Shown: piece by piece, positions 1 to 64,000 of the stretch | Numbering within the stretch: the stretch's first letter is position 1 | Layout: each line of letters begins with the position of its first letter | NCBI GenBank assembly: GCA_034669505.1 | Contig: JAXDNJ010000031.1 | Location: 6,421-70,420 of the forward strand | Length of the DNA: 64,000 nucleotides | Direction of reading: 5' to 3' | Origin: Methylobacteriaceae bacterium | Lineage (GTDB): Bacteria > Pseudomonadota > Alphaproteobacteria > Rhizobiales > Beijerinckiaceae | The notes under the pieces: generated by a model | Told to the model about the DNA's origin: nothing | Database searches by the model: none | The model's input: the letters and a program-made list of their open reading frames with translations, nothing else | Program-made: the position numbers and the translations under genes

Positions 1-1515
1 CCGCATCAGATCGCTGAAATCCTCAGGGCTGCCGGAACCAAAGTTCTCGTTGCACTCGGTCCGACGCCGGGAACCGACATCTGGGAGAAAGTTCTCAAGA
101 TTCGCAATGGACTGAGCGGGCTAGAGGCGATCCTTCAAGTGGGAGGATCATGCGACGAGGCCAACAATGTCTATTCATTCGACGCGATCGTCGGCAGGCA
201 GCCTGCCGATAGAGTCATGAGTGGCCGCGAGATCTCGCCAGACGATGTGGCAGCGTACTTCCACACGGGCGGCACGACGGGCACTCCGAAGCTCGTGAGG
301 CACACGCATGCCAACCAAGTTTATCAGGCATGGGGATGCAATTTGCTGCTCAAGGGTGAACCCGGCATTATCCTGCTGTTTGGGATGCCGCTGTTTCACG
401 TCGGGGGAGCGCTGACGCAGGCCTTGGCGACGCTCTCGGCCGGAAGCTGCCTTGTGGTGTTGTCGCCTAGCGGATGGCGCAATCCTGCAGCCATTAGAAA
501 TCTTTGGCCTCTGGTAGAGCGCTTCCGGCCCGTGGCCCTCACCAGCGTTCCCACCGTTCTGGCCGCTTCGCTCGCCGTGCCGGTGGGTACCGCCGATGTC
601 TCAAGTTTGCGTTTCATCGGTGGGGGTGGGTCCGCTATCCCCGTCGCCGTCGGCAATGCCTTGCAAGAGAAACACGGGGTTCCTGTCATCGAAGTCTATG
701 GCATGACCGAGACCTCCAGCGTCCATACCCTCGCTTATCCGGATCGGCCCATCCGGCTCGGCTCGGTTGGCCATCCTTTGCCTTACAGCCGCGTTCGCAT
801 TGTCCAGGTCGGCGCGGATGGTCGCCTAGAGCGGGATTGCGCCGTGAACGAGATCGGCATCGTCGCAATGTGGGGCCCGGGCGTGTTCAGCGGTTATCTG
901 AACGAGATGCACAATAAGAGTGCTTTCGTCCAACCTGGATGGGTTAATTCCGGCGACCTGGGCCGCCTGGACGAAGACGGATATCTCTGGATCACCGGTC
1001 GCGCCAAGGATCTCGTGATCCGCGGAGGCCACAACATTGACCCCGGCCCTATTGAAGACCTCCTGTTTCAGCACCCTGCCGTCAGCCTCGCGGCAGTCGT
1101 GGGTCAGCCCGATGCGTACGCGGGGGAACTGCCAATCGCGTATGTCCAACTGAGGCCCGACGCAACCATCGCCCCGGGTGAACTCGAGGCTTGGCTTCGC
1201 GAACGTACGCCGGAGCGCGCGGCAGTGCCGGTGGCGGTGATTCCGATGGCAACGATGCCCCTTACCGGCGTCGGAAAGGTATTCAAGCCACAGCTTAGAT
1301 GGAAGGCGGCAGAGCGCGTCTTCGCGCAGCTTCTGGAACCTCTGTCGCATTCAGGTGTCCGTTTCGAGGTGTCCATCGGCGCGCACGAGATCCACGGCAC
1401 TTTCGCAAAAATCGCTATCGCAGGCGCGTCCGAAAGCCACCGCGAAGCAATTGCTCAGCAAGTGCAGGCAGCATTAAGCCCGTTTGTGATCCGCCATGAA
1501 GTGAGCTGGGGTTGA
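1..1515 (+). CDS. Acyl-CoA synthetase / AMP-dependent ligase, 5' end cut by window edge
   Basis: Frame 1 is open from nt 1 to the stop at 1513-1515. It carries adenylate-forming superfamily motifs YFHTGGTTGTPK, YGMTET and GDLGRLDEDGYLWITGRAKD. Confidence 0.9.
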   Translation, partial: PHQIAEILRAAGTKVLVALGPTPGTDIWEKVLKIRNGLSGLEAILQVGGSCDEANNVYSFDAIVGRQPADRVMSGREISPDDVAAYFHTGGTTGTPKLVRHTHANQVYQAWGCNLLLKGEPGIILLFGMPLFHVGGALTQALATLSAGSCLVVLSPSGWRNPAAIRNLWPLVERFRPVALTSVPTVLAASLAVPVGTADVSSLRFIGGGGSAIPVAVGNALQEKHGVPVIEVYGMTETSSVHTLAYPDRPIRLGSVGHPLPYSRVRIVQVGADGRLERDCAVNEIGIVAMWGPGVFSGYLNEMHNKSAFVQPGWVNSGDLGRLDEDGYLWITGRAKDLVIRGGHNIDPGPIEDLLFQHPAVSLAAVVGQPDAYAGELPIAYVQLRPDATIAPGELEAWLRERTPERAAVPVAVIPMATMPLTGVGKVFKPQLRWKAAERVFAQLLEPLSHSGVRFEVSIGAHEIHGTFAKIAIAGASESHREAIAQQVQAALSPFVIRHEVSWG

Positions 1516-1637
1516 GTGTGTAAGGAAGAGGGGCCGGACGCGAATTTGTTTGGGCCTCAAAGCGCACCTTAGGTCAATGTTAGCTTTGCGTTACTCGCTC
1601 GCGATTCAATTAGGAGAAATTCGCTCGCGCTTGAGGT

Positions 1638-1997
1638 TCATCTCAGCCGGTCGTGCGCTGCGGCGTCGACCCAAGTTCGCCATATTTGCTGGTTTGCGGT
1701 TAAAGACCGACGGATCGCCTCTTCTGGGCTCCATCGGTACAGATAAACAGATTTGATTATTGCGGCAACAAGATCGCTGCTCAAATGAATGCGTCTTAGA
1801 AATTCGAGCTCCGGCCCTTCCGTTTCGGCAAAGCGAGCGTTGGCACCTATCGCGACCTCGCTGTTGGGGTAGGCGCTGGCCCGTGTTGGCGTTTGCTCAG
1901 CGAGCAACGCCTTCCAGATGAGGTGATCGAATAACATGCGGTTTGGTGCGGTGCATGAGTCCGTTGTTGGCGCTATGCGACCGTGCCGAAGGGGCAA
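1638..1997 (-). CDS. Hypothetical protein (ORF only)
   Basis: 119-aa ORF with no recognisable motif. It is co-oriented with and downstream of the DUF5681-like remnant. Confidence 0.2.
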   Translation of the reverse strand: MPLRHGRIAPTTDSCTAPNRMLFDHLIWKALLAEQTPTRASAYPNSEVAIGANARFAETEGPELEFLRRIHLSSDLVAAIIKSVYLYRWSPEEAIRRSLTANQQIWRTWVDAAAHDRLR

Positions 1998-2131
1998 TGG
2001 ATCTTTTTTCTTCTTCGGATTGAGGGCTCTGAAGTGAATGTCCGAACGCGCATTCTCGCGGCGTAAAGCAGACCTTCCGCTCTCGGCCAGTAATGGGCGT
2101 GTCGTGAATGGCCGTTCTGCGCCAATAAGCT

Positions 2132-2829
2132 TCAGCGTTTTGATCGTTCTCCGATCTTATCCGCGATCATCGCACGCAACTTTTCGAATTGCATGCGTTC
2201 ATCGTCGATCTGGCCGCGCTGCTCCTCAGATCGAGCACGCTTCTGTTGCATCGTCAGAGCGGCGATATCGCGATCGAGTTCATCGACTTGGTCCCAGAGG
2301 CGATCCCAAGAGACTTTCTCTTCCGGGGCCATAGGGCCTTTGATCACGATGGTGCCTGTTGCCATATCGACGCTGATGTCCCCGAACGCGGAATCGGGTT
2401 CGGAACCTCCAATCCGAGCGCTTTGCACCGCGCAATTTCGCCTTGCCAGTACTTTCTACAGTCAAGTGCCTTGCCGAAATATTCGCGGTAAAGCGTGTTG
2501 TTTGCAGTTTCGGTCGTCGTCAGCAGCTCGGCAAAGAGCCGCTGCGCCCGGTGCTGACCACGAGCTGCATTGACGGCCATGGCACGCACGACCGCCTGCG
2601 CGATCGGGATGCTGATGCGCTTTTCGCCCTCATTGATCGTGATCGTCCGGCAGGCTTCGTCGAGAATGATGCCTTCAGCCGTTCCTCGTTGAGCGCGGGC
2701 CGCTTGTTCCTGGCGCCTCTCGGCCGTGTTCTCCAGAGGCGCGCCCCTTAAATGTTGCAAAGCTTGACGCATACGGCGATTGCCGGCATCTTCAAAAATC
2801 TGCTTTCGATGTCCGTCAGACGGACACAT
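2132..2829 (-). pseudogene. DUF5681-like protein (plasmid/phage-associated family), frameshifted
   Basis: Minus-strand ORFs 2344-2940 and 2132-2428 join into one protein if a 1-nt frame change near 2385-2395 is allowed (ALGLEVPNPIP | DSAFGDISVDMATGTIVIKGP). The block ITINEGEKRISIPIAQAVVRAMAVNAARGQHRAQRLFAELL matches my memory of DUF5681. ATG 2829 was chosen because the longer ORF runs into the dioxygenase gene. Confidence 0.55.
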
Positions 2830-2933
2830 GTGATTGCCACCGGGCCCATCCAATAGATAGCAGTCGGGCTGGAGAGCGGTCGTAAGCGCTACCGCATCTC
2901 TTGCAATCGCAAATGTAGCGGGAAGGAACGAAC

Positions 2934-4277
2934 ATGTCATCGCATGTCGATCGGCTGGTTGACGTCAAACAAGGCTTCATCAGCCGCGAGCTATTCGTCG
3001 ACGAGGATCTCTACAAAGAAGAGCTCGACAAGGTGTTCACCAGAGCCTGGCTCTTTGTCGGCCACGAAAGCCTTGTTCCCAATCCCGGAGATTTCTACAC
3101 ATCGCGCATGGGGGAGGAGTCGGTCATCCTCTGTCGTGACAAGAAGGGCGAGCTGCACGTCTTCCTAAATTCCTGTCGCCATCGTGGCATGAAAGTTTGC
3201 CGCTACGAGTCCGGCAATACGTCCCTGTTCACTTGCCCCTATCACAGCTGGACGTATACGACGGACGGAAGGCTGCAAGGCGTTCCACTGTACAGGACCC
3301 TTTACGACGGCGTTCTCGATCGCGAGGCGAACTCGCTCGTCTCAGTGGCCAAAATGGTCAACTACAAGGGAACGATCTGGGCCTCGTGGGACAAGGACGC
3401 TCCTGATTTTCTGACCTATCTGGGTGACGCGAAGATTCATCTCGACCAGGCGCTTGATTGCCGCGATGGCCGCGAGGGGGGGTCGGAAGTCATTGGTGTA
3501 CATAAATGGGTTTTCCCCGCGAATTGGAAGTTCGCCGCAGAAAATTTCCTCGGCGACACCTATCATAATCCGAGCCATCGTTCCGTCGATCTCATCGGCA
3601 TCGGGCCAAGTGCCGCCGCGGGCAAGAAGGGCCGCCGTGACGGTGAATTGGACAACGCGCAGCACGTCTGGATCAGCTTTCCGGAAGGACATGGCGTCCA
3701 CAGCGCGATCATGCCGGAAGCCAACGAATATTCGGAATCGTTTCTCGATAATCCGATTCTCGAGGAATATTTCCGGCACTGCTTCGAAGAGCGGAAGCGG
3801 CGTCTCGGCGAGCAGTCGCGCCTGATCCCGCATGTCGGCACGATCTTTCCCAATACCTCATATCACGGCCGACAGCCGCGCGGCCTGTGCGCATGGCATC
3901 CGCATAGCCCGACTTCGTGCGAGGGGTGGCGCTTCTTCCTGGTCGACAAGGACGCACCGGCCGAAGCCAAGGCGTATCTACGGCGCTATTACATGCGCTA
4001 TTCTGGTCCGGCCGGCATGACCGAGCAAGACGACATGGAGAATTGGCTCTATGCAACGGCTGCGAGTACGGGCACGGTCGCGCGGCGCTATCCCTTCAAC
4101 TATCAGCAATCGATGAATGCATTCACCACTGATCACCAGCTCGGGGGTGAGGTGAGCACGCAGATCACGGAGCAGATTGCGCGTGGTTTTTACAAGAGGT
4201 GGGCTTCCTATATGCGCGGCGCCAAATGGGACGAGCTGCTCGGCCATGACCAGCTGCGCAAAGAAGCCGCAGAATGA
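2934..4277 (+). CDS. Aromatic ring-hydroxylating dioxygenase, large (alpha) Rieske subunit
   Basis: Rieske motif CRHRGMKVCRYESGNTSLFTCPYHSW (CxH-x17-CxxH). Mononuclear iron region NFLGDTYHNPSHRS. ATGA overlap with the next gene. Confidence 0.92.
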   Translation: MSSHVDRLVDVKQGFISRELFVDEDLYKEELDKVFTRAWLFVGHESLVPNPGDFYTSRMGEESVILCRDKKGELHVFLNSCRHRGMKVCRYESGNTSLFTCPYHSWTYTTDGRLQGVPLYRTLYDGVLDREANSLVSVAKMVNYKGTIWASWDKDAPDFLTYLGDAKIHLDQALDCRDGREGGSEVIGVHKWVFPANWKFAAENFLGDTYHNPSHRSVDLIGIGPSAAAGKKGRRDGELDNAQHVWISFPEGHGVHSAIMPEANEYSESFLDNPILEEYFRHCFEERKRRLGEQSRLIPHVGTIFPNTSYHGRQPRGLCAWHPHSPTSCEGWRFFLVDKDAPAEAKAYLRRYYMRYSGPAGMTEQDDMENWLYATAASTGTVARRYPFNYQQSMNAFTTDHQLGGEVSTQITEQIARGFYKRWASYMRGAKWDELLGHDQLRKEAAE

Positions 4278-5077
4278 CAACGAGCAAAGTTGTCATCGTT
4301 ACGGGTGGCACGTTCGGAATAGGGCGGGCAATTACGATGGGCCTCGCCGGGCGGGGACATGCGGTCGTCGCTTTCGGGCTGGAGGCGCCGCAAGTCTCGA
4401 GCACAGCGGCCGCGGCGATTCCATCCTTAAAGACAGGGCTTCGCGAGGCGGGGCTCGACGCCGAACTCCTGGAAGCCGACGTATCGAATGCTGCCGATGT
4501 GGCGCGTGTGGTCGAGCGGGCGCTGTCGCTTAATGGCCGGGTCGATGGCCTCGTGAACAATGCCGCGATCGGACCGCTTGGAACGGTGCTCGACACCGAT
4601 GAAGAGCTTTTCGATCGCGTTTTGGCAGTGAACCTCAGGGGCCCATATCTCTGCAGCCGCGCCGTCCTGCCGCACATGATCAAGGCCGGCGGCGGTTCGA
4701 TCGTGAATATCGGTTCCGGCGCCGGCTGGGGCAAAGGCAACATGGCGGCCTATAGCGCGAGCAAGGGCGGTTTGTTCGCGCTCAGCACCGCAATGGCTTA
4801 CGACTTTCTACACGACCGCATTCGCGTCAATACGGTCGTGCCGGGCGGCGGCGGCATCATCAGCGGCATGAGCGTGGGCCGGGTCGCCGGCGATATGAGC
4901 AGGTTCGGCCAAGGCGCCGCCGGCACCGCTGCCGGACGTGCGGCAACGGGAGACGATGTCGCAAACGCCGTCGCATTCCTGTTGTCGTCGGAAGCCGAGG
5001 CGATCTCCGGCACCGTCCTCGACGTCGGCTGCTTTGCCAATCAGGGTGGCCCGGTTCCGAAGAAGAGAGCCGGCTAG
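4274..5077 (+). CDS. SDR family oxidoreductase (possible dihydrodiol dehydrogenase)
   Basis: TGGTFGIGRA nucleotide-binding motif, NNAA, and catalytic YSASK. It sits between the alpha and beta dioxygenase genes. Confidence 0.9.
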   Translation: MTTSKVVIVTGGTFGIGRAITMGLAGRGHAVVAFGLEAPQVSSTAAAAIPSLKTGLREAGLDAELLEADVSNAADVARVVERALSLNGRVDGLVNNAAIGPLGTVLDTDEELFDRVLAVNLRGPYLCSRAVLPHMIKAGGGSIVNIGSGAGWGKGNMAAYSASKGGLFALSTAMAYDFLHDRIRVNTVVPGGGGIISGMSVGRVAGDMSRFGQGAAGTAAGRAATGDDVANAVAFLLSSEAEAISGTVLDVGCFANQGGPVPKKRAG

Positions 5078-5082
5078 CGGCA

Positions 5083-5685
5083 ATGGAGGATCTCATGAGC
5101 GTGGACACATTGGAGAGGACAGGTGCCCCAACCGCGCCGCCGCCCATAAAACGCGGTGAGGACTATTATCATCTGCTGCTCGACATCCAGGACTTCCTCT
5201 ACATGGAAGCCGACCTCCTGGATTTGCGCCGCTTCAAGGAATGGCTCGACCTATTAACCGAGGACATCACCTACTTCATGCCCATGCGCCGAAATGTGAA
5301 ATTTGGTCAGCATGCGGCACGGGAGAACACGTCGCAGGGGTTTGGGATCAGCTGGTTCGACGAGGACAAGTGGACGCTGACAAAACGCGTCGAGCAAATC
5401 CTGACCGGCGTACACTATGCCGAAGAGCCGCTTTCGCGTATCTGTCACATGGTCAGCAACGTGCAGCTCTTAGCAGTGCGCCCCGAGGTCAAGAACCCGG
5501 CCGAAGTCGACGTCAAGTCGAGGTTCCTTGTTTATCAGAACCGCATCCAATACGAGACGTACACCTTTGTTGGAAAACGGACCGACACCTTGCGTAAGAC
5601 CGATGCGGGCTGGAAAATTGCAAAGCGGGAGATCATCCTCGACCAAAATGTCCTTCTTGCGAAGAATTTGACCGCTTTCTTTTGA
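5083..5685 (+). CDS. Aromatic ring-hydroxylating dioxygenase, small (beta) subunit
   Basis: About 200 aa. The SnoaL-like small-subunit pattern is DYYHLLLDIQDFLYMEADLLDLRRFKEWLDLLTEDITYFMP. The position in the operon fits. Confidence 0.85.
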   Translation: MEDLMSVDTLERTGAPTAPPPIKRGEDYYHLLLDIQDFLYMEADLLDLRRFKEWLDLLTEDITYFMPMRRNVKFGQHAARENTSQGFGISWFDEDKWTLTKRVEQILTGVHYAEEPLSRICHMVSNVQLLAVRPEVKNPAEVDVKSRFLVYQNRIQYETYTFVGKRTDTLRKTDAGWKIAKREIILDQNVLLAKNLTAFF

Positions 5686-5702
5686 GCGCAAAGGGAGCGC
5701 GC

Positions 5703-5906
5703 ATGATCAACGTTCTCGATCTTCGACCCGGCGACAAGTTGCAGCTGCAGGATGGTGGCGTTGCCGAGGTGGTGGAAAACATGGAAGACGGGATGTGGGT
5801 GCAGGTGCGATATCTTGGCTCCTCCAGACAGAAGGACGAGAGCGACGACGCGGTGGAGCTCTGTCATGCGCAGGACATCGTAAAAATTCTGCCCCCTTCA
5901 GCGTGA
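5703..5906 (+). CDS. Small hypothetical protein (67 aa)
   Basis: ATG 5703 is preceded by AAGGGAG. It follows the beta subunit directly. No known motif. Confidence 0.45.
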   Translation: MINVLDLRPGDKLQLQDGGVAEVVENMEDGMWVQVRYLGSSRQKDESDDAVELCHAQDIVKILPPSA

Positions 5907-5935
5907 TGATCTTAAAGCTACCGGTGAGGGAATGC

Positions 5936-6334
5936 ATGCTGCGGTTTGACTACATGCATAGCGATTTTCATCCGATCTTCCTGTTTTTGGGGGAGGCAGA
6001 AGATCTCTTGCAGCTGGCAAGGCTGTTGCGGGGGTTCGCCAGGGACCCGAAAGAAATCCCCTGCGAAACGCCGTTTGCGGAGTCGCCCAAGCGGGTGCGC
6101 TTAGCGCTCGCTCCGTCGGAAGACATTTACGGGATGCGAGAGGTCGCGGATGGAGCTTTCAAATGGCAGCTGAACGCCTGGCAAGCGGAGCGTATTGCCG
6201 AGCGCATCGATGCGCTCGCAAAGCCTGAAAATAAATCCGGGTCCGAGATTATCGAGTTAGGATCCGAAGGCGAAGTCCCGGTGAAGGTGTCACGAGGCGA
6301 ATTCACCGACGATTTCCTAATTAAGGTCAGGTAG
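5936..6334 (+). CDS. Hypothetical protein (132 aa)
   Basis: ATG 5936 is preceded by GAGGGA. It is the last gene of the dioxygenase operon. No known motif. Confidence 0.45.
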   Translation: MLRFDYMHSDFHPIFLFLGEAEDLLQLARLLRGFARDPKEIPCETPFAESPKRVRLALAPSEDIYGMREVADGAFKWQLNAWQAERIAERIDALAKPENKSGSEIIELGSEGEVPVKVSRGEFTDDFLIKVR

Positions 6335-6340
6335 GTCGAC

Positions 6341-7210
6341 CTATCTGGCTGGATTGCCACGCGCAGCACGATTTTGGCGCCGGGCGGCAGGCATAGCGAC
6401 CTGCTTTTCGCCTGCCTCCGGAATCAGAGGACCGCGCGACCCCAGGAGCGTCGATACTCTGCGTCCCGCTTCGACAACAAGCCGGGCGAATTGCGACACT
6501 TGATCATCGTTCAATCGGGCGTCGGGTCCGTAAAGCCCGATAGATCCGGCGACAAAGCCTTGGTGGTCGAAGAACGGGGCGGCGACAGCGACAGCCCCAG
6601 CAAAGATTTCGCCCTGGCTCACAGCGTATCCATTACGCCGGGCCGTAATGAGGGCCTTTTTCAATTGGTCGCGCTGGCTGTTACCGCGCACCCCCGCCAG
6701 AGATGCGGCTCTGAGGTCTCCCTCGACGAAGGCCAGAATGGCCTTGCCCGTCGCGCCCTGAGTGATTGCCACGGCGTGTCCAACACCGCGCGAAATCGAA
6801 AGCACATGTTGACTCTTGCACTCAAGAACGCAGACGACGCGATCGTCTTGCAGCGTGAACAGGGCAGCGGTCTCACCAGTGCGGTCGCGCAACTTTTCGA
6901 GGATTGGGCGCGCGGCCTCGATGACGTCGACGCCCTTCAGCCACACGTGCGAAAGCTGCATGACGCCATGCGCAAGCCTGAAGCGCTGCGGATCGCCAAT
7001 GGCACCGACGAGCCCGCGCGAGGCCAGCGTGTGCAGCAACCGGTACAATGTCGGACGGCTAAGACCAACACGCCGCTGCAATTCGACGACGCTCATCGTC
7101 GGCTGCTCGGGCGTGAACGATTGCAGGATCGTAATGGCGCGCTCGACGGCACGCACGCTCGACATGGCTGGGCGGGCCTCCTGGCTGTTCTCTTTCATTC
7201 TCTTTGCCAT
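6341..7210 (-). CDS. IclR family transcriptional regulator
   Basis: N-terminal winged HTH SVRAVERAITILQSFTPEQPTMSVVELQRRVGLSRPTLYRLLHTLASRGLV followed by an IclR effector domain. The start is uncertain among several in-frame Met codons (7165-7294). Confidence 0.9.
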   Translation of the reverse strand: MAKRMKENSQEARPAMSSVRAVERAITILQSFTPEQPTMSVVELQRRVGLSRPTLYRLLHTLASRGLVGAIGDPQRFRLAHGVMQLSHVWLKGVDVIEAARPILEKLRDRTGETAALFTLQDDRVVCVLECKSQHVLSISRGVGHAVAITQGATGKAILAFVEGDLRAASLAGVRGNSQRDQLKKALITARRNGYAVSQGEIFAGAVAVAAPFFDHQGFVAGSIGLYGPDARLNDDQVSQFARLVVEAGRRVSTLLGSRGPLIPEAGEKQVAMPAARRQNRAARGNPAR

Positions 7211-7317
7211 CCATCTCCCATCCAAATGACTAACGCTGCTCGGCTTGACGAGGTCAGGTAAGCACATGTTATATAGCGTGAAAAAGATGTCCATAGCGTG
7301 GACAAGGGAGGATCATA

Positions 7318-8601
7318 GTGCGGGATCGACGACGGACCAGCGGCAAGGGTCTCACCAAACGCAAGGCCCGGCGCGCGTCAATCGCTCTGACCCTCCTTGC
7401 GTTGTGCTGCGTCGTGCCATTCGCGGCGACGGCACAGATCAGCGACGGCGTGGTTCGCATTGGCGTCCTGGGTGACTACGGTAGCGGTCGCGACCTTGGC
7501 GGTCCCGGCTCCGTCACCGCCGCCAAGCTCGCAGCCGAGGATTTCAGCGGCAAGGTCCTCGGCAAGCCGATCAATATCCTGGGAGCCGATCATCAGAACA
7601 AGCCTGACATTGCGTCCGCCATCGCGCGCAAATGGTTCGACGTCGAGCATGTCGATGCAATTACCGATCTGGCGGTGAGTTCCGTCGGACTCGCAGTGGA
7701 GCGCCTAGCCGCGCAGATGTCGCGCACGGTGCTGATTTCCGGCGCCGCGACCTCCGAAATCACTGGTCAGCATTGTGCACCGGTGGCTACCCACTGGTCG
7801 GACGATACTTACGTACTGTCGGCCGGCCTCGGCCGCGCACTCACCGAGCGCGTTGGCAAGAAGTGGTTTTTCATGACGGTCGACCAGGCGTTCGGCACGG
7901 CGATGTATGCCGACGGCAAGGCGGCGGTGGAGAAATCAGGAGGCGAGGTCGTTGGCCGCGTCAGCTTCCCCTTCAATCCGCCAGATTTCGCCTCCTACTT
8001 CATTCCCGCGCAAAATTCCGGGGCAAACATCGTCGCGATCGCCAGCACGGGAAATGATTTGATTGTCGCCGTGAAGCAGGCGCACGAATTCGGCATGCCT
8101 GCTGCCGGTTTTACTCTGGTTGGCATGCTGACATTCATTTCCGACGTACACACGCTTGGCTTGGAGATAGCGCAAGGGCTTTATGTTGCATCGGAATATT
8201 ACTGGGACGCTGACGAGGGCTCACGGGCCTTCGCCAAGCGGTTTTTCGAGTTAGAGAAGAAGCAGCCGACCAAACTACAGGCTTCAACATACGCGGCAGT
8301 CCGCCACTACCTCAGGGCGATCGAAGCAGCCGGCACAGATGAGGCGCTTGCGGTCAACAAAGCAATGCGAGAATTGCCGGTCGAGTTCTTCGGCCGTTCT
8401 GCCCGCATTCGCACGGACGGGCGGGTGATTTACGACCTCGCACTTTACCAGGTGAAGACACCGGCTGAGAGCCGTTATCCCTGGGATTATTATAAGAAGA
8501 TTGCGGACATGCCTGGCGAGACGACGTTCCGCAGCGAAACGGCAGGCGGCTGTCCGTTGGTTGCGGGTGCGGGCACGCGCGCTCCAGAGGGCCAGCGCTA
8601 G
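7318..8601 (+). CDS. ABC transporter substrate-binding protein, Leu/Ile/Val-binding (type I PBP) family
   Basis: Signal peptide ending in AATAQ. The block GADHQNKPDIASAIARKWFDVEHVDAI is shared with the paralogs at 21136 and 62180. Confidence 0.9.
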   Translation: MRDRRRTSGKGLTKRKARRASIALTLLALCCVVPFAATAQISDGVVRIGVLGDYGSGRDLGGPGSVTAAKLAAEDFSGKVLGKPINILGADHQNKPDIASAIARKWFDVEHVDAITDLAVSSVGLAVERLAAQMSRTVLISGAATSEITGQHCAPVATHWSDDTYVLSAGLGRALTERVGKKWFFMTVDQAFGTAMYADGKAAVEKSGGEVVGRVSFPFNPPDFASYFIPAQNSGANIVAIASTGNDLIVAVKQAHEFGMPAAGFTLVGMLTFISDVHTLGLEIAQGLYVASEYYWDADEGSRAFAKRFFELEKKQPTKLQASTYAAVRHYLRAIEAAGTDEALAVNKAMRELPVEFFGRSARIRTDGRVIYDLALYQVKTPAESRYPWDYYKKIADMPGETTFRSETAGGCPLVAGAGTRAPEGQR

Positions 8602-8603
8602 AT

Positions 8604-8770
8604 ACCCGTGCGATGCGGCATCAGGGCCCAAAGCAAACCTCGAGCGGCGGCAAGGAGCGTCTCGGCGGGATCTCGCGAGCCGGCAACAGCTACCTTCGGC
8701 AGATGCTGGTAGTTGACGCCATGGCGGCCATTCGCCACGCCGAGCGGCATGGCACCAAGCGAGGCTGCCC
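8604..8770 (+). pseudogene. IS110-family transposase, C-terminal remnant only
   Basis: GGKERLGGISRAGNSYLRQMLVVDAMAAIRHAERHGTKR resembles the conserved C-terminal block of IS110 (DEDD) transposases. There is no N-terminal catalytic part, and similarity decays after about 8765. Confidence 0.5.
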
Positions 8771-8819
8771 GGACCTTCCCCCATCTGTGCAGGAGGAGGG
8801 GCCCCGGGGACAAGACAAT

Positions 8820-9359
8820 TCAGCGAGCCGTTTTTGGGTCTGCGGCCCTGACCTTCACAGTCTCAGCGCCGCTGCTTGCTGTAGCTGCCTTCGGAATGCT
8901 GGAAGTCGCCGAGGCGCTGTGAACCAGCTCCGATTGCTGTGCCGCAAGCATGGCATCAATTTCTGCCGGGGGCACCGGTTTCGAGAACAGGTATCCTTCC
9001 AGATAATGGCAACCCGCCAAGCGCAGAAATTGTTGCTGTTCACTGGTCTCAACGCCTTCCGCCGTGACCTTGAGGCCGATTGCGCGCCAGTGCGATGACA
9101 GCATGAACGATCGCACTCCACGGTCATCACGTGATCGATGAATGACTTGTCGACTTTCAAAGGGCATTCGGCGCAAATAAGATAGGCCGGAATAACCGCT
9201 GCCAAAATCGTCGAGTGCCAAGCCGATTCCAAAACTGCGCAAGTGGCGCAGCCGCGCCTCGGCGCAGATAGCAACGAGCGCGGCTTCCTCAGCATCATGT
9301 AAGGCCCGATGCTCGTCTTCCTCTAACACGCCTCGAATTAGAAGTGGTCGAGAACGCAT
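8820..9359 (-). pseudogene. EAL-domain (c-di-GMP phosphodiesterase) fragment, truncated and frameshifted
   Basis: LALDDFGSGYSGLSYLRRMP is in the main frame. The expected next block appears in another frame (PLKVDKSFIDHV, ORF 8855-9298). The sequence then returns to the main frame with GLKVTAEGVETSEQQQFLRLAGCHYLEGYLFSKPVP. The N-terminal part of the domain and any sensor domain are absent. Confidence 0.7.
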
Positions 9360-9704
9360 TTTCGAAGACCCGAGAGGCAGCGCTTATGCATGCCAATCGC
9401 CAGAGGAAAGCCGCCTTAAGGGCGAATACCTCACGCGTATGCATGATCTGACGGGCGGGCTGGAACCGGGGCACGTCGAGGCGCTTCTAGCATCATTGCG
9501 CGAGAATACTGTCATTTGGGACGGCAGCGCCGATGCGTAAAGCAGCGATTTGGGGTGCTCGCCTGTCCTTTGAACAGCGTCCTAAGCCGCTCTAGACTAC
9601 CAAATAACCGTCAGCTCGCCCGGCAGGGTTTTCGTTGCCAAGTTTCCTTGAGCCTGCCAGGGTTGCCTGTCCCTTCACACAGGGGGAATTTTGGGAGGCC
9701 CGAG

Positions 9705-9905
9705 ATGGCTAGACTGTTTGTTGATTGCCGTGATTACCCGAGCGAGAAGAACTGCACGGTCGCGATTTCTGCAGATAGCAAGGAGGAACTTGTAGACGCG
9801 GCAGCGCAACACGCCGTCGCAGTGCATGGTCATCACGATAGCCCAGAATTGCGCCAGGAGTTGGCCAAGATGATCAAGCCTGTCACTGGCAATGCGCAGC
9901 CGTGA
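9705..9905 (+). CDS. DUF1059-like small metal-binding protein
   Basis: MARLFVDCRDYPSEKNCTVAISADSKEELVDAAAQHAVAVHGHHDSPELRQ fits the DUF1059 pattern. GGGAGG lies upstream of ATG 9705. Confidence 0.7.
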   Translation: MARLFVDCRDYPSEKNCTVAISADSKEELVDAAAQHAVAVHGHHDSPELRQELAKMIKPVTGNAQP

Positions 9906-9957
9906 GATCCGCAAAAGCCCTTTCGGGGGCATCCTCACAAAATAGGAGGTAAGGCCG

Positions 9958-10254
9958 ATGATCGCTTTCAATGCTGTTCGGTTTCGAGTGAAGCCGGGGC
10001 GCGATCAGGATTTTCTGAATGCCCACAAGCACATTGGTGAAACGTGGCCTGGCCTCATGCACGCCAACATTATTAAGACCGGTGAGCGGTCCTACTGCAT
10101 CATCGCTGAGTGGAAAGACATGGAGGCGTGCATTGAGGCGCGGCCGAACATGATCACCACCCTCAATTCTTTTCGCGATACGCTCGAAGACCTCGGGGGC
10201 GGTCTCGGCGTCACCGATCCGGTGGCGGGTTCGGTCGTCTTAGCGCCGAAGTAG
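9958..10254 (+). CDS. ABM-like (dimeric alpha/beta barrel) small protein
   Basis: 98 aa. AGGAGG lies upstream. The length and the AEWKDMEA...F pattern resemble antibiotic-biosynthesis-monooxygenase-like proteins. This is a weak call. Confidence 0.5.
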   Translation: MIAFNAVRFRVKPGRDQDFLNAHKHIGETWPGLMHANIIKTGERSYCIIAEWKDMEACIEARPNMITTLNSFRDTLEDLGGGLGVTDPVAGSVVLAPK

Positions 10255-10312
10255 TTCGTGGGACCCGGAACCAGTTTCCCTCGACCATTCGCATGCGTCT
10301 GAGGAGGTTGCG

Positions 10313-10453
10313 ATGAACCTTGACGGCATAACCGCAGCGCTCTCGAGCCGCGACATGGCGACAATCGAGGAAGCCTTCCTAGCGCTCGCCAGTTGTTCGA
10401 AATTGCGTGAACTGAACGTAAACTGCCTGTTACTGCCCGGCCACTCAGTCTAG
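10313..10453 (+). CDS. Small ORF (46 aa), hypothetical
   Basis: Not in the track (under 60 aa). A strong GAGGAGG lies 6 nt upstream of ATG 10313. It could also be a gene fragment. Confidence 0.25.
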   Translation: MNLDGITAALSSRDMATIEEAFLALASCSKLRELNVNCLLLPGHSV

Positions 10454-10511
10454 CTCGGAAACAATAGGCTGCTTGATCCATTTCCATCATGTATGAATCA
10501 GGAGTCTCGAC

Positions 10512-10748
10512 GTGACAAATCGGATAGCAATTTTAGCGCTCTCGGCAGCAGCAATCCTCGGCGCCTCTCAGGTGGCTTACGCAAGGGGCCTCGGTAGCTT
10601 TCGCAGCAGCGGCATCCCAAACGCAAGAATGTACTCGCACAATGGAGGCTCCGACCCCTTCAGAAATTCACTAAGATCGGGAACGTCCAGAACCTCCATC
10701 ACGACGGGAGAGGCAGGGAGAGCCGGGCTTATGTTAGGTTTACACTAG
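10512..10748 (+). CDS. Small secreted hypothetical protein
   Basis: GTG start preceded by AGGAG. Signal peptide MTNRIAILALSAAAILGASQVAYA. Confidence 0.4.
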   Translation: MTNRIAILALSAAAILGASQVAYARGLGSFRSSGIPNARMYSHNGGSDPFRNSLRSGTSRTSITTGEAGRAGLMLGLH

Positions 10749-10874
10749 CGGCCACCGGAGCTTACGGCTTAATAGTGATCATGCCCCTTGACCCTCCTTC
10801 GCCGACGGCGCGGCTACCGTTCTCGACAGCCGGCAAATTTGGCCTGATCATTCCGCCATGATCTTCCGGGTTCA

Positions 10875-11153
10875 GTGAGGGGATATGCAGGCGACTTGTC
10901 CAATTTGTGGAAACCCCGCCGAGCGAGGAACGGATGCATCGCCGTCCACAGCGAAGCCGCCATCCGCGGTGGCGCTTCAAAGGAAGAGATTGCGGAAGCG
11001 CTTGGCGTCGCCGTTGCCATAAACGCCGGTGCGGCGCTCGTCTACTCGACGCGCGTGATGGATGCGGTCAGAGAATATCTGCACGAGGTAAGCACGACTA
11101 AGCCCAGTGCAACGTCGTCCGCGACGAGCAACGCAAGCTATATTTCAGGGTAA
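10875..11153 (+). pseudogene. Carboxymuconolactone decarboxylase (AhpD-like) family, C-terminal fragment
   Basis: GCIAVHSEAAIRGGASKEEIAEALGVAVAINAGAALVYSTRVMDAV is the conserved CMD core and C-terminus. The N-terminal half is not found in frame. Confidence 0.55.
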
Positions 11154-11200
11154 GACGGGCGTGCTTATTTTGCCGCAACGGCACACGACAGGAGTAGCTA

Positions 11201-12326
11201 ATGCAGGACCACGACCTGCAACCATGGGAGCAGCTGACGCGACGGCGTGTGCTGGGTGGAATTGGACTCGGCAGCCTGGCGCTAATATCCTCACCGGCAT
11301 TGGCGCAACAGACGGTCGATCTACGCGTGCCCGACGGTCCGAGTACGCGGAGAATCACCACATCGTATCCGCAAAAGGGCCGAATGATCTTGCAGCGTTG
11401 GAGCCCACCATGGCTTGAGACGCCCTTCGAAGTCTTCGACAATGGCGTGTTCACCCCAAACGACCAGCATTATGTCAGCTGGCACTGGGCGAACTTTCCT
11501 AGCGAAATTGATGTGGACAGCTTTCGTCTGACGGTGCGGGGCCAAGTCAATCAGACACTTTCGCTCTCGCTCAACGAAAGTTTGCAGGGCTTGCCGAGAG
11601 TCGATATCGCCGCGGTCGACCAATGCGCCGGCGCTTCTCGCATCTACGCCGTTCCACGCGTTGCCGGCGCTCAATGGGCAAACGGTTCGATGAGCAACGC
11701 AATCTGGACCGGTGTGCGTCTCATGGACGTTCTTGATCGTGCCGGTGTAAACCTAGTGCCATTCAAGTCCGCTTCGGTGGCCCGGACGAGCCCATAATTC
11801 CGGAGGCGCCGAAATTCCTAAAGTCGCTCACAATCGACCACGCTCGCGACGGTGAGGTGATGATCGCTTTTGCTATGAACGGCGAGCAACTTCCATCGTT
11901 GAATGGATTTCCGCTGCGGCTCGTTGTGCCCGGCTGGTGCGCGGTCTACTGGATCAAGATGCTGAACGACATCGAGGTGCTGGATCAACCCGACACCAAT
12001 TACTGGACGGCGACCGGCTACCGCGTACCCGATACCCCGCATAATACCTCAAGCGAGGGGATGCGGGATACAAGATGATGCCGGTGACCCGCAATGCTCC
12101 GCGGTCATCCATCACGAGTATCCACGACGGCGATAGCGTACCGGCGGGGACGCCGACTTCGGCTCGGGGCATTGCCTTTGGCGGCGATTGCGGCGTTGCC
12201 CGCGTTGATCTTTCGATCGATGGCGGCAAGAGCTGGCAACCGACAGAGCTCGGGGCCGACCAGGGGACATACGGGTTTCGGCAGTGGCAGACACACTTTA
12301 CGCTGCCTGAGCGCGGCGCGCGCTGA
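11201..12326 (+). pseudogene. Sulfite-oxidase-like molybdopterin oxidoreductase (SorA/YedY superfamily), at least two frameshifts and a truncated 3' end
   Basis: Tat signal TRRRVLGG. The protein is split over three frames: 11201-11797, about 11755-12078 (AIQVRFGGPDEPIIPEAPKFLKSLTIDHARDGEVMIAFAMNGEQLPSLNGFPLRLVVPGW) and 12075-12326 (MMPVTRNAPRS...GIAFGGDCGVARVDLSIDGGKSWQ). The frame changes lie near 11750-11760 and 12040-12075. Confidence 0.8.
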
Positions 12327-12472
12327 CCTGGACAGGCCGGACTCCGGACGAGCCGAGTGACGAGCCAGCGACGGATGAGATGGTGCGCGCCCGTCTTGGC
12401 CGACTTGTGGGTCTCGGCGCAACAGCTCGCCCGGCTGCGCCTGAACCCCAGGCGAGCATGGCGCAGAATCTG

Positions 12473-13954
12473 TCAAATGCCGGAAGTCATGCGGTCGACT
12501 CGAACGCGGGCAGCCGGGTCGCCTAGCACGGTGTAGTTTCTAACGTCGTCGCGCGCGATCCAAAGGTGCGCAAGCTCCTTGCCGGTTGCGCTTTGTGTTT
12601 GGAAATCCCTCAGCTTGTCCGCGATCGGCACACTCAGTGCGGCCCACTGGGCATTGAATTGGTCGAGCGCGTTGCCCACACGCGAGCCTTGCATGATCCT
12701 GGTCAGGACGTCCCGTATCGGCGCGCTCTGCGGCTTCCCATTCGGCGTGCGAAACGAGTATGACCATGCACGATCGACGTGCGCCACCACGCACATCGCT
12801 CCCCTGCTCAAGATCGCTTGCGGCAGCTGCGACATGCCGGGGCGATCTGCGATTTGTTGCGCTGTCCCATCTGGCCCGTCCCGAAACGTATCGAAACTCT
12901 CCCAGCCGCCGCCGTAGCAGGCGAAAAGAAAGTGAACCATGCCGTTCAGGCGGAGGTCGGCGGGAACGTCGGATGCTGAAAACCAATCGTCCTCTTTGAT
13001 CGCGCCAAACCCTTCCCAATCTTGACACACCAGGGCGCCCTGACAGGCGGCCTGCCGAGGGTTTCCCTTTCGAAACGACATGCCGTGCGTACCGGAGAAA
13101 AGGAGCGCCGGTGCACCGGCGCCATCGCCGCGCATGGCGCCGAGCAACCCTGCCTTTGTCGCGTTCGCTCCCATAACGGGCGCCACCGAGAACCCTTGCT
13201 TCCGGCCCAACGGACGCGCGGCGCCCGTGGTATCCAGAAAGGGTGCTGCCACGTCGCGCGTGAACATAGAGGTAGCCCCGTCACCTGGATGCTCAGTCGC
13301 AAAGAGCGCAGCTCGCTTGCTGGTTTGCGGAAGAACTTCTGTTGTCTCGTACTCGACGATCGCGGCTGCATAACGCGAATAATCGTCGAGGTTTTCGAAG
13401 TGCAATCTCCCAACCGCCCAGAAGATGTCGAGAAGATACTGGAAAGACATCGGTATCGCGTCGGGAGGGGCCACGATCATAATGTAGAAGGGCACGCCGC
13501 GGGTCGGGTCGACGGCTGCCAGGCCTGGCCCCTCGCCTTGCCTGGCGAGCCAATCCGTCGCGCTCTCGCCGCGCTGGACACCTTGAGTTCCCTCGAACAC
13601 GTGGAACAGCGCTCCAGCCTCTTGCTTGCGCCTTTCGAGCAACGGGGCAAGCGCCTCCTTGATCGGTCCCGCTTCGAAGTCTGCGGGAAACAGAATGCCC
13701 CATCCGGCTTGGTCCAGCTCTTCAGGGTTGTCGACACTCGAGTCCACACCGAAACTCTCCAACCCTGCCCCAGGACCAGGATTGCGAAGGGAAAGTTTTT
13801 CTGCCTCGGTTTTCGCGTGAGAGCCCGCGGCGACGGCAGCTATGCGGCTGCCCGCATCATCTCCAGGCAAGGGCAAGGGGCGGCCCGTCTCCGCCTCGAT
13901 ACCGTTAACGTGCAGCTCACCGCCATTTGGAACCGCGCCACCCTCGCCTGCCAT
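12473..13954 (-). CDS. Hypothetical protein with clan CD (gingipain C25 / caspase-like) cysteine peptidase signature
   Basis: AGGAGG lies 5 nt upstream of ATG 13954. A hydrophobic strand is followed by His-Gly (ALLFSGTHG; His290 at 13085-13087). A second hydrophobic strand is followed by Ala-Cys (VHFLFACYGGG; Cys346 at 12917-12919), 56 aa later. The C-terminal YTVLGDPAARV resembles the C25 LLGDP motif. Confidence 0.55.
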   Translation of the reverse strand: MAGEGGAVPNGGELHVNGIEAETGRPLPLPGDDAGSRIAAVAAGSHAKTEAEKLSLRNPGPGAGLESFGVDSSVDNPEELDQAGWGILFPADFEAGPIKEALAPLLERRKQEAGALFHVFEGTQGVQRGESATDWLARQGEGPGLAAVDPTRGVPFYIMIVAPPDAIPMSFQYLLDIFWAVGRLHFENLDDYSRYAAAIVEYETTEVLPQTSKRAALFATEHPGDGATSMFTRDVAAPFLDTTGAARPLGRKQGFSVAPVMGANATKAGLLGAMRGDGAGAPALLFSGTHGMSFRKGNPRQAACQGALVCQDWEGFGAIKEDDWFSASDVPADLRLNGMVHFLFACYGGGWESFDTFRDGPDGTAQQIADRPGMSQLPQAILSRGAMCVVAHVDRAWSYSFRTPNGKPQSAPIRDVLTRIMQGSRVGNALDQFNAQWAALSVPIADKLRDFQTQSATGKELAHLWIARDDVRNYTVLGDPAARVRVDRMTSGI

Positions 13955-14122
13955 AGTTTCCTCCTGCCCCGCTAAGTGCCGCCACCGAGACCAGCTGCGC
14001 CAGTTTACAGCTACCCAAATGCAAACGTAAGTAGCATAACGTCAAGCGGCGCGGAGCGGCCAGCATTTTCGAAGTCGGAGCATAGGCTGGATTTCACCGC
14101 GCCTACGCGAATGGAGGATGAA

Positions 14123-15043
14123 ATGAGTGGTAATATATACAAGCTCCACCGCTCAGGCGAGATGTCCCGGCGTCGCGCACTCGAGCTCGCATTCGCGCTT
14201 GCTGTGGGAGGCACCCCTCGGCTGGCGATGGCTCAGCGGCAACCAGAGCCTCCCCCGTGTCCCCCCAATATCGGACAGCACAACATGATGGTCGTTGGGG
14301 TACGATCGGTGTTCCTATCGCACCTCCCAATGTTCGTTGGTTTGTGCCACGACCGGGCGCACTTCAATACGGAACACCGCTTCCAGCTTATATTACAGGT
14401 CACCTTTGAGGAGCCGCGGACGACGCGTGACCTGACAGAAATATATAAGCAGGACCGGCTGCGGCATCCGGACATGCGGATGTATTCGTTGGAACCCAGT
14501 GAGCAGTTCGCGCTGGCTGAACTTTTTTCACCGCCTACTTCTGCCGAGCCACGTAGATCTTTCCCAGCCCAAGTGTTCCAGGGTCATTTAGAGCGGGGTG
14601 GAGAAAAGATCCGTGGGCTCAGCGGCATCACCCTTCGTATCAAGCGCGTTGTGCATGCGCACGAGTTCCATCGCGAGGACAAGCGCGCTGAAGACCTTGA
14701 ATACATCCTGTTCGGCACACCTGATGAGCTATTCATGGCACATCGTATACTCGCGCCGGGTGACTTCGATCAGCTTCTCTCGGTCAGAATTCCAGACCAG
14801 CAATTCTCGGATGCCGATCTAAGCCAAGGACTTCAAATCACTCTGCCAGGGCACCCCAATGCGTCTTCTGGCCGACTCCGGGGAGGTCAGAAAATTCCCG
14901 CGCAGCTCGTGCGGCCTGATGCGCAAGGACGCAATATGATATTGCAGCCGCTTCGTGAGCTGTACTTTGAGGAGAGCGAACTGGCGATACCGCCGTCGTT
15001 CGATGCCACGCAGGAAGAGCGCGATGCCGGGTTCGAACACTGA
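14123..15043 (+). CDS. Hypothetical exported protein (Tat-like signal)
   Basis: GGAGGA lies 5 nt upstream of ATG 14123. The N-terminus is MSGNIYKLHRSGEMSRRRALELAFALAVGGTPRLAMAQ. No known domain was recognised. It is divergent from the clan-CD-like gene. Confidence 0.65.
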   Translation: MSGNIYKLHRSGEMSRRRALELAFALAVGGTPRLAMAQRQPEPPPCPPNIGQHNMMVVGVRSVFLSHLPMFVGLCHDRAHFNTEHRFQLILQVTFEEPRTTRDLTEIYKQDRLRHPDMRMYSLEPSEQFALAELFSPPTSAEPRRSFPAQVFQGHLERGGEKIRGLSGITLRIKRVVHAHEFHREDKRAEDLEYILFGTPDELFMAHRILAPGDFDQLLSVRIPDQQFSDADLSQGLQITLPGHPNASSGRLRGGQKIPAQLVRPDAQGRNMILQPLRELYFEESELAIPPSFDATQEERDAGFEH

Positions 15044-15248
15044 ATTTAATTAGTTTTCCCGCGGGCAAACGCGGTTCGCCGGCTCCGCTCAGCCGATGGG
15101 CCGGGCCGCACACTGACGCGCGACATTTCAGTTCGTGCTGCCTTTGCCGGACGCAGGTGCCTAGGGGCCGTGTCGTTTTGAGGGCCGGGAGGATTTCGTG
15201 TACGTTGTCTATCGGGCTGCTCGCCACTCGAACGCGCCGGTCTGACAA

Positions 15249-15902
15249 GTGAAGGAAGAGAAGAAGAAGGACTCGCCGCCGGTCGTCCTCGTCATCGACG
15301 ATGACGAGTCTGTGCGAGTTGCGTTGACGAATCTGTTCCGCTCGATGCATTTCCATGTGCAGGTGTTCGGCTCGGCACCTGAACTGATCGCAAGCAAGCT
15401 CCCAGACGCCGCGAGCTGCCTCGTTCTCGACATTCGGCTGCCGGGCGTAAACGGCCTCGAGTTCCAGGGGGAACTGGTCAAGGCGGGCATTCATCTGCCC
15501 ATCGTCTTCATGACGGGGCATGGTGACATTCCCATGTCGGTCAAAGCGATGAAAGCTGGCGCCATCGACTTCCTGACGAAGCCGTTCCGCGATCAGGACA
15601 TGCTGGACGCCGTGACACGGGCGCTTCAGCACGATCGCGAGCGGCGCGACGGCGAAGAAAGCAAATCGAAGCTGCGGCGTCTTTTCGAGTCTTTGACGCC
15701 GCGTGAACGCGAAGTGATGACCCTCGTGACGAAGGGGCTGATGAACAAGCAGATCGCAGGTGAGCTGCGCGTTAGCGAAATCACGGTGAAAATTCACCGC
15801 GGACAGGTGATGCGGAAAATGGAAGCGAGGTCTCTGGCAGATCTCGTGAGAATGGCCGCGGGGCTGGACCTTCACCGTGCTAAGATGGGGATGCAAACCT
15901 AA
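15249..15902 (+). CDS. FixJ/NarL (LuxR-HTH) family response regulator
   Basis: REC domain (VLVIDDDESVR, LVLDIRLPGVNG, TKP) followed by a LuxR HTH (LTPREREVMTLVTKGLMNKQIAGELRVSEITVKIHR). Confidence 0.9.
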   Translation: MKEEKKKDSPPVVLVIDDDESVRVALTNLFRSMHFHVQVFGSAPELIASKLPDAASCLVLDIRLPGVNGLEFQGELVKAGIHLPIVFMTGHGDIPMSVKAMKAGAIDFLTKPFRDQDMLDAVTRALQHDRERRDGEESKSKLRRLFESLTPREREVMTLVTKGLMNKQIAGELRVSEITVKIHRGQVMRKMEARSLADLVRMAAGLDLHRAKMGMQT

Positions 15903-15990
15903 GTATGATTTTCAGGCTTGATTTTAGGAGGCAATGTGAATCGGTGACGCTCCAATGATCGGGATAGCGTTCCCCTGAAGGACCGCCTCG

Positions 15991-16392
15991 TTGTCTGCCT
16001 TGTCTAAAATTCCTGTGATTTCAATTATCGACGACGACGCATCCGTCCGTACGGCGACGCAAAACCTCATAAGGTCGCTGGGATATAAGGTCCATATGTT
16101 TGCTTCGGCAGAAGCGTTTCTGGAGTCCCAGCAAATCGATGCGACTTCCTGCGTGATTGCCGACGTCCAAATGCCGGGCATGAACGGTGTGGAGCTGCAG
16201 TCTCACCTGCGCGCCAGGGGCTCTTGTGTGCCCTTCATCTTCATCAGCGCCTTTCCGGAAGAAGCAATTCGTCAGCGCGCCCTCCGGGACGGTGCCATTT
16301 GCTTTCTAAGCAAGCCGTTCGATGGCTGCGTTCTGATCGACCATCTCAACATGGCGCTCGTCGAGGGCGGTGGCGAAACGAAAAAACAATAG
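15991..16392 (+). CDS. Single-domain response regulator (REC only)
   Basis: ISIIDDDASVR, VIADVQMPGMNG and FLSKPF. There is no output domain. The start (TTG 15991 or GTG 16015) is uncertain. Confidence 0.85.
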   Translation: MSALSKIPVISIIDDDASVRTATQNLIRSLGYKVHMFASAEAFLESQQIDATSCVIADVQMPGMNGVELQSHLRARGSCVPFIFISAFPEEAIRQRALRDGAICFLSKPFDGCVLIDHLNMALVEGGGETKKQ

Positions 16393-16451
16393 TTCGCTTC
16401 CGGCGCGTTCGCCAGCCGAGAAGCAAGTTCAAGGTCAAAGCTGCAAAAAAG

Positions 16452-16477
16452 GGGCCGGTGGCTTTCGCCACCGGCCC
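16452..16477 (-). terminator. Rho-independent terminator-like hairpin oriented for the minus strand
   Basis: GGGCCGGTGGC-tttc-GCCACCGGCCC is preceded on the plus strand by AAAAAA (16445-16450), which reads as a U-tract on the minus strand. No convincing minus-strand gene lies upstream of it. Confidence 0.5.
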
Positions 16478-16943
16478 AACTCGCCTGCGTCAGAGCGATC
16501 CGGGGAGGAGCAGATCGCGAAGCTCACCGAGGCGGAGGACAGGGAACAGGACCGAGCCTCGGCGAGTGATGCCGGCGGTATCGAAACGAGACTTGAAATT
16601 CCGTTCCGATCACCCGTCCTTTATACCGTAGTGGCGGCACGTGCGCTGGAGCGCATTTGCCGCCTTTCGTCCAAACTTGCACCGAATCGTGCCAGTCCTC
16701 CGCCGCTTTTTCGGCGAGGCAAACGCATTCGCACCGCGGGCGGCAATTCGCCGCCATCCAAGTGGCACTCAAGGATTTCTGACTGCACGCATGATTTCTA
16801 AACCTAGGTATAGGTTTTTCGACCCGGAACCAAACCTAAGTGCGATAGAGGGAACGGACGGCGATCTCATAGTCTGCGTTCACGGAAAACAGAAGAGCGG
16901 AAGCGACCGCGGCTCCGAAACCTGAACGCGAGGCTCGATTGTC

Positions 16944-17978
16944 ATGTTGACCAATTCCTTGGCGCATCGTTCCACAACATCACGACTATTCGACGGAGGT
17001 CCTGTCCACCTTCCAATCTACCCTGCCGCGGCATCACCCCCCCGGCTCGTCCGCATCGACTCGGCCAGACGTTTCGATTTGTCCAACCGTGAGCCCTCGA
17101 TCGGCACTTTGTCACCAACGGTAGATGTCGCACCGCACCGCCTCGTTGCGCGTCGTGGGATGAAATGGCGCGGCATGGGCGTCGAGTTCGTTCAGGCGAC
17201 GAGCCACGACCGAATCGAATACAGCTTCCGCTCGCCGGTGCACCTGCTGGCCGTATACCAGCATGGGTCGCGACGCGACGGAGAATCGTACGTCGAAGGC
17301 TTGCCGCGATCGACGCTACGTGATGTGACCAAGAAGCTCATATTTGCGCCGGCGGATCATCAGTATCGGGAATGGTACGATCCGCGCACGTTGCCAGGCG
17401 TGATGTATTTCTACTTCGACCCTGCGGAGCTGCGGGAGCACTTCGAAGCGGCCGATATGGATATGAAGTTTGCGCCGCGGCTGTTCTTCGAAGATGCGAC
17501 GATCTGGAGCACCGCGGCGAAGCTAAAGCAGGCCATCGATGCGCGCGACGCCGACAACCAGCTCTATCTCGAGGCGCTGGGCGTCGTTCTGGTGCATGAA
17601 CTGATCCGTCTTAATCGCGGAGCTCCGCGCACCGAAACTCTCGTCCGTGGCGGACTTGCCGCGTGGCAACAGCGGATCGTAACCGCTTACATCGACGAAC
17701 ACCTGCGCGAGCAGATATCGCTCGCGACTCTCGCAGGTCTCGCCCGGTTGAGCACTTATTACTTCTGCCGCGCGTTCAAGCAGTCATTCGGCATTCCGCC
17801 GCATCGTTATCACACCAACCGGCGTATCGAGCAGGCGAAGGTCATGTTGGCTGCCCGCAAGCATTCCGTGACGGACGTCGGCCTAACTCTCGGGTTTAGC
17901 GACACGAGCTCCTTCACCGCCGCGTTCCGGAAGATGGCCGGACAGACGCCGAGCACCTATCAACGCAGCCTTGCGTAA
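16944..17978 (+). CDS. AraC family transcriptional regulator
   Basis: C-terminal double HTH: LATLAGLARLSTYYFCRAFKQSFGIPPHRYHTNRRIEQAKVML and VTDVGLTLGFSDTSSFTAAFRKMAGQTPSTYQR. Confidence 0.9.
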   Translation: MLTNSLAHRSTTSRLFDGGPVHLPIYPAAASPPRLVRIDSARRFDLSNREPSIGTLSPTVDVAPHRLVARRGMKWRGMGVEFVQATSHDRIEYSFRSPVHLLAVYQHGSRRDGESYVEGLPRSTLRDVTKKLIFAPADHQYREWYDPRTLPGVMYFYFDPAELREHFEAADMDMKFAPRLFFEDATIWSTAAKLKQAIDARDADNQLYLEALGVVLVHELIRLNRGAPRTETLVRGGLAAWQQRIVTAYIDEHLREQISLATLAGLARLSTYYFCRAFKQSFGIPPHRYHTNRRIEQAKVMLAARKHSVTDVGLTLGFSDTSSFTAAFRKMAGQTPSTYQRSLA

Positions 17979-18048
17979 GGGCGCGCGATTTCGCATCGCG
18001 CAGGCCCAGCAGAGGTGCTTAGCCCAAAACATCAGACGGAGGTGTGAG

Positions 18049-18522
18049 ATGACTGCTTCAGCCCATCTGCCTATGGACCCGAAGACTACGGCCCGTTTGC
18101 ACAACACCGCGGCTCCCTCTCGCACCAGGGAGTTCCGAGGTTTCGGCAACAAAGGCGATGCAGAGCACGGGCGGCTGCTGTTCCAACGAGCGGATGAGGC
18201 GGCGGCTTCGGGCGTGTATTATCCAGAAACACTGAAATTGATGCGCATGGCATTCGATCTCGCTTGGAAGTATGTGTTTTCGATGTTCGAGGATCAGGAA
18301 AGAGCACGCCAAATCCTCGCTGTTCAAATCCTCCACCATATCGATCGGGGCGAACACAATGCCGGGCGCCTTGCCACGTCCGCGGCCGATGACCTCATTG
18401 CGCTGGCAGGAGGGGCTTCCGATCGTGCTCATTCAAGCAGCCGAAGCACTTCCGCGAAAGCCTACACCAAGCGAAGTTTCGCCGATTATCGGGTTCACCA
18501 CACTGACAGGAGTATATCATGA
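18049..18522 (+). CDS. Hypothetical protein (157 aa)
   Basis: GGAGG lies 7 nt upstream of ATG 18049. No known motif. Confidence 0.4.
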   Translation: MTASAHLPMDPKTTARLHNTAAPSRTREFRGFGNKGDAEHGRLLFQRADEAAASGVYYPETLKLMRMAFDLAWKYVFSMFEDQERARQILAVQILHHIDRGEHNAGRLATSAADDLIALAGGASDRAHSSSRSTSAKAYTKRSFADYRVHHTDRSIS

Positions 18523-18635
18523 GACATCTCACCGTTGCGCTTGTCGCTTTCGCCCTCACGATAGGGCTCGCCAACGCTCGCGCTGCAGACTTCACGGCTC
18601 GGCCGAGCTCGTATGCCGCCGAGGCCGCCCAATAG
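18519..18635 (+). CDS. Small ORF (38 aa) with signal-peptide-like N-terminus
   Basis: Not in the track. AGGAG lies upstream of ATG 18519. The product is MRHLTVALVAFALTIGLANARAADFTARPSSYAAEAAQ. It overlaps the preceding stop (ATGA). Confidence 0.3.
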   Translation: MRHLTVALVAFALTIGLANARAADFTARPSSYAAEAAQ

Positions 18636-18696
18636 GCGTGCCGCGCTAATACCCTCAATCGAACTGTCCAACGTATCCGCTGAGCTGAGTTATCCA

Positions 18697-18930
18697 ATGC
18701 CCATTCATATCGTCGTCTTGGTTTGCGCGCTTCAGATGCAGCCCTCGGCTTGCACGACTGAAACCGCGATCGACGTCACACAGGGACCTCGTGTGGAAAG
18801 CGAGCTCATGTGCGGAAAATTGGGCCAAGCGGTGCTTGCCGGGACAGCAATCACGCCCCGGGCGGGTATCGAGTACGTAAAAGTCGCCTGCGTGCGGGAG
18901 CATCTCACGCCGCCAACTGGGTCAGACTAA
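18697..18930 (+). CDS. Small hypothetical protein (77 aa, 4 Cys)
   Basis: Internal Met of ORF 18613-18930 with a hydrophobic N-terminus MPIHIVVLVCAL. No known motif. Confidence 0.35.
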   Translation: MPIHIVVLVCALQMQPSACTTETAIDVTQGPRVESELMCGKLGQAVLAGTAITPRAGIEYVKVACVREHLTPPTGSD

Positions 18931-18931
18931 A

Positions 18932-19291
18932 ATGTCCCTCCTCACCGTTCTTGCACTTAGCACGTCTGTCGTAGTCGCTTGGCTGCTATGGCTTGAGCAC
19001 CGCGAAGAGATTGCCGTGCCAGCATGCATCCCCGAGGACGACTTTCTATCGACAGAATGCAAACCTGGACACCGCGATCTTAGCGGGCATCCGGCAGTCG
19101 TGGACGGTGTTGCCAACGGGGCATGCTCTCCGGTTCGTTTTCCGCGCAATGACATCTACTTCATGGCAAGCCGCAGCGACTTGCGACAATTCCGCAGCAC
19201 AACGACAGGAACTTGCAAAGCCGTGGAGCCGTTACGGCATCGCGATGCGCTGGTCGAGCATCGACAGGACTTAATTCATGTCGAACGATAA
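18932..19291 (+). CDS. Hypothetical membrane-anchored protein
   Basis: N-terminal TM segment MSLLTVLALSTSVVVAWLLWL. It starts 2 nt after the previous stop and overlaps the DUF2231 start. Confidence 0.35.
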   Translation: MSLLTVLALSTSVVVAWLLWLEHREEIAVPACIPEDDFLSTECKPGHRDLSGHPAVVDGVANGACSPVRFPRNDIYFMASRSDLRQFRSTTTGTCKAVEPLRHRDALVEHRQDLIHVER

Positions 19292-19745
19292 CCCCCAGTC
19301 GATGGCTAGCGTCCAATCGCCAGCCAGAGTCCACCTGCATCCCATTCATCCGATGCTGGCGCCCTTTCCCATCGTCTGCTTCGTCGGCGCTTTTGTGACC
19401 GACCTCGTCTATTGGCACACGGCCGCCGTCCAATGGGAGACGTTCTCCGTCTGGCTCTTGTCCGTGGGCATGGTCATGGCGGGCTTCGCGGTGCTCGCCG
19501 GCTTCATCGACTTCGTCGGCAACAGGCAAATCCACGCTCTGCGGCCGGCTTGGCTTCACGTGCTCGGCAATGTCATTGCCCTGGTCTTGTCCTTGATCAA
19601 CGCCTTCGTGCACAGCCGCGACGGCTACACCGCCGTCATCCCGACCGGCCTCATCCTGTCAACGCTGGTCGTGCTGATCCTCATGTTCAACGCTTGGACA
19701 GGCTGGTCCATGATCTATCGCCACGATGTCCGCGTTTCCGTCTAA
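19278..19745 (+). CDS. DUF2231 domain membrane protein
   Basis: HPIHPMLAPFPIVCFVGAFVTDLVYW is followed by three further TM helices. It is typically paired with a sorbosone dehydrogenase gene. Confidence 0.85.
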   Translation: MSNDNPQSMASVQSPARVHLHPIHPMLAPFPIVCFVGAFVTDLVYWHTAAVQWETFSVWLLSVGMVMAGFAVLAGFIDFVGNRQIHALRPAWLHVLGNVIALVLSLINAFVHSRDGYTAVIPTGLILSTLVVLILMFNAWTGWSMIYRHDVRVSV

Positions 19746-19760
19746 AAGCGAGCTTTACCG

Positions 19761-21101
19761 ATGAACGATTTGTCGATGCGCGTATCGCGCCTTAGCTTTG
19801 TGTGCGCCACCATTGCGACGTTGGGCCTTGCCGGCTGCAGCGAAGTCGGCGGCGACGTCGGTGGTGATCCGAACCGGCAGATCGGCGCCGATCCATTTCT
19901 CCCGGCGCCGCGGGAATACCTGCTGCCGCCCATGCATATCGCCAAAGCGATCGGCTGGAGTAAAGGCGAGACGCCGAGCGTGCCGCCAGGCATGCAAGTG
20001 CATGCCCTAGCGATCGGACTGGAGCACCCACGCTTTGTCTACGTGCTTCCCAATGGCGACGTGCTGGTCGTCGAGAGCAACGGTCCGAAAGCGCCGATCA
20101 ACCGGCCGAAAGATCTCATCATGGGCTGGGTGCAGAACTATGCCGGCACGCATGCCAAGGGCGGCAACCGCATTACGCTGCTTCGCGATATCGGACCTGA
20201 CGGCGTCGCCAAGACGCGCACCGTGTTTCTCGATCACCTGAACTCGCCCTATGGCGTCGCGCTGGTCGGACATGATTTCTATGTCGCCAATACCGATGCT
20301 CTCATCCGCTACCCTTACGAGGACGGACAGACCAGCATCACCGCGCCGGGGACGAAGCTCACCGATCTTCCCGGCGGACCGATCGACCACCATTGGACGA
20401 AAAGCCTGGTCGCGAGCCCCGACGGCTCGAAACTTTATGTCGGCGTCGGCTCCAACAGCAACATCGCCGAAAACGGCATGGTGGCCGAATACGAACGCGC
20501 CGCCATTTGGGAAGTGGATCGCGCGACCGGCGCCCATCGCATCTTTGCGAGCGGCGTACGGAATCCGACCGGCCTGCAATTCGAGCCGCAGAGCGGCAAG
20601 CTTTGGGCGATCGCCAACGAGCGCGACGAGCTCGGGCCCGACCTCGTTCCGGATTATCTGACGTCCGTGCGCGACGGCGGCTTTTACGGCTGGCCCTATA
20701 GCTATTACGGACAGCACTTGGACCCTCGGGTCATGCCGCAACGGCCGGAGCTCGTCGCCAGTGCCATCGTCCCGGATTACGCGCTAAGCTCGCATGTCGC
20801 GCCGCTCGGCGTCACCTTCTACACCGGCAACAATTTGCCGGCGCCTTATCACGGCGGCGCGTTTGTCGGCGAGCACGGCAGTTGGGATCGAAACCCGCTG
20901 AACGGCTACAAAGTGGTCTTCGTGCCGTTCAGCGACGGCCGGCCGAGCGGCCCGGCTCAGGATGTGGTCACGGGCTTCCTTGACTCTGAAAATCGTGCTC
21001 GCGGCCGGCCGGTTGGTGTCGCCGTCGATGCGGCCGGCGGATTGCTGATCGCCGACGACCTCGGCGACACGGTCTGGCGGGTGACGTCGACGGGCTCTTG
21101 A
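19761..21101 (+). CDS. PQQ-dependent sugar (sorbosone/glucose) dehydrogenase family beta-propeller
   Basis: Lipoprotein-like LGLAGCSE. Family blocks include HWTKSLVASPDGSKLYVGVGSNSN, RNPTGLQFEPQSGKLWAIANERDELG, PDYLTSVRDGGFYGWPY and GGAFVGEHGSW. Confidence 0.88.
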   Translation: MNDLSMRVSRLSFVCATIATLGLAGCSEVGGDVGGDPNRQIGADPFLPAPREYLLPPMHIAKAIGWSKGETPSVPPGMQVHALAIGLEHPRFVYVLPNGDVLVVESNGPKAPINRPKDLIMGWVQNYAGTHAKGGNRITLLRDIGPDGVAKTRTVFLDHLNSPYGVALVGHDFYVANTDALIRYPYEDGQTSITAPGTKLTDLPGGPIDHHWTKSLVASPDGSKLYVGVGSNSNIAENGMVAEYERAAIWEVDRATGAHRIFASGVRNPTGLQFEPQSGKLWAIANERDELGPDLVPDYLTSVRDGGFYGWPYSYYGQHLDPRVMPQRPELVASAIVPDYALSSHVAPLGVTFYTGNNLPAPYHGGAFVGEHGSWDRNPLNGYKVVFVPFSDGRPSGPAQDVVTGFLDSENRARGRPVGVAVDAAGGLLIADDLGDTVWRVTSTGS

Positions 21102-21135
21102 ATTGCCGCAGCGAAGAACCCAGAGCGTCGCTCGC

Positions 21136-22356
21136 TCAGGGCTTCTTCGCAATCATCGCGCAGCCGCCCTCGCTGAGCGGGCGCCAAGCCTGATCGACGG
21201 GAATTTCCTTGACCATCTTGTAAAGGTCCCACTCGGATTTCGACTCGGCCGGGGCCTTCGCCTGGAAAAGATACATCGGGTGCATCTTGCGCCCGTCCTC
21301 GCGGATCGTGCCCTTGCCGAGCACGTCATCCTCGGTCGGCATGGCCTTCATCTGCTCGACGACCTTCTTGCCGTCGCGGCTCTTCGTGACCTCCATCGCC
21401 TTCAAGTAGTGCAGCGCCGCGCTGTAAGACGCCGCATGGTTCGAGGTCGGATAGGTCTTGTGCTGTTTGGCGAAGCGCTCCGACCAGGCCCGCGTCTTAT
21501 CATTCAGGTCCCAATAGAACGACTCGGTGAAGAGCAGGTTTTGCGCGACCGGCAGGCCGAGCGAGTGGATGTCGGTCAGGAACACGAGCAGCCCGGCAAG
21601 TTTCTGTTTCGGCGTGATGCCGAATTCGGCGGCCTGCTTGATCGCGTTGACCGTGTCGCCGCCGGCATTGGCGAGGCCGATGACCTTCGCGCCGGAGCTC
21701 TGCGCCTGCACCAGAAAGGACGAGAAATCCGGCGTGTTGAGCGGCGCGCGCACGGCGCCGATCACCTTGCCGTTCTGCTGTTTCACGACAGCCGACGTCT
21801 GCGCCTCGAGATCATGCCCGAAGGCGTAGTCGGCGGTGATGAAGAACCAGGTGTCGCCGCCGGTTGCCACGACAGCCCGGCCGGTCCCGTTCGCGAGCGC
21901 GAAATTATCGAAATTCCAGTGGACGAGGTTCGGGCTACAAGCATCGCCAGTCAGTCGCGTCGAGCCGGCGGAGGCGTTGAGGTTGACCTTGTTGTATTGC
22001 TTCGTGATCTCCGCGACCGCGAGCGCGACGGCCGAATTCGGCACGTCGATGATCGCATCGACGTTGTCGACTTGGTACCACTGCCGGGCGATGTTGGAGC
22101 CGATATCGGGCTTGTTCTGATGGTCGGCCGAGATGACGGTCACCTTGAGCGCGCTCTTCGCGTTGGCTTTCGTATAATCCTCGACTGCCATGCGCACGCC
22201 GAGGACCGACCCCGGCCCGGTCGTATCCTGATAGAGCGAGGACATGTCGTTGAGGACGCCGATTTTGACCTCGAACGGCTGCGCGCTCAACGGCGCTGCC
22301 CATAGAGCGAGCGCGGCAACTAGCACGCTGGCGAAACGATATGCGGACTTGCGCAT
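21136..22356 (-). CDS. ABC transporter substrate-binding protein, Leu/Ile/Val-binding family
   Basis: Start at MRKSAYRFASVLVAALALWAAPLSAQ (ATG 22356). SADHQNKPDIGSNIARQWYQVDNVDAIID block. Confidence 0.9.
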   Translation of the reverse strand: MRKSAYRFASVLVAALALWAAPLSAQPFEVKIGVLNDMSSLYQDTTGPGSVLGVRMAVEDYTKANAKSALKVTVISADHQNKPDIGSNIARQWYQVDNVDAIIDVPNSAVALAVAEITKQYNKVNLNASAGSTRLTGDACSPNLVHWNFDNFALANGTGRAVVATGGDTWFFITADYAFGHDLEAQTSAVVKQQNGKVIGAVRAPLNTPDFSSFLVQAQSSGAKVIGLANAGGDTVNAIKQAAEFGITPKQKLAGLLVFLTDIHSLGLPVAQNLLFTESFYWDLNDKTRAWSERFAKQHKTYPTSNHAASYSAALHYLKAMEVTKSRDGKKVVEQMKAMPTEDDVLGKGTIREDGRKMHPMYLFQAKAPAESKSEWDLYKMVKEIPVDQAWRPLSEGGCAMIAKKP

Positions 22357-22519
22357 GCGACCCTCCCCTTTTTCGTGTTTGCCGGAGCCTACCCGCTTCT
22401 TCGCCGCTGACAAGATCACAAGCGTTTCACTCGACCATTCCGGAAGATCGGCGCTGGGACACAGCGGCATCGATGCGATACGCTCCGCATAACAGACCCC
22501 ATCGAAACCGGAGACGACG

Positions 22520-23119
22520 ATAAACGAATTCAGGCGAGCTCCGTCGCGTCGACGAATCCTGGCGGGCGGGGCATTTGGCGTCACCGGTCTCCTGCTCAAT
22601 GACGGGGTCGGAGTTGCCGAACAAAGCCTCGCGCCGACGCCTGCCTGTCATGATCGCGATGAGCCGACGCTACCCGAGACTGAGGGACCGTTCTTCAAGC
22701 CCCGATCGCCGCAGCGGGGCGATCTGCGAGAGCGCGGCATCGAGGGGCAGCCGGTCGATCTTTCGGGCTACGTGCTCACACGCTCTTGCCGCCCTGTAAC
22801 CGGCGCACTGGTCGACCTCTGGCATGCGGATAGTAAAGGCGATTACGACAACACCGGTTTCCGCTTGCGCGGCCACGTTTTCACCGACGATCAAGGCAGA
22901 TTTAATTTCCATACTATCATGCCGGGCCTCTATCCCGGCCGCACACGGCATTATCACGTGAGGATCCAAGCGCCGGGGGAAAGCTCAGTGCTGACCACCC
23001 AGTTCTATTTTCCCGAGGAGAAGCGAAATCGAACCGACGGCTTATTTCGCCGCGAGCTCGTCATGCAGGTCGCCAAGACCGATGATACGCTTCTGGCGCG
23101 GTTCGATGTGGTTCTTTAG
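22520..23119 (+). CDS. Intradiol ring-cleavage dioxygenase-like protein with Tat signal; start codon unresolved
   Basis: TEGPFFKP, LVDLWHADSKGDYD and GLYPGRTRHYHVRI. The frame opens after TAA at about 22490 and encodes (I)NEFRRAPSRRRILAGGAFGVTGLLL. No ATG, GTG or TTG precedes the RRR motif. ATA at 22520 sits where Met is expected. Confidence 0.7.
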   Translation: MNEFRRAPSRRRILAGGAFGVTGLLLNDGVGVAEQSLAPTPACHDRDEPTLPETEGPFFKPRSPQRGDLRERGIEGQPVDLSGYVLTRSCRPVTGALVDLWHADSKGDYDNTGFRLRGHVFTDDQGRFNFHTIMPGLYPGRTRHYHVRIQAPGESSVLTTQFYFPEEKRNRTDGLFRRELVMQVAKTDDTLLARFDVVL

Positions 23120-23409
23120 CTTTTAGCCCCGACAGCTTTCGCGAGCACTTCGGTGCTTCTCCGGTGCAGGCGAGAAGGTCTCATCCTGTTGTATCGCCAA
23201 AACGTAGTGCTCCTCGTTCATAACAATGGGGGATTTCACACAATCCCACTGTCCAATGCGCTCGGCGCCAAGTCCGCAGCCGCTCATTCTCTTGACCCCC
23301 CATGCGACCGGCGCAGCTCTGCTCCTTAGCCGACGCATCCGGGCCGGGAATAAACCTGCCAGACGTCCGGTCTACTCGTTGAAGTACGCTTGTGCAGAGG
23401 AGGCTCGCA

Positions 23410-23838
23410 ATGACGCAATCTGGGAAAAACAAAGTCGCTCAGGAGAATGGCGCTAGCGTCGTGCATCGATTCATCGCCATAGCGGTCGCCGGGTTGATGA
23501 TGGCTTGTGCAACTCCGGGCGGGGTTCGCGCTCTGGAGGCGCGCACGGCCCTGCCTAATGCCGAAGCGGGAGCAGTTAAGATCGACAACTTCACATTCTC
23601 CCCGGCGACCCTAACCGTCGTTCCCGGCACTACGGTGACGTGGACCAACGACGACGACATCCCACACACGGTCGTGGCAAAGGATAAGGGGTTTCGGTCA
23701 AAGCCTCTCGATACCGGCAACCAATTCACCTTCACGTTCGCAACACCGGGTGAATACGCTTATTTCTGCTCCCTGCATCCGCACATGGTCGGAAAAATCA
23801 TTGTGAAGGCCGCCGATGCTGGAGGAGCAACGTATTAA
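23410..23838 (+). CDS. Cupredoxin (plastocyanin/amicyanin-like blue copper protein)
   Basis: AGAGGAGG lies upstream of ATG 23410. It has a signal peptide. The type-1 Cu ligands are in DDDIPHTV and YFCSLHPHMVGKIIV. Confidence 0.88.
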   Translation: MTQSGKNKVAQENGASVVHRFIAIAVAGLMMACATPGGVRALEARTALPNAEAGAVKIDNFTFSPATLTVVPGTTVTWTNDDDIPHTVVAKDKGFRSKPLDTGNQFTFTFATPGEYAYFCSLHPHMVGKIIVKAADAGGATY

Positions 23839-24327
23839 TGTAACGATGTGAGCGCGCTGATCAGTCTCCAGCTCCAATGCTCATTTGGTGCGACTCACTT
23901 CACCAACCACGCCTTCGGGATTTTCCGTCTCGCGACAATCGAAGCTGTGCGCCACGTGATCATGTGGCCGTGGAACAGCATAGCCGGTCAGCTGATACTG
24001 CTTGCAGCGTTGACCTCGCATGCAGGTCTCGGCGGCGGTCGAAACTCTGGCGAGAGACGGAGGGACATACACCGGCGCAGATTGCGTCTCATTCCGCGCC
24101 GGAAGGCAATTCCAATCCGCAGCTCGGGTAGACGGCTTCGAGCCTCGCGGAGTCTAATCCAAGCCTGCACTCCTGGCGTCAGTTGTCACTCCATCTGGCG
24201 ACTGCGCCAGGAGCAGGTTACAAGCTGCCGCGATACCACCGCGCCTGGATGGCCCGCTCTTTGCTAGAGTCCGGGAGCGTTATTAGGCACGATTTCATCT
24301 GGACCGCTAAAGAGACGGAGCGCGCTG

Positions 24328-25752
24328 ATGGCAGCTATAAGCATCGCGATGTTGCGCGGACCCGCAATCGCTCTGGCCTGCGCGACCGCGGCCCCGACGC
24401 CGCTCGCCGCTGAGCCCGTCGGACTAAAGGGCTATAACGCCGACATAACCGAAAGCTCCATTTCCGGGATATCGTCCGGCGCGTTCATGGCGGTTCAATT
24501 CGCCACCGCATGGTCTTCGACGATCAAGGGCGTCGGTGTGATCGCCGGCGGCCCATTCTGGTGCGCGAAGGCCGACGCCGGCAGTTTCTTCAATCCCTTC
24601 AAGCCAAAACCGATCATGACCGCGGTCGGCCCGTGCATGAAGGGTCCGCTGGAAGACCCCACTTCTTTCATCGAGAAGGCCGACGCGAAAGCGTCGGCCG
24701 GCGAGATCGATGCGACGCAGAATATCGGCCGACAAAAAATATATCTTTTTCACGGCTACAACGACGCGGTCGTGGCCAAATCAGTGAGCGATACCGCCGC
24801 CGACTTCTACCGCCATTATCTCGGCGAGGCCAACCGCGGCAATCTGTACTATCAGTCTGCGATAGGAGCGGGACATTCCCTCGTCGTTTCGCAGACCGAG
24901 GGCTCCGGCCTCAACGAATGCCAAGCCAATCAGACTCCGTTTATCGACCGGTGCGGCTATGACCAGGCTGGAATCGTTCTGCAACACATTTACGGTGCAT
25001 TGACGCCGCCCAACAGAGGGCCGCTCACCGGCGCAATGGAGCACTTCGATCAAGCGGTCTACACCAGGCCGGACGGCACCGCTTCCTTGAGTCTTGCCGA
25101 TAACGGCTATGTCTTCGTTCCCCGGGACTGCAAGGCCGGCGAGGCGTGTCGCGTTCATATCGCCCTTCACGGTTGTCAGCAGGATGTCGGCGAGATCGAT
25201 CGGCGGTTCATCGATCAGACCGGCTACAATTCGTGGGCCGATACGAATCGCATCATCATCCTTTATCCGCAAACGCAAGTGAGTTTTTTCAATCAGAATG
25301 CGTGCTGGGACTGGTTCGGTTACATCGGCTACGACGACAGCTATGTCACCAAGTCCGGAGGCCAGATCAGGGCGATCAAGGCCATGCTGGATGCCCTCAC
25401 TGCGAACGCTCGGCCGGTTAGACCGATCATCGCGGCGGCGGGCGCCGCGGCGCCGAATTCATTGGCTGTCGCCGACGTTTCGGACACTGCCGCAGATCTC
25501 GTGTGGACACAGATCATCGGCGCGACGACTTACCGTGTCTCGCGCGCCGCCGGAGACGGTGTGTTCGCAGCACGAGGAGATGTCGCAGGACTGAGTTTTG
25601 GCGACTCTGATTTAAAGCCGCAATCGGCCTATCGTTGGCGCGTCTCAGCCGTTGTTAACGGGGTCGAGCAAAGCGCCGGAGAGGCCGCCGCGACCACCCT
25701 GCCGGCGCCTCAGCCTTGCAATACCCCAGGCACTTGCCCGATCGGCAAATGA
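24328..25752 (+). CDS. Extracellular PHB/PHA depolymerase-family esterase with C-terminal fibronectin-III-like module
   Basis: Signal peptide and lipase box GISSGAFMA. The pattern WADTNRIIILYPQT...NACWDWFGY is typical of PHB depolymerase esterases. The C-terminal module is LAVADVSDTAADLVWTQIIGATTYRVSR. Confidence 0.82.
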   Translation: MAAISIAMLRGPAIALACATAAPTPLAAEPVGLKGYNADITESSISGISSGAFMAVQFATAWSSTIKGVGVIAGGPFWCAKADAGSFFNPFKPKPIMTAVGPCMKGPLEDPTSFIEKADAKASAGEIDATQNIGRQKIYLFHGYNDAVVAKSVSDTAADFYRHYLGEANRGNLYYQSAIGAGHSLVVSQTEGSGLNECQANQTPFIDRCGYDQAGIVLQHIYGALTPPNRGPLTGAMEHFDQAVYTRPDGTASLSLADNGYVFVPRDCKAGEACRVHIALHGCQQDVGEIDRRFIDQTGYNSWADTNRIIILYPQTQVSFFNQNACWDWFGYIGYDDSYVTKSGGQIRAIKAMLDALTANARPVRPIIAAAGAAAPNSLAVADVSDTAADLVWTQIIGATTYRVSRAAGDGVFAARGDVAGLSFGDSDLKPQSAYRWRVSAVVNGVEQSAGEAAATTLPAPQPCNTPGTCPIGK

Positions 25753-25821
25753 GGTCAAAGCTCGTCCTCGTCGCCCGGCCTTGATTGGGCCAAGCAAACC
25801 TGACCGAGGACTGCTGAAGCA

Positions 25822-26604
25822 ATGTTGCGGCTGTCGGCAAATCTCGGCTTTCTGTGGCCGGACCGCCCACTGCTCGACCGCATAGACGCTGCGGCCAAAG
25901 CCGGCTTCAAGGCGATCGAACTGCATTGGCCATACGATCTGCCAGCCAAAGAGGTTCGAATACGATGTGAGCTGCACGGCCTCACGCTGCTCGGCGTCAA
26001 TACCGTGCGTGGTAATGTCTCGGCGGGGGAGATGGGACTAGGCGCGCTGCCAGGACGGGAGCGGGATTTCCAAGCGGCGGTCGATCAGTCGATCCGCTTC
26101 TGCATCGAGGCCGGCGGCAATGCCGTTCATTGCATGGCCGGAAAGGTCGATGCAAAGGACCGCGGACGTGCGCGCGCGGTGTTCGTACAAAACCTTCGGG
26201 AAGCTTCCGTGAAAGCGGCCGCCGCCGGCATCACTTTGCTTTTGGAACCGCTCAATCCGAACGATGCGCCGGGTTACTTCTACTCGACCGTGGCGGAGGG
26301 CTGCTCGATCATCGAGGAAGCGGGCTGCTCAAACATCAAGCTGATGTTTGACTGCTATCACGTCGGCCTGACCGAGGGCGATGTTTTGGAGAAACTCGCG
26401 CGGTTCTACCCCGTCATCGGGCATGTACAGATTGCGGCTGTTCCAAGCCGCGCCGAGCCGGACGAGGGTGAACTCGATTACAAAATGGTTTTCGAAACGC
26501 TCGCAAATCTCGGTTACGATGGATGGATCGGCTGCGAATACAAGCCGCGCGGCGAAACCGACGCGGGCCTCGGCTGGATGCGAACACTTGGCATTGCGTT
26601 GTAA
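25822..26604 (+). CDS. hyi: Hydroxypyruvate isomerase family TIM-barrel protein
   Basis: N-terminus MLRLSANLGFLWPDRPLLDRIDAAAKAGFKAIELHWPYD, then LLLEPLN, FDCYH and GHVQIA. Confidence 0.85.
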   Translation: MLRLSANLGFLWPDRPLLDRIDAAAKAGFKAIELHWPYDLPAKEVRIRCELHGLTLLGVNTVRGNVSAGEMGLGALPGRERDFQAAVDQSIRFCIEAGGNAVHCMAGKVDAKDRGRARAVFVQNLREASVKAAAAGITLLLEPLNPNDAPGYFYSTVAEGCSIIEEAGCSNIKLMFDCYHVGLTEGDVLEKLARFYPVIGHVQIAAVPSRAEPDEGELDYKMVFETLANLGYDGWIGCEYKPRGETDAGLGWMRTLGIAL

Positions 26605-26636
26605 CGGATAGTTCGCTCGCGCCCGTCATGAACGCG

Positions 26637-27070
26637 TCACACGCGCGTACGGCGCCGATCCAGGCTGAAAGCCCCGGGACCGCAGACATAGAGTGCGAGA
26701 AAGCCACCGAAGATGGGGCCATGTTCTTCCAGAAGTGGATGAGCTGGTTCGCACGCTGCGCTGAATCCACCTCCCAATAGCGGTGCCCGATCAGCGCCGC
26801 GGTCAAGGTGAAGAGCGCCAGCATCAAGGCTGCGTAGCGGGCTTGGAAGCCAATCAGCAAGGCAAGTGCACTGAGAGCCTCGACCGCTCCTGCCAGTGTC
26901 GCAAGAGCATAAGCGCCGGCCGGCACTCCGTGACTGGACAAATAGCCGGCAAAGCCCTGCGGGTTCGTGAGCTTTCCGTAAGAACTATAAAGAAAGATAG
27001 CGGCGAGCGCGATGCGCGCCAGGAGCAATAGAGTGGATTGTGCGGGAACTTCGTCGCGATGCTCCATCAT
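26637..27070 (-). pseudogene. DoxX family membrane protein, apparent 1-nt frameshift
   Basis: The N-terminal 120 aa are typical DoxX (LLLLARIALAAIFLYSSYGKL...HFWKNMA). After about 26715 the annotated frame runs on for about 100 aa into hyi. An alternative frame instead gives the canonical ending IFGGFLALYVCGPGAFSLDRRRTRV-stop (stop at 26637-26639). The span 26637-27070 is 434 nt, one short of a multiple of three. Confidence 0.7.
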
Positions 27071-27291
27071 CTATGCTCCTTTCCGGCCGAATTGCCTCTT
27101 CTATACAAACGGCTTGGCTGGTCCAGCCGGCTTTGACGGCCGTTACATGGCCTAAGACCGAATTCCACGGCAACGGATGAACGAAAAGCGCCGTTCGTCA
27201 TTGACTGAGGCACAGTGATTGGGCGCGAACGGCCGCTCCCAGCGGGAGCCCGTCCCGTTTCCGGCGAGTCTTACGTCAGGAGGAAGCTAAA

Positions 27292-27549
27292 GTGGCGAAC
27301 GCAAGCAAACATATGGGCCCCGGCGCTCAGGGCAAACGTTCAGGGGCAGGCGCACTCACAGAGCTGCCTGAAGGCATGCTCGAAGAGAACATGGTCCTGA
27401 GCAACCGTGACAAGTCGCGCCATACCGATCAGCGCGGGCTCGATAGCGCGACCGTGCAAACCGAGCAATATCACGATCACGCGCGAAATCACCGCAACTT
27501 CGACGCGGCTGAGAAAGCGGCTCGGAAAAGTTCCGGCACGAGCGAATAG
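27292..27549 (+). CDS. Small hydrophilic hypothetical protein (85 aa)
   Basis: GTG start with AGGAGG 8 nt upstream. No motif recognised. Confidence 0.4.
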   Translation: MANASKHMGPGAQGKRSGAGALTELPEGMLEENMVLSNRDKSRHTDQRGLDSATVQTEQYHDHARNHRNFDAAEKAARKSSGTSE

Positions 27550-27626
27550 GCCTGCATTCCGGAAGGGCGCAGCCCGCTTGTGCGCCCGCTTCCCGGCTGA
27601 CATAAGGCGCTCCGTCCACTGGAGCC

Positions 27627-28676
27627 GTGATGTCAGCCCCCTTCCCCGCCCTGCCCCAGCGCGTCTTCTCCGGCGTGCAGCCGACCGGCAATTTGCATCT
27701 TGGCAATTATCTCGGCGCGATCACACGGTTCGTCGAACTGCAGAAGACGCACGAATGCATCTATTGCGTCGTTGACCTGCACGCGATCACCGTGCCGCAG
27801 GACCCGGACGAACTGACGGCCAGCATCCGCGAGGTGACCGCTGCGTTCATCGCTGCCGGCATCGATCCGGCAAAACATATCGTCTTCAACCAAAGCCAGG
27901 TGTCGGAGCACGCCGAGCTCGCCTGGGTGTTCAACTGCGTCGCGCGTTTGGGCTGGTTCAATCGCATGACACAGTTCAAGGAAAAGGCCGGGAAGGATCG
28001 GGAGAACGCGTCCGTCGGACTTTACGCCTATCCCGCTCTGATGGCCGCCGACATCCTTGTATATCGCGCAACGCATGTCCCGGTCGGCGAGGACCAGAAG
28101 CAGCATCTCGAGCTTTCGCGCGACATCGCGCAGAAATTCAACAACGATTTCGCCGCATCCATTGCCAAGCAGGGTTACGGCAGCGCGTTTTTTCCGCTGC
28201 CCGAGCCGCTGATTCAGGGGCCGGCGACGCGCGTCATGAGCCTGCGCGACGGGTCGAAGAAAATGTCGAAATCCGACGCGTCGGATTATTCACGCATCAA
28301 TCTCACCGACGATTCCGATCAGATCGCGCAGAAGATCCGCAAGGCGAAGACCGATCCTGAGCCGTTGCCTTCCGAACGAGACGGCCTCTCCGGCCGGCCG
28401 GAGGCGGACAATCTCGTCGGCATCTACGCCGCTCTGTCCGATAAGCCGCCGGAGCAGGTTCTGCAGGAATTCGGTGGCGGCCAATTCTCGACATTCAAAT
28501 CCGCGCTGGTCGATCTCGCCGTCGCCAAGCTCGGACCAATCGGGGCTGAGATGACGCGGCTGAAGGCGGACCAGGCTTATATCGACGATGTTTTGAAGCG
28601 CGGCGCCGAGCGCGCCCGCGTTTTGGCCAAGCCCAACATGGACGCCGTGAAGGATATCGTCGGCTTCCTTCGGTGA
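27627..28676 (+). CDS. trpS: Tryptophan--tRNA ligase
   Basis: Class I signatures: [19 protein letters not shown] (HIGH-type) and KMSKS. Confidence 0.97.
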
Positions 28677-28762
28677 CGCCGAAAGCCAACCCGGTCCGGC
28701 TTGCATTCGCCACCAACAGTCCTCACATCGAGTGTCAGCCTTTTCCAGGCCGCGGAGGCCCC

Positions 28763-29326
28763 ATGTTCATCCAGACCGAAGCCACGCCCAATCCCGCGAC
28801 GCTGAAGTTCCTGCCCGGCCGGATTGTGGCCCCCGAGCACCCGATCGACATGCGTACACCCGAGGACGCCGTCCAATCGCCGCTCGCGGAGGCGCTTTTT
28901 TCGGTAGAGGGCGTATCGGGTGTGTTTTACGGCTCCGACTTCATCGCGGTGACCCGGCAGTCCGGCGAATGGGAGCACCTGAAGCCGGCGATCCTCGGCG
29001 CCATTATGGAGCACTACATGTCCGGCGCGCCGCTCCTGCGGGACGACGCGGCGCCGCCGACGGCAGCGGCCGGCGGCGAATTCTTCGCGCCCGAAGATGC
29101 CGAGACGGTCGAGACGATCAAGGACCTGATCGAGACCCGCGTGCGGCCGGCGGTCGCCGGGGATGGCGGCGACATCACCTTCAAGGGCTACCGCGACGGG
29201 ACTGTGTTCCTGACGATGAAGGGGGCATGCTCCGGCTGTCCCTCCTCAACGGCAACCCTGAAGCACGGCATTCAGAACCTGTTGCACCATTTCGTGCCGG
29301 AGGTGCAGGCCGTCGAGCAAGTCTAA
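28763..29326 (+). CDS. NifU/Nfu family Fe-S cluster assembly protein
   Basis: MFIQTEATPNPATLKFLPG (Nfu_N domain) and a C-terminal CSGCPSS motif. Confidence 0.9.
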   Translation: MFIQTEATPNPATLKFLPGRIVAPEHPIDMRTPEDAVQSPLAEALFSVEGVSGVFYGSDFIAVTRQSGEWEHLKPAILGAIMEHYMSGAPLLRDDAAPPTAAAGGEFFAPEDAETVETIKDLIETRVRPAVAGDGGDITFKGYRDGTVFLTMKGACSGCPSSTATLKHGIQNLLHHFVPEVQAVEQV

Positions 29327-29358
29327 CTCGATCGCGCCTTCGCAATACCTGCCGCCCT

Positions 29359-29874
29359 TCAGGCGAAGCGCGTCAGTCCGCGATCGCGGCGGCGGTCCTG
29401 CATCGGCTGGTAAGCCATGCGCGCATGCCCCGCGCAATAAGGACCGACGTCGCCGGTTCGGGCCCCGCAGAAGCGGAACTCCGGTGTCGTCGGATCGCCG
29501 AGCGGCCAGCGGCACATATGTTCGCGTAAGTCGGTGATCGTGACGCATTCCGAGATTGGAATGACGTTCTGCTCCATCCTCGCCCTTGGCATTTCCGCTG
29601 CGATTGGTGCCGCCGCAAGCGCGGTGTTGCCGCGCGTGGACAGCGGCCGCATCGTCGCCATCATCCCCATGGGCCGAGCCGGCTTCGGCGCCCGCGGGCG
29701 GGCGGTCGCGGCATTCGGCGGCTTCACCCGTCCCGACATGCCGAGCCGGTGAACTTTGCCGATCACCGCATTGCGCGTGATGCCCCCGCCGAGTTCGCCC
29801 GCAATCTGGCTCGCGCTCAAGCCGTCCTGCCAAAGCTTGCGCAAGAGTTCGACGCGCTCGTCTGTCCAGGACAT
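29359..29874 (-). CDS. gcrA: Cell cycle regulator GcrA
   Basis: MSWTDERVELLRKLWQDGLSASQIAGELGGGITRNAVIGKVHRLG. The start is ATG 29874; the longer ORF to 30165 has no support. Confidence 0.92.
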   Translation of the reverse strand: MSWTDERVELLRKLWQDGLSASQIAGELGGGITRNAVIGKVHRLGMSGRVKPPNAATARPRAPKPARPMGMMATMRPLSTRGNTALAAAPIAAEMPRARMEQNVIPISECVTITDLREHMCRWPLGDPTTPEFRFCGARTGDVGPYCAGHARMAYQPMQDRRRDRGLTRFA

Positions 29875-30284
29875 ATGGCCTCCTGCAAATGGGTCGTTCG
29901 AGTTCAGAACCTGGCACTCCCGCCGAATCCAATGCGCACCGCTGCACCGGGCGAGCCGGCGTCGTCGAACGCATGTCACGCTTTCTGAAGTCCGCCGCCG
30001 CACGAGATGTCGTGGTCGACATCCCAACAAATACTCTATGGGTTGAATCACGCGCAAGAGTCCGTGGCAAGCCGATTTTGTTTTCCCCAAGGGATCGCTG
30101 GGGATTGCGCGCATGCGTGGCGTAAAAGGGGCATTATTCCGCCGCGGATGGCAGCTCGGCCACACATTTGACCAAGCGGGTCCGAGAACTTACATTGAGC
30201 CGCTCTGGAATGCCGTCCCTCGCGGGCGGCACTTTGATTTTGAAGGCACGAACGGCGCCTTCATCTCCAACGTGGAGCGCTCCC

Positions 30285-31484
30285 TTGGCCTCGGCTCTGC
30301 TACCGACTTATGCACGTGCCGACCTTGCTTTCGAGCGGGGCGATGGCGCATGGCTGACGTCGACCAAAGGCGAGCGCTATCTCGATTTCGGCGGCGGCAT
30401 CGCCGTCGCTTCCCTCGGCTATTCGCATCCCCACCTTGTCGAGGCGTTGACTGAGCAGGCCGGAAAGCTCTGGCACACGTCGAACCTGTTCCAGATCCCC
30501 GAAGGCGAGCGCCTCGCGCAGCGGCTTAGCGAGGCAAGCTTTGCCGATTATGTGTTCTTCACGAACTCCGGTGCGGAGGCGCTCGAACTCGCGATCAAGG
30601 TCGCGCGACGCTACCAATATGTGGCCGGCGAGCCCGAGCGCTTCGGGATCATCGGCTTCGAGGGGGCCTTCCACGGCCGTACCCTCGCGACGCTCGCCGC
30701 CGCCGGCACGCAGAAATACCTCGAAGGTTTTGGGCCGAAGGCGGCGGGCTTCGACCAGGTCCCCTATGGCGACCTGGAGGCGCTGAAGGGAGCCATCGGT
30801 CCGCAGACCGGCGCGATCCTGATCGAGCCGATCCAGGGCGAAGGCGGGGTGCGGACGCTGCCGCCTTCCTTCCTGAGGGCGGTGCGCCAGCTCTGCAACA
30901 ACAACGACATCCTGCTCGTCCTCGATGAAGTGCAGACCGGGATGGGCCGCACGGGCAAGCTTTTTGCCTACCAATGGTCGGGCATCGAGCCGGACATCAT
31001 GGCGATCGCTAAGGGCATCGGCGGCGGCTTTCCGCTCGGCGCGTGTTTGACGAGCGAGAAGGCCGGACGCGGCATGACCGTCGGCACGCATGGCACGACG
31101 TATGGCGGCAATCCGCTCGCCATGGCCGTCGGCAACGCGGTGCTCGACGTGGTCCTCGCGCCGGGCTTCATCGATCGCGTCGCGCAAACCGGACTGCTGC
31201 TGCGCCAGCGGCTTGCCGAACTCAAGGATCGGTATCCCTCGGTGATCGAGGAGATACGCGGCGAAGGCCTAATGATCGGCATCAAGACGCGCGTGCCGAA
31301 CACTGACTTTGTTGCGGCTGCACGGGCGGAGAAGCTCTTGACGATACCGGCGGGCGATAACGTGGTGCGGCTCTTGCCGCCGCTGATCGTTACCGATGCG
31401 GAAGTAAACGAGGCGATCGAGCGCCTGTCGTGTGCCTCCGATCAACTTGACGTTCCGGTCGTACAACGGGGAGCCGCAGAGTGA
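30285..31484 (+). CDS. argD: Acetylornithine aminotransferase (class III PLP aminotransferase)
   Basis: TTG 30285 gives [19 protein letters not shown], the usual ArgD N-terminus. [11 protein letters not shown] and the Schiff-base lysine context [13 protein letters not shown] are present. The start is uncertain within 30168-30285. Confidence 0.9.
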
Positions 31485-32431
31485 GCTCGGTCCACGCGCA
31501 AAAGCGAGGCCGGGACTTCGTCGACATTTCCGAGACGTCGACGGCTGATCTCCGCCACATGCTTGGCGAGGCGACTGCGATCAAGGCGGCGCGTCGAATG
31601 AACGGCCGTTTCGCACCGGGAAAACCGCTCGCCGGCAAAGTGCTGGCGATGATCTTCGATAAACCGTCGACACGCACGCGCGTCTCGTTCGATCTTGCCA
31701 TGCGCGAACTCGGCGGCGAGACGCTTGTCCTTACCGGCGGCGAGATGCAGCTCGGGCGTGGCGAGACGATTGCCGACACGGCGCGCGTCCTGTCTCGCTT
31801 TGTCGATGCGATCATGATCCGCACGTTGAAACACGAGGACGTCATCGAATTGGCGCGGCACGCGACGGTTCCCGTCATCAACGGCCTCACCAAGAAATCA
31901 CATCCAACGCAGGTCATGGCCGACGTCCTGACCTTTGAGGAGCGTCGCGGGCCGATCAAGGACCGCACGATTTCCTGGTGCGGCGACGGCAACAATGTGC
32001 TGGCGAGCTGGATTCATGCGGCAGCGCGCCTCGACTTCAACCTACGTATCGCGACACCGCCGGAACTCGCGCCGGCACCTGCCCTCATCAGATGGGCGAA
32101 AAGCAATGATGCTCGCATCGCGGTGACGAGCGATCCGTTCGAGGCGGTCGATGACGCCGATGCAATCATTACCGATTGCTGGGTCTCGATGGGCGATCGC
32201 GACGAGAAGAAACGGCACAACCTCCTCGCGCCATATCAAGTGAATGCCAAGCTAATGGGCGCGGCGAACCCGGATGCGATCTTTATGCATTGCCTGCCGG
32301 CCCATCGCGGCGAGGAAGTTACCGACGACGTGATGGACGGCCCGCAATCGGCGGCCTTCGATGAGGCCGAGAATCGCTTGCATGCGCAAAAGGGCATTCT
32401 GTCCTGGTGCTTCGAGACACCCGCGACCTGA
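31481..32431 (+). CDS. argF: Ornithine carbamoyltransferase
   Basis: [16 protein letters not shown] and [10 protein letters not shown] motifs. It overlaps the argD stop. Confidence 0.95.
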
Positions 32432-33423
32432 TGCAGCCCGCCACGTCCCAAGCGCGCACGAGCCGGCCTGTTTCCGATCTCGCTCGTGACGACACGGTGC
32501 TGCCGTTTGCGGTCGCGGCGCTCGACCTGCGCGGGCGTCTGGTGAGGCTCGGCCCGGCGATCGATCAAATCCTCTCGCGGCATGATTATCCGAGCCCGGT
32601 TGCGCGGCTTGCCGGCGAGGCGGCAGCACTCACCGTGCTGCTCGGCTCTGCGCTCAAGATCGAAGGGCGTTTCCAGATGCAGACGCGCACCGATGGCGTC
32701 GTCGACATGATCGTCGTCGATTTCGACGCGCCGGACCGGCTGCGCGCATTCGCCCGGTTCGATGCGGCCCAGTTCGAGCAAGCGAATGCCCAAGGCCGCA
32801 CCGGGGCCGCCGACCTCCTGGGCCGCGGACATCTTGCCTTCACGATCGAGCGCGGCGGCGATCTCGCCCGCTATCAGGGTGTCGTGGCGCTGGAAAACGA
32901 CAGCTTCGAAGAAGCCGCGCATCGTTATTTCCGTCAGTCCGAACAGATACCGACCTTTGTCCGATTGGCCGTCGCCGAGAATGTGACCGGCGCCGGGTCT
33001 AGCTGGCGCGCCGGCGGATTGCTGGTGCAGTTCCTGCCCGAAGCGCCGGAGCGCCGCCGCCAGGCCGACCTCGATCCCGGCGATGCGCCGGAAGGAAGTG
33101 CAGAGAGCGACGTGGCGACCGAGGACGACGCGTGGACGGAAGGCAAGACGCTCGCCGCCACCGTCGAGGATCACGAACTTGTCGACCCGAGATTATCGAG
33201 CGAGCGGCTGCTCTATCGCCTTTTCCATGAGCGCGGCGTGCGGGTGTTCGAACCCCAGCCTGTTCATGACGTGTGCCGATGCTCGACCGACCGCGTCGCT
33301 TCGATGCTGCGGCAATTCACGCCGCAAGAACGCGCCGACATGGTCGGCGACGATGGCAAGATCGGCGTCACCTGCGAATTCTGCTCGACCCATCGCGAAT
33401 TCGACCCAGCGGAATTCGATTAG
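32431..33423 (+). CDS. hslO: Hsp33 family redox-regulated chaperone
   Basis: C-terminal zinc centre CRCS...CEFC. There is a TGATG overlap with argF. Confidence 0.92.
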   Translation: MQPATSQARTSRPVSDLARDDTVLPFAVAALDLRGRLVRLGPAIDQILSRHDYPSPVARLAGEAAALTVLLGSALKIEGRFQMQTRTDGVVDMIVVDFDAPDRLRAFARFDAAQFEQANAQGRTGAADLLGRGHLAFTIERGGDLARYQGVVALENDSFEEAAHRYFRQSEQIPTFVRLAVAENVTGAGSSWRAGGLLVQFLPEAPERRRQADLDPGDAPEGSAESDVATEDDAWTEGKTLAATVEDHELVDPRLSSERLLYRLFHERGVRVFEPQPVHDVCRCSTDRVASMLRQFTPQERADMVGDDGKIGVTCEFCSTHREFDPAEFD

Positions 33424-33507
33424 TCGGAAGAAGCCACTTCGCCAGACGCGTGCAGCGATGGCGCCCACCCTGGCGAGCTTACGCGGCGTGCGCGTCCGGG
33501 AATGTGG

Positions 33508-34536
33508 TTACTTGCCGGGCTCAGCCCCGCCCGTTTCGTGCTCCGCCGCATCCTTCTGCGCTTCGCGGCGATGCAGCTTGATCCGCTTCACCCGCCGCGG
33601 ATCGGCATCGAGAATCTCGTATTCGATCGCACGCGTCGGATCAGCCACGATTTCGCCACGGACCGGAACGTGGCCGGCGATAGACGCAATCAAGCCGCCG
33701 ATCGTATCGATGTCCTCCGCAAGGTCATCACCTGCCAAATCCATGCCGACGGCTTTCGAGGCGTCCTCGACGCTCGCACGCGCGTCGATCACGAATGTCC
33801 CGTCGGGGGCGGCGGTGATCTGCGGGTCTTCCTCAAGATCGTGTTCGTCCTCAATATCGCCAACGATCATCTCGACGATATCTTCGATCGAAACGAGCCC
33901 GTCCGTCCCGCCGTATTCGTCAATGACAAGCGCCATATGCGTACGCGTAGACTGCATTTTCACCAAGAGGTCGAGCGCCGGCATCGACGGGGGCGCAAAC
34001 AGAACCGGGCGCAAGATGTTCGCCTGCGCGAGGGGCACGCCGAGATTCAGCGTCGGCGCGGAGGCGATCTCGTCCGTCTCGTCCGATTTCGTTTCCGGCC
34101 CTGGGCCGCTCTTGCACTTCAACGCCGCGACGCTTTCAGCGCTCGCTGCCAGATAGTCGACGAAATCGCGAATATGCACCATGCCTCGCGGATCATCGAG
34201 CGTTTCGGCATGCACCGGAAGCCGCGAGTGACCCGCGGTGCGGAATACGCGCAGGACCTCGCGCAGCGTGGTTTCGAGTGCAACCGCAACAATATCGGCG
34301 CGCGGCACCATCACGTCTTCGACTCTCAATTCGTGCAAGTTGAGCACGTTCTTGAGCATCGCGCGTTCCTGCACGGAAAAGTCGTCGTTCGCCGAGGTAT
34401 CTTCGAGCGCGATTTGAATGTCATCGCGGATCGATGCGCCGCCGAGACCAAACAATCCTCGCAGACGTTCGAGAAGGCTCGGACGCGCGGCAACGTGCGC
34501 TTCACCCGCGATCGCGTCCCGTTCGATTTCAGTCAT
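33508..34536 (-). CDS. HlyC/CorC family transporter-associated protein (CBS pair + CorC_HlyC domain)
   Basis: Tandem CBS domains and a C-terminal CorC/TransAssoc domain. It occupies the ybeX position after ybeY. Confidence 0.9.
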   Translation of the reverse strand: MTEIERDAIAGEAHVAARPSLLERLRGLFGLGGASIRDDIQIALEDTSANDDFSVQERAMLKNVLNLHELRVEDVMVPRADIVAVALETTLREVLRVFRTAGHSRLPVHAETLDDPRGMVHIRDFVDYLAASAESVAALKCKSGPGPETKSDETDEIASAPTLNLGVPLAQANILRPVLFAPPSMPALDLLVKMQSTRTHMALVIDEYGGTDGLVSIEDIVEMIVGDIEDEHDLEEDPQITAAPDGTFVIDARASVEDASKAVGMDLAGDDLAEDIDTIGGLIASIAGHVPVRGEIVADPTRAIEYEILDADPRRVKRIKLHRREAQKDAAEHETGGAEPGK

Positions 34537-35030
34537 GTTGAAACTGAAGCACTCTCGGCCGGTAGCGTATCGGCATAAGGATCATCGATCCCGAGTTTCG
34601 CCAGGACCCGACGCTCGAAGTCCTCCATTTCTTCTGCATCCCTCGCATTCTCGTGATCGAAGCCGAGAAGATGCAGCAAGCCATGGACAAGCATGTGGGC
34701 GAGATGGTCCGGAAGCGAGCGGCCGGCTTCCCGCGCCTCTTCCGAAACATACTCAAAGGCAACAACGATATCGCCCAGCAAAGGCCCGCGGTCCCCGGCA
34801 GGCGCAGGAAACGACAGGACGTTCGTCGCTTTATCCTTGTTGCGCCAAGCGAGATTGAGTGCGCGGATTTCGCTGTCATCGCATAAGCGAATGCTGATCT
34901 CGGCATCGGCATGCACACGCTTGCCGACTTCGATGAGCGTTGCGGCAACCACGTCCTGCGCCAGGGTGTCGACATCACCTGCGGCGAGCCATGCCGGATC
35001 GACGACCTCCACATCGACAATAATCGTCAC
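34533..35030 (-). CDS. ybeY: rRNA maturation endoribonuclease YbeY
   Basis: HGLLHLLGFDH zinc motif. Confidence 0.95.
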   Translation of the reverse strand: MTIIVDVEVVDPAWLAAGDVDTLAQDVVAATLIEVGKRVHADAEISIRLCDDSEIRALNLAWRNKDKATNVLSFPAPAGDRGPLLGDIVVAFEYVSEEAREAGRSLPDHLAHMLVHGLLHLLGFDHENARDAEEMEDFERRVLAKLGIDDPYADTLPAESASVST

Positions 35031-36145
35031 GACGAACCTCGCCGCGTTCGAGCAAGCTCGTGCGCGTCGGGGCGGCGCGCGCGCGCGGCCGCCTCATAGG
35101 CGCCGACGATCCGCCGCACGAGGTCGTGGCGCACGACGTCGCCCTCGCGGAAAATCACGTGACCGATGCCTTCAACGCGCGACAGCAGGGAAACCGCTTC
35201 GCTCAATCCCGATGTCTGGCCCGGCGGCAGGTCCGTTTGCGTCGGGTCGCCGGTCACGATCATGCGCGAATTCTCGCCGAGCCGCGTCAGAAACATCTTC
35301 ATCTGCATCGACGTCGCGTTCTGCGCTTCATCGAGCAGGATGCACGCGTTGCTGAGCGTCCGCCCGCGCATGAAAGCGAGCGGCGCGACTTCGATCATGC
35401 CAGTCTGCATGCCGCGCTCAACCATGCGGCCATCCATGAAATCCTGCAGGGCGTCGTAAATCGGCCGCAGATACGGATCGACTTTTTCACGCATATCGCC
35501 CGGCAAAAAACCGAGCCGCTCGCCGGCTTCGAGCGCCGGTCGGGACAAGACGAGGCGCTCGACCTTGCCCTGTTCGAGCAAGCTCACCGCATAGCCGACC
35601 GCAAGCCAGGTCTTGCCGGTGCCCGCCGGCCCCTCGGCGAAAACCAGCTCGTTGCTGCGCATTGCCTGCAGATAAGCGTGCTGCGCGGTGTTGCGCGCCC
35701 GCACCGAGCCGCGCTTTCGCGTCGACAATTGCTCGAACGCGCCTTGGCCGGCCGGTAACTCTTCGGGAAATAGCGAGCCCTGCAGCCGACTTTCCTGCAC
35801 CGCGCCGTCGACATCGCCGAGCGTGATCTCGTGGCCGGATACCGCGCGGGAATACAGCAATTCGAGCACGTGGCGGGCCTGATTGCAGGCGCCGCCCTCG
35901 CCTTTCAGCGTAACATGATTGCCGTTCGCATGTGCAACGACGCCGAGCACGCGTTCGAGCTTGGCAAGGTTCTGATCGTACTGACCCAGCACGACGGAGG
36001 CCGCGCGATTATCCTCGAAGGTCAGCGTGACCTCGCAGATATCGGCAGGCCCGTCTGTTGAAGACTCGGGACGCGGCGCCTCGGGAGGCAATGGCTCGGG
36101 GCGCTGTCGCGCGGCTGCGCGGTCGGCAGATCTCAAGTCGGACAT
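35027..36145 (-). CDS. PhoH family ATPase (YbeZ-like)
   Basis: Walker A GPAGTGKT. The C-terminal PhoH domain contains ILLDEAQN. Confidence 0.93.
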
Positions 36146-37566
36146 TCTCCCGCCGAGTGCGTTTCTTCGACACGCCGGCCCAACAGAGAGTTCGGGGCTG
36201 CCGCGATGATTTCAACCGGTACGATTTGGCAGATCAGCTCTTCCGGGCCGTCAAGGTGAACCGCCTGCTGGTAAGGCGAGCGGCCGGCGATCTGGCCGGA
36301 ATGGCGGCCTCGCTTTTCGATCAGCACATCGACGGTGCGGCCGACCGTCTCGGCATTGAAGGCCCGCCGCTGCTCGTCGAGCAGAGCCTGCAGACGCGCC
36401 AAACGCTCCTCCTTCAGCGATTCGTCGATCTGATCGGCGCGTTCAGCGCCCGGCGTTCCTGGCCGGCGCGAATATTTGAACGAGAAGGCACCGGCATAGC
36501 CAACCGCCCGAATGAGCGCGAGCGTCGCTTCGAAATCAGCCTCGCTCTCGCCGGGAAAGCCGACGATGAAGTCGGACGAGAGCGCGATCTCCGGGCGTGC
36601 TTGCCTAACCGCTTTAATAATATCGAGATAGTGCGCCGCGCTGTGCTTGCGGTTCATCGCCGCGAGCACGCGATCGGAGCCCGATTGTATCGGCAGGTGC
36701 AGGTACGGCATGAGCGCCGGCACCTCGCGATGCGCCGCAATCAGCTCCTCGTCCATGTCGGCAGGGTGGCTCGTCGTGTAACGCAGCCGCGCAATGCCGG
36801 GACTTTCGGCAAGCCGCCCGATGAGACGCCCTAGCGAACAGGTGCGGCCGCGCTCGTCTTCGCCGTGATAGGCATTGACGTTCTGCCCGAGCAGCGTCAC
36901 TTCGCGAACGCCCGCACGTGCCAGGCGCTCGACGTCGGCGACGACCTCTGCAACCGGCCGCGAGAATTCGGCACCGCGCGTGTAGGGCACGACGCAGAAG
37001 CTGCAGAACTTGTCGCATCCTTCCTGCACGGTGACGAAAGCGGCGACGCCGCGCGCCCGGATGCGCGGCTCGCTCAAAGCCGGCAATTCGGCGAACTTAT
37101 CCTCGACCGGAAAATCGGTGTCGATCACGCGCCGCCCATCGCGCGCGCGCCGCAGCAGGTCGGGTAGGCGGTGATAGCTCTGCGGACCGACGACGAGATC
37201 GACCGCGCTCTCACGCCGCATGATCTCGCCGCCTTCGGCTTGCGCGACGCAGCCGGCGATCCCGATCAGCATCTCGTCTCCTGCGGCCCGGCGCGTCTCT
37301 TTGAACGCACGCAGCCGGCCAAGCTCAGAGAATACTTTCTCAGAGGCGCGCTCACGGATGTGGCAGGTATTGAGGAGAACGAGATCGGCAGCTTCAGGCG
37401 AATTGGCGAAGTCATAGCCTTCGAGCGCGAGAATATCGCCCATGCGCTCGGAATCGTACACGTTCATCTGACAGCCGTATGACTTGATGAACGCGCGACG
37501 CGGTCTGTTCAGTGCCGGTGCCTCTGGTTTTCCCTCGTCCCGGATCAGTTCAAGCGACTCGCTCAT
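36133..37566 (-). CDS. miaB: tRNA-2-methylthio-N6-dimethylallyladenosine synthase
   Basis: N-terminal UPF0004 cysteines (SYGCQMN), radical SAM motif [15 protein letters not shown] and a TRAM domain. Confidence 0.95.
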
Positions 37567-37652
37567 GTCCCCCTTGGCGTGCCCACTTGGGCCCAGTCTC
37601 GCTCGCGTGTTCTACGATGTTTCCTGGAGGAAGAGAACCGTGCAGCGGCCGT

Positions 37653-38507
37653 TCACACCGCCTTCAATACAGGCAATAGCGGCGCGAACTCCGGCAGGAG
37701 CGCTTCGGCCTTATCCGGCCGCCCGGCCAAGCGCGGGCTCAACAGGCGACGCACCGCGATCTCGGTCTGGCGCGCCACGGCTTTGCGATCGCTCGTCCGC
37801 TCGAACCGGATCGGGGCACCATAAGTGACTTCGCAGTCGATTCCGCCCCGGCTGACCAAGGCCCAAAGATGCGGCAGGAGGTCCGTGTCGCCGTACCACG
37901 CCACATCGGAGCGTCCGAGGCGACCGAGGGGTAGGCCGTTGCGCCTGGTATAGGCGATCCCAACCGGCGCGATGTCCAAGTAACCGGCCTCCGGCCGGAC
38001 GCGGAGGAAATCCCGGGCCGCAGCAAAATGGGGGGCATTGAAGTGCTTCAGGCGATTGCCGTCGCCCGTCGTGGCCTCGGCGAAGAGCACGACGTCGTCA
38101 CCCCGCGCGAGGCACTCACTGAGCGCGGCATTGACGCGAAGGATCGAGCGTGGCCGCTGTCGCTCGACGAAAATCGTTCCGGTCAGGCGCGCGATTGCCC
38201 CGAAGAACGGCCAGCCCGCGACTTCGCTCTTCGCCACGAAGCGCAACGGCGCCTGCACGCATCCGAGCACGAGCACGTCGGTCCAGGACACATGATTGGG
38301 GACGATCATCCGCGGCGAAGGGCCGGCTATGCGGCCGTGGAACCGCGGGCGGATGCCGAGCAGCCGGCACGTGACACGGCAAAACAGCAGCGGCAAACGG
38401 TTCTGGAGATGCCAGCCGCAGCCCATCGCCAGCCATTGCAGCGGTACGACTACGACAACGAGTAGTGCAAATCCGGCGAGAGCAAGAATGCCGCGCAAAT
38501 AATTCAT
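37653..38507 (-). CDS. Lysophospholipid (1-acyl-sn-glycerol-3-phosphate) acyltransferase family protein
   Basis: N-terminal TM helix. Acyltransferase HX4D motif NHVSWTDVLV, and FAEATTG. Confidence 0.85.
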   Translation of the reverse strand: MNYLRGILALAGFALLVVVVVPLQWLAMGCGWHLQNRLPLLFCRVTCRLLGIRPRFHGRIAGPSPRMIVPNHVSWTDVLVLGCVQAPLRFVAKSEVAGWPFFGAIARLTGTIFVERQRPRSILRVNAALSECLARGDDVVLFAEATTGDGNRLKHFNAPHFAAARDFLRVRPEAGYLDIAPVGIAYTRRNGLPLGRLGRSDVAWYGDTDLLPHLWALVSRGGIDCEVTYGAPIRFERTSDRKAVARQTEIAVRRLLSPRLAGRPDKAEALLPEFAPLLPVLKAV

Positions 38508-38543
38508 CAGCGACTCAGCGATGGAAGCAATCGGCGCGGCACG

Positions 38544-39023
38544 TCAGCCAAGGTCGCAGCGTAAAGTCAAGGCAGGCGCGCCGGCGCCGCCCTGCTTGTG
38601 GTAGTAATTCTTGCGCTCGCCGATGGTCTCGAAACCGAGGCGCCCATACAGCGCCAGCGCGCTGGCATTGCCGCGCTCGACCTCGAGGAACACGCGGGCA
38701 ACCCCCGCGGCGGCAAGGCGGGCGAGGTGAGCGTTCATCAGCGTGCCGCCGATGCCCTTGCCGCGCTCGGATTTCGCGACCGCTACCGACAATACCTCCG
38801 CCTCGCCGGCGGCGTGGCGCGACAGGGCGAAGCCGATGAGGCTGCCGCCGCGGGCGAGCGCGCCGTCGCCGGCCGCGCTGCTGCCGGCGAGCAGGCTCTC
38901 GAACTCGGCCGTGGACCAGGGATGGGCAAACGACGTGGCGTGCAGCCGCGCGCAATCCTGCGCCGCCGAGGGGCCGATCGGCCGGATCGAGTAGGACGGG
39001 GACTTGCGAAGGAACGAGAACAT
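38544..39023 (-). CDS. rimI: GNAT acetyltransferase, RimI-like (ribosomal-protein-alanine N-acetyltransferase)
   Basis: Acetyl-CoA motif RGKGIGGTLM. It is adjacent to tsaB and overlaps it. Confidence 0.8.
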   Translation of the reverse strand: MFSFLRKSPSYSIRPIGPSAAQDCARLHATSFAHPWSTAEFESLLAGSSAAGDGALARGGSLIGFALSRHAAGEAEVLSVAVAKSERGKGIGGTLMNAHLARLAAAGVARVFLEVERGNASALALYGRLGFETIGERKNYYHKQGGAGAPALTLRCDLG

Positions 39024-39745
39024 CAGGGCGGAAGGCCGGGCGCCTCGGCTTTTTCCCCTTCTTCGGCGCGCTCGATCGCCGGCGCCGGCTGCGGCTTGGC
39101 ATCGGGCGCCTTGAGATAGAGCGGCCGCGCCGGGGCGCTTGCGGGATCGGCGGCAAGTCCGAGCCGAGCCACGTAGGCAATATCCGGCGCGATCCGATCG
39201 CCGAGGACTTCAGCCCGCAGGCCGATCGACCATGCCTCGATCGCCAGCATCGGCGCACCCGAGCCGGTGATGCGCAAAGGTCCGGCGCCAAGCGCCCGCA
39301 CCGCGTCGCGTACGGGCGCGTGCCGCGGCGAGAGAATGGTGCGCCCGTGGGGCCCGTAGCCCGTGACGTAGACGCTGCCGTGGAGCGCGTCGATCGCGGC
39401 GACCACCACGCCATCGTCACCCTCCAGGATCAGCGGCGCGGCGAGGGCTGCAAGCGTGGACACGCCGGCGACGGGAATGCGCCGCGCAACCCCGATCGCG
39501 CGGGCGGCGGACAGGCCCACCCGAATGCCGGTAAAGGAGCCCGGCCCGACCGTCACCGCGACGCGATGGAGTGCGGCGAAGCCGCCCTCGGCATGTGCGA
39601 CGACGCGTTCGATCAAGGGCAGCAGCGCCTCGGCATGGCCGCGCGCCATCGGGATCGTTTCGGCCGAGACCGGCTCCGCGGCATCTGAATCGAGCACGCA
39701 GGCCGAGCAGGCCGGCAGCGCCGTGTCGATCGCGAGGATTCTCAT
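39023..39745 (-). CDS. tsaB: tRNA threonylcarbamoyladenosine biosynthesis protein TsaB
   Basis: MRILAIDTALPACSACV and VTVGPGSFTGIRVGLSAARAI. Confidence 0.9.
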   Translation of the reverse strand: MRILAIDTALPACSACVLDSDAAEPVSAETIPMARGHAEALLPLIERVVAHAEGGFAALHRVAVTVGPGSFTGIRVGLSAARAIGVARRIPVAGVSTLAALAAPLILEGDDGVVVAAIDALHGSVYVTGYGPHGRTILSPRHAPVRDAVRALGAGPLRITGSGAPMLAIEAWSIGLRAEVLGDRIAPDIAYVARLGLAADPASAPARPLYLKAPDAKPQPAPAIERAEEGEKAEAPGLPP

Positions 39746-39842
39746 ACGCCTACTGTCAACGTTTTGCGGCGTGCGATCAATCGATCCGCGGCAGGGGCTC
39801 CGGCAACTTCACACAAAGCCGAGCGCGATCTACAATAAAATA

Positions 39843-40067
39843 ATGACGAAGCTCCTCAGCGAGGCTCTCGACGCGCTGCAGCGTCTCCCCCCGGATCGCC
39901 AGGACCACATTGCGCGGGCGATTCTCGCCTTGGCGGATGAGGGCGAGCCTGAAGAGATCGATCCGAGGGACTTGCCTGCGGTTCTAGAAGGACTTGAGCA
40001 AATCGAACGCGGTGAATTCGCGTCGGACGAGGAGGTCGAGGCGATCTTTCGCCGTCTCAGGGAATGA
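39843..40067 (+). CDS. Type II antitoxin (ParD/RelB-like partner of ParE toxin)
   Basis: A 74-aa acidic protein. Its stop overlaps the toxin start (ATGA). Confidence 0.7.
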   Translation: MTKLLSEALDALQRLPPDRQDHIARAILALADEGEPEEIDPRDLPAVLEGLEQIERGEFASDEEVEAIFRRLRE

Positions 40068-40351
40068 AACTTCGATTATCGCGCCGAGCGACTTCCGACC
40101 TTCACGAAATCATCGACTACCTGAACATGCACAATCCCGGCGCGGCGAAGCGCGTGCGTGCCGCTCTCGACGCTGCTCTTAGCATTCTGACAAGCTTTCC
40201 TGCCCTCGGTGTCGTGCAACAACGCGACGTCCGCAAATACATCATGCCCCGTTTTCCTTATCTAATCTACTATTCGGTCGCTCAGCGCGAGCAGGAAATT
40301 CGGATCATCACCATTCGCCACGCCGCACGACGGCCTTTCCTCACCCCCTAA
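40064..40351 (+). CDS. Type II toxin, RelE/ParE family
   Basis: 95 aa. The pattern SRRATSDLHEIIDYL...PYLIYYSVAQREQEIRIITIRHAARRP is typical of ParE. Confidence 0.85.
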   Translation: MKLRLSRRATSDLHEIIDYLNMHNPGAAKRVRAALDAALSILTSFPALGVVQQRDVRKYIMPRFPYLIYYSVAQREQEIRIITIRHAARRPFLTP

Positions 40352-41078
40352 CCAGCATTTCATCGAGCGAGTAGCCGGCGCCGCGCACCGTGCGGATCGG
40401 ATCCTTCTCGCGGCCACGCACGAGCGCTTTGCGCAAGCGGCCGACGTGCACGTCAACCGTGCGCTCGTCGATCTCCGCCGACATGCCCCAGACGCTATCG
40501 AGAAGCTGGCCGCGCGAAAACACGCGGCCGGGCTTCTCCATCAGATGTTCCAGCAGGCGAAATTCCGTCGGCCCGAGATGAATCTCGCGTCCTGCGCGGC
40601 GCAGGCGCTTGGTCTCGCGATCGAGCTCCAGGTCGCCCGCAACGAGCTGCCCCGCGATCCGCTCGGGCTTGGCGCGGCGCAATAGCGCTTTCACCCGCGC
40701 CATCAGCTCCGGCACCGAGAAGGGCTTCACGACATAATCGTCGGCTCCGACCGAAAGCCCGCGCACGCGCTCAGCCTCTTCGCCGCGTGCCGTCAGCATG
40801 ATGACGGGCAGGGTGCGCGTTGTCTCGCGTGCGCGCAAACGCCGGCAGATTTCGAGGCCCGATACGCCGGGAAGCATCCAATCGAGGATGAGGAGATCGG
40901 GTGGGTCCTCCTCCAGCTTCAGCTCCGCCTCGTCGCCGCGCTCGACCCGTTCGACGATAAAACCCTCGGCTTCGAGATTGTAGGAAAGAAGCAGCGACAA
41001 CGCCGCCTCATCCTCGACGACGAGAACGCGCGGCGCAGTGTTGGTCGAGCTTCGTTGCGTTGCCCGTGCTTGGTTCAT
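40341..41078 (-). CDS. phoB: Phosphate regulon response regulator PhoB
   Basis: REC domain plus OmpR/PhoB winged helix. It is adjacent to phoU and the pst genes. Confidence 0.95.
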   Translation of the reverse strand: MNQARATQRSSTNTAPRVLVVEDEAALSLLLSYNLEAEGFIVERVERGDEAELKLEEDPPDLLILDWMLPGVSGLEICRRLRARETTRTLPVIMLTARGEEAERVRGLSVGADDYVVKPFSVPELMARVKALLRRAKPERIAGQLVAGDLELDRETKRLRRAGREIHLGPTEFRLLEHLMEKPGRVFSRGQLLDSVWGMSAEIDERTVDVHVGRLRKALVRGREKDPIRTVRGAGYSLDEMLVRG

Positions 41079-41087
41079 CGCACCACC

Positions 41088-41795
41088 TTATAAGGATTCC
41101 GCCGGCTCGAATGCCGTCTTGCCTTTCGGCCTTTCGACCGGCAGCGGTTCGCCGGTGACGAGGAACACAACCGTCTCGGCGATATTCGTCGTGTGATCGC
41201 CGATCCGCTCGATGTTCTTCGAGCAAAAAAGCAGATGCGTGCAAAAGGAAATGTTGCGCGGATCTTCCATCATGAACGTGAGGAGATCGCGGAATACCGA
41301 ATCTTCAAGCGCATCGAGTTCCGCGTCGCGGCTCCAGACTTCACGCGCCCGTTCGACGTCGCGCTGCGCGTAGGCGTCGAGCACGTCCTTCAACTGCATC
41401 GCCGCAACATCGTGCATCGACTTGAGGCCGACGATGGCCCGCGGCAGCCGCGCCTCCGCGGCGATTTTCGTGGTGCGCTTGGCGATATTCTTGGCGAGAT
41501 CGCCGACGCGTTCGAGATCGCCCGAAATGCGGATCGCCGCGACGCATTCGCGCAAGTCGATCGCCATGGGTTGCCGGCGCGCGATGGTCAGTACGGCACT
41601 CTCCTCGACTTCCCTCTGCAGCATGTCGAGACGCGGATCGCTGGCAACAACGCGGCGGGCCATATCCACGTCGAGATCGACAAGCGCATCCATCGCTTCG
41701 GACAGCATCTTCTCCGCGAGTCCGCCCATCTCGGCGATGCGTCGGCCAAGCGATTCGAGCTCGCGGTCGTAAGATTTGACGATGTGGTCCGGCAT
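41088..41795 (-). CDS. phoU: Phosphate signalling regulator PhoU
   Basis: Two PhoU repeats with the motifs ERVGDLAKNIA and ERIGDHTTNIA. Confidence 0.95.
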   Translation of the reverse strand: MPDHIVKSYDRELESLGRRIAEMGGLAEKMLSEAMDALVDLDVDMARRVVASDPRLDMLQREVEESAVLTIARRQPMAIDLRECVAAIRISGDLERVGDLAKNIAKRTTKIAAEARLPRAIVGLKSMHDVAAMQLKDVLDAYAQRDVERAREVWSRDAELDALEDSVFRDLLTFMMEDPRNISFCTHLLFCSKNIERIGDHTTNIAETVVFLVTGEPLPVERPKGKTAFEPAESL

Positions 41796-41819
41796 AGCGG
41801 TGTCCTCTTTGGCTCGGCC

Positions 41820-42626
41820 TCAGCCGAAGCGGCCGGTGATGTAATCCTGGGTCTGTTTCTTCTCAGGCGACGTGAACACGCGGCGCGTCCGGTCAAACTC
41901 GATCAGTTCGCCGAGATACATGAAGGCAGTGTACTCGGAGACGCGCGCAGCCTGCTGCATGTTATGCGTCACGATAGCGATGGTGTAGCGCTCGGACAAA
42001 TCGTCGATGAGCTCTTCGATCTTGGCGGTCGAGATCGGATCGAGTGCCGAGGCCGGCTCGTCGAAGAGGATCACCTCCGGATGGATCGCGACCGTGCGCG
42101 CGATACACAGGCGCTGCTGCTGCCCGCCTGAAAGGCTGAGGCCGCTTGCGTTCAGTTTGTCTTTGACTTCATTCCACAGCGCCGCGCCGCGCAATGCCGC
42201 CTCGACCCGATGGTCGAGTTCGCTCCTGCTGACCTTCTCATAGAGCCTGATCCCGAAGGCGATATTCTCATAGATCGACATCGGAAAGGGCGTCGGCTTC
42301 TGGAAAACCATGCCGACGCGCGCGCGCAAGAGATTGGCATCGAGATCGGGCGAAAGGATATTCTCGCCGTCGAGCAGGACCTCGCCCTCAGCACGCTGGT
42401 TCGGGTAGAGATCGTACATGCGGTTCAGGACGCGCAGAAGCGTCGATTTCCCGCATCCCGACGGTCCGATGAACGCGGTCACCTCATTGCGGTGGAGCGG
42501 CAGCGAGACCGATTTCAGCGCCTGCGTCTCACCGTAGAAAAAGTCGAGATTGCGGATCGCGATCTTTTCCAGCGCATCGGCACTCGCCGCACTGGGCGTG
42601 ACCGGAGCATCCATGACGAGGCTCAT
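41820..42626 (-). CDS. pstB: Phosphate ABC transporter ATP-binding protein
   Basis: Walker [10 protein letters not shown] and signature LSGGQQQR. The start is ATG 42626 (MSLVMDAP). Confidence 0.96.
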
Positions 42627-43465
42627 TTTGTCGTCCTTTGCCTTGCAAGAACACGCGCCAAAATCGAGAGAGCGAGCACGGCGAAGGTGATGATCAGCGC
42701 CCCGGTCCAGGCAAGCTGCTGCCAATCCTTGTACGGACTCAACGCAAACTGGAAGATGACCGCCGGCAGGCTTGCCATCGGGGCATTGAGGTTGGTGCTC
42801 CAGAACTGGTTGTTCAGCGCGGTGAACAGGAGCGGCGCCGTCTCGCCGCTGATCCGCGCGACGGCAAGCAGCACGCCAGTAATCAGGCCGGCCCGCGCCG
42901 CGCGGTAGGCAATTCGGGTGATCACATAAGAGCGCGGCAGGCCGAGTGCGGTTGCCGCTTCACGTAGAGGTCCCGGCACCAGAAGCAGCATGTCCTCGGT
43001 GGTACGCACGACAACCGGCACCACAATGACGGCAAGCGATAGCGCACCGGCAAGACCCGAGAAGTGGCCCATGCGCACGACCACCACTTCATAGATGAAG
43101 AGGCCGATGACGATCGACGGCGCGCTGAGCAGGATATCGTTGATGAAACGCACCACTGTGGTGAGCCGCGAGGAGCGGCCGTATTCCGCCATGTAGGTGC
43201 CGGCAAGCATGCCGAGCGGGGCGCCGATCGCGAGGCCGAGCGCCGTCATGACCAGGCTGCCCATGATCGGGTTGAGCAGTCCCCCGGCGGCGCCGGGCGG
43301 CGGCGTCATCTCGATGAAAACGGCGGGTGTCAGTCCGGCCAATCCATTCCAAAGTAGCGCGCCCAGGATCAGCACGAGAAAGGCAAGCCCAAACGCGGAC
43401 GCGGCAATGCACAGCCCCATTACAATGGCGTTGTTGCGACGGCGCGTTTGGTAAACCCCCGCCAC
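42623..43465 (-). CDS. pstA: Phosphate ABC transporter permease PstA
   Basis: Multi-TM permease containing REAATALG. Position in the operon fits. Confidence 0.95.
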
Positions 43466-43468
43466 GGC

Positions 43469-44527
43469 TCAGGCTCCCGCTTGGTGTTGAACGCGCATCA
43501 GCATCAGCCGTGAGGCGGCAAGCACGATGAAGGTGATAACAAAGAGAATGAGCCCAAGCTCGATCAATGCGGACGTATAGATATCGCCAACGGCTTCGGT
43601 GAATTCATTGGCGATCGTCGCCGAGATCGTCGTCCCCGGCGCGAGCAGCGAACCCGCAATTCTGTGCGCGTTGCCGATCACAAAGGTAACCGCCATCGTC
43701 TCGCCAAGCGCGCGGCCGAGACCGAGCATGATGCCGCCGATCACGCCGAGGCGCGTGTAAGGAATGACGACGCGGCGGACGACCTCCCACGTCGTGCAGC
43801 CGATTCCGAAAGCCGCTTCCTTGAGCACCGGCGGGACGGTCTCGAACACGTCGCGCGAAATCGAGGTGATAAACGGCAACACCATAATCGCCAGAATGAA
43901 ACTCGCTGTAAATATGCCGATGCCATAGGGCGGGCCGGCAAACAGCGTCGACAGAACCGGGATCGGCCCGAAAATCGCGATCAGCGCCGGCTCGACATAT
44001 TGCTGCACGAACGGCGCAAAAATGAACAGGCCCCAAATGCCGTAGATGATGGAGGGGATGCCGGCCAAAAGCTCGATGGCGATGCCGATCGGCCGGCGTA
44101 AGGGTCGCGGACAGAGTTCGGTCAAGAAGATCGCGATCCCGAGTCCGACGGGAATGGCGATGATCATCGCGAGAACAGAGGTGACAAGCGTTCCGTAAAC
44201 TGCAGCGAGTGCGCCGAACTTGTCGGTCACCGGATTCCACGATTGGCTGGCGAGGAAGCTGAAACCAAACTCCCGGATCGCCGGTATCGAGCCGAGCACG
44301 AGTGACAGGATCACACCGCCCAATATGACGAGAACCGCGGCCGCCGCGCATTGCGTCAGCAGGCGAAAGCCGCGGTCGGTCAGCCGCAACCGCCGCAGAA
44401 CTGTGCGGCGGTCGCGTTCTATCTGGCGCGTTTGCGGCACATCTGCGATTGCTGCGGCATCGCTCACACCGGCGTCCCCATTCGTTGAACTGCTTGATTC
44501 GGCCGGCATCTGCTCGGGCCAGATCAA
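43469..44527 (-). CDS. pstC: Phosphate ABC transporter permease PstC
   Basis: Multi-TM permease containing KEAAFGIGCTTWE. Position in the operon fits. Confidence 0.95.
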   Translation of the reverse strand: MIWPEQMPAESSSSTNGDAGVSDAAAIADVPQTRQIERDRRTVLRRLRLTDRGFRLLTQCAAAAVLVILGGVILSLVLGSIPAIREFGFSFLASQSWNPVTDKFGALAAVYGTLVTSVLAMIIAIPVGLGIAIFLTELCPRPLRRPIGIAIELLAGIPSIIYGIWGLFIFAPFVQQYVEPALIAIFGPIPVLSTLFAGPPYGIGIFTASFILAIMVLPFITSISRDVFETVPPVLKEAAFGIGCTTWEVVRRVVIPYTRLGVIGGIMLGLGRALGETMAVTFVIGNAHRIAGSLLAPGTTISATIANEFTEAVGDIYTSALIELGLILFVITFIVLAASRLMLMRVQHQAGA

Positions 44528-44536
44528 AGCCTTGAC

Positions 44537-45577
44537 TTACATTAAAGGCTTGCCGCTCGAATCCTTGATGTCACTCGCCCATGTCTTTTTGATCAGCGCA
44601 ACGACATTTTCCGGCATCTCGATATAATCGAGATCCTCGGCCATTTTGCCGCCCTTGGTGAAGGCCCAGTCGAAGAATTTGAGCGCTTCCTTCGCTGCGG
44701 CGGGATCCTGCGGCTGTTTCGGCATCAGGATGAACGTCGCGGCGGTGATCGGCCAAGACTCGGCGCCGGGTTCATCGGTGAGAATCTGATAGAATCCCGG
44801 CGCATTGGCCCAATCTGCATTCGCCGCCGCGGCCTGGAAACTAGGTGAGGTGGGCGACACCACCTCGCCATCATGATTTTTCATGTTGGAGTAGGTGAGC
44901 TTGTTCTGCTTCGCATAGGCATATTCGACGTACCCGATGGAGCCCTTGGTGTTCGCGACGTTGTTGGCCACACCTTCATTGCCCTTAGCGCCGATGCCGA
45001 TCGGCCACTCGACCGCGGTATTTTGACCGACATTCGCCTTCCATTCCGGGCTCACCTTCGAGAGATAGTTGGTGAAGTTGAACGTCGTGCCGGATCCGTC
45101 GGAGCGATGCACGACCGCAATCGCGCTCGATGGTAATTTGGCATTCGGGTTCAGCGCCTTGATTGCCGCATCATCCCACGTCTTGATCGTGCCCATGAAA
45201 ATCTTGGCGAGCGCCGCTCCGTCAAGCGCCAGATCGCCCGGCTTGACGCCATCGAGATTGACGACAGGCACGATGCCGCCCATCACCATCGGCCATTGCG
45301 CAAGACCGTCCTTCTGCAGCTCGTCCGCTTTCAGCGGCGCGTCCGTCGCGCCGAACGTGACGGTCTTCGCCTTGATCTGCTTGATGCCACCGCCGGAGCC
45401 TATCGACTGGTAGTTCAGCCCGTTGCCGGTCTCTTTCTTATAGGCGTCCGCCCACTTCGCATAAATCGGATAGGGGAAGGTTGCGCCAGCGCCGGATATG
45501 TCGGCAGCGTAAACGGCGACACTCGCGGATGCCGCGAAAGCCGCCACAAGCGCGGCGCGTAAGATCGTCTTCGTCAT
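44537..45577 (-). CDS. pstS: Phosphate ABC transporter substrate-binding protein PstS
   Basis: Start ATG 45577 ([24 protein letters not shown]). GAGATFPYP and HRSDGSGTT motifs. Confidence 0.95.
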
Positions 45578-45668
45578 GAAGGCCTCTTTGGAGACTCGTG
45601 TGCGGGAAGCCGCCGAGGAGCTAAGGCGTGGCGGCTGGAGCAACCTAGTGTCGGCACGCGAGGCTTTT

Positions 45669-45697
45669 ACGACACGCAGATGACACTTCGTTGACAG
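45669..45697 (-). promoter_or_regulatory. Pho box: three TGTCA-like direct repeats at 11-bp spacing upstream of pstS
   Basis: The minus strand reads CTGTCAacgaaGTGTCATctgcGTGTCGT, about 90 nt upstream of the pstS start. This matches the PhoB-binding architecture. Confidence 0.6.
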
Positions 45698-45716
45698 CGT
45701 AAGCTCTGGGAAAGCA

Positions 45717-46766
45717 TCAGGATTCCCGACCCTGCGCTTTGCCTAACGGCAGAATCGCCGAAAAGGTCGCACCTTGGCCGCGGCCTGACTCGATCGTCAG
45801 CCGTCCGCGATGGCGCACCAGGATGTGCTTGACGATGGCGAGGCCGAGACCGGTACCGCCTTTGGTGCGGCTCTCGCCGGCATCGACGCGATAGAAGCGT
45901 TCCGTCAGCCGCGGCACATGTTCCGGCGCTATTCCCGGTCCGTGATCGCGCACGATCAGAACACCGTCGCCGCCACGCTCCGCGACCGTAACTTCGACCG
46001 GCTTGTCAGATGCGCCGTACTTGATCGCGTTCTCGATAAGATTCTCGGCAACGCGCACGAGCTCGTCGCGATCGCCACGCACGAGGACGGGTTCTCCTGC
46101 GTAAACTGCGATTTGCCTTTCGTTTTCCTCAGCCATCTGCGCAAGCGTATCGACCACGTGACCGGCGATTAACGAGAGATCGACCATCGCCGTCGGCTGC
46201 AAATGCGCGCTTTGCTCGATCCGTGACAGCGACAGGAGATCGTCGACGAGCCGCGACATGCGGCGCGCCTGCTCGCCCATGATCGCGAGAAAACGCTCGC
46301 GCGCGATAGGATCATTGCGCGCCGAGCCCTGCAACGTTTCCACAAACCCGAGCACCGACGTCAGCGGGGTGCGCAGCTCGTGGCTGACATTGGCGACGAA
46401 ATCAACGCGCATCCGCTCGACGCGCCGGGTTTCGCTCAGGTCGCGCAGCGTCAGCATCACCATGCGCGGCACGCCGGCAAGATCGATCGGTGCGATATAG
46501 ACGTCGAAGAGGCGCTCGACCGGAACACGCTCGAGCCACTGCACCTTTTGCGGCTTGCGCTCGCCAAAGGCGCGCGTAATCGCATCAAGGATGTCAGGCG
46601 AGCGCAAGCCACGCACCAGGAGCTCGCCCGGCCGCAACGAGGGCAGAAGCGAAGCGACGGCGGGATTGGCGGCGACGAGCCGGAAATCGCTGCCGACGAT
46701 GAGCGCCGCGTCCGGCACCGCCCGAAGCAGCGCGTCGACGACCTCGATCGGGAGCTGGTCGGGCAT
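45717..46766 (-). CDS. phoR: Phosphate regulon sensor histidine kinase PhoR (soluble, PAS-HisKA-HATPase)
   Basis: H-box [14 protein letters not shown] box ENAIKY and G boxes DHGPGI and GTGLGLAIV. No TM helix was seen. The start is uncertain (46766, 46817 or 46880). Confidence 0.88.
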
Positions 46767-46927
46767 GTCTTGAGCCCCCTTCCCCCGGTCAGGCGATCCG
46801 GAGAGGGCGGCGGCCATCCCGAGCCTTGCATCCCCGGCACGGGATAGCGATATCGGCGGCATCGGACCTATCGATTGCAAGAGGAGAGCACAAGGTGGAC
46901 GCGAACGTCGATGCTTCCGGACCGGAG

Positions 46928-48883
46928 ATGGAGACCCAAGGCCGGCCGCGCCAACCCCAAAGCCATGCGTTCCAGGCGGACGTTTCCCGGCTCCTGCACC
47001 TCATGGTGCATTCGGTCTATTCCGATCGCGACATTTTCCTGCGCGAGCTGATCTCGAACGGCGCCGACGCCTGCGAGAAACTGCGCCATGAGGCGCTGAC
47101 CAATCCCGAGCTCCTGGCGGACTCGCCTGGCTTTGAGATCACGATCGGCCTCGACAAGGACAAGCGCCAGCTGAGTGTCGAGGATAACGGCATCGGCATG
47201 TCGCGCGAGGAATTGGCGAGCCAGCTCGGCACGATCGCCAGCTCCGGCACGCGGGCGTTCCTGGAGAAACTCGGGGGCGACGAGCAATCCAAGATCGCAG
47301 CGGACCTCATCGGTCAGTTCGGCATCGGCTTCTATTCCGTTTTCATGGTCGCCGATAAAGTCGAGGTCGACACACGGCGCGCCGGGACGGACGAGGCCTG
47401 GCGCTGGACCTCCGACGGCAAGGGCACCTATGCGCTCGAACCGCTTCCGCTGGAAGACGCGCCGGCGCGCGGCACGCGCGTGCGCCTGCATCTGAACGAG
47501 CATGCGACCGACTATCTCCAGTCCTGGAAGGTGCAGAGCATCGTCCGCGAATATTCGAGCGGCATCGCCGTGCCGATCGCACTGACCGAGGCGAAGGACC
47601 AGGAATCGGAATCGAAGGACAAAGAATCCAAGGAAGATTCCAAAGAAGGTGAAAGCAAAGAGCCGAAACGCATCAGCGAGGGCAGCGCGCTCTGGGCGCG
47701 TCCGAAAGATAAGATCGAAGAGAGCGAGTACACCGAGTTCTATCGCAGCCTCGCCGGCCAGTTCGACGAGCCGCTCGCGACCATCCATTGGCGCGCCGAA
47801 GGGCGGCACGAATATATTGTGCTTGCCTTCATCCCGGGCTCGCGGCCGCTCGATCTGTTCGATCCCGCGCGCAAAGGCCACAACAAACTTTATGTCCGCC
47901 GCGTCCTGATCTCGCGCGACTCCGATCTCTTGCCCGGCTGGCTGCGCTTTGTGCGGCTGGTTGTCGACTCCGCCGACCTGCCGCTCAACGTCTCGCGCGA
48001 AATGGTGCAGAAGAGTCCGGTCTTCGGCGCGATCGGCAAAGCAGTGACGAACCGCATCCTGCAGGAGGTCGTGAAACTTGCGGACAAAGAGCCGGAGAAG
48101 TTCGCCAAGCTCTGGGAGGCGTTCGGGCCGGTTCTCAAGGAAGGGCTCTACGAAGACCCCGAGCGGCGCGATCAGCTGTTTGAGATCGCGCGGTTTGCGA
48201 CGTCAACCGATCCGGAAGGCAAGCGCACGCTGAGGGAGTACGTCGCCTCACTGCGCGAGAACCAGACCGCGATCTATTACTTGACCGGCGAGGACGCGAA
48301 GCGGCTTGCCTCAAGCCCGCAGCTCGAAGGTTTCCGCGCCCGCGGCATTGAAGTGCTGCTTCTCTCCGATCCGGTCGATACGTTTTGGGTCTCGACCGCG
48401 GTCGGCTATGACGGCAAGCCGTTCAAATCGGTGACGCAGGGCAGCGTCGATATCTCATCTATCGCGATGGCCGAAGGCCAGGAGGCGCCTGCCTCGAGCG
48501 ATATCAAGCCCGAAGTGGCGACGCTGCTCGCGCTGATGAAACAAACGATCGGCGATGTCGAGGACGTGCGTGCGTCCGAACGCCTGTCGGACAGCCCCGT
48601 CTGTCTGATCGCGCCGGAGCATGGCCCCGATCGCCGGCTCGCGCGCATTCTAGCCGAGCACGGGCGGCTTGGCGACATGCCGAAGCCGGTGCTCGAAGTG
48701 AATCCGCGCCATGCGCTCATCGAGTCGCTCGCGCGTCACATCAACGATTCGGACAAGACCTGGCTCGAAGACACGTTTTGGCTGCTTTATGAGATGGCGC
48801 GTGTCAGCGATGGCGAGAGCCCGTCCGATCCGGCTGGTTTTGCCGGGCGGCTGACACGGGCGCTGACGAAGCTCGCGGCGTGA
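46928..48883 (+). CDS. htpG: Molecular chaperone HtpG (Hsp90)
   Basis: FQADVSRLLHLMVHSVYSDRDIFLRELISNGADACEKLR, GQFGIGFYS and a charged linker. The start is ATG 46928. Confidence 0.96.
   Translation: METQGRPRQPQSHAFQADVSRLLHLMVHSVYSDRDIFLRELISNGADACEKLRHEALTNPELLADSPGFEITIGLDKDKRQLSVEDNGIGMSREELASQLGTIASSGTRAFLEKLGGDEQSKIAADLIGQFGIGFYSVFMVADKVEVDTRRAGTDEAWRWTSDGKGTYALEPLPLEDAPARGTRVRLHLNEHATDYLQSWKVQSIVREYSSGIAVPIALTEAKDQESESKDKESKEDSKEGESKEPKRISEGSALWARPKDKIEESEYTEFYRSLAGQFDEPLATIHWRAEGRHEYIVLAFIPGSRPLDLFDPARKGHNKLYVRRVLISRDSDLLPGWLRFVRLVVDSADLPLNVSREMVQKSPVFGAIGKAVTNRILQEVVKLADKEPEKFAKLWEAFGPVLKEGLYEDPERRDQLFEIARFATSTDPEGKRTLREYVASLRENQTAIYYLTGEDAKRLASSPQLEGFRARGIEVLLLSDPVDTFWVSTAVGYDGKPFKSVTQGSVDISSIAMAEGQEAPASSDIKPEVATLLALMKQTIGDVEDVRASERLSDSPVCLIAPEHGPDRRLARILAEHGRLGDMPKPVLEVNPRHALIESLARHINDSDKTWLEDTFWLLYEMARVSDGESPSDPAGFAGRLTRALTKLAA
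48785..48883 (+). repeat. Functional copy of the htpG 3'-terminal ~100 nt that recurs at 51007 and 52030
   Basis: Hand alignment; see the findings. Confidence 0.8.
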
Positions 48884-48898
48884 GGCGATCGGTCGGCG

Positions 48899-50914
48899 CT
48901 AGGTGCGCGTCGGCCAATGCCTGTCGCGGAACCAAGTGCGATAGTCCGAGGACATCGTGGCGCGCTGCGCTTGCGGCGCGTGCCGCTTGCAAGTCGCCGC
49001 TTCCTCACTGTTTTCCAAGGCACCCCAACGTATCTCGGCGCAGTCGTTCGGGTTATACGCCATTTCAAGGTCTGCTGCCCGTTCGATCACGTCCTTGAGA
49101 GACAATGTCCATTGCGAGCCGTCGCTGCGAGTATAGGAGAACTTACGCGAGGCAAGCTCAGTTGCGAGCACATCCCGTAACTCGCGCTTCACGTTCTCAA
49201 TGTTCTTGCCTCCCGGCGTCGCGTATCGGTCTGAGCGCCGCGCGAAGCGCTCAGGAAAATTCCGCAGGACATCGATCGCGATCAAAAGACGGAAATCGCG
49301 CGCCGGCGTGGAATAGTCTTCCCATGCGCCGCTGGTCTGGAAGATCGACGCGCCGTTCGGCATCGCGGTAACTGCAGCCTGCTTGTCCTGATATTTTCGT
49401 CCATTCTCGACCGAGGTGACGCGCGTCTTCACCTGCTCGTTGAGGCTGGTAATCGCATCCGTCATCGCCCGCACCGGATCCAGCGGCTCGGGCGACATCA
49501 CGTCATCCATGCGATCGTAGAAATCCTCGGCACTCATGTGCGCCTGTTCGAGGGAAAAGTCGCCGTAGTGCGGGTTTCTGCCGATTTCGGCATTGGTCAG
49601 CCGCCGCAACGGGCCATTTTTATCGCCGACGATCGGCCGGAAGTGCTTGAAGCCGGGCGTGCCGAGCCCGGGATTGTGCACGAACAGGAAGTTGCCGCGC
49701 CAGAAACGCTTGCGCGTAATCGACCCGTCGGGCTCGGCGTCGACGGCGAGAAAAACCCCGGGCGTCCCATCCAACTCCGGCACGCGATGCACCAGCATCA
49801 GCACGTGGCCGTAGGGGTCGGCATATACGGTTCCCGGGCGCAGCGCCTTTTGCGTCAGCGGGACGCTGTAGAAATCGGTGTTGTCGTCGTTCGCCGCGAC
49901 CCGCACCGCGCCGCTATGGACGACGTCGCCGACATCGCGCAGATATTCTGCGAATGTCGCCGGACGCTTCGGCTTCGGTGGCGGCGGCACGGCCGGACTT
50001 ACTGGCGCATCGGCCGGCTGCGCCTGCGCAAACAGCCCGAGAAAGTTTGCAGCCGGGGCGGCGGACGCGACCGCGACCGTGTTCGACGCCAAGTTCGACG
50101 CGACATCCTGTTCGGGCGGCGGGGCCGGACGCGTCGTCTCGGGATGCTCGATGTCGAACCATTGGTAACATGTGGGCGCCTTGCCGCCGCTGCCGCGCGA
50201 GCAATTCGCATATCCGAATGGTAGACCCATCTTGAAAGCGAAATAGGCGCGCAGGAAGTAGACGAAGTCGGCGCAATCGGGACGCAAGCTCAGCGTCATG
50301 GTGTCTTCGCCGCGACCGAGATAGTTGAACAGGAAATTGCGCGATTGATCGCGCAGCACTTCATGCCACACCTTCCACGATAGGTCCTGGTCGGGTGGGG
50401 CGTCGAAAAGCTTCTCGATCCATGCCGAGAACAACGATTCCGTTGTGCTGTTCCAGCTGTTGCGCACCTGCCAGATATGGCCGGCCGGCGTTCCCGGGGA
50501 CGCGGGCCTGCCCGCATTCACGACAATTTCGCGGGTGATGTTGCCGCATCCGGCGACCGCGTGGTCGAGCGCCAGATTTGCATGCCACGTCCCGGCGGCC
50601 GGCGCGGCGATCTCGGCGAACCAGGAATAAGGCCCGCCGCCGTGCCGCTCCGAGGATCTTGCCGCGATGCTGCCGTTGGGCGCGACCAGCGAGAGCGTCC
50701 CGCCGAGTGGCTTTTCCGCAACGACCATGACGCGCAACGGCGCGCCTTTCCACGGCGCAACCGGCGAGGGCAGAACCGTGAGATCGGCCGCCTCTCCGCA
50801 GGTGGCGGATAAAGCCGCCGCCGGCGAGTCTGTTGCCGATGCAGGCGAGACGACAAATCCGGCGACCGGTAACAAAGTCGCCGCGGCGACGGCAAACCAG
50901 CGTGCGCGAAGCAT
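48899..50914 (-). CDS. Large exported hypothetical protein (671 aa), possible transglutaminase-like Cys-His-Asp core
   Basis: Signal peptide MLRARWFAVAAATLLPVAGFVVSPASA. PDCADFVYFLRAYFAFKMGLPFGY (Cys214), then PYGHVLMLV (His370), then FLAVDAEPD (Asp392). A Pro/Ala-rich insert lies between the Cys and His blocks. Confidence 0.75.
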   Translation of the reverse strand: MLRARWFAVAAATLLPVAGFVVSPASATDSPAAALSATCGEAADLTVLPSPVAPWKGAPLRVMVVAEKPLGGTLSLVAPNGSIAARSSERHGGGPYSWFAEIAAPAAGTWHANLALDHAVAGCGNITREIVVNAGRPASPGTPAGHIWQVRNSWNSTTESLFSAWIEKLFDAPPDQDLSWKVWHEVLRDQSRNFLFNYLGRGEDTMTLSLRPDCADFVYFLRAYFAFKMGLPFGYANCSRGSGGKAPTCYQWFDIEHPETTRPAPPPEQDVASNLASNTVAVASAAPAANFLGLFAQAQPADAPVSPAVPPPPKPKRPATFAEYLRDVGDVVHSGAVRVAANDDNTDFYSVPLTQKALRPGTVYADPYGHVLMLVHRVPELDGTPGVFLAVDAEPDGSITRKRFWRGNFLFVHNPGLGTPGFKHFRPIVGDKNGPLRRLTNAEIGRNPHYGDFSLEQAHMSAEDFYDRMDDVMSPEPLDPVRAMTDAITSLNEQVKTRVTSVENGRKYQDKQAAVTAMPNGASIFQTSGAWEDYSTPARDFRLLIAIDVLRNFPERFARRSDRYATPGGKNIENVKRELRDVLATELASRKFSYTRSDGSQWTLSLKDVIERAADLEMAYNPNDCAEIRWGALENSEEAATCKRHAPQAQRATMSSDYRTWFRDRHWPTRT

Positions 50915-51006
50915 TGAGTATCCCTGTGGGTAGCGCTTTGACCGGCATTCAAACCAGCCAATGTGGCCGGTTACGAGCAGATTTGCGGCCGGGACGGGGA
51001 ATGGCG

Positions 51007-51042
51007 CGTTACGAGATGGCGCGCGTCAGCGACGCCGAGAGC
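51007..51042 (+). repeat. Short remnant of the htpG 3' end (encodes YEMARVSDAES-stop)
   Basis: 36 nt with 5 mismatches to 48785-48820 and 3 mismatches to 52030-52065 (hand count). Confidence 0.6.
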
Positions 51043-51329
51043 TAAGCGACGCGAGCCGCACGTGGGAATGCTTCGCGCCGAAACGCATCTATTCCGGCGA
51101 GCCACAGACGCTCGGCGTCCGTGGCATTAAGCGCCGCGCCCACTATGGCTTCCGCGATCAGTTTTCGCGTGTGCAAGGCCCGCTGGGGAATTGCTGCCGG
51201 ATGACCCGCGGCAACAAGCGCGTTCCACGCTGTTTTCAGCGCGCTGTCGAGGCTCGCGTCACTGAATCGCAGCCTTGCGGCTTGAAGTTCTTTCGTTCCC
51301 ATTGTGGACGTGCCCTCGTCGACACTCAC
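51042..51329 (-). CDS. Hypothetical protein (95 aa)
   Basis: ORF only. Its stop abuts the htpG remnant at 51042. Confidence 0.4.
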   Translation of the reverse strand: MSVDEGTSTMGTKELQAARLRFSDASLDSALKTAWNALVAAGHPAAIPQRALHTRKLIAEAIVGAALNATDAERLWLAGIDAFRREAFPRAARVA

Positions 51330-51475
51330 GGGGAGAGGTCACGCGACTCAGCCGCTTGGACACAAAATCGCCGAACTTGGTTCAGGAAGTCTTAATGGGT
51401 AGCAGCCGCCGCGTGGGGCGGCGGACGGAAGTCGCCTTCATACGCTTCGAATATCTGGACGGAAGGAACAGTCCG

Positions 51476-51973
51476 ATGGGTAAGCTCGCGACCTGCTTGT
51501 GGTTCGACCATGGCGAGGCCCGCAAGGCGGCCGACTTCTATGCCGCTACATTTCCGGATACTCATGTGGGCGGAGCGCATGCCGCGGCCTCCGATTACCC
51601 CGGTGGCGCCCAGGGGAACGAGCTCGTCGTCGAGTTTACGCTCCTCGGCCAACCGTTTGTTGGCCTGAACGGTGGTCCGAACTTCTCGCCCAACGAAGCC
51701 GTGAGCTTCCAGGTAACGACGGAAGATCAGGCGGAGACCGATCGTTACTGGGATGCGATCGTCGGGAATGGCGGCAAGGAAAGCCAATGCGGCTGGTGCA
51801 AGGACCGCTGGGGCTTCTCCTGGCAGATCGTGCCGCGCGCCTTGATGGCTGCGATGAGCGATCCCGATCGCGCCGCCGCCAAACGCGCGATGGACGCCAT
51901 GATGAAGATGCGCAAGATCGATATTGCGGCGATCGAGGCCGCGCGAGCAGGCGACGAAGTGCCTGACGCGTGA
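51476..51973 (+). CDS. VOC superfamily protein, PhnB / 3-demethylubiquinone-9 3-methyltransferase-domain type
   Basis: MGKLATCLWFDHGEARKAADFYAATFPDT and QCGWCKDRWGFSWQIVP. GGAAGGA lies upstream of ATG 51476. Confidence 0.85.
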   Translation: MGKLATCLWFDHGEARKAADFYAATFPDTHVGGAHAAASDYPGGAQGNELVVEFTLLGQPFVGLNGGPNFSPNEAVSFQVTTEDQAETDRYWDAIVGNGGKESQCGWCKDRWGFSWQIVPRALMAAMSDPDRAAAKRAMDAMMKMRKIDIAAIEAARAGDEVPDA

Positions 51974-52029
51974 TTCCGTTTCGGGTGAGGCAACGAGCAG
52001 TTTGCCGTGCCCTCACCTAGCTGAGACAG

Positions 52030-52129
52030 CTCTACGAGATGGCGCGCGTCAGCGACGGCGAGAGCCCGTCCGATCCTGCCGGATTTGCCGGGCGTTTTGA
52101 AGCGCGCGCTGACGAAGCTTGCGGCGTGA
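52030..52129 (+). repeat. Decayed duplicate of the htpG 3' end, including its TGA (displaced gene end, att-like)
   Basis: Versus 48785-48883: 66 nt with 8 mismatches, then a ~10-nt divergent patch with a 1-nt length difference, then 25 nt with 1 mismatch ending in TGA. It encodes LYEMARVSDGESPSDPAGFAGR and then goes out of frame. Confidence 0.85.
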
Positions 52130-52346
52130 GGGGAGCCGCGGGAGGCGGGAAGAGCCGGCCGCGTTCGACAATCGCTATCGCGGCGCCGATCACGAGGCCG
52201 GTTTAACGCCGCTCGACTGTGCGATGATGCGCTTTAGTTCTGGGTCGCCGACCAGTCCGAATCTTCCAAACCAACCCGGGGGACCGCCAGCTCCGGTGCC
52301 TAGTCACCAAGGCGAACGGCGTGCATCTCGTCCGTCACTCAAACCA

Positions 52347-52679
52347 TTAATTTCTACAGGCAGCTTTTGCCCAGCGAAAACCGCATTCTCCTCCGGAACC
52401 ACCATAACCAGGAGTGATTCTGCATGGCCCAGCCCCGCATAAAGCGCTGCAAACCACCTGTGGACTGAAGCCGCTCGCCCCGCCACTGTAGCAGGCAAAA
52501 TGGCGAAATGGCGGAGACCGGGGATATGGATTGTAAGCCGGAGTACACCCAGCATTGCCCCAGCAAACATAAAACTCCGGATAGATAATGTCCTTGGGCT
52601 TTATCGGGTCAGCGGCGAATGTCGGGCCCGCAAGCGAGACTGTAGCTGAGATTAAAGCTAAGGCTTGCCAGTGCCGCAT
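52347..52679 (-). CDS. Small secreted Cys-rich hypothetical protein (110 aa, 8 Cys)
   Basis: GGAGG lies 7 nt upstream of ATG 52679. Signal peptide MRHWQALALISATVSLAGPTFA. Confidence 0.5.
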   Translation of the reverse strand: MRHWQALALISATVSLAGPTFAADPIKPKDIIYPEFYVCWGNAGCTPAYNPYPRSPPFRHFACYSGGASGFSPQVVCSALCGAGPCRITPGYGGSGGECGFRWAKAACRN

Positions 52680-52699
52680 ATTCCCGCCTCCACAGTACC

Positions 52700-53015
52700 T
52701 TTGAGGGAAAAGAACGTATCGACCAGTTCCGATCGGTGCAAGACAGGACCTCGTGGCCGGCATTGTGCGCCGTTCGAGCTTCTAGAGCGAGGCGCATTTG
52801 GCGAAGGTCAGCTTCACGACGTTCTTGTAGGTCTCGCCCGGTTCTGATCCCGGCGTGCTCCCACACGGCACCCCTCGCCACTTCCAATCCTCGACCACGT
52901 CCGGGTCGGCCTCTTTGATGAGAGTCCGGACTCCAGCCAGCGTTTCGCCCCGCCAATCGCTCAGTTCCTCGATTCGCGCATCGATCAGCTGAGAGGGAGA
53001 GTCTCCGCGTTGCAC
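52700..53015 (-). pseudogene. DUF1801 (YdhG-like) domain protein, multiply frameshifted
   Basis: One frame reads IDARIEELSDWRGETLAGVRTLIKEADPDVVEDWKWRGVP. A second frame continues VWEHAGI. The first frame resumes with GETYKNVVKLTFAKCASL and ends in a premature stop. Confidence 0.6.
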
Positions 53016-53297
53016 TTCTCGCTTTCTTCATCAGCGGGTCGCTCGCGGTCACATGACGTAATTGCTCGTCAGCATTTTGGCAGCACTGGACGGGCCGCCT
53101 TGGCGGGCGAGTGATGCACTCCGAAGTAGACCCCTTCTGCGCCAATTCCTCGGCGGAGAGACAAAATCGATCAACTGCAACAGTGCGTCGGAAGCCTACA
53201 GCGTCTGCGACCCCGACGAGAATGGCCGAAGGAGAGGAATTCGATTTTCATATTTTTGATAGGAGAATGCCTCCGGGTGTCGCTCTTCTATGTTTCG

Positions 53298-54725
53298 TCA
53301 CAAGATCTCCATTGTGATAACTTGCTCAGACGAAACTTGGCGCGCAATATCAAAATCTGGTTCGTCCCTGCGAAATTCGGCAAAGAAAAAATCCACAAGT
53401 GTCATCAGGTCGCTAGCATCCGCCGCCAACATGGCATCAATCACCGTTCTTCCCGTGGTCTGGACTCGGAGTATCGCCCTTCGCACCGCCAGTTCGTTGT
53501 TTCCGAATCCGGTCGCCACACGAACACTGAGGTGTTTCTCTAGCTGTTCCCGCGTTCCAATCAACCGATCATTCGGGAAGTCGACACGGATAGGTGCCGA
53601 AACCAGATCGTCGACATGATCTGCATACAAGTCTGGCCTCACATAGACATCTGTAGCCTCGAGGAAGTGCTTCGATAGCAACTCTTGAGCCTGGATAAAG
53701 CTGCCAAATGTTTGAGACAAATCTCCAAACTCGACTGGCAACGCCTTAAGTTTTTGCAAAAGTTCACGATTTCTCTGCAGTGCATCTCGAATCGACTCTG
53801 CAACAGGAGAACTGCTCAACTGTTCAGACCATCGCTCAAACAGGGATGCCACCGGTCTGTCAAATCTTGGCAGCCCTTCCTTCTCGAACAATGCAAAGAG
53901 TTTCGCAAAACGGGTCGTTGGGCAAGCTTCCCATCCCTCAACGGAGTAATTACCTAGAAGACTCCAACTAATTGCCGCGCTCAACAGCGCAATATCTATC
54001 AACTGTCCCTGCCGCTGGCAGAGAGCATACCAAGCCCTCAGAGGGAGCGTGTAGGCTGTCTTGTTTGCAAGGAGATAGTTTAAAAACAATTCAGAATGTT
54101 TGATACCAAAAACCGTGAACACGTTGTTGGCTTGCACCGCAATCGCAGAACCCTCAAAGAGATGATAAGGCTGATACACAATACCTGTTTCGTTCGGAGG
54201 CGCGGACACGAAGTCTTTTATGCGTCCATAGGCCTTCTCCGTCTCGACGAGAGCGCGGGTCCCTTCAGGGTCAAGATCGCAGTCGAATGAGATTGCTTCC
54301 CGGCGCAGCACCCTCGACCACTGATGGGCTAGAATGGTTCGCTCATTGTGTTGCATTCTTCGCCATTTAGGTAGCGGCACGGGTATGACGGAATTTTTCG
54401 CACGCAGCCGGCCGATTACCTGCACGCCGTTTACTGCGGCAAGCAGCCGTAGTCGAAGAATATGGTTACCATAGGGACTTAAGATAAAATCGTGGAAATG
54501 CCGCACTTCGTGCAACATTACTGTCCCAATCGAGAATGTATCAAAAGCTTCGTCAACACTTTCTTTAAGAGCCATGTTTCCAATACGGATCACCTCTTCG
54601 GGATCGCGATCCTGCGCATGGAATCGCCCAAACAGGTCCCAACTCTTAGGCCAGAAACGTAAGGTCACACCCAGGAATGTCGAGTCGAAACCGCCATAAT
54701 CATCTTGAATGATTGCCGTGTTCAT
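53298..54725 (-). CDS. Hypothetical 475-aa protein with HEXXH zinc-metallopeptidase motif
   Basis: The long ORF lies in a clearly AT-richer segment. VMLHEVRHFHD contains HEVRH (aa 72-76, nt 54498-54512). A candidate third-ligand Glu is in YHLFEGSA (aa 191). The ATGA start overlaps the stop of the upstream small gene. Confidence 0.8.
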   Translation of the reverse strand: MNTAIIQDDYGGFDSTFLGVTLRFWPKSWDLFGRFHAQDRDPEEVIRIGNMALKESVDEAFDTFSIGTVMLHEVRHFHDFILSPYGNHILRLRLLAAVNGVQVIGRLRAKNSVIPVPLPKWRRMQHNERTILAHQWSRVLRREAISFDCDLDPEGTRALVETEKAYGRIKDFVSAPPNETGIVYQPYHLFEGSAIAVQANNVFTVFGIKHSELFLNYLLANKTAYTLPLRAWYALCQRQGQLIDIALLSAAISWSLLGNYSVEGWEACPTTRFAKLFALFEKEGLPRFDRPVASLFERWSEQLSSSPVAESIRDALQRNRELLQKLKALPVEFGDLSQTFGSFIQAQELLSKHFLEATDVYVRPDLYADHVDDLVSAPIRVDFPNDRLIGTREQLEKHLSVRVATGFGNNELAVRRAILRVQTTGRTVIDAMLAADASDLMTLVDFFFAEFRRDEPDFDIARQVSSEQVITMEIL

Positions 54726-55081
54726 TTTGCTGCTTTGACGATATGCGTCAAAGCGTCTTGTACTTCTTCGGCTGTGAGGTCATCAGACGAGATCAGCTCA
54801 ATTCTACGCATCGGTGTTTGAATGATAATTCGTCTACCTCTGCCTCCTCTCAGTAGGTCAAAAATTTTCTTGGCCAGTATGGTGACCCCGACGGCGCCTT
54901 TAGTAATGGCCACCCAAGACGCGACCTCGGCGAGGCCGAACTTAAGGTTGGTTGGATCCTTTTCTATTCCGTACCTCTCAACCTGTATTTCTTCAGCGAA
55001 TTGCTTCGAATATTCGTTAAGCTCGTCCATCTGCTCCTTAGCGCCTAATACTTTGATTTGAACTTCATCCATGACCGTCAT
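54722..55081 (-). CDS. Small protein (119 aa) resembling EACC1 (effector-associated constant component 1)
   Basis: AGGAGA lies about 7 nt upstream of ATG 55081. The layout is an acidic N-terminus (QMDELNEY), a central hydrophobic segment AEVASWVAITKGAVGVTILAKKIF, the basic patch RGGRGRR, then IIIQTPMRRIELISSDDLTAEEVQDAL. Only the last 360 nt of track ORF 54722-56365 are real. Confidence 0.7.
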   Translation of the reverse strand: MTVMDEVQIKVLGAKEQMDELNEYSKQFAEEIQVERYGIEKDPTNLKFGLAEVASWVAITKGAVGVTILAKKIFDLLRGGRGRRIIIQTPMRRIELISSDDLTAEEVQDALTHIVKAAK

Positions 55082-55477
55082 AATCAGGTCTCCTGTATGC
55101 CTTGCGAGGCACCAAATTGGACCAACCGTTAGCAAACTCCAAGCGTCGGGTGGCTTAGCAGGTCGTGGTCTGCAACGCGTAACCGGGTTAGCCGTGTCCT
55201 TGCTCCTCAACTCACGGGCAGGAAAGGACGCACCGACTGCCACGGAAGGCCACCTTGACATAGTCGTGAAGCAATGGACGCCGAGGAGCCTGCCCTCGCC
55301 ATCGACTCCGCAAGCGGCGAGTTTGACCGCCTGGTGGAGGCCGGGGACGGTCACCACGATGAGTGCGCGATGCGACGCCAGCCTCCTGTTTCCAGTCGGG
55401 ATGGCCGCGGTATCGGCCTGCACGACGCCTCGCCGCGATGATAAAGCTGTCAGGTGAAACAAGCAGACAATTCCGCG

Positions 55478-56335
55478 ATGTCCCCCGCTCTCACCTATGC
55501 CGACGCGCACCACCGCGCCGCCGCTTTGCTGGCAGACGCCGGCATCGAGACGCCGAAGCGCGATGCGCGCGTGCTGCTCTGCCAAGCGGCTGATATCGAT
55601 CACGCCGCGCTGTTGCGCGATCCCGATGCGCGGCTCGGCGAGGAGGCGGCGGCGCGGCTGCAAGCCTTTGTCGAACGGCGGCTCCAGCGCGAGCCGGTGT
55701 CGCGCATTCTTGGCCGGCGCGAATTCTGGGATCTCTCGCTGCGCATCACCCCCGACGTGCTCGACCCGCGTGCCGATACGGAGACGCTGGTTGCCGCCGC
55801 GCTCGAGACGCTGAGAGATCGTCGCAGCGACCCGCTGCGCATCCTCGATCTCGGCACCGGCTCCGGCGCACTGCTTTGCGCGCTGCTGAGTGAATTTCCG
55901 CGCGCCTTGGGGATCGGCGTGGATCAACAGGAACCTGCCTGCCGGATCGCGCGGGAAAATCTCGCCGCTTGCGGCCTTGCCGGCCGCGGCGCCGTTCTCC
56001 GCGGCGACTGGGGCGCGGCGCTCGCCGGCGGCTTCGATCTCGTCGTTGCGAATCCGCCCTACATCGCCTCCGGCGCAATCGGGGCGCTCGCCCCCGAAGT
56101 CCGCGATCACGATCCCCGTGCCGCCCTCGACGGCGGCCCGGATGGGCTCGCCGCCTATCGCGCACTGGCCGCCGATCTCGGCCGCCTCTCGGCGCCGGAC
56201 GGAGTGGCCATCGTCGAAATCGGCCACGACCAGGCCGAATCGGCGCCCGCCTGCTTCCGGCAGGCCGGCTGGGGCTCGATCTCGCTGAAGCGCGACCTCG
56301 AAAACCAGCCGCGCGCGCTGATTTTGCGGCGATGA
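55478..56335 (+). CDS. prmC: Peptide chain release factor N5-glutamine methyltransferase
   Basis: SAM motif ILDLGTGSGAL and catalytic VVANPPYI. The start is ATG 55478 or GTG 55454. Confidence 0.93.
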   Translation: MSPALTYADAHHRAAALLADAGIETPKRDARVLLCQAADIDHAALLRDPDARLGEEAAARLQAFVERRLQREPVSRILGRREFWDLSLRITPDVLDPRADTETLVAAALETLRDRRSDPLRILDLGTGSGALLCALLSEFPRALGIGVDQQEPACRIARENLAACGLAGRGAVLRGDWGAALAGGFDLVVANPPYIASGAIGALAPEVRDHDPRAALDGGPDGLAAYRALAADLGRLSAPDGVAIVEIGHDQAESAPACFRQAGWGSISLKRDLENQPRALILRR

Positions 56336-56771
56336 ACGCCGCAATTCCTGTGGCAAATCAACCACGGGGCAAAATAATCCCCGAATACTCCCCCTGCCCG
56401 CCTTGGCGGCGGGCGAGCGATCGTCTATGTCTTAGGGCGAATACCACTCGCCTTAAGCGCACTTGGGTGTCCAAGGATGCGGCGCGGCGATGGAAGCTCC
56501 CAGATCGCGATTCGTTAGCCGTAGATCAGGGTGCTGAGCTCCTGCCTTGTTGATGAGCGCGTGGCGCGCTGAATGAGGCTTTGCTTGAAGTCCCCGGGCC
56601 GTACGGAGAGGTCTTGGGGATAGTGGCCGCGGCAATCGCCCGGCCCATGAACAGTCCGGCCGGAGACTATTGGCCCGTTCGAGCCCGAAATGCTCAGCCC
56701 ACCGGCCGGAAGCCGGTCCGCGCACAAGCGGACGGTGAACCGCGAGAGATGATATCAATTAAGGATCATCG

Positions 56772-57734
56772 ATGAGACCTGGTCAGAATAAGCGCATGCG
56801 CGGCCGCAATCCCGGCCGCAAGGGTCCCAATCCGCTGACGCGGAGCTACGAGTCGAACGGGCCCGACATCAAGATCCGCGGCACCGCGCAGCACGTCGCC
56901 GAAAAATACCTGCAGCTGGCGCGCGACGCGCAATCTTCCGGCGATCCCGTGAGTGCGGAAAGCTACCTGCAGCACGCCGAGCATTATTTCCGCATCATCG
57001 CGGCGGCCCAGCAGGCCCAGCAGCAGGCGCAGATGGGCGGCCCGCGCCCACAGAGCGAGGCCGACGACGAGGGCGACGACGACGTCGATTACGGATTGTC
57101 GGACCGCTTCGCCTCGGTCGCCGAGCGGCTGCCGCCACAGCCGGTCTATCAGGCCGCGAATTTCCAACCGCCGCAGCCGCAGGGAAATTTCGGTGGCCAG
57201 CAGCAGCCCTATGGTGAGCGGCCGCGCTTCAACAACAACGATCGGCCAGAGCGCCAGAACTTCGGCGAGCGGCCGAACTATAACGGCGGCGACCGCAACG
57301 AGCGTTGGCGCAACGACCGCCAGCCGCAGGAGCGGCCGTATCAGGATCGCCCCTACCAGGACCGCAATAGTGGTGGTGGTAATGAGCGCGGCAATTACCA
57401 GGGTCAGCCGTATCAGGATCGCGGCAATCGCGGCGATCAGCGCCGCTTCCGCGGCGACCGCCCGGAACGCGGCGACGGCCAGCCTGAGAACCGCGGCCCA
57501 AATGAGCGCGAACCGGCTGAATTGCCGGCCTTCATCACGGCGCCAGGTCCACGCCCGCCTCTTCCGGAGCCGGCAGGCAATCCGGCGGAAGGGGACGCGC
57601 CGCGCGATCTCGGCGGCGAGGGAGCTGGCTTCCATCTGCGCTCGCGTCGTCGTCGTCGTGGTCGTCCGGGCGAAGGCGAGGACCGCGCGCCGAACGACGT
57701 GCCCGATACCGACGAGGTTCCTGCCGGCGAGTGA
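56772..57734 (+). CDS. DUF4167 domain protein
   Basis: N-terminus RGRNPGRKGPNPLTRSYESNGPDIKIRGTAQHVAEKYLQLARDAQSSGDPVSAESYLQHAEHYFRI, followed by a low-complexity R/Q/D/P-rich tail. Confidence 0.9.
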   Translation: MRPGQNKRMRGRNPGRKGPNPLTRSYESNGPDIKIRGTAQHVAEKYLQLARDAQSSGDPVSAESYLQHAEHYFRIIAAAQQAQQQAQMGGPRPQSEADDEGDDDVDYGLSDRFASVAERLPPQPVYQAANFQPPQPQGNFGGQQQPYGERPRFNNNDRPERQNFGERPNYNGGDRNERWRNDRQPQERPYQDRPYQDRNSGGGNERGNYQGQPYQDRGNRGDQRRFRGDRPERGDGQPENRGPNEREPAELPAFITAPGPRPPLPEPAGNPAEGDAPRDLGGEGAGFHLRSRRRRRGRPGEGEDRAPNDVPDTDEVPAGE

Positions 57735-57743
57735 GGTTCAGCC

Positions 57744-58967
57744 TCAGCTCTTCACCTCGTCGCTGAGGATCGGCCCAAACAGCACCCAACGCGTGCCGTC
57801 GAAGCGCTCCATCTGGAACTGCTTGATCACGCGATAATCATCGGTTGTCGTCGTCACCGACATGCCGGGCAGACCGAGCGTGCCGGCAAAGTCCTTGATG
57901 TTCGTCGCTTGTTTCATCAGGTTTTCGCGGCTGAGATCGTCGCCGCATTGGCGCAGCACGTGCACCATCAACTCCGCGGCGCCGTATCCATACGTGTTGA
58001 ACACGCTGTCCTTCACGCCGGCCGGATAATATTTATCCATGAACTCGAAATATGTCTTCATGCCCGGATCATTTTTCCATGCGGGATCGGACGGATCTTT
58101 CCCGTAGGTGACGGTGATCAGGCCTTTCGAATTCTCCAGTCCCGCCGGCGTCAACACTTCGCTCGTGGAGATCGAGTTGATGTTGAGGATGTGCACTGGG
58201 TTCCAGCCGAGCTCGGCGGCCTTTTTGATCGCTTGCGCCGCGAATTTCGGTGTGCCGCCATTGAACAGCACATCGGCGCCCGAGGCCTTCAGTTTAAGCA
58301 TCTGTGAATCGACCGTCGGATCGGTGGCTTCATATGTCGCCTCGGCGACGATCATGTCGGCTTTGGCACCCAGAGCCTCCTTCCATCCCTTCAGATGATC
58401 GCGGCCGAAATCGTCGTTCTGCGTAAGCATGGCGATTTTCGCCTTGGGATGTTCTTTCAGAACATATTGCGCATAGACATGCGCTTCCGTGAGGTAGCTT
58501 GGATTATAACCAATCGTCCAAGGGAAGTTCTTCGGATCGCTGAACTTCGCCGCGCCGGTCGAGACGAACAGCATCGGGACTTTCTTGGCATTCATGTATT
58601 TCTGGATCGCGGTGTTCGTTGCGGTGCCGAGCGTCTGGAACGTCGCCAACACCTCGTCGCTTTCAACGAGCTTGCGGATCTGCTCGACCGTTTTCGGCGG
58701 GCTGTAGCCGTCGTCGTAGCTGATCAGATTGATCTTGCGGCCATTGATGCCACCCTGATCGTTGATCATCTGAAAGTAAGCCGCTTCGGTCTTGCCGATC
58801 GTGCCGTAGGCGGACGCGGGCCCGCTATACGGCATGGTCTGGCCGAGCTTTATCTCAGAGTCGCTCGCGCCGGGCCCGTATTTGGGCTCCGCCTGCAACG
58901 CGGTGAGCCCGCCCATCGTCATCGCGGCGACGGCAAGCGTTCTTCCCAGCCAAGTCCCGTTTATCAT
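57744..58967 (-). CDS. ABC transporter substrate-binding protein, branched-chain amino acid (LivJ-like) family
   Basis: GGGAGGA lies upstream of ATG 58967 (MINGTWLGRTLAVAAMTMGGLTALQA). Type I PBP fold pattern. Confidence 0.9.
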   Translation of the reverse strand: MINGTWLGRTLAVAAMTMGGLTALQAEPKYGPGASDSEIKLGQTMPYSGPASAYGTIGKTEAAYFQMINDQGGINGRKINLISYDDGYSPPKTVEQIRKLVESDEVLATFQTLGTATNTAIQKYMNAKKVPMLFVSTGAAKFSDPKNFPWTIGYNPSYLTEAHVYAQYVLKEHPKAKIAMLTQNDDFGRDHLKGWKEALGAKADMIVAEATYEATDPTVDSQMLKLKASGADVLFNGGTPKFAAQAIKKAAELGWNPVHILNINSISTSEVLTPAGLENSKGLITVTYGKDPSDPAWKNDPGMKTYFEFMDKYYPAGVKDSVFNTYGYGAAELMVHVLRQCGDDLSRENLMKQATNIKDFAGTLGLPGMSVTTTTDDYRVIKQFQMERFDGTRWVLFGPILSDEVKS

Positions 58968-59001
58968 TATCGTCCTCCCATGCATTGATTGTATCCGATC
59001 C

Positions 59002-59661
59002 TCAAAGTCGCTTCTCGGCAAACAGATTGACGACCATGTAGGACGGGAACGTCGCGTTCCACTCGTCTTGATAGCTCAGCGGAATGAATTCGTTCGGCGC
59101 GGAGATTTTCGCCCGGTGCTCGTATTCGCACTCGACGACATTCAGGCCCGCGTCGCGAAAGATCAAGGCGAGCGCTTCCTTGCTGAAGCGGAAGAAATCC
59201 GAGGGATAGCCGTGCAGCGGGAACGTCTGGTGGGTGCTCACCAAGCAGAAGCCGCCGGGCGAGAGGACGCGCGCGACCTCTCGTGCGGCGATCCATGGAC
59301 GCTCGAGATGTTCGAACACCGCCACTGCGACCAGCGCATTGAACCGGTTCGCCCAATCCGGCGGCAGCGCATGCAGGTCGGCGACGAGATCGACGTCGGC
59401 GCCGGCTTCCACATCCGCCATCAGATAATTGCTGCGCGGCACATGCGGAAAGAGGTGCATCGCATGCGTCGGGCGGCCTTCGATCGATTGCTTCGTGCCG
59501 ATTTCGAGGACGCGCGCATCCGACTTTAATGCCGCCGCGGCGGCGGCGAACCTGTCGCGCGGCGCGCTGCTGGACATGTCGGGCGCGGCAGTCCCTCGCG
59601 CCGCTTTGGCGCTTCGGCCGGCGATCGCATCGCGGAATTTTGACAGGGCCGTCAGTGCCAT
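59002..59661 (-). CDS. Class I SAM-dependent methyltransferase
   Basis: Motif I ARVLEIGT, then VAVAVFEHLERP and LSPGGFCLVS. Confidence 0.78.
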   Translation of the reverse strand: MALTALSKFRDAIAGRSAKAARGTAAPDMSSSAPRDRFAAAAAALKSDARVLEIGTKQSIEGRPTHAMHLFPHVPRSNYLMADVEAGADVDLVADLHALPPDWANRFNALVAVAVFEHLERPWIAAREVARVLSPGGFCLVSTHQTFPLHGYPSDFFRFSKEALALIFRDAGLNVVECEYEHRAKISAPNEFIPLSYQDEWNATFPSYMVVNLFAEKRL

Positions 59662-59846
59662 GAAGTCCTCGCGGAGGGTTCCTGGTTAGCCCGGCCCGGA
59701 GGCCGTCGCAAGCGAGCGAAAAGTACGTATCTCTCCCGCTGAGTGAAGTCGCGTCCGACACCGCGTGTCAGGCGAAACTTATTTCCGCCCTGGAGCGGAT
59801 CGATGGACACATCGTACCTCCTGATTAGCACTTAGGCGCGTCTGCG

Positions 59847-60200
59847 ATGGCTACTGGCAGACGGCCTATGATCATCGCTCGCAGAACATTGCATTGGAAG
59901 AGCCAGGCCGGCGCGGCGGACATTGAAGTTCGCATCTTCCGCCCCGAGGAAATCGACGGCTGCTGGCGCTGCCGCTACGAAATCGATTGGCCGGACCGTA
60001 AACGGGCTTTTTCCGGCGCCGGTTACGATTCCGTGCAAGCGCTGCACGCGACGTTGCAGATGATCGGCAGCGAGATCGTCGCAAGCGGCTATTACCAAGC
60101 CGGGGAGATCAGTCTCGACGGCGATTATCGCGGCTGCGGCTTTCCTGTGCCGCCCAACATCCGCGATTGCCTGCGCGATGACGATGCGAGATTTGGCTGA
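59847..60200 (+). CDS. Hypothetical protein (DUF6968-like by memory)
   Basis: EVRIFRPEEIDGCWRCRYEIDWPDRKRAFSGAGYDSVQALHATLQMIGSEI. The start could be Met8 (59868). Confidence 0.5.
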   Translation: MATGRRPMIIARRTLHWKSQAGAADIEVRIFRPEEIDGCWRCRYEIDWPDRKRAFSGAGYDSVQALHATLQMIGSEIVASGYYQAGEISLDGDYRGCGFPVPPNIRDCLRDDDARFG

Positions 60201-60465
60201 GTACTCGTCATGCGCTGGCCTTGCGCCGGGCATCCACGAAGGCAAATGCGCGCCGGCCGACCGGTTGTTGTGGATGGCCGGCCAAGCCCGGCCATGACGC
60301 GCTCGTTTGTCGCAGCGTGCGATTAAGCGAGCAGCGTTTTTGAACACGCTCCCCTGCCTCTGTCATATCGCCGCAAGCAAATCCGCAGGGCACCCATGCG
60401 GAAACGATTTCTCGGCTGCTCTGTTGTGCGCCGCACCAACCCTCTCGCAATGCGGAGCATATGAT

Positions 60466-60735
60466 ATGAAGAAGACAGTTGCAGCCGGCATCGGACTTGC
60501 CGCCTTCCTCGCCCTCGCGCCGAACGCGTTCGCGCAGGACACGATGATGGACGGAACGCCCGACGCCGTTCCGGAGCGCGGCGCCGGCATCGCCGGAACG
60601 GGAGAATCCGCCGCCGGCCCCCGTTCCAACGAAGGCCTCGCCGACACGCTGCCCGGCCGCGCCGCGGCACCGGGTTATCGCGGACGCTCGGTCTACAGCG
60701 CCCCGGTCGCGCCGAGCGACGACGACGTAGAGTAA
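60466..60735 (+). CDS. Small secreted hypothetical protein
   Basis: Signal peptide MKKTVAAGIGLAAFLALAPNAFA and a low-complexity mature part. Confidence 0.5.
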   Translation: MKKTVAAGIGLAAFLALAPNAFAQDTMMDGTPDAVPERGAGIAGTGESAAGPRSNEGLADTLPGRAAAPGYRGRSVYSAPVAPSDDDVE

Positions 60736-60746
60736 CCAACAAAAAA

Positions 60747-60771
60747 TCCCCGCCGGCAGAACCGGCGGGGA
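60747..60771. terminator. Intrinsic terminator hairpin between convergent genes
   Basis: TCCCCGCCGG-cagaa-CCGGCGGGGA. The flanking AAAAAA (60741-60746) gives a U-tract for the minus-strand gene. Confidence 0.7.
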
Positions 60772-60804
60772 TCAGTTCATCCCGAAAATGTTTTCAGACG
60801 CGAT

Positions 60805-61047
60805 CTAAAGACCGCGGGCGCGCGCAACCTTCATGCAGGCGGGGCTCACCAGCGAGCGCTTCGACTTCATGCAGCCGAGGACGCGGCTCACATCCGGCAG
60901 CATGTCGCTGCACAGCCGCACGACATCGGGGCCGCAGGCCTGCTGCTCGGCCGCGCTGATTTCGGTGCCGCCGAGGGACTGGGCATAGGCGCTGACGGGA
61001 AGGGCGAGGCCGAGAAGCACGAACGCGGTTTTTGCGACTTTCATCAT
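60805..61047 (-). CDS. Cysteine-rich repeat secreted protein
   Basis: Signal peptide MMKVAKTAFVLLGLALPVSAYA. The motif ACGPDVVRLCSDMLPDVSRVLGCMKSKRSLVSPAC follows the pattern C-x6-C-x12-C-x10-C. Confidence 0.6.
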   Translation of the reverse strand: MMKVAKTAFVLLGLALPVSAYAQSLGGTEISAAEQQACGPDVVRLCSDMLPDVSRVLGCMKSKRSLVSPACMKVARARGL

Positions 61048-61391
61048 TCCTTGAGTTCCGATCGTTTCCGCCTCCGCTCCAAGGCGTGCCCCAGCGAAGC
61101 CGCTAGAGGGGGTGCCGCAAAGGCTTGGGGTTAAATTCGGCTCGCTCCCTTTAGGCGCCAATTGCCACGATGAGCGGCGTTCTGCGCCCGATGCGGCGCC
61201 ATGGAAGCGCCAAGCCGAGCCGTATGCCTGCCGTTTAGCGCTTATTGTGCAGTGCGGCAAGAGGCGAATTGTCGCAAGTATTGCCGCGACAATACACCGC
61301 CCATTCCGCGGGAACCCTGCCCCGATGAGGTCACATCTGCCAACGAGACAGTCTTCGCTTCAACCCATCAAAGTAGGAGTCAGGGAAACTG

Positions 61392-62018
61392 ATGCGAAGA
61401 ATAGTAATAGCTCTGCTCGCGCTTATCGCCTTCGGCGGATATGCCGAGGCACATTCGCGACATCACTATCATCATCACCATCGAGGCTTTGGATATAGCC
61501 ACCATCACCATCACATGCACTTTCGCCACTTCCGCGGGCGCCACCACCATCACCATCACCACTACGCCTACAGGGCGGAGCGCCGGGCGCGGGCCGCAGA
61601 GGCTGGCGGGGCGCAGTCCTGGTTTGGCACGCCGGCGCCAGAATATCCGCAGGCGCGTGAGCGAGCCGTGACCAGCCAGCCTTCGCGGACCTGGGGTCAC
61701 GCGTCCTCCTTCGGCGGCGCCTCCTCGGCCGCCGGACGGGTCGTTCGCGCCAGCTGGTATGGCGGCGGCGAGAAACTGAGCTCGCGCACTGCCAATGGCG
61801 AGCACTTCAACCGCGGTGGCCTAACGGCGGCACACCGCAGCCTGCCCTTCGGCACGCGTGTGCAGGTGACGAATGTGGCGACCGGCCGCGCCGTCGTGGT
61901 GCGGATCAATGATCGCGGTCCATTTGTCGGGGGGCGCTCTCTCGATCTCGCCCACGGCGCGGCACAGGCGATCGGCCTGCGCTCGACCGGCGCCGTGCGC
62001 ATGGTCGTGCTCAACTAA
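61392..62018 (+). CDS. rlpA: RlpA-like septal ring lytic transglycosylase (DPBB domain) with His-rich N-terminal tract
   Basis: SWYGGGEKLSSRTANGEHFNRGGLTAAHRSLPFGTRVQVTNVATGRAVVVRINDRGPFVGGRSLDL. A signal peptide is followed by a His-rich segment. Confidence 0.88.
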   Translation: MRRIVIALLALIAFGGYAEAHSRHHYHHHHRGFGYSHHHHHMHFRHFRGRHHHHHHHYAYRAERRARAAEAGGAQSWFGTPAPEYPQARERAVTSQPSRTWGHASSFGGASSAAGRVVRASWYGGGEKLSSRTANGEHFNRGGLTAAHRSLPFGTRVQVTNVATGRAVVVRINDRGPFVGGRSLDLAHGAAQAIGLRSTGAVRMVVLN

Positions 62019-62029
62019 ACCGACTGCTT

Positions 62030-62058
62030 CTCTCCCCGGCCGGACGGGCCGGGGAGAG
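62030..62058 (+). terminator. GC-rich hairpin after rlpA (terminator-like, no U-tract)
   Basis: CTCTCCCCGGCC-ggacg-GGCCGGGGAGAG. Confidence 0.45.
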
Positions 62059-62179
62059 CATGCCCATTCACCCAGTTCCCAAGGCAAGACGAAAGACGCC
62101 TTGCCAAAGAAATACTTGCAAAGCCTCCCGCGGCGTAAATAGTGCCGCCAGCCAAACAAAGCCGGTTGGGAGGAATTCA

Positions 62180-63394
62180 ATGCATCGTATCGCGACACTC
62201 GCGCTTAGCCTGGCGGCCGCTCTCGCACTCACGCCGGCAGCCCGCGCCCAGGCGCCCGGCTCGAGCGGCGTCAAAATCGGAATTCTGAACGACCAGTCCG
62301 GCGTCTACGCCGACTTCGGCGGCAAATGGTCGGTCGAAGCCGCGCACATGGCGGTCGAGGATTTCGGCGGCAAGATTTTCGGCAAGCCGATCGAGCTCGT
62401 CAGCGCCGATCATCAGAACAAACCCGATGTCGCCATCGGCATCGCGCGACGCTGGTACGACGTCGAAAACGTCGACGCGATCATGGAGCTGACGACGTCC
62501 TCGGTCGCGCTCGCCGTGCAGCAGCTGTCGAAGGACAAGAAGAAGATCACGATCGTCGATGGCGCCGCGAGCACCGACCTCACCGGGAAACAATGCACGC
62601 CATATGGTTTCCACTGGGCCTACGACACGCATGCGCTGGCGGTCGGGACCGGCGGCGCGCTCGTCAAAAACGGCGGCGACAGCTGGTTCTTCATCACCGC
62701 CGATTACGCCTTCGGCTATGCGCTCGAGAACGACACGTCAAATTATGTGAAGGCGAATGGTGGCAATGTCGTCGGAGCCGTCCGGCATCCGCTGAATAGT
62801 TCGGATTTCTCATCCTTCATCCTGCAGGCGCAAAGCTCCGGCGCGAAAGTCGTCGGCCTCGCCAATGCCGGCCTCGATACCGCGAACGCCATCAAGCAGG
62901 CGGCGGAGTTCGGCGTCACGCAAGGCGGCAAGCAGCGCATCGCCGCGCTTCTCTTCACACTTGCCGAAGTACACGGCCTCGGCCTACAGGCGGCGCAGGG
63001 TCTGGTGCTTACGGAAGGCTATTACTGGGATCTCGACGACAAGGCGCGTGACTTCGCCGATCGTTTCATGAAGCGCACCGGCCGCCGTCCGAACATGGTG
63101 CATGCGGGCACGTATTCATCCGTGACGCAGTATCTGAAGGCGGTGCAGGCCGCCGGCACGACGGACGGCGATGCCGTGACGAAGAAAATGCACGAAATGC
63201 CGGTCGACGATTTCTTTGCCCGCGGCGGCCATGTCCTGCCGAACGGGCGCATGGTGCACGAGATGTATCTCTTCCAAGTGAAGACGCCGGCGGAAAGCAA
63301 GGGCCCGTGGGATTATTACAAGAAGCTCGCGGTCATCCCCGGCGACCAAGCGTTCTTCACGGTGAAGGACAGCGGCTGCAATCTGACGCAGTAA
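62180..63394 (+). CDS. ABC transporter substrate-binding protein, Leu/Ile/Val-binding family
   Basis: Start ATG 62180 (MHRIATLALSLAAALALTPAARAQ). SADHQNKPDVAIGIARRWYDVENVDAIME block. Confidence 0.9.
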   Translation: MHRIATLALSLAAALALTPAARAQAPGSSGVKIGILNDQSGVYADFGGKWSVEAAHMAVEDFGGKIFGKPIELVSADHQNKPDVAIGIARRWYDVENVDAIMELTTSSVALAVQQLSKDKKKITIVDGAASTDLTGKQCTPYGFHWAYDTHALAVGTGGALVKNGGDSWFFITADYAFGYALENDTSNYVKANGGNVVGAVRHPLNSSDFSSFILQAQSSGAKVVGLANAGLDTANAIKQAAEFGVTQGGKQRIAALLFTLAEVHGLGLQAAQGLVLTEGYYWDLDDKARDFADRFMKRTGRRPNMVHAGTYSSVTQYLKAVQAAGTTDGDAVTKKMHEMPVDDFFARGGHVLPNGRMVHEMYLFQVKTPAESKGPWDYYKKLAVIPGDQAFFTVKDSGCNLTQ

Positions 63395-63445
63395 GGCTCT
63401 CGCGGCCGCGCCTCCGAGGTGCTAAGATCGGGCCGAGACCAGCTC

Positions 63446-64000
63446 ATGCAACTCAGCGCGCTTTCCAGCACCTCATTCGGTCATCTGACGGCGGAGGACA
63501 TCCGCCGTATGCAAGCGGATGGCCTGATCGACGAGGATGATAATTTCGAACTCATCGAAGGGAGAATTGTCCCGATGGGCCCGAAATATCACGCTCACGA
63601 ACGGCTCAAATCTGAACTCGGGATGGCTCTTGCTCGGGTTTGTCCGCAGGATTTGATCGTCGGTTTCGAGACATCGTTGTTTCTAGGCACATCAACGATC
63701 GTCGAGCCTGACCTCTGTATTTACCCGCGCCGGCTGCGCTCCGAGGACGTGCGCGGCAGCGATGTTTTGCTCGCGATCGAAATCGCGAGTTCCACGCTCG
63801 CTCAGGATCGCGGGCCGAAAGCACGCCTTTATGCTGGTTTCAATGTTCGGGAACTCTGGGTCATCGATACAAACACCCGCATCACTTTGATCCACAGGAA
63901 CGCGGCGGCTGGCCAGTGGCAGGAAACTGTCCAGCTCCGTTCAAACGAGACGCTGCGCTTCGATGCCATACCCTCTTTTGCAATCAGGCTCGATCAGTTC
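63446..64000 (+). CDS. Uma2 (DUF820) family endonuclease, 3' end beyond window
   Basis: Not in the track because no stop occurs before the window end. It is open from ATG 63446 for 185 codons. VEPDL, LAIEIASS and VRELWVID match the PD-(D/E)xK Uma2 pattern. Confidence 0.8.
   Translation, partial: MQLSALSSTSFGHLTAEDIRRMQADGLIDEDDNFELIEGRIVPMGPKYHAHERLKSELGMALARVCPQDLIVGFETSLFLGTSTIVEPDLCIYPRRLRSEDVRGSDVLLAIEIASSTLAQDRGPKARLYAGFNVRELWVIDTNTRITLIHRNAAAGQWQETVQLRSNETLRFDAIPSFAIRLDQF

Follow-up and report, generated by a model that had tools for sequence, protein, structure and literature searches.

The htpG gene and the copies of its 3' end

The window, which is the whole stretch of 64,000 nucleotides analysed here, contains an intact htpG gene of 662 aa on the forward strand (46895–48883), regarded here as the target gene. 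Its product matches the Pfam HSP90 family (E 4e-103) and is 100% identical to P0001, a 'molecular chaperone HtpG' of a Methylobacteriaceae MAG; phoR and the pst genes are its upstream neighbours. The working 3' end of the gene (tail A, 48784–48885, forward strand, stop codon at 48881–48883) is recovered in the repeat families D1–D3. As the first-pass annotation had reported, two further copies lie downstream, and blastn, profile and repeat searches all confirm them. Copy B (51009–51042, forward strand) is a displaced tail reduced to its initial 33–34 nt, which encode YEMARVSDAES and are cut off at GAGAGC. Copy C (52029–52131, forward strand) is a nearly full displaced tail with its former stop codon at 52127–52129; one nucleotide is inserted in it, and a small patch is scrambled.

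A blastn search of the htpG 3' region against the window returns exactly these two extra copies: copy C at 52029–52134 (91/106 identical, 1 gap, E 2e-29) and copy B at 51002–51042 (36/42, E 3e-7); the remaining matches are of at most 17 nt and at chance level. An nhmmer profile built from 13 functional tails finds copy C with E 4e-28 and copy B with E 6e-5. In the repeat search of the whole 64 kb, the htpG-tail family is the sole strong direct repeat (D1: 3 copies, 33 nt, 88–100% identity; D3: 66 nt, 89%), and no remnants of other genes like the htpG tails are found, nor are comparable remnants of the prmC 5' end seen. Copy B matches the start of copy C at 97% identity, and 33 of its 34 nt are identical to the tail of the related locus L087. 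Tail A and copies B and C are direct repeats, as are the tails in L081, L087, L094, L095 and L096.

Genes between htpG and prmC

Judged against relatives with 86–90% identical HtpG, the variable insert between htpG and prmC comprises the whole of 48886–55461, that is 6.6 kb of accessory genes. Its conserved right border is prmC (55454–56335, forward strand; Pfam PrmC_N and MTS), within which homology with relatives resumes at about 55462. The cargo next to htpG consists, as described earlier, of a 671-aa ORF, a 95-aa ORF and a PhnB-like gene. The first block (48886–51008, reverse strand), delimited by comparison with relatives, contains the gene of a 671-aa signal-peptide protein (48899–50914) and its 94-nt upstream region. 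The protein has no family match in Pfam, NCBIfam, PADLOC, PHROGs or PDB; its gene shows 82–85% DNA identity to the 669/666-aa genes of L083/L084, which are placed after phnB. Because the homology of this block with relatives reaches ...GGGAATGGCGCG at 51008, copy B starts at 51009/51010 and not at 51007, as first proposed.

The remainder of copy B is substituted by a 420-nt stretch (51043–51462) in which the 95-aa ORF sits (51042–51329, reverse strand, taken from the ORF list and with no family match); neither the stretch nor the ORF has a blastn match in L081–L095. The phnB-like gene follows (51476–51973, forward strand, 165 aa, PF06983, Pfam E 8e-46), and its 55-nt 3' flank (51974–52028, forward strand), in which a hairpin GGTGAGGCA...TGCCCTCACC can be read from the sequence, abuts copy C. 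In most relatives phnB is the first gene past htpG, and it lies 12–35 nt beyond the htpG stop in L082, L083, L084/85 and L086. The order of phnB and the 671-aa gene is reversed in relatives, where flanking tails are missing; the two blocks are not the discrete elements that had been proposed.

The older cargo up to prmC (52132–55461, reverse strand) comprises a 138-aa ORF (52347–52763, reverse), a DUF1801 fragment (52782–53015, reverse), which is the sole Pfam match in this part, and a low-GC pair formed by a 475-aa ORF with an HExxH motif (53298–54725, reverse) and a 124-aa ORF (54722–55096, reverse). The GC content of the pair is 49–51%, against about 62% elsewhere. No homology to the array of any relative is found for the older cargo.

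The interval and displaced tails in relatives

The empty site that had been anticipated exists, as prmC directly follows htpG in L091/L092 (one lineage); it joins htpG to prmC, however, and not to the sequence after 52129. The same adjacency is found in the more distant family members L063, L004 and L065. Cargo sets differ in nine other lineages, and TIR-domain proteins and toxin–antitoxin pairs are among the cargo of relatives. No second copies of the cargo genes are found. The htpG–prmC junction is a gene-insertion hotspot in this uncultured Methylobacteriaceae/Beijerinckiaceae clade.

In four further arrangements, displaced htpG tails of their own lie beside other cargo: an isochorismatase gene in L087, a 289-aa gene in L081/L094, a MacB-type transporter in L095 and, in the metagenome contig L096, the same phnB-flank-plus-tail junction as in the window (86% identity). 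The window and L096 share this unit, and their downstream DNA differs. In L087, the old tail and the downstream leader are orthologous to the working tail and 289-aa gene of L081. Short ORFs encoding htpG-tail remnants are found in other contigs six more times.

Counted from the stop codon, the remnants start at -120, -110, -103, -99, about -87 and -76 nt, giving six junction types; no junction lies nearer to the stop than 76 nt or farther from it than 120 nt. A common start for all copies had been suggested, and in the window the three starts agree to about 4 nt; across relatives they range from -76 to -120, and a single att boundary does not fit six junction types spread over 45 nt. This zone is a small part of the detectable range of about 1,950 nt (about 4e-8 if junctions were uniform). 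The starts differ by up to 44 nt. All remnants have the segment around GACGGCGAGAGC in common, and a shared part of about 10 nt is left, which could still hold a core. GAGAGC is the exact point behind which two independent rearrangements break, one being the truncation of copy B and the other a 7-nt deletion in the remnant of L087. The right end of the tails is constant (TGAGG) and the left end variable.

At the five junctions with known cargo, the cargo ends 10–299 nt past a gene boundary (10, 31 and 55 nt past a stop, 94 nt upstream of a start, and 299 nt in L095), and no truncated gene is seen beside a displaced tail, the 299-nt gap of L095 lying outside the inspection for gene fragments. 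The element-side flanks of the junctions have no common sequence. The junction clustering is tighter than expected of illegitimate joins and looks like a site preference; the cargo ends, close to gene boundaries and without truncated genes, look like those of cassettes. In none of 80 more distant htpG loci does the tail recur significantly downstream; only three marginal matches (28–44 nt, E 2e-4 to 7e-4) are found.

Allelic origin of the tails

Differences between working and displaced tails concentrate at third codon positions: 11 of the 13 substitutions that separate copy C from tail A, 5/5 between tail A and the L095 remnant, 9/12 between tail A and the L096 remnant, and 9/13 between the L087 tail and its own remnant. 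This excess is like that of functional-versus-functional pairs, and for A and C it gives p = 0.008 against in-situ duplication plus decay. Since the mismatches are almost only at third positions, we read the copies as different functional alleles, derived from other lineages and not decayed local duplicates.

Copy C shares 94% identity with the L082 tail, L082 being also the closest relative of the window htpG upstream of the tail, and tail A resembles L081. This, together with the third-position excess, bears out the earlier proposal that the present tail is of outside origin; tail A is probably the most recently imported allele. The codons tac/cgc/gac in which copies B and C agree, and which had been offered as the sign of an imported tail, are no more than the consensus of the clade. 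The final 279 nt or so of htpG, tail A included, are closest to the L081 group and the rest to L082, with a nearest-relative switch at about -279 (max-chi2 permutation p about 0.05, marginal); in L087 the switch is at about -522 (p about 0.016). Neither breakpoint test is more than marginal, and mosaicism extends over the whole of htpG. The switches lie about 180–400 nt upstream of the tail, and their positions in the window and L087 suggest that the start of the imported tracts may likewise be upstream of it.

Recombinases, tail mimics and predicted hairpins

No integrase or transposase Pfam family is found in 13 arrays (about 11 lineages), inserts nearest htpG included, and no recombinase or transposase among the other window ORFs scanned; this is a small sample, composed of arrays at retrieved loci and window ORFs. 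No integrase adjoining htpG and no IntI-like gene is seen in it, and a Pfam search finds no reverse transcriptase domain. No mimic of the htpG tail is found in plasmid, phage and viral-contig collections, and no integrase-bearing relative of the kind expected earlier turns up in these or in the 13 arrays. We found no description of htpG as an att site in the literature. An imperfect palindrome in the tail is predicted to form a hairpin of about 65 nt, with 31 consensus pairs, two compensatory changes and a covariation term of about 0; the single-sequence z-scores, from -2.5 to +0.1, are weak and inconsistent. Decay is seen in the displaced tails, which have not retained the hairpin and fold no better than shuffled sequences, and the 5' arm is missing in the L095 remnant and, as deduced from the peptide only, in the P0127 remnant.

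Proposed history and alternative explanations

Accessory genes have been added at the htpG end at least twice, each with a replacement gene end, and the three tail copies are probably scars left by successive insertions from other lineages, each of which replaced the tail. The core of the first-pass annotation, repeated insertion in which the tail is exchanged, holds, given the empty site, the independent tail duplications and the third-position excess; an att site for a lost integrase, the other part of that model, is backed by neither a found integrase nor a fixed boundary. Incoming DNA probably consisted of an htpG end of its own with an adjacent accessory gene, and recombined with the resident htpG; copies B and C are in this reading former working ends pushed downstream, the newest insert being the one adjoining htpG. 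The phnB unit probably arrived first, giving the order working tail, phnB and old tail C; the 671-aa gene then came with the present tail A, displacing the tail that became B, and a later 420-nt replacement removed the rest of B. The left exchange may be ordinary homologous recombination inside htpG, hundreds of nucleotides upstream of the tail, and the right join would fall in the narrow zone 76–120 nt before the stop codon, beside the imperfect palindrome. Surviving inserts would carry full tails because only inserts bringing a complete replacement tail leave htpG intact, and no dedicated recombinase would be encoded in cis. The scars would record the order and direction of insertions at this hotspot.

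Several explanations of the repeats can be set against this history. A local tandem duplication of the htpG end and its neighbours, followed by deletions and decay without foreign DNA, could produce direct and closely spaced repeats, and might be read into the reversed order of phnB and the 671-aa gene in relatives; it is very improbable in view of the third-position excess between A and C, the unrelated genes between the copies in different lineages (e.g. the isochorismatase of L087) and cargo genes without second copies. Almost no weight can be given to similarity by chance, to a dispersed intergenic repeat of a generic kind or to a diversity-generating retroelement: the genome is GC-rich and a repeat of about 100 nt does lie at a gene 3' end, but the E-values of both copies, the lack of further copies in 64 kb and the 0/80 distant loci contradict chance and a generic repeat. 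The retroelement is rejected, as the A/C differences are mostly synonymous T/C changes and not adenine-specific, and no reverse transcriptase is found. It is also unlikely that the locus is an integron-like array, in which a recombinase would insert a gene with a tail-like 3' site after the htpG stop and the palindrome would act as attC. Such an array would explain single-gene units with a tail copy 10–55 nt after the gene, the constant right and variable left ends, the unit shared by the window and L096 despite different downstream DNA, and the hairpin with its compensatory changes. Against it are the weakness of that hairpin, the remnants lacking its 5' arm, mixed cargo orientation and the missing IntI-like gene; the tail copies are, moreover, homologous to each other, unlike attC sites, and copy C is a resident-type, L082-like allele, which fits a displaced tail and not a cassette-borne site.

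As to the mechanism, we slightly favour homology-anchored recombination, although we hold it with even confidence; the six differing junction positions, the lack of a recombinase in the arrays and window ORFs scanned, and imported tracts that seem to start ahead of the tail speak for it. Its main rival is an integrase that acts in trans. Under the model of the first-pass annotation, classical site-specific integration with tandem accretion, a tyrosine integrase that is either lost or encoded elsewhere would recombine an attP resembling the htpG tail with an attB situated in the final 100 nt or so of the gene, the blocks being integrase-less, CIME-like remnants or else elements mobilised in trans; this is possible, though doubtful. 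It would suit tails that are direct repeats in a single orientation and only at htpG, a newest insert adjoining the gene with the tail replaced by a foreign allele, and gene-precise cargo ends, and accretion of decayed elements at a protein-gene 3' end is documented for ICESt1-type elements (PMC5704250). The 45-nt zone, sharply bounded on both sides, the shared GACGGCGAGAGC segment and the two breaks after GAGAGC also point this way. The integrase explanation is weakened by the 13 arrays without an integrase, remnant starts varying by up to 44 nt where one attP family should give one boundary, element-side flanks without common sequence, the absence of tail mimics in mobile-element collections, nearest-relative switches well upstream of the tail, and displaced tails that decay without keeping the hairpin. 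Homology-anchored recombination, for its part, does not predict joins as tight as the six junctions within 45 nt or cassette-like cargo ends without truncated genes; it is also faced with the lack of prmC 5'-end or other gene remnants in the 64 kb, and with marginal breakpoint tests in a gene that is mosaic throughout.

Comparison with known systems

In the ICESt1/ICESt3 family, integrative elements and CIMEs accrete in tandem at the 3' end of a protein gene, fda of Streptococcus thermophilus (PMC5704250). The htpG locus is similar in that several direct copies of a protein-gene 3' end bound integrase-less cargo, the newest insert lies beside the intact gene, and relatives have empty and differently filled sites. 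It differs in that no integrase or conjugation genes are found in the 13 htpG arrays, the cargo amounts to one or two genes, and the repeat is of 76–120 nt with a variable start, compared with a fixed att core of about 27 bp.

On integrating into icd of E. coli, phage 21 and e14 supply a diverged version of the final 165 nt or so; the gene is preserved, and its former end persists downstream as a pseudo-copy with mostly synonymous differences. Both elements encode an integrase beside the site and have one fixed crossover. Likewise, htpG is intact, with its tail replaced and the old end left downstream, but the htpG insertions have varying boundaries, and no integrase is found for them. Homology-facilitated illegitimate recombination and Campbell-type integration require one homologous anchor and no dedicated recombinase, and Campbell-type integration via a gene 3'-end fragment yields an intact gene plus a copy truncated at its 5' end. 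These processes are not expected to give repeated junctions in a 45-nt zone or gene-precise cargo, and it is in the recurrence of the second junctions and the precision of the cargo that htpG differs from them.

Similar to integron arrays, the htpG locus is made up of small units, mostly of a single gene, with a site of about 100 nt that has dyad symmetry behind each, and addition takes place beside a fixed chromosomal point. Unlike integrons, no IntI is seen, the sites are copies of coding sequence and not attC, the hairpin is weak and gene orientation is mixed. In core-gene-flanked transfer hotspots and defence islands, accessory genes vary by lineage in one interval between conserved genes, usually without duplicated gene ends being described. 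The htpG–prmC interval resembles them in its lineage-specific cargo and is distinguished by the duplicated htpG ends that it contains.

Copies of the htpG tail in the window

The htpG gene is located at 46895–48883 on the plus strand (Pfam HSP90, E 4e-103); the start codon of the called gene is the GTG at 46895 (vs a 685-aa ORF read from TTG), and its product is identical to a protein named HtpG in a Methylobacteriaceae MAG. The first-pass annotation had reported that the 3' end of this gene recurs downstream, and this was borne out by blastn, a repeat search and a profile built from 13 functional tails. Comparison of the htpG 3' region with the whole window by blastn gives just two copies besides the working end (tail A, 48784–48885): copy C at 52029–52134 (91/106 identical, one gap, E 2e-29) and copy B at 51002–51042 (E 3e-7). 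The profile detects copy C with E 4e-28 and copy B with E 6e-5, and the htpG-tail family is the sole strong direct-repeat family in the 64 kb. The genes between the copies are also as previously given: a minus-strand ORF of 671 aa whose start resembles a signal peptide and which matches no family, a 95-aa ORF from the ORF list, and a PhnB-like gene (PF06983) identified with Pfam. The start of copy B, placed earlier at 51007, is corrected to 51009/51010, because the bases through 51008 belong to the 671-aa gene block, based on homology with the relatives L083 and L084. The codons tac, cgc and gac, previously taken as linking B and C, are indeed common to both but are merely the clade consensus. 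Short 'hypothetical proteins' are called over displaced tails, namely ORFs 52039–52206 and 50833–51045 and proteins P0121–P0129 (e.g. MLRQLYEMARVS...); such ORFs are annotation artefacts of the scars, not genes.

The htpG–prmC interval across relatives

The closest HtpG proteins (P0002–P0018, 86–90% identical) belong to uncultured Methylobacteriaceae/Beijerinckiaceae MAGs and to soil metagenomes, and gene content was compared across their fetched loci (L081 and others). Synteny is conserved on both sides in the compared loci, with pst–pho genes upstream and prmC and a DUF4167 gene downstream, and the gene content between htpG and prmC differs throughout. Naming genes by product length in amino acids where no family is known, and marking the minus strand as (-), the window contains 671(-), copy B, 95(-), phnB, copy C, 138(-), a DUF1801 fragment, 475(-) and 124(-). 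L081 and L094 possess a 289-aa gene, a displaced tail and further genes; L087 contains an isochorismatase gene, a displaced tail, 289 and DUF1330(-). The array of L082 is phnB, 379, TIR, 155, DUF1330(-) and YafQ–RelB, that of L083 phnB, 669(-), 289 and further genes, and that of L084/85 phnB, DUF1330(-), 666(-), 289 and further genes. In L093, 289 is followed by five other genes, and in L088 two other genes precede 671(-). L091/L092 have no genes in the interval, prmC lying directly after htpG; this is the empty site, and the same adjacency is found in the more distant family members L063, L004 and L065. Therefore all of 48886–55461 (6.6 kb) in the window is insert, and copies B and C fall within it. 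The htpG–prmC junction is an insertion hotspot.

Two further features were seen around the interval. L091 (6480–7322, compared with window 40341–46880) is without the whole phoR–pstSCAB–phoU–phoB cluster, so that tsaD directly adjoins htpG; rearrangement in the clade therefore also occurs on the upstream side of htpG. L087 (12090–12260) carries, just upstream of prmC, a CCTCATCCTGAGG...CCTCAGGGTGAGGGG-type palindromic repeat, as is typical for intergenic repeat elements in Rhizobiales.

Alleles and mosaicism of htpG

Between tail A and copy C, 11 of the 13 substitutions are at third codon positions; the corresponding ratios are 5/5 for A vs the L095 remnant (displaced tail), 9/12 for A vs L096 and 9/13 within L087. 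These ratios of working and displaced pairs match those of functional-vs-functional pairs. In-situ duplication with decay of one copy would give about 48% third-position changes (A vs C, p = 0.008), and the excess therefore means that the copies diverged while both were coding. Judged by their substitutions, the tail copies are different (xenologous) alleles from different lineages.

Copy C is nearest to the L082 tail (94%), and L082 is also the nearest relative of the upstream part of the window htpG (88%); the last ~279 nt of the gene, tail A included, are nearest to the L081 group (90–92%). This supports the earlier proposal that the present tail was imported and an older one displaced. The switch of nearest relative is marginal (max-chi2 permutation p about 0.05, post hoc Fisher 0.004), and the gene is mosaic throughout; a similar switch in the L087 htpG, beginning about 522 nt before the end of the stop codon, is also from a marginal test (p about 0.016). 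Such switches hint that the imported tract may begin upstream of the duplicated segment. Compared with L081–L094, the window htpG (46895–48883) changes its nearest relative several times along the gene, and this mosaicism indicates frequent homologous exchange among clade members.

Displaced tails in relatives

Displaced tails recur across the clade. Besides the window, the 13-tail profile finds significant extra copies in L087 (E 8e-27) and L081 (E 3e-14). Orthology links the extra copy of L087, with the 55-nt leader that follows, to the working tail of L081 and its leader, and the 289-aa gene is next in both; therefore an isochorismatase gene with a new tail entered an 'htpG-289' arrangement. 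L095 retains 78 nt of a displaced tail (92.6% identity with tail A); upstream of prmC, this remnant separates a MacB-type transporter from a TIR-TPR gene. L096 and the window have in common (86% identity) the 3' flank of phnB, the remnant and the next 20 nt or so, after which the sequences differ. With the last 43 residues as query, nine short called ORFs encoding remnants were found in other metagenome contigs, and a metagenome scan with the C-terminal 85 aa gave at least two useful short contigs.

A genome-collection scan with full-length HtpG included relatives at ≤64% identity among the matches listed. No significant downstream copy of the own tail is present among the 80 loci so listed, which gave three marginal 28–44-nt matches only, one of them 3.3 kb downstream in L011. 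The arrays were also searched for the prmC 5' end, and none has a remnant of it.

Junction anatomy

Unless later truncated, remnants extend 2 nt past the former stop codon (TGAGG); the truncated ones are copy B (51009/51010–51042), cut after GAGAGC, and that of L081. Counted in nucleotides before the end of the htpG stop, the remnants start at -120 (L087), -110 (L081/L094), -103 (copy C, L096 and P0121–P0124, one junction type), -99 (copy B), about -87 (P0127, deduced from the peptide) and -76 (L095). No remnant was found that starts less than 76 or more than 120 nt before the end of the stop. These six junction types lie within 45 nt of a detectable range of ~1,950 nt, which has a probability of about 4e-8 if junctions were uniform. 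On the cargo side, the junctions are 10 to 299 nt past a gene boundary: 10 nt past the stop for the isochorismatase gene, 31 nt for the 289-aa gene and 55 nt for phnB, 94 nt upstream of the start for the 671-aa gene, and 299 nt, which may include gene fragments, for the MacB/FtsX gene of L095. The cargo-side flanks have no sequence in common.

An imperfect palindrome of ~65 nt is located in the htpG tail (48797–48862, alignment columns 34–98), and the displaced-tail junctions cluster around its 5' base. In ten lineages it shows two compensatory double changes, CG to UA (window) and CG to GC (L083), with a covariation term of about zero; pairing is broken in other lineages, single-sequence z-scores are weak (-2.5 to +0.1), and the remnants fold no better than shuffles. 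Covariation and folding z-scores give weak and inconsistent support for a structured RNA or DNA element in the tail. Third-codon identity in the tail does not clearly exceed the average for the gene, and the tail is therefore under no strong embedded constraint; a promoter and terminator scan of the tail copies gave nothing.

Cargo genes

Searches of the cargo genes in NCBIfam, PADLOC, PHROGs and PDB sequences gave no match informative of function. The commonest interval cargo is the 289-aa protein (N-terminus MAKFVIEPHFR; L081 12023–12892), which has no Pfam family. It is also found in L083, L084, L087, L089, L093 and L094, is absent from the window, and is 93–99% identical between lineages, a higher conservation than that of HtpG. 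The interval of L082 (13949–16342) contains a TIR_2/Y4lF protein and a YafQ–RelB toxin–antitoxin pair, and that of L095 (2922–5501) an 859-aa TIR-TPR protein. With such defence-type cargo, the hotspot acts like a small defence island.

In the window, 53000–55200 is a low-GC block (49–51% vs about 62%) with two minus-strand ORFs, one of 475 aa that contains an HExxH motif (MLHEVRHFHD) and one of 124 aa that overlaps it. There is no match to either in Pfam, NCBIfam, PADLOC or PDB, and PHROGs gave a single sub-threshold match for the 124-aa ORF (E 0.002). Both are absent from all compared relatives; the pair looks like a recently acquired two-gene module, and is possibly a defence system. For the 77-aa ORF at 52782–53015 (-), the match to DUF1801 is confined to the first half of the profile (positions 2–44/85) and falls just below the gathering score; the ORF is probably a truncated pseudogene within older cargo.

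History of the insertions and alternative explanations

Copies B and C once formed the end of the gene and were then displaced, and the window has received at least two tail-replacing insertions, the newest adjoining htpG. The most economical order has three steps. A phnB unit would have entered to give tail–phnB–copy C, a junction that is old because it is common to L096 and several remnant ORFs. The 671-aa gene would then have arrived with tail A, displacing the tail ahead of phnB, which became copy B, and a 420-nt segment with the 95-aa ORF would finally have replaced the rest of B and a short spacer before phnB. Concerning the mechanism, we infer that incoming DNA was anchored inside htpG by homologous recombination and that its far side was joined in the zone 76–120 nt before the stop, so that only inserts bringing a complete tail would leave htpG intact. 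We give this account about an even chance of being right.

Serial site-specific integration into the end of htpG, as first proposed, is upheld for the insertions with displaced tails and the empty site, and not for the recombinase and the fixed crossover. A recombinase beside an htpG-tail mimic was found neither in the 13 arrays nor in the plasmid, phage and viral-contig collections, which contain no tail matches; no gene of the 13 arrays, nor any other large window ORF scanned, matches integrase, resolvase or transposase families. In the main rival account, a tyrosine-type integrase supplied in trans would recombine at an att site within the tail, and the cargo blocks would be CIME-like remnants. 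In its favour are the tightness of the junction zone, the gene-precise cargo and two independent rearrangements that break exactly after GAGAGC; against it, no integrase was found, the boundaries are six different ones and the breakpoints seem to lie upstream. We consider it possible, though doubtful. That the last ~100 nt of htpG are the attachment site of an undescribed cassette system in this alphaproteobacterial clade, in which single accessory genes, each tied to a tail copy, are captured serially at the end of htpG, is rather unlikely. Such capture would be the work of a recombinase encoded elsewhere or of a structure-directed break at the tail palindrome, and would make the locus an integron-like array with a piece of a housekeeping gene as its 'attC'. 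An integron-like reading as such is highly unlikely. Tandem duplication, rejected on the codon-position test, has a very slight probability, and that of chance, a dispersed repeat or a diversity-generating retroelement, taken jointly, is negligible, the last being rejected on inspection of the A/C substitutions.

Comparison with known systems

Core-gene hotspots are the source of much bacterial gene gain, and for those without mobile-element genes the route of DNA entry is known mostly by inference. At htpG, the displaced ends are physical scars from which the order of successive insertions, their direction and their foreign origin can be read, and which show that every insert needed to bring a replacement gene end. 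The htpG–prmC interval of the clade is also a place to seek new accessory or defence genes. A full-text literature search turned up no account of integration at htpG, which we rate as a target not described before; scars of gene ends at an integration hotspot are a phenomenon already known in outline. The end of the icd gene is replaced by e14 or phage 21, and the htpG locus resembles this case in the replacement of a gene end by inserted DNA. It also resembles the tandem accretion of integrative elements and CIMEs at the 3' end of a protein gene, described for fda and ICESt1 (PMC5704250). In contrast to both, neither a recombinase nor a fixed crossover was found at the htpG locus. There is also a likeness to insertion-duplication via a 3'-terminal gene fragment and to homology-facilitated illegitimate recombination, but the narrow junction zone at htpG is atypical of such events. 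A narrow zone without a recombinase in cis is predicted by neither textbook model, which makes the locus a compact case for testing integrase-driven against homology-driven insertion.

Follow-up and report, generated by a model that had tools for sequence, protein, structure and literature searches.

A horizontally acquired gene pair encoding a distant EACC1-like protein and an unclassified HExxH protein: a probable, previously undescribed form of bacterial suicide or anti-phage module

Two co-directional genes on the minus strand, encoding proteins of 119 and 475 amino acids, form a compact cassette in the window (the whole 64-kb stretch of DNA that was analyzed). The first-pass annotation had described both reading frames, their ATGA overlap and a separate AGGAGA ribosome-binding site for the upstream gene, and all of these were confirmed. 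The start codon of the large gene (ATG, 54725-54723) overlaps the stop codon of the small gene (TGA, 54724-54722). The features of the locus are:

53000..55200, unstranded: low-GC island of ~2.2 kb, whose gene content is the two-gene cassette only
53298..54725, minus strand: large gene (475 aa), encoding an unclassified HExRHxHD protein, predicted to be a Zn-dependent activating peptidase
54153..54155, minus strand: codon for E191 of the large protein, candidate third metal ligand, gluzincin-like
54489..54512, minus strand: HEVRHFHD, codons 72-79 of the large gene, invariant motif of a metal-binding type
54722..54725, minus strand: ATGA stop/start overlap, pointing to translational coupling
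54722..55081, minus strand: small gene (119 aa), encoding a distant EACC1-like protein, predicted to be a latent pore-forming effector
54926..54964, minus strand: codons 40-52 of the small gene (EKDPTNLKFGLAE), conserved inter-domain linker, predicted protease recognition/cleavage region
55089..55094, minus strand: Shine-Dalgarno site (AGGAGA) for the small gene, 7 nt ahead of the ATG at 55081

The cassette has a GC content of 0.47 in the small gene and 0.50 in the large gene, compared to 0.61 for the whole window and 0.70 for prmC, and its GC3 values (0.51/0.52) are likewise below the 0.74-0.79 found in five neighboring genes. Positions 53101-55100 are the lowest-GC 2-kb stretch within the 64 kb, and the G+C counts made by hand in the first-pass annotation (25/60, 25/60 and 46/60) were exact on recount. 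Its description of the segment as compositionally foreign held. The cassettes of the closest relatives are also compositionally foreign, and the earlier proposal of horizontal acquisition is supported by composition both here and in those relatives. The genes flanking the cassette in the window have housekeeping roles, prmC and DUF4167 among them. A search for mobile-element boundaries found no flanking direct or inverted repeats, and no tRNA or integrase in the window; the remark that no NTPase or integrase lies near the cassette was confirmed. A promoter and terminator scan gave no signal exceeding shuffle expectation, and a tblastn search of plasmids with the large protein returned no match.

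A word-indexed homologue search recovered only 4-5 relatives, even with a 130-sequence profile, and the family of the large protein came from an exhaustive HMMER search that found at least 328 clusters, nearly all of 460-550 aa. Every N-terminally complete homologue carries HExRH[FY]HD, showing that the exact HEXXH (HEVRH, residues 72-76) spotted earlier near the N-terminus is a general property of these proteins. The invariant residues are H72, E73, H76, D79, P117, E191 and R272; HExxH and D79 are constant across 130 homologues, and E191, the downstream glutamate that had been singled out within LFEGSA, is present in 130/130 and 100/100 aligned homologues. In the AF2 model (pLDDT 95.7), HExxH is placed in a long helix and E191 falls in a later predicted helix spanning residues 186-206, while the C-terminal domain is beta-rich and the ~100 C-terminal residues are more variable across the family.

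This arrangement resembles that of the gluzincins (clan MA), which combine HExxH with a downstream Glu, and the large protein is predicted to bind metal, with E191 as a candidate third ligand. Its conserved short N-terminal strands (G11, F13, G19) could similarly provide a substrate-binding edge. Differences from gluzincins are that 115 residues separate HExxH from the Glu, that the extended HExRH[FY]HD signature could be assigned to no family, and that neither a Pfam or NCBIfam peptidase match nor a Foldseek match to solved zincins was obtained.

The first-pass annotation could name no peptidase family for the large protein, and broader searching agreed with it. Pfam, NCBIfam, PADLOC and PHROG contained no family that it matched, no family recurred when 100 members were scanned against Pfam, a profile search of PDB sequences found no zincin, and Foldseek comparison of the model to the PDB and BFVD gave no match at E <= 0.001 (best E 0.2-0.4, TM < 0.2). 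The large protein has no Pfam match to a caspase-superfamily peptidase or cNMP cyclase, carries HExxH and not the caspase His/Cys dyad, and contains no recognizable sensor domain; when known defence proteins were searched, neither cassette protein matched PADLOC-DB 2.0 at E <= 10. Weak matches to APH(3'') and phrog_37102 were dismissed as chance, and designed helical bundles from the PDB profile search (E > 0.1) were rejected as helical-composition noise. A di-iron ExxH site, raised by low-ranked NrdF and ferritin-like Foldseek matches, was dropped as these were insignificant (E 1.4-2.8); an interpretation of the H78-D79 doublet as an HD domain was likewise abandoned, there being no structural match. 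Since no peptidase fold or family was recognizable, it is a short motif, together with analogy, that makes the large protein a putative peptidase.

An EACC1-like small gene immediately precedes the large gene in 50/50 fetched loci from about ten phyla, including Proteobacteria, Acidobacteriota, Myxococcota, Planctomycetota, Bacteroidota and Actinomycetota, which bears out the pairing drawn earlier from this single locus. Because the pair and its homologues recur in every locus examined, the ORF pair is not a chance occurrence. The small and large genes overlap by 4 nt in 14/45 loci and by 1 nt in 4/45, and about 36/45 junctions lie between -23 and +17 nt. No conserved third gene was found next to the pair across the loci examined; SelO was considered as a third component and set aside as synteny, being downstream only in closely related Nitrosospira genomes.

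The phyletic distribution of the pair is patchy, its insertion sites vary, and disrupted copies occur at two loci (L001 and L012). Divergent members of the cassette have a NACHT-NCAB2 NTPase (L050) or a Roc-COR GTPase (L054) directly upstream, and L054 also has type I R-M and integrase genes near the cassette. An Mrr-like nuclease lies upstream in L045 and a VapBC-like pair adjoins the cassette in L001. Flanking genes at other loci are mostly metabolic and PADLOC matches in the flanks are few, among which AriA (PARIS) matches were attributed to ordinary ABC-transporter ATPases that also match AAA_21. Overall, the defence-island context is weak.

The EACC1-like layout that the first-pass annotation proposed for the small protein stood at the level of the family profile but not at that of the window protein, which has no match to Pfam EACC1 (PF19953) at E <= 10 and no significant match in Pfam, NCBIfam, PADLOC or PHROGs. 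Among its homologues, the Pfam family that recurs most often below threshold is EACC1, matched by 7/46 members (best E 7e-4) under a gathering threshold of 23.6 bits. The experimentally studied KrEACC1 scores 28.2 bits against the same model, and the homologues' weak matches fall on the same model region as its own. When the small-family profile was compared to three bona fide EACC1 proteins with hhalign, the resulting alignment was full-length and colinear over 105 columns (Prob 88%, which is below 95%; E 3.2e-6), and its score of 38.8 compared to averages of 10-14 and maxima of 16.8 and 23.2 for 400 shuffles and 13.4 for reversed sequences. These comparisons show a distant homology of the small protein to EACC1.

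Other properties of the small protein agree with the description of EACC1 (PMC7159879) as a protein of ~110-120 aa with a conserved central hydrophobic segment, a small-residue patch within it and alpha+beta flanks. The window protein has 119 aa and KrEACC1 has 114, the charge of the N-terminal fragment is -5 in both (the N-terminal half of the small protein is acidic), and that of the C-terminal fragment is +3 vs +2. In both proteins the hydrophobic segment contains a patch of small residues (G62-A63-x-G65 within residues 50-77 of the small protein) and is followed by a basic patch. The RGGRGRR sequence pointed out earlier as this patch is indeed present at residues 78-84, but homologues keep its basic character and not its exact sequence.

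The AF2 model of the small protein (pLDDT 86.3) is ferredoxin-like, with the topology beta-alpha-beta / loop / beta-alpha-beta-beta-alpha, which puts beta-alpha-beta ahead of the hydrophobic stretch and beta-beta-alpha behind it. Its Foldseek neighbors, including the EBNA1 DNA-binding domain, PII/SbtB and HPPK (E ~4e-3, TM 0.4-0.5), were set aside as generic and uninformative. Conservation in the family peaks in the linker at residues 40-52 (D42 76%, L46 74%, G49 63%) together with beta3, and the pLDDT of the linker, ~72, is the lowest inside the fold. The linker aligns with the KrEACC1 region that contains the Asp49 cleavage site, suggesting by analogy that the small protein may be cleaved here.

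In two papers (PMC7159879; bioRxiv 10.1101/2025.11.14.688446) EACC1 is described with cysteine proteases only, its gene being 5' of the protease gene (PMC7159879). Experiments showed that EACC1 does the killing after activation by the protease, being cut at an inter-domain site to yield a C-terminal fragment that makes pores, and all characterized EACC1 modules use proteolysis (bioRxiv 10.1101/2025.11.14.688446). On these grounds the metalloprotease is unlikely to be the toxin, and the roles implied in the first-pass annotation are probably reversed.

The cassette shares with the EACC1-caspase system (Kaur et al. 2020, eLife, PMC7159879; Evans et al. 2025, bioRxiv 10.1101/2025.11.14.688446; PF19953) a 5' gene for a protein of ~115 aa with a larger gene, bearing a protease-type catalytic motif, immediately after it. 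In the profile-profile alignment the small protein runs colinear with EACC1, and it has the same succession of acidic N-terminal unit, conserved linker, hydrophobic segment with small-residue patch, basic patch and C-terminal beta hairpin, a layout also seen in real pairs from Streptomyces (L051) and Ralstonia (L052). In contrast to that system, the partner is an unrelated, unclassified HExxH protein and no caspase-superfamily member, with one fixed ~480-aa architecture where the caspase partner has ~50 alternative C-terminal domains (PMC7159879); the window small protein is under the Pfam EACC1 threshold; and the phyletic spread is broad and not mainly actinobacterial. Bacterial gasdermin with its protease and Pepco/Trypco with a trypsin-like protease are similar in that an adjacent protease is proposed to remove an inhibitory part from a small latent membrane-active protein, but no sequence or structural relation to the cassette was found and the protease class differs.

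The reading we prefer, at slightly better than even odds, is that the HExxH protein fills the role that a caspase has in classical EACC1 systems, cleaves linker 40-52 and releases a membrane-permeabilizing C-terminal fragment. The small protein would be produced as a soluble, autoinhibited, ferredoxin-like monomer, in which the acidic N-terminal beta-alpha-beta unit (residues 1-39) would pack against and mask the hydrophobic beta3/alpha2 segment and the C-terminal hairpin. The co-translated 475-aa protein would be a Zn-dependent peptidase of a new family, with H72-E73-x-x-H76 and E191 as its catalytic motif and its variable C-terminal ~100 residues as a candidate regulatory or sensing domain. 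On a trigger that may be phage infection or another stress, the peptidase would cut the exposed, conserved linker, and the freed C-terminal fragment (~67-72 aa, net charge +3) would oligomerize and permeabilize the membrane, leading to cell death or arrest as abortive infection. The analysis shows the gene anatomy, the conservation of the pair, the homology of the small protein to EACC1, the invariance of the metal motif and the foreign composition, whereas metal binding, proteolysis of the small protein, pore formation, the trigger and the defence role are inferred. A bacterial suicide or anti-phage module in a form not described before is thus the probable identity of the cassette.

A toxin-antitoxin or toxin-inhibitor pair, with the HExxH enzyme as the toxin and the small protein as a co-translated inhibitor or antitoxin, would suit a mobile, compositionally foreign cassette, one copy of which adjoins a VapBC-like pair, and type II TA operons typically show this gene order, in which a short first gene runs into a longer second one through ATGA. 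We nevertheless consider it unlikely, as the small protein has a ferredoxin-like model without a DNA-binding antitoxin domain and its homologue EACC1 is itself a toxic effector, while 475 aa is big for a TA toxin and neither protein matches a TA family in Pfam, NCBIfam or PADLOC. We would give a similarly small chance to a function outside conflict, in which the large protein is a metal-dependent non-proteolytic enzyme or metal sensor and the small protein a ferredoxin-like (PII/ACT-like) regulatory or chaperone subunit. The large protein does lack a zincin or other known fold, the structural neighbors of the small model are only generic ferredoxin-like or PII-like proteins, and the genomic neighbors are mostly metabolic or housekeeping genes. 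Against such a function, the profile similarity to EACC1 is specific and well over controls, and patchy phyletic spread, foreign composition, varying insertion sites, disrupted copies and the NACHT or Roc-COR neighbors of divergent members form a pattern typical of conflict genes rather than of core metabolism.

EACC1 homology and pair conservation are equally compatible with release by a non-proteolytic route, in which the HExxH protein, acting as a sensor or as a partner that sequesters the small protein, keeps it inactive and frees it on a trigger, and the motif binds metal structurally. Although no peptidase fold is recognizable in the large protein, the invariance of E73, a catalytic-type Glu needless in structural metal sites, and the use of proteolysis by all characterized EACC1 modules make this the most doubtful of the three alternatives.

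Gating of death effectors by proteases is increasingly seen as a dominant principle in prokaryotic immunity, with parallels to the caspase-gasdermin pathway. For the preferred reading, in which the HExxH protein activates the small protein by cleavage, a more far-reaching form falls a little short of an even chance: that a new metallopeptidase family, with a fold unlike solved structures, displaced the caspase to give a minimal, sensor-less cassette for abortive infection by proteolysis-gated pore formation, which moves horizontally across at least ten bacterial phyla and is annotated everywhere as 'hypothetical protein'. If the preferred reading holds, an unrelated metal-dependent protease can license EACC1-type effectors, the known peptidases would gain a family that is new and a fold that probably is, and a compact two-gene system would be available for dissecting protease, sensor and effector without a large NTPase. 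A testable function is thereby proposed for a currently unannotated family of at least 328 protein clusters. In the window, the small gene was masked in gene calling by a spurious 547-aa ORF, and small effector genes can be hidden by gene callers.

The cassette consists of two co-directional ORFs, laid out in the window as follows:

55454-56335, divergent from the cassette: prmC, an ordinary flanking gene
55089-55094, minus strand: AGGAGA, 7 nt upstream of the small-gene ATG
54722-55081, minus strand: small gene, encoding the 119-aa small protein
53298-54725, minus strand: large gene, encoding the 475-aa HExxH protein

The large-gene ATG and the small-gene TGA overlap as ATGA. Both this overlap and the AGGAGA, noted in the first-pass annotation, are present in the sequence, and its hand counts of G+C (25/60, 25/60 and 46/60) were exact on recount. 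GC is 0.47 in the small gene and 0.50 in the large gene, GC3 is 0.51 and 0.52, respectively, compared to 0.74-0.79 in five neighboring genes, and positions 53101-55100 are the lowest-GC 2 kb in the whole window. No tRNA, integrase or flanking repeat was found in the window to mark the cassette borders, in line with the earlier statement that no integrase is nearby. The closest alphaproteobacterial relatives of the cassette have GC of ~0.50 in hosts of ~0.65, indicating that this clade has recently spread by lateral transfer. The cassette is of foreign origin, as first proposed, with foreign composition both here and in these relatives.

The other flanking genes are ordinary as well, encoding a DUF4167 protein, a periplasmic binding protein, a PhnB-like protein and a DUF1801 fragment. 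In the sole assembly on record, the gene caller chose a spurious 547-aa, GTG-started ORF (54722-56365, minus strand) that runs antisense through prmC and whose 3' end is the small gene. Because this ORF was called instead, the protein collection lacks the true small protein, whose exact sequence was absent among 15 billion proteins. Just downstream of the cassette, the DUF1801 gene (52782-53015, minus strand, 77 aa) matches only model positions 2-44 of 85, appears truncated and is overlapped by a 178-aa ORF in another frame; it is probably decayed. A 138-aa ORF (52347-52763, minus strand) with unusually low GC3 (0.50) and no Pfam match may be a second foreign patch adjoining the cassette, and, read from internal Met29, it resembles a small secreted protein, rich in Cys and Gly, behind a signal peptide. 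The 671-aa product of 48899-50914 (minus strand), which appears to start with a signal peptide, is also without a Pfam family.

Even with the cutoff relaxed to E <= 10, Pfam, NCBIfam, PADLOC and PHROGs gave no match to the large protein, and a word-indexed search returned only four relatives. Exhaustive searching with HMMER recovered 328 cluster representatives at E <= 1e-3, 97 of them at E <= 1e-30; nearly all are 460-550 aa long and match end to end, showing that the family has a single architecture. The motif HE-x-[RK]-H-[FY]-H-D occurs in every member with an intact N-terminus. In a 130-sequence alignment, H72, E73, H76, D79, P117, E191 and R272 are invariant, while R75, H78, W121 and Q198 are nearly so. 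Thus, the HExxH and the downstream Glu (E191) that had been guessed as a ligand form the core of the family, where they would bind a metal. AlphaFold2 modeling from this alignment gave a mostly helical protein (pLDDT 95.7, pTM 0.94) with the HExxH in helix 57-82, E191 in helix 186-206, short conserved strands at 11-12, 20-23 and 113-116, and a beta-rich C-terminal domain from residue 378. Many remote homologues are alignable only to ~385, indicating that variability is concentrated in the C-terminal ~100 residues. Foldseek comparison of the model to PDB and BFVD gave no neighbor (best E 0.2-0.4, TM < 0.2), a profile search of PDB sequences found nothing, and scanning 100 homologues one by one against Pfam revealed no recurrent family, in keeping with the earlier remark that the protein resembles no nameable peptidase family. 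The motif pattern is like that of gluzincins, but the predicted fold cannot be recognised as that of a zincin, and we treat the large protein as a putative peptidase.

Small-family proteins are annotated as hypothetical throughout, and an indexed search with the window protein gave only three close relatives. HMM searching found a co-directional homologue directly upstream of the large gene in 45/50 loci, and in 46-47 of 50 after one HMM iteration. The remaining loci also have an upstream ORF; by-eye inspection of four such loci showed the same layout in L045, L047 and L050, and a somewhat different 187-aa ORF in L049. The pairing recognized in the first-pass annotation extends throughout the 50 loci.

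The earlier guess that the small protein is EACC1-like held for the family, whereas the window protein alone has no match to Pfam EACC1 (PF19953). When 46 family members were scanned, EACC1 ranked first of 24,736 Pfam families, matching 7/46 (best E 7e-4) in colinear fashion, e.g. residues 16-113 of the L034 protein against model positions 7-106 of 107. The experimentally studied KrEACC1, taken from the supplement of bioRxiv 10.1101/2025.11.14.688446, itself scores only 28.2 bits on PF19953. Two further genuine EACC1-caspase pairs were obtained by tblastn, from a Streptomyces plasmid and a Ralstonia megaplasmid. Comparing the small-family profile to these three EACC1 proteins with hhalign gave Prob 88% and E 3.2e-6 over 105 columns, almost end to end on both sides. 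The real score was 38.8. Column shuffling (200 replicates) gave 10.3 +/- 1.8 with a maximum of 16.8, block shuffling (also 200) gave 14.1 +/- 2.9 with a maximum of 23.2, and reversed sequences gave 13.4. We consider the small protein likely to be a divergent homologue of EACC1, although it misses the Pfam threshold.

The AlphaFold2 model of the small protein (38 sequences, pLDDT 86.3) has beta1 6-14, alpha1 15-28 and beta2 32-39, then a lower-confidence loop 40-52, followed by beta3 53-61, alpha2 62-78, beta4 84-88, beta5 93-97 and alpha3 104-118; its structural neighbors are only generic ferredoxin-like proteins. Conservation peaks in the loop and beta3 (D42, T44, L46, F48, G49, L50, E52, A54). 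An acidic N-terminal part is found in 93% of members, with a charge of -5 in both the window protein and the KrEACC1 N-fragment, and the C-terminal charge is +3 and +2, respectively. Both families carry a patch of small residues within the hydrophobic segment and, past that segment, a basic patch (LRGGRGRR in the window protein, WL[RQ]RR in EACC1).

In known systems, a gene for a caspase-type protease follows EACC1 on its 3' side (PMC7159879). KrEACC1 is cleaved by its own protease, which is modelled to cut at Asp49, and the cut separates an N-terminal autoinhibitory unit from a C-terminal fragment that is toxic alone and permeabilises liposomes (bioRxiv 10.1101/2025.11.14.688446). Because the small protein is homologous to EACC1 and the gene order is analogous, we propose that the HExxH protein would be the activating protease, with the conserved linker 40-52 as its target. 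The hhalign register places KrEACC1 D49 opposite E52, and an alternative by-eye register places W50-G51 opposite F48-G49. Upon a putative trigger, the released fragment, roughly 48/53 to 119, would be a membrane-active, possibly pore-forming killer in a candidate defence role. We lean modestly towards this reading. It recasts the earlier idea of a metalloprotease-based toxin: the HExxH protein would keep a protease role, but by EACC1 homology the toxic role probably belongs to the small protein rather than to the metalloprotein. Otherwise the first-pass reading is borne out on all four of the checks it set itself: profile similarity to EACC1, conservation of the HExxH, co-occurrence of the two genes, and a large protein that matches no housekeeping peptidase family.

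That same homology bears on a toxin-antitoxin-like pair in which the metalloenzyme is the toxin, which we find unlikely even with the tight gene coupling. We give similarly little weight to a metalloenzyme outside conflict biology that is regulated by a ferredoxin-like subunit, which would suit the generic structural neighbors of the small protein but not its alignment to EACC1. Release of the effector without proteolysis would keep the EACC1-like effector and dispense with the cut seen in KrEACC1, and is the least probable of these.

Under the proteolytic reading, the module would work like the EACC1-caspase system, but with an HExxH protein as partner in place of a caspase. The text of bioRxiv 10.1101/2025.11.14.688446 does not mention metalloprotease, metallopeptidase, HExxH or zinc, and neither protein is covered by a PADLOC 2.0 model. 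An EACC1-type effector whose protease is replaced by an unclassified HExxH family would be a new arrangement. The proposal is specific and open to testing, the pair is widely distributed, and the large partner has no structural relative in PDB/BFVD.

The pair was located at 47 genome loci in Myxococcota, Acidobacteriota, Ignavibacteriales, Omnitrophota, Planctomycetota, Bacteroidota, Actinomycetota and alpha-, beta-, gamma- and delta-proteobacteria. The two genes overlap by 4 nt in 14/45 loci and by 1 nt in 4/45, and the junction lies between -23 and +17 nt in ~36/45. All-against-all comparison of flanking ORFs revealed no conserved third gene; SelO recurs beside the pair, but solely among Nitrosospira genomes that are syntenic. 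The flanks vary from locus to locus and hold mostly metabolic genes, with a minority of mobile-element genes (resolvases, DDE and rve transposases, RepA) or defence genes (two type I methylases, MADS components, AbiEii, a PD-T4-6 kinase). Three divergent members have a conflict-type protein directly upstream on the same strand:

L050, 1038-7068: NACHT-NCAB2 STAND NTPase
L054, 4364-9470: Roc-COR GTPase, with a type I HsdR and a phage integrase also near
L045, 4383-7590: Mrr-like nuclease-domain protein

These loci may hold three-gene forms of the system, in which the extra gene is a dedicated sensor.

Two loci carry disrupted large genes. In L001, the closest metagenomic relative (79% identity), a frameshift splits the gene (1882-3313) into 178-aa and 300-aa ORFs, and the copy is a pseudogene unless the frameshift is a sequencing error; just downstream of the cassette lie a PIN-domain (VapC-like) gene and its small upstream partner gene. 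In L012, a Rhodospirillales MAG, a ~1.1-kb insert interrupts the gene (921-3674), with model positions 5-404 at 921-2147 and 402-497 at 3303-3674, and this copy is inactivated. Directly downstream of the pair in L002 is a 336-aa ORF (11028-12038) with no Pfam match and no counterpart in the other loci. The most divergent member, in Variovorax (L049, 5186-7950), has a large protein of 728 aa and a Gly/Ala-rich hydrophobic stretch in its upstream ORF, and may represent a variant architecture.
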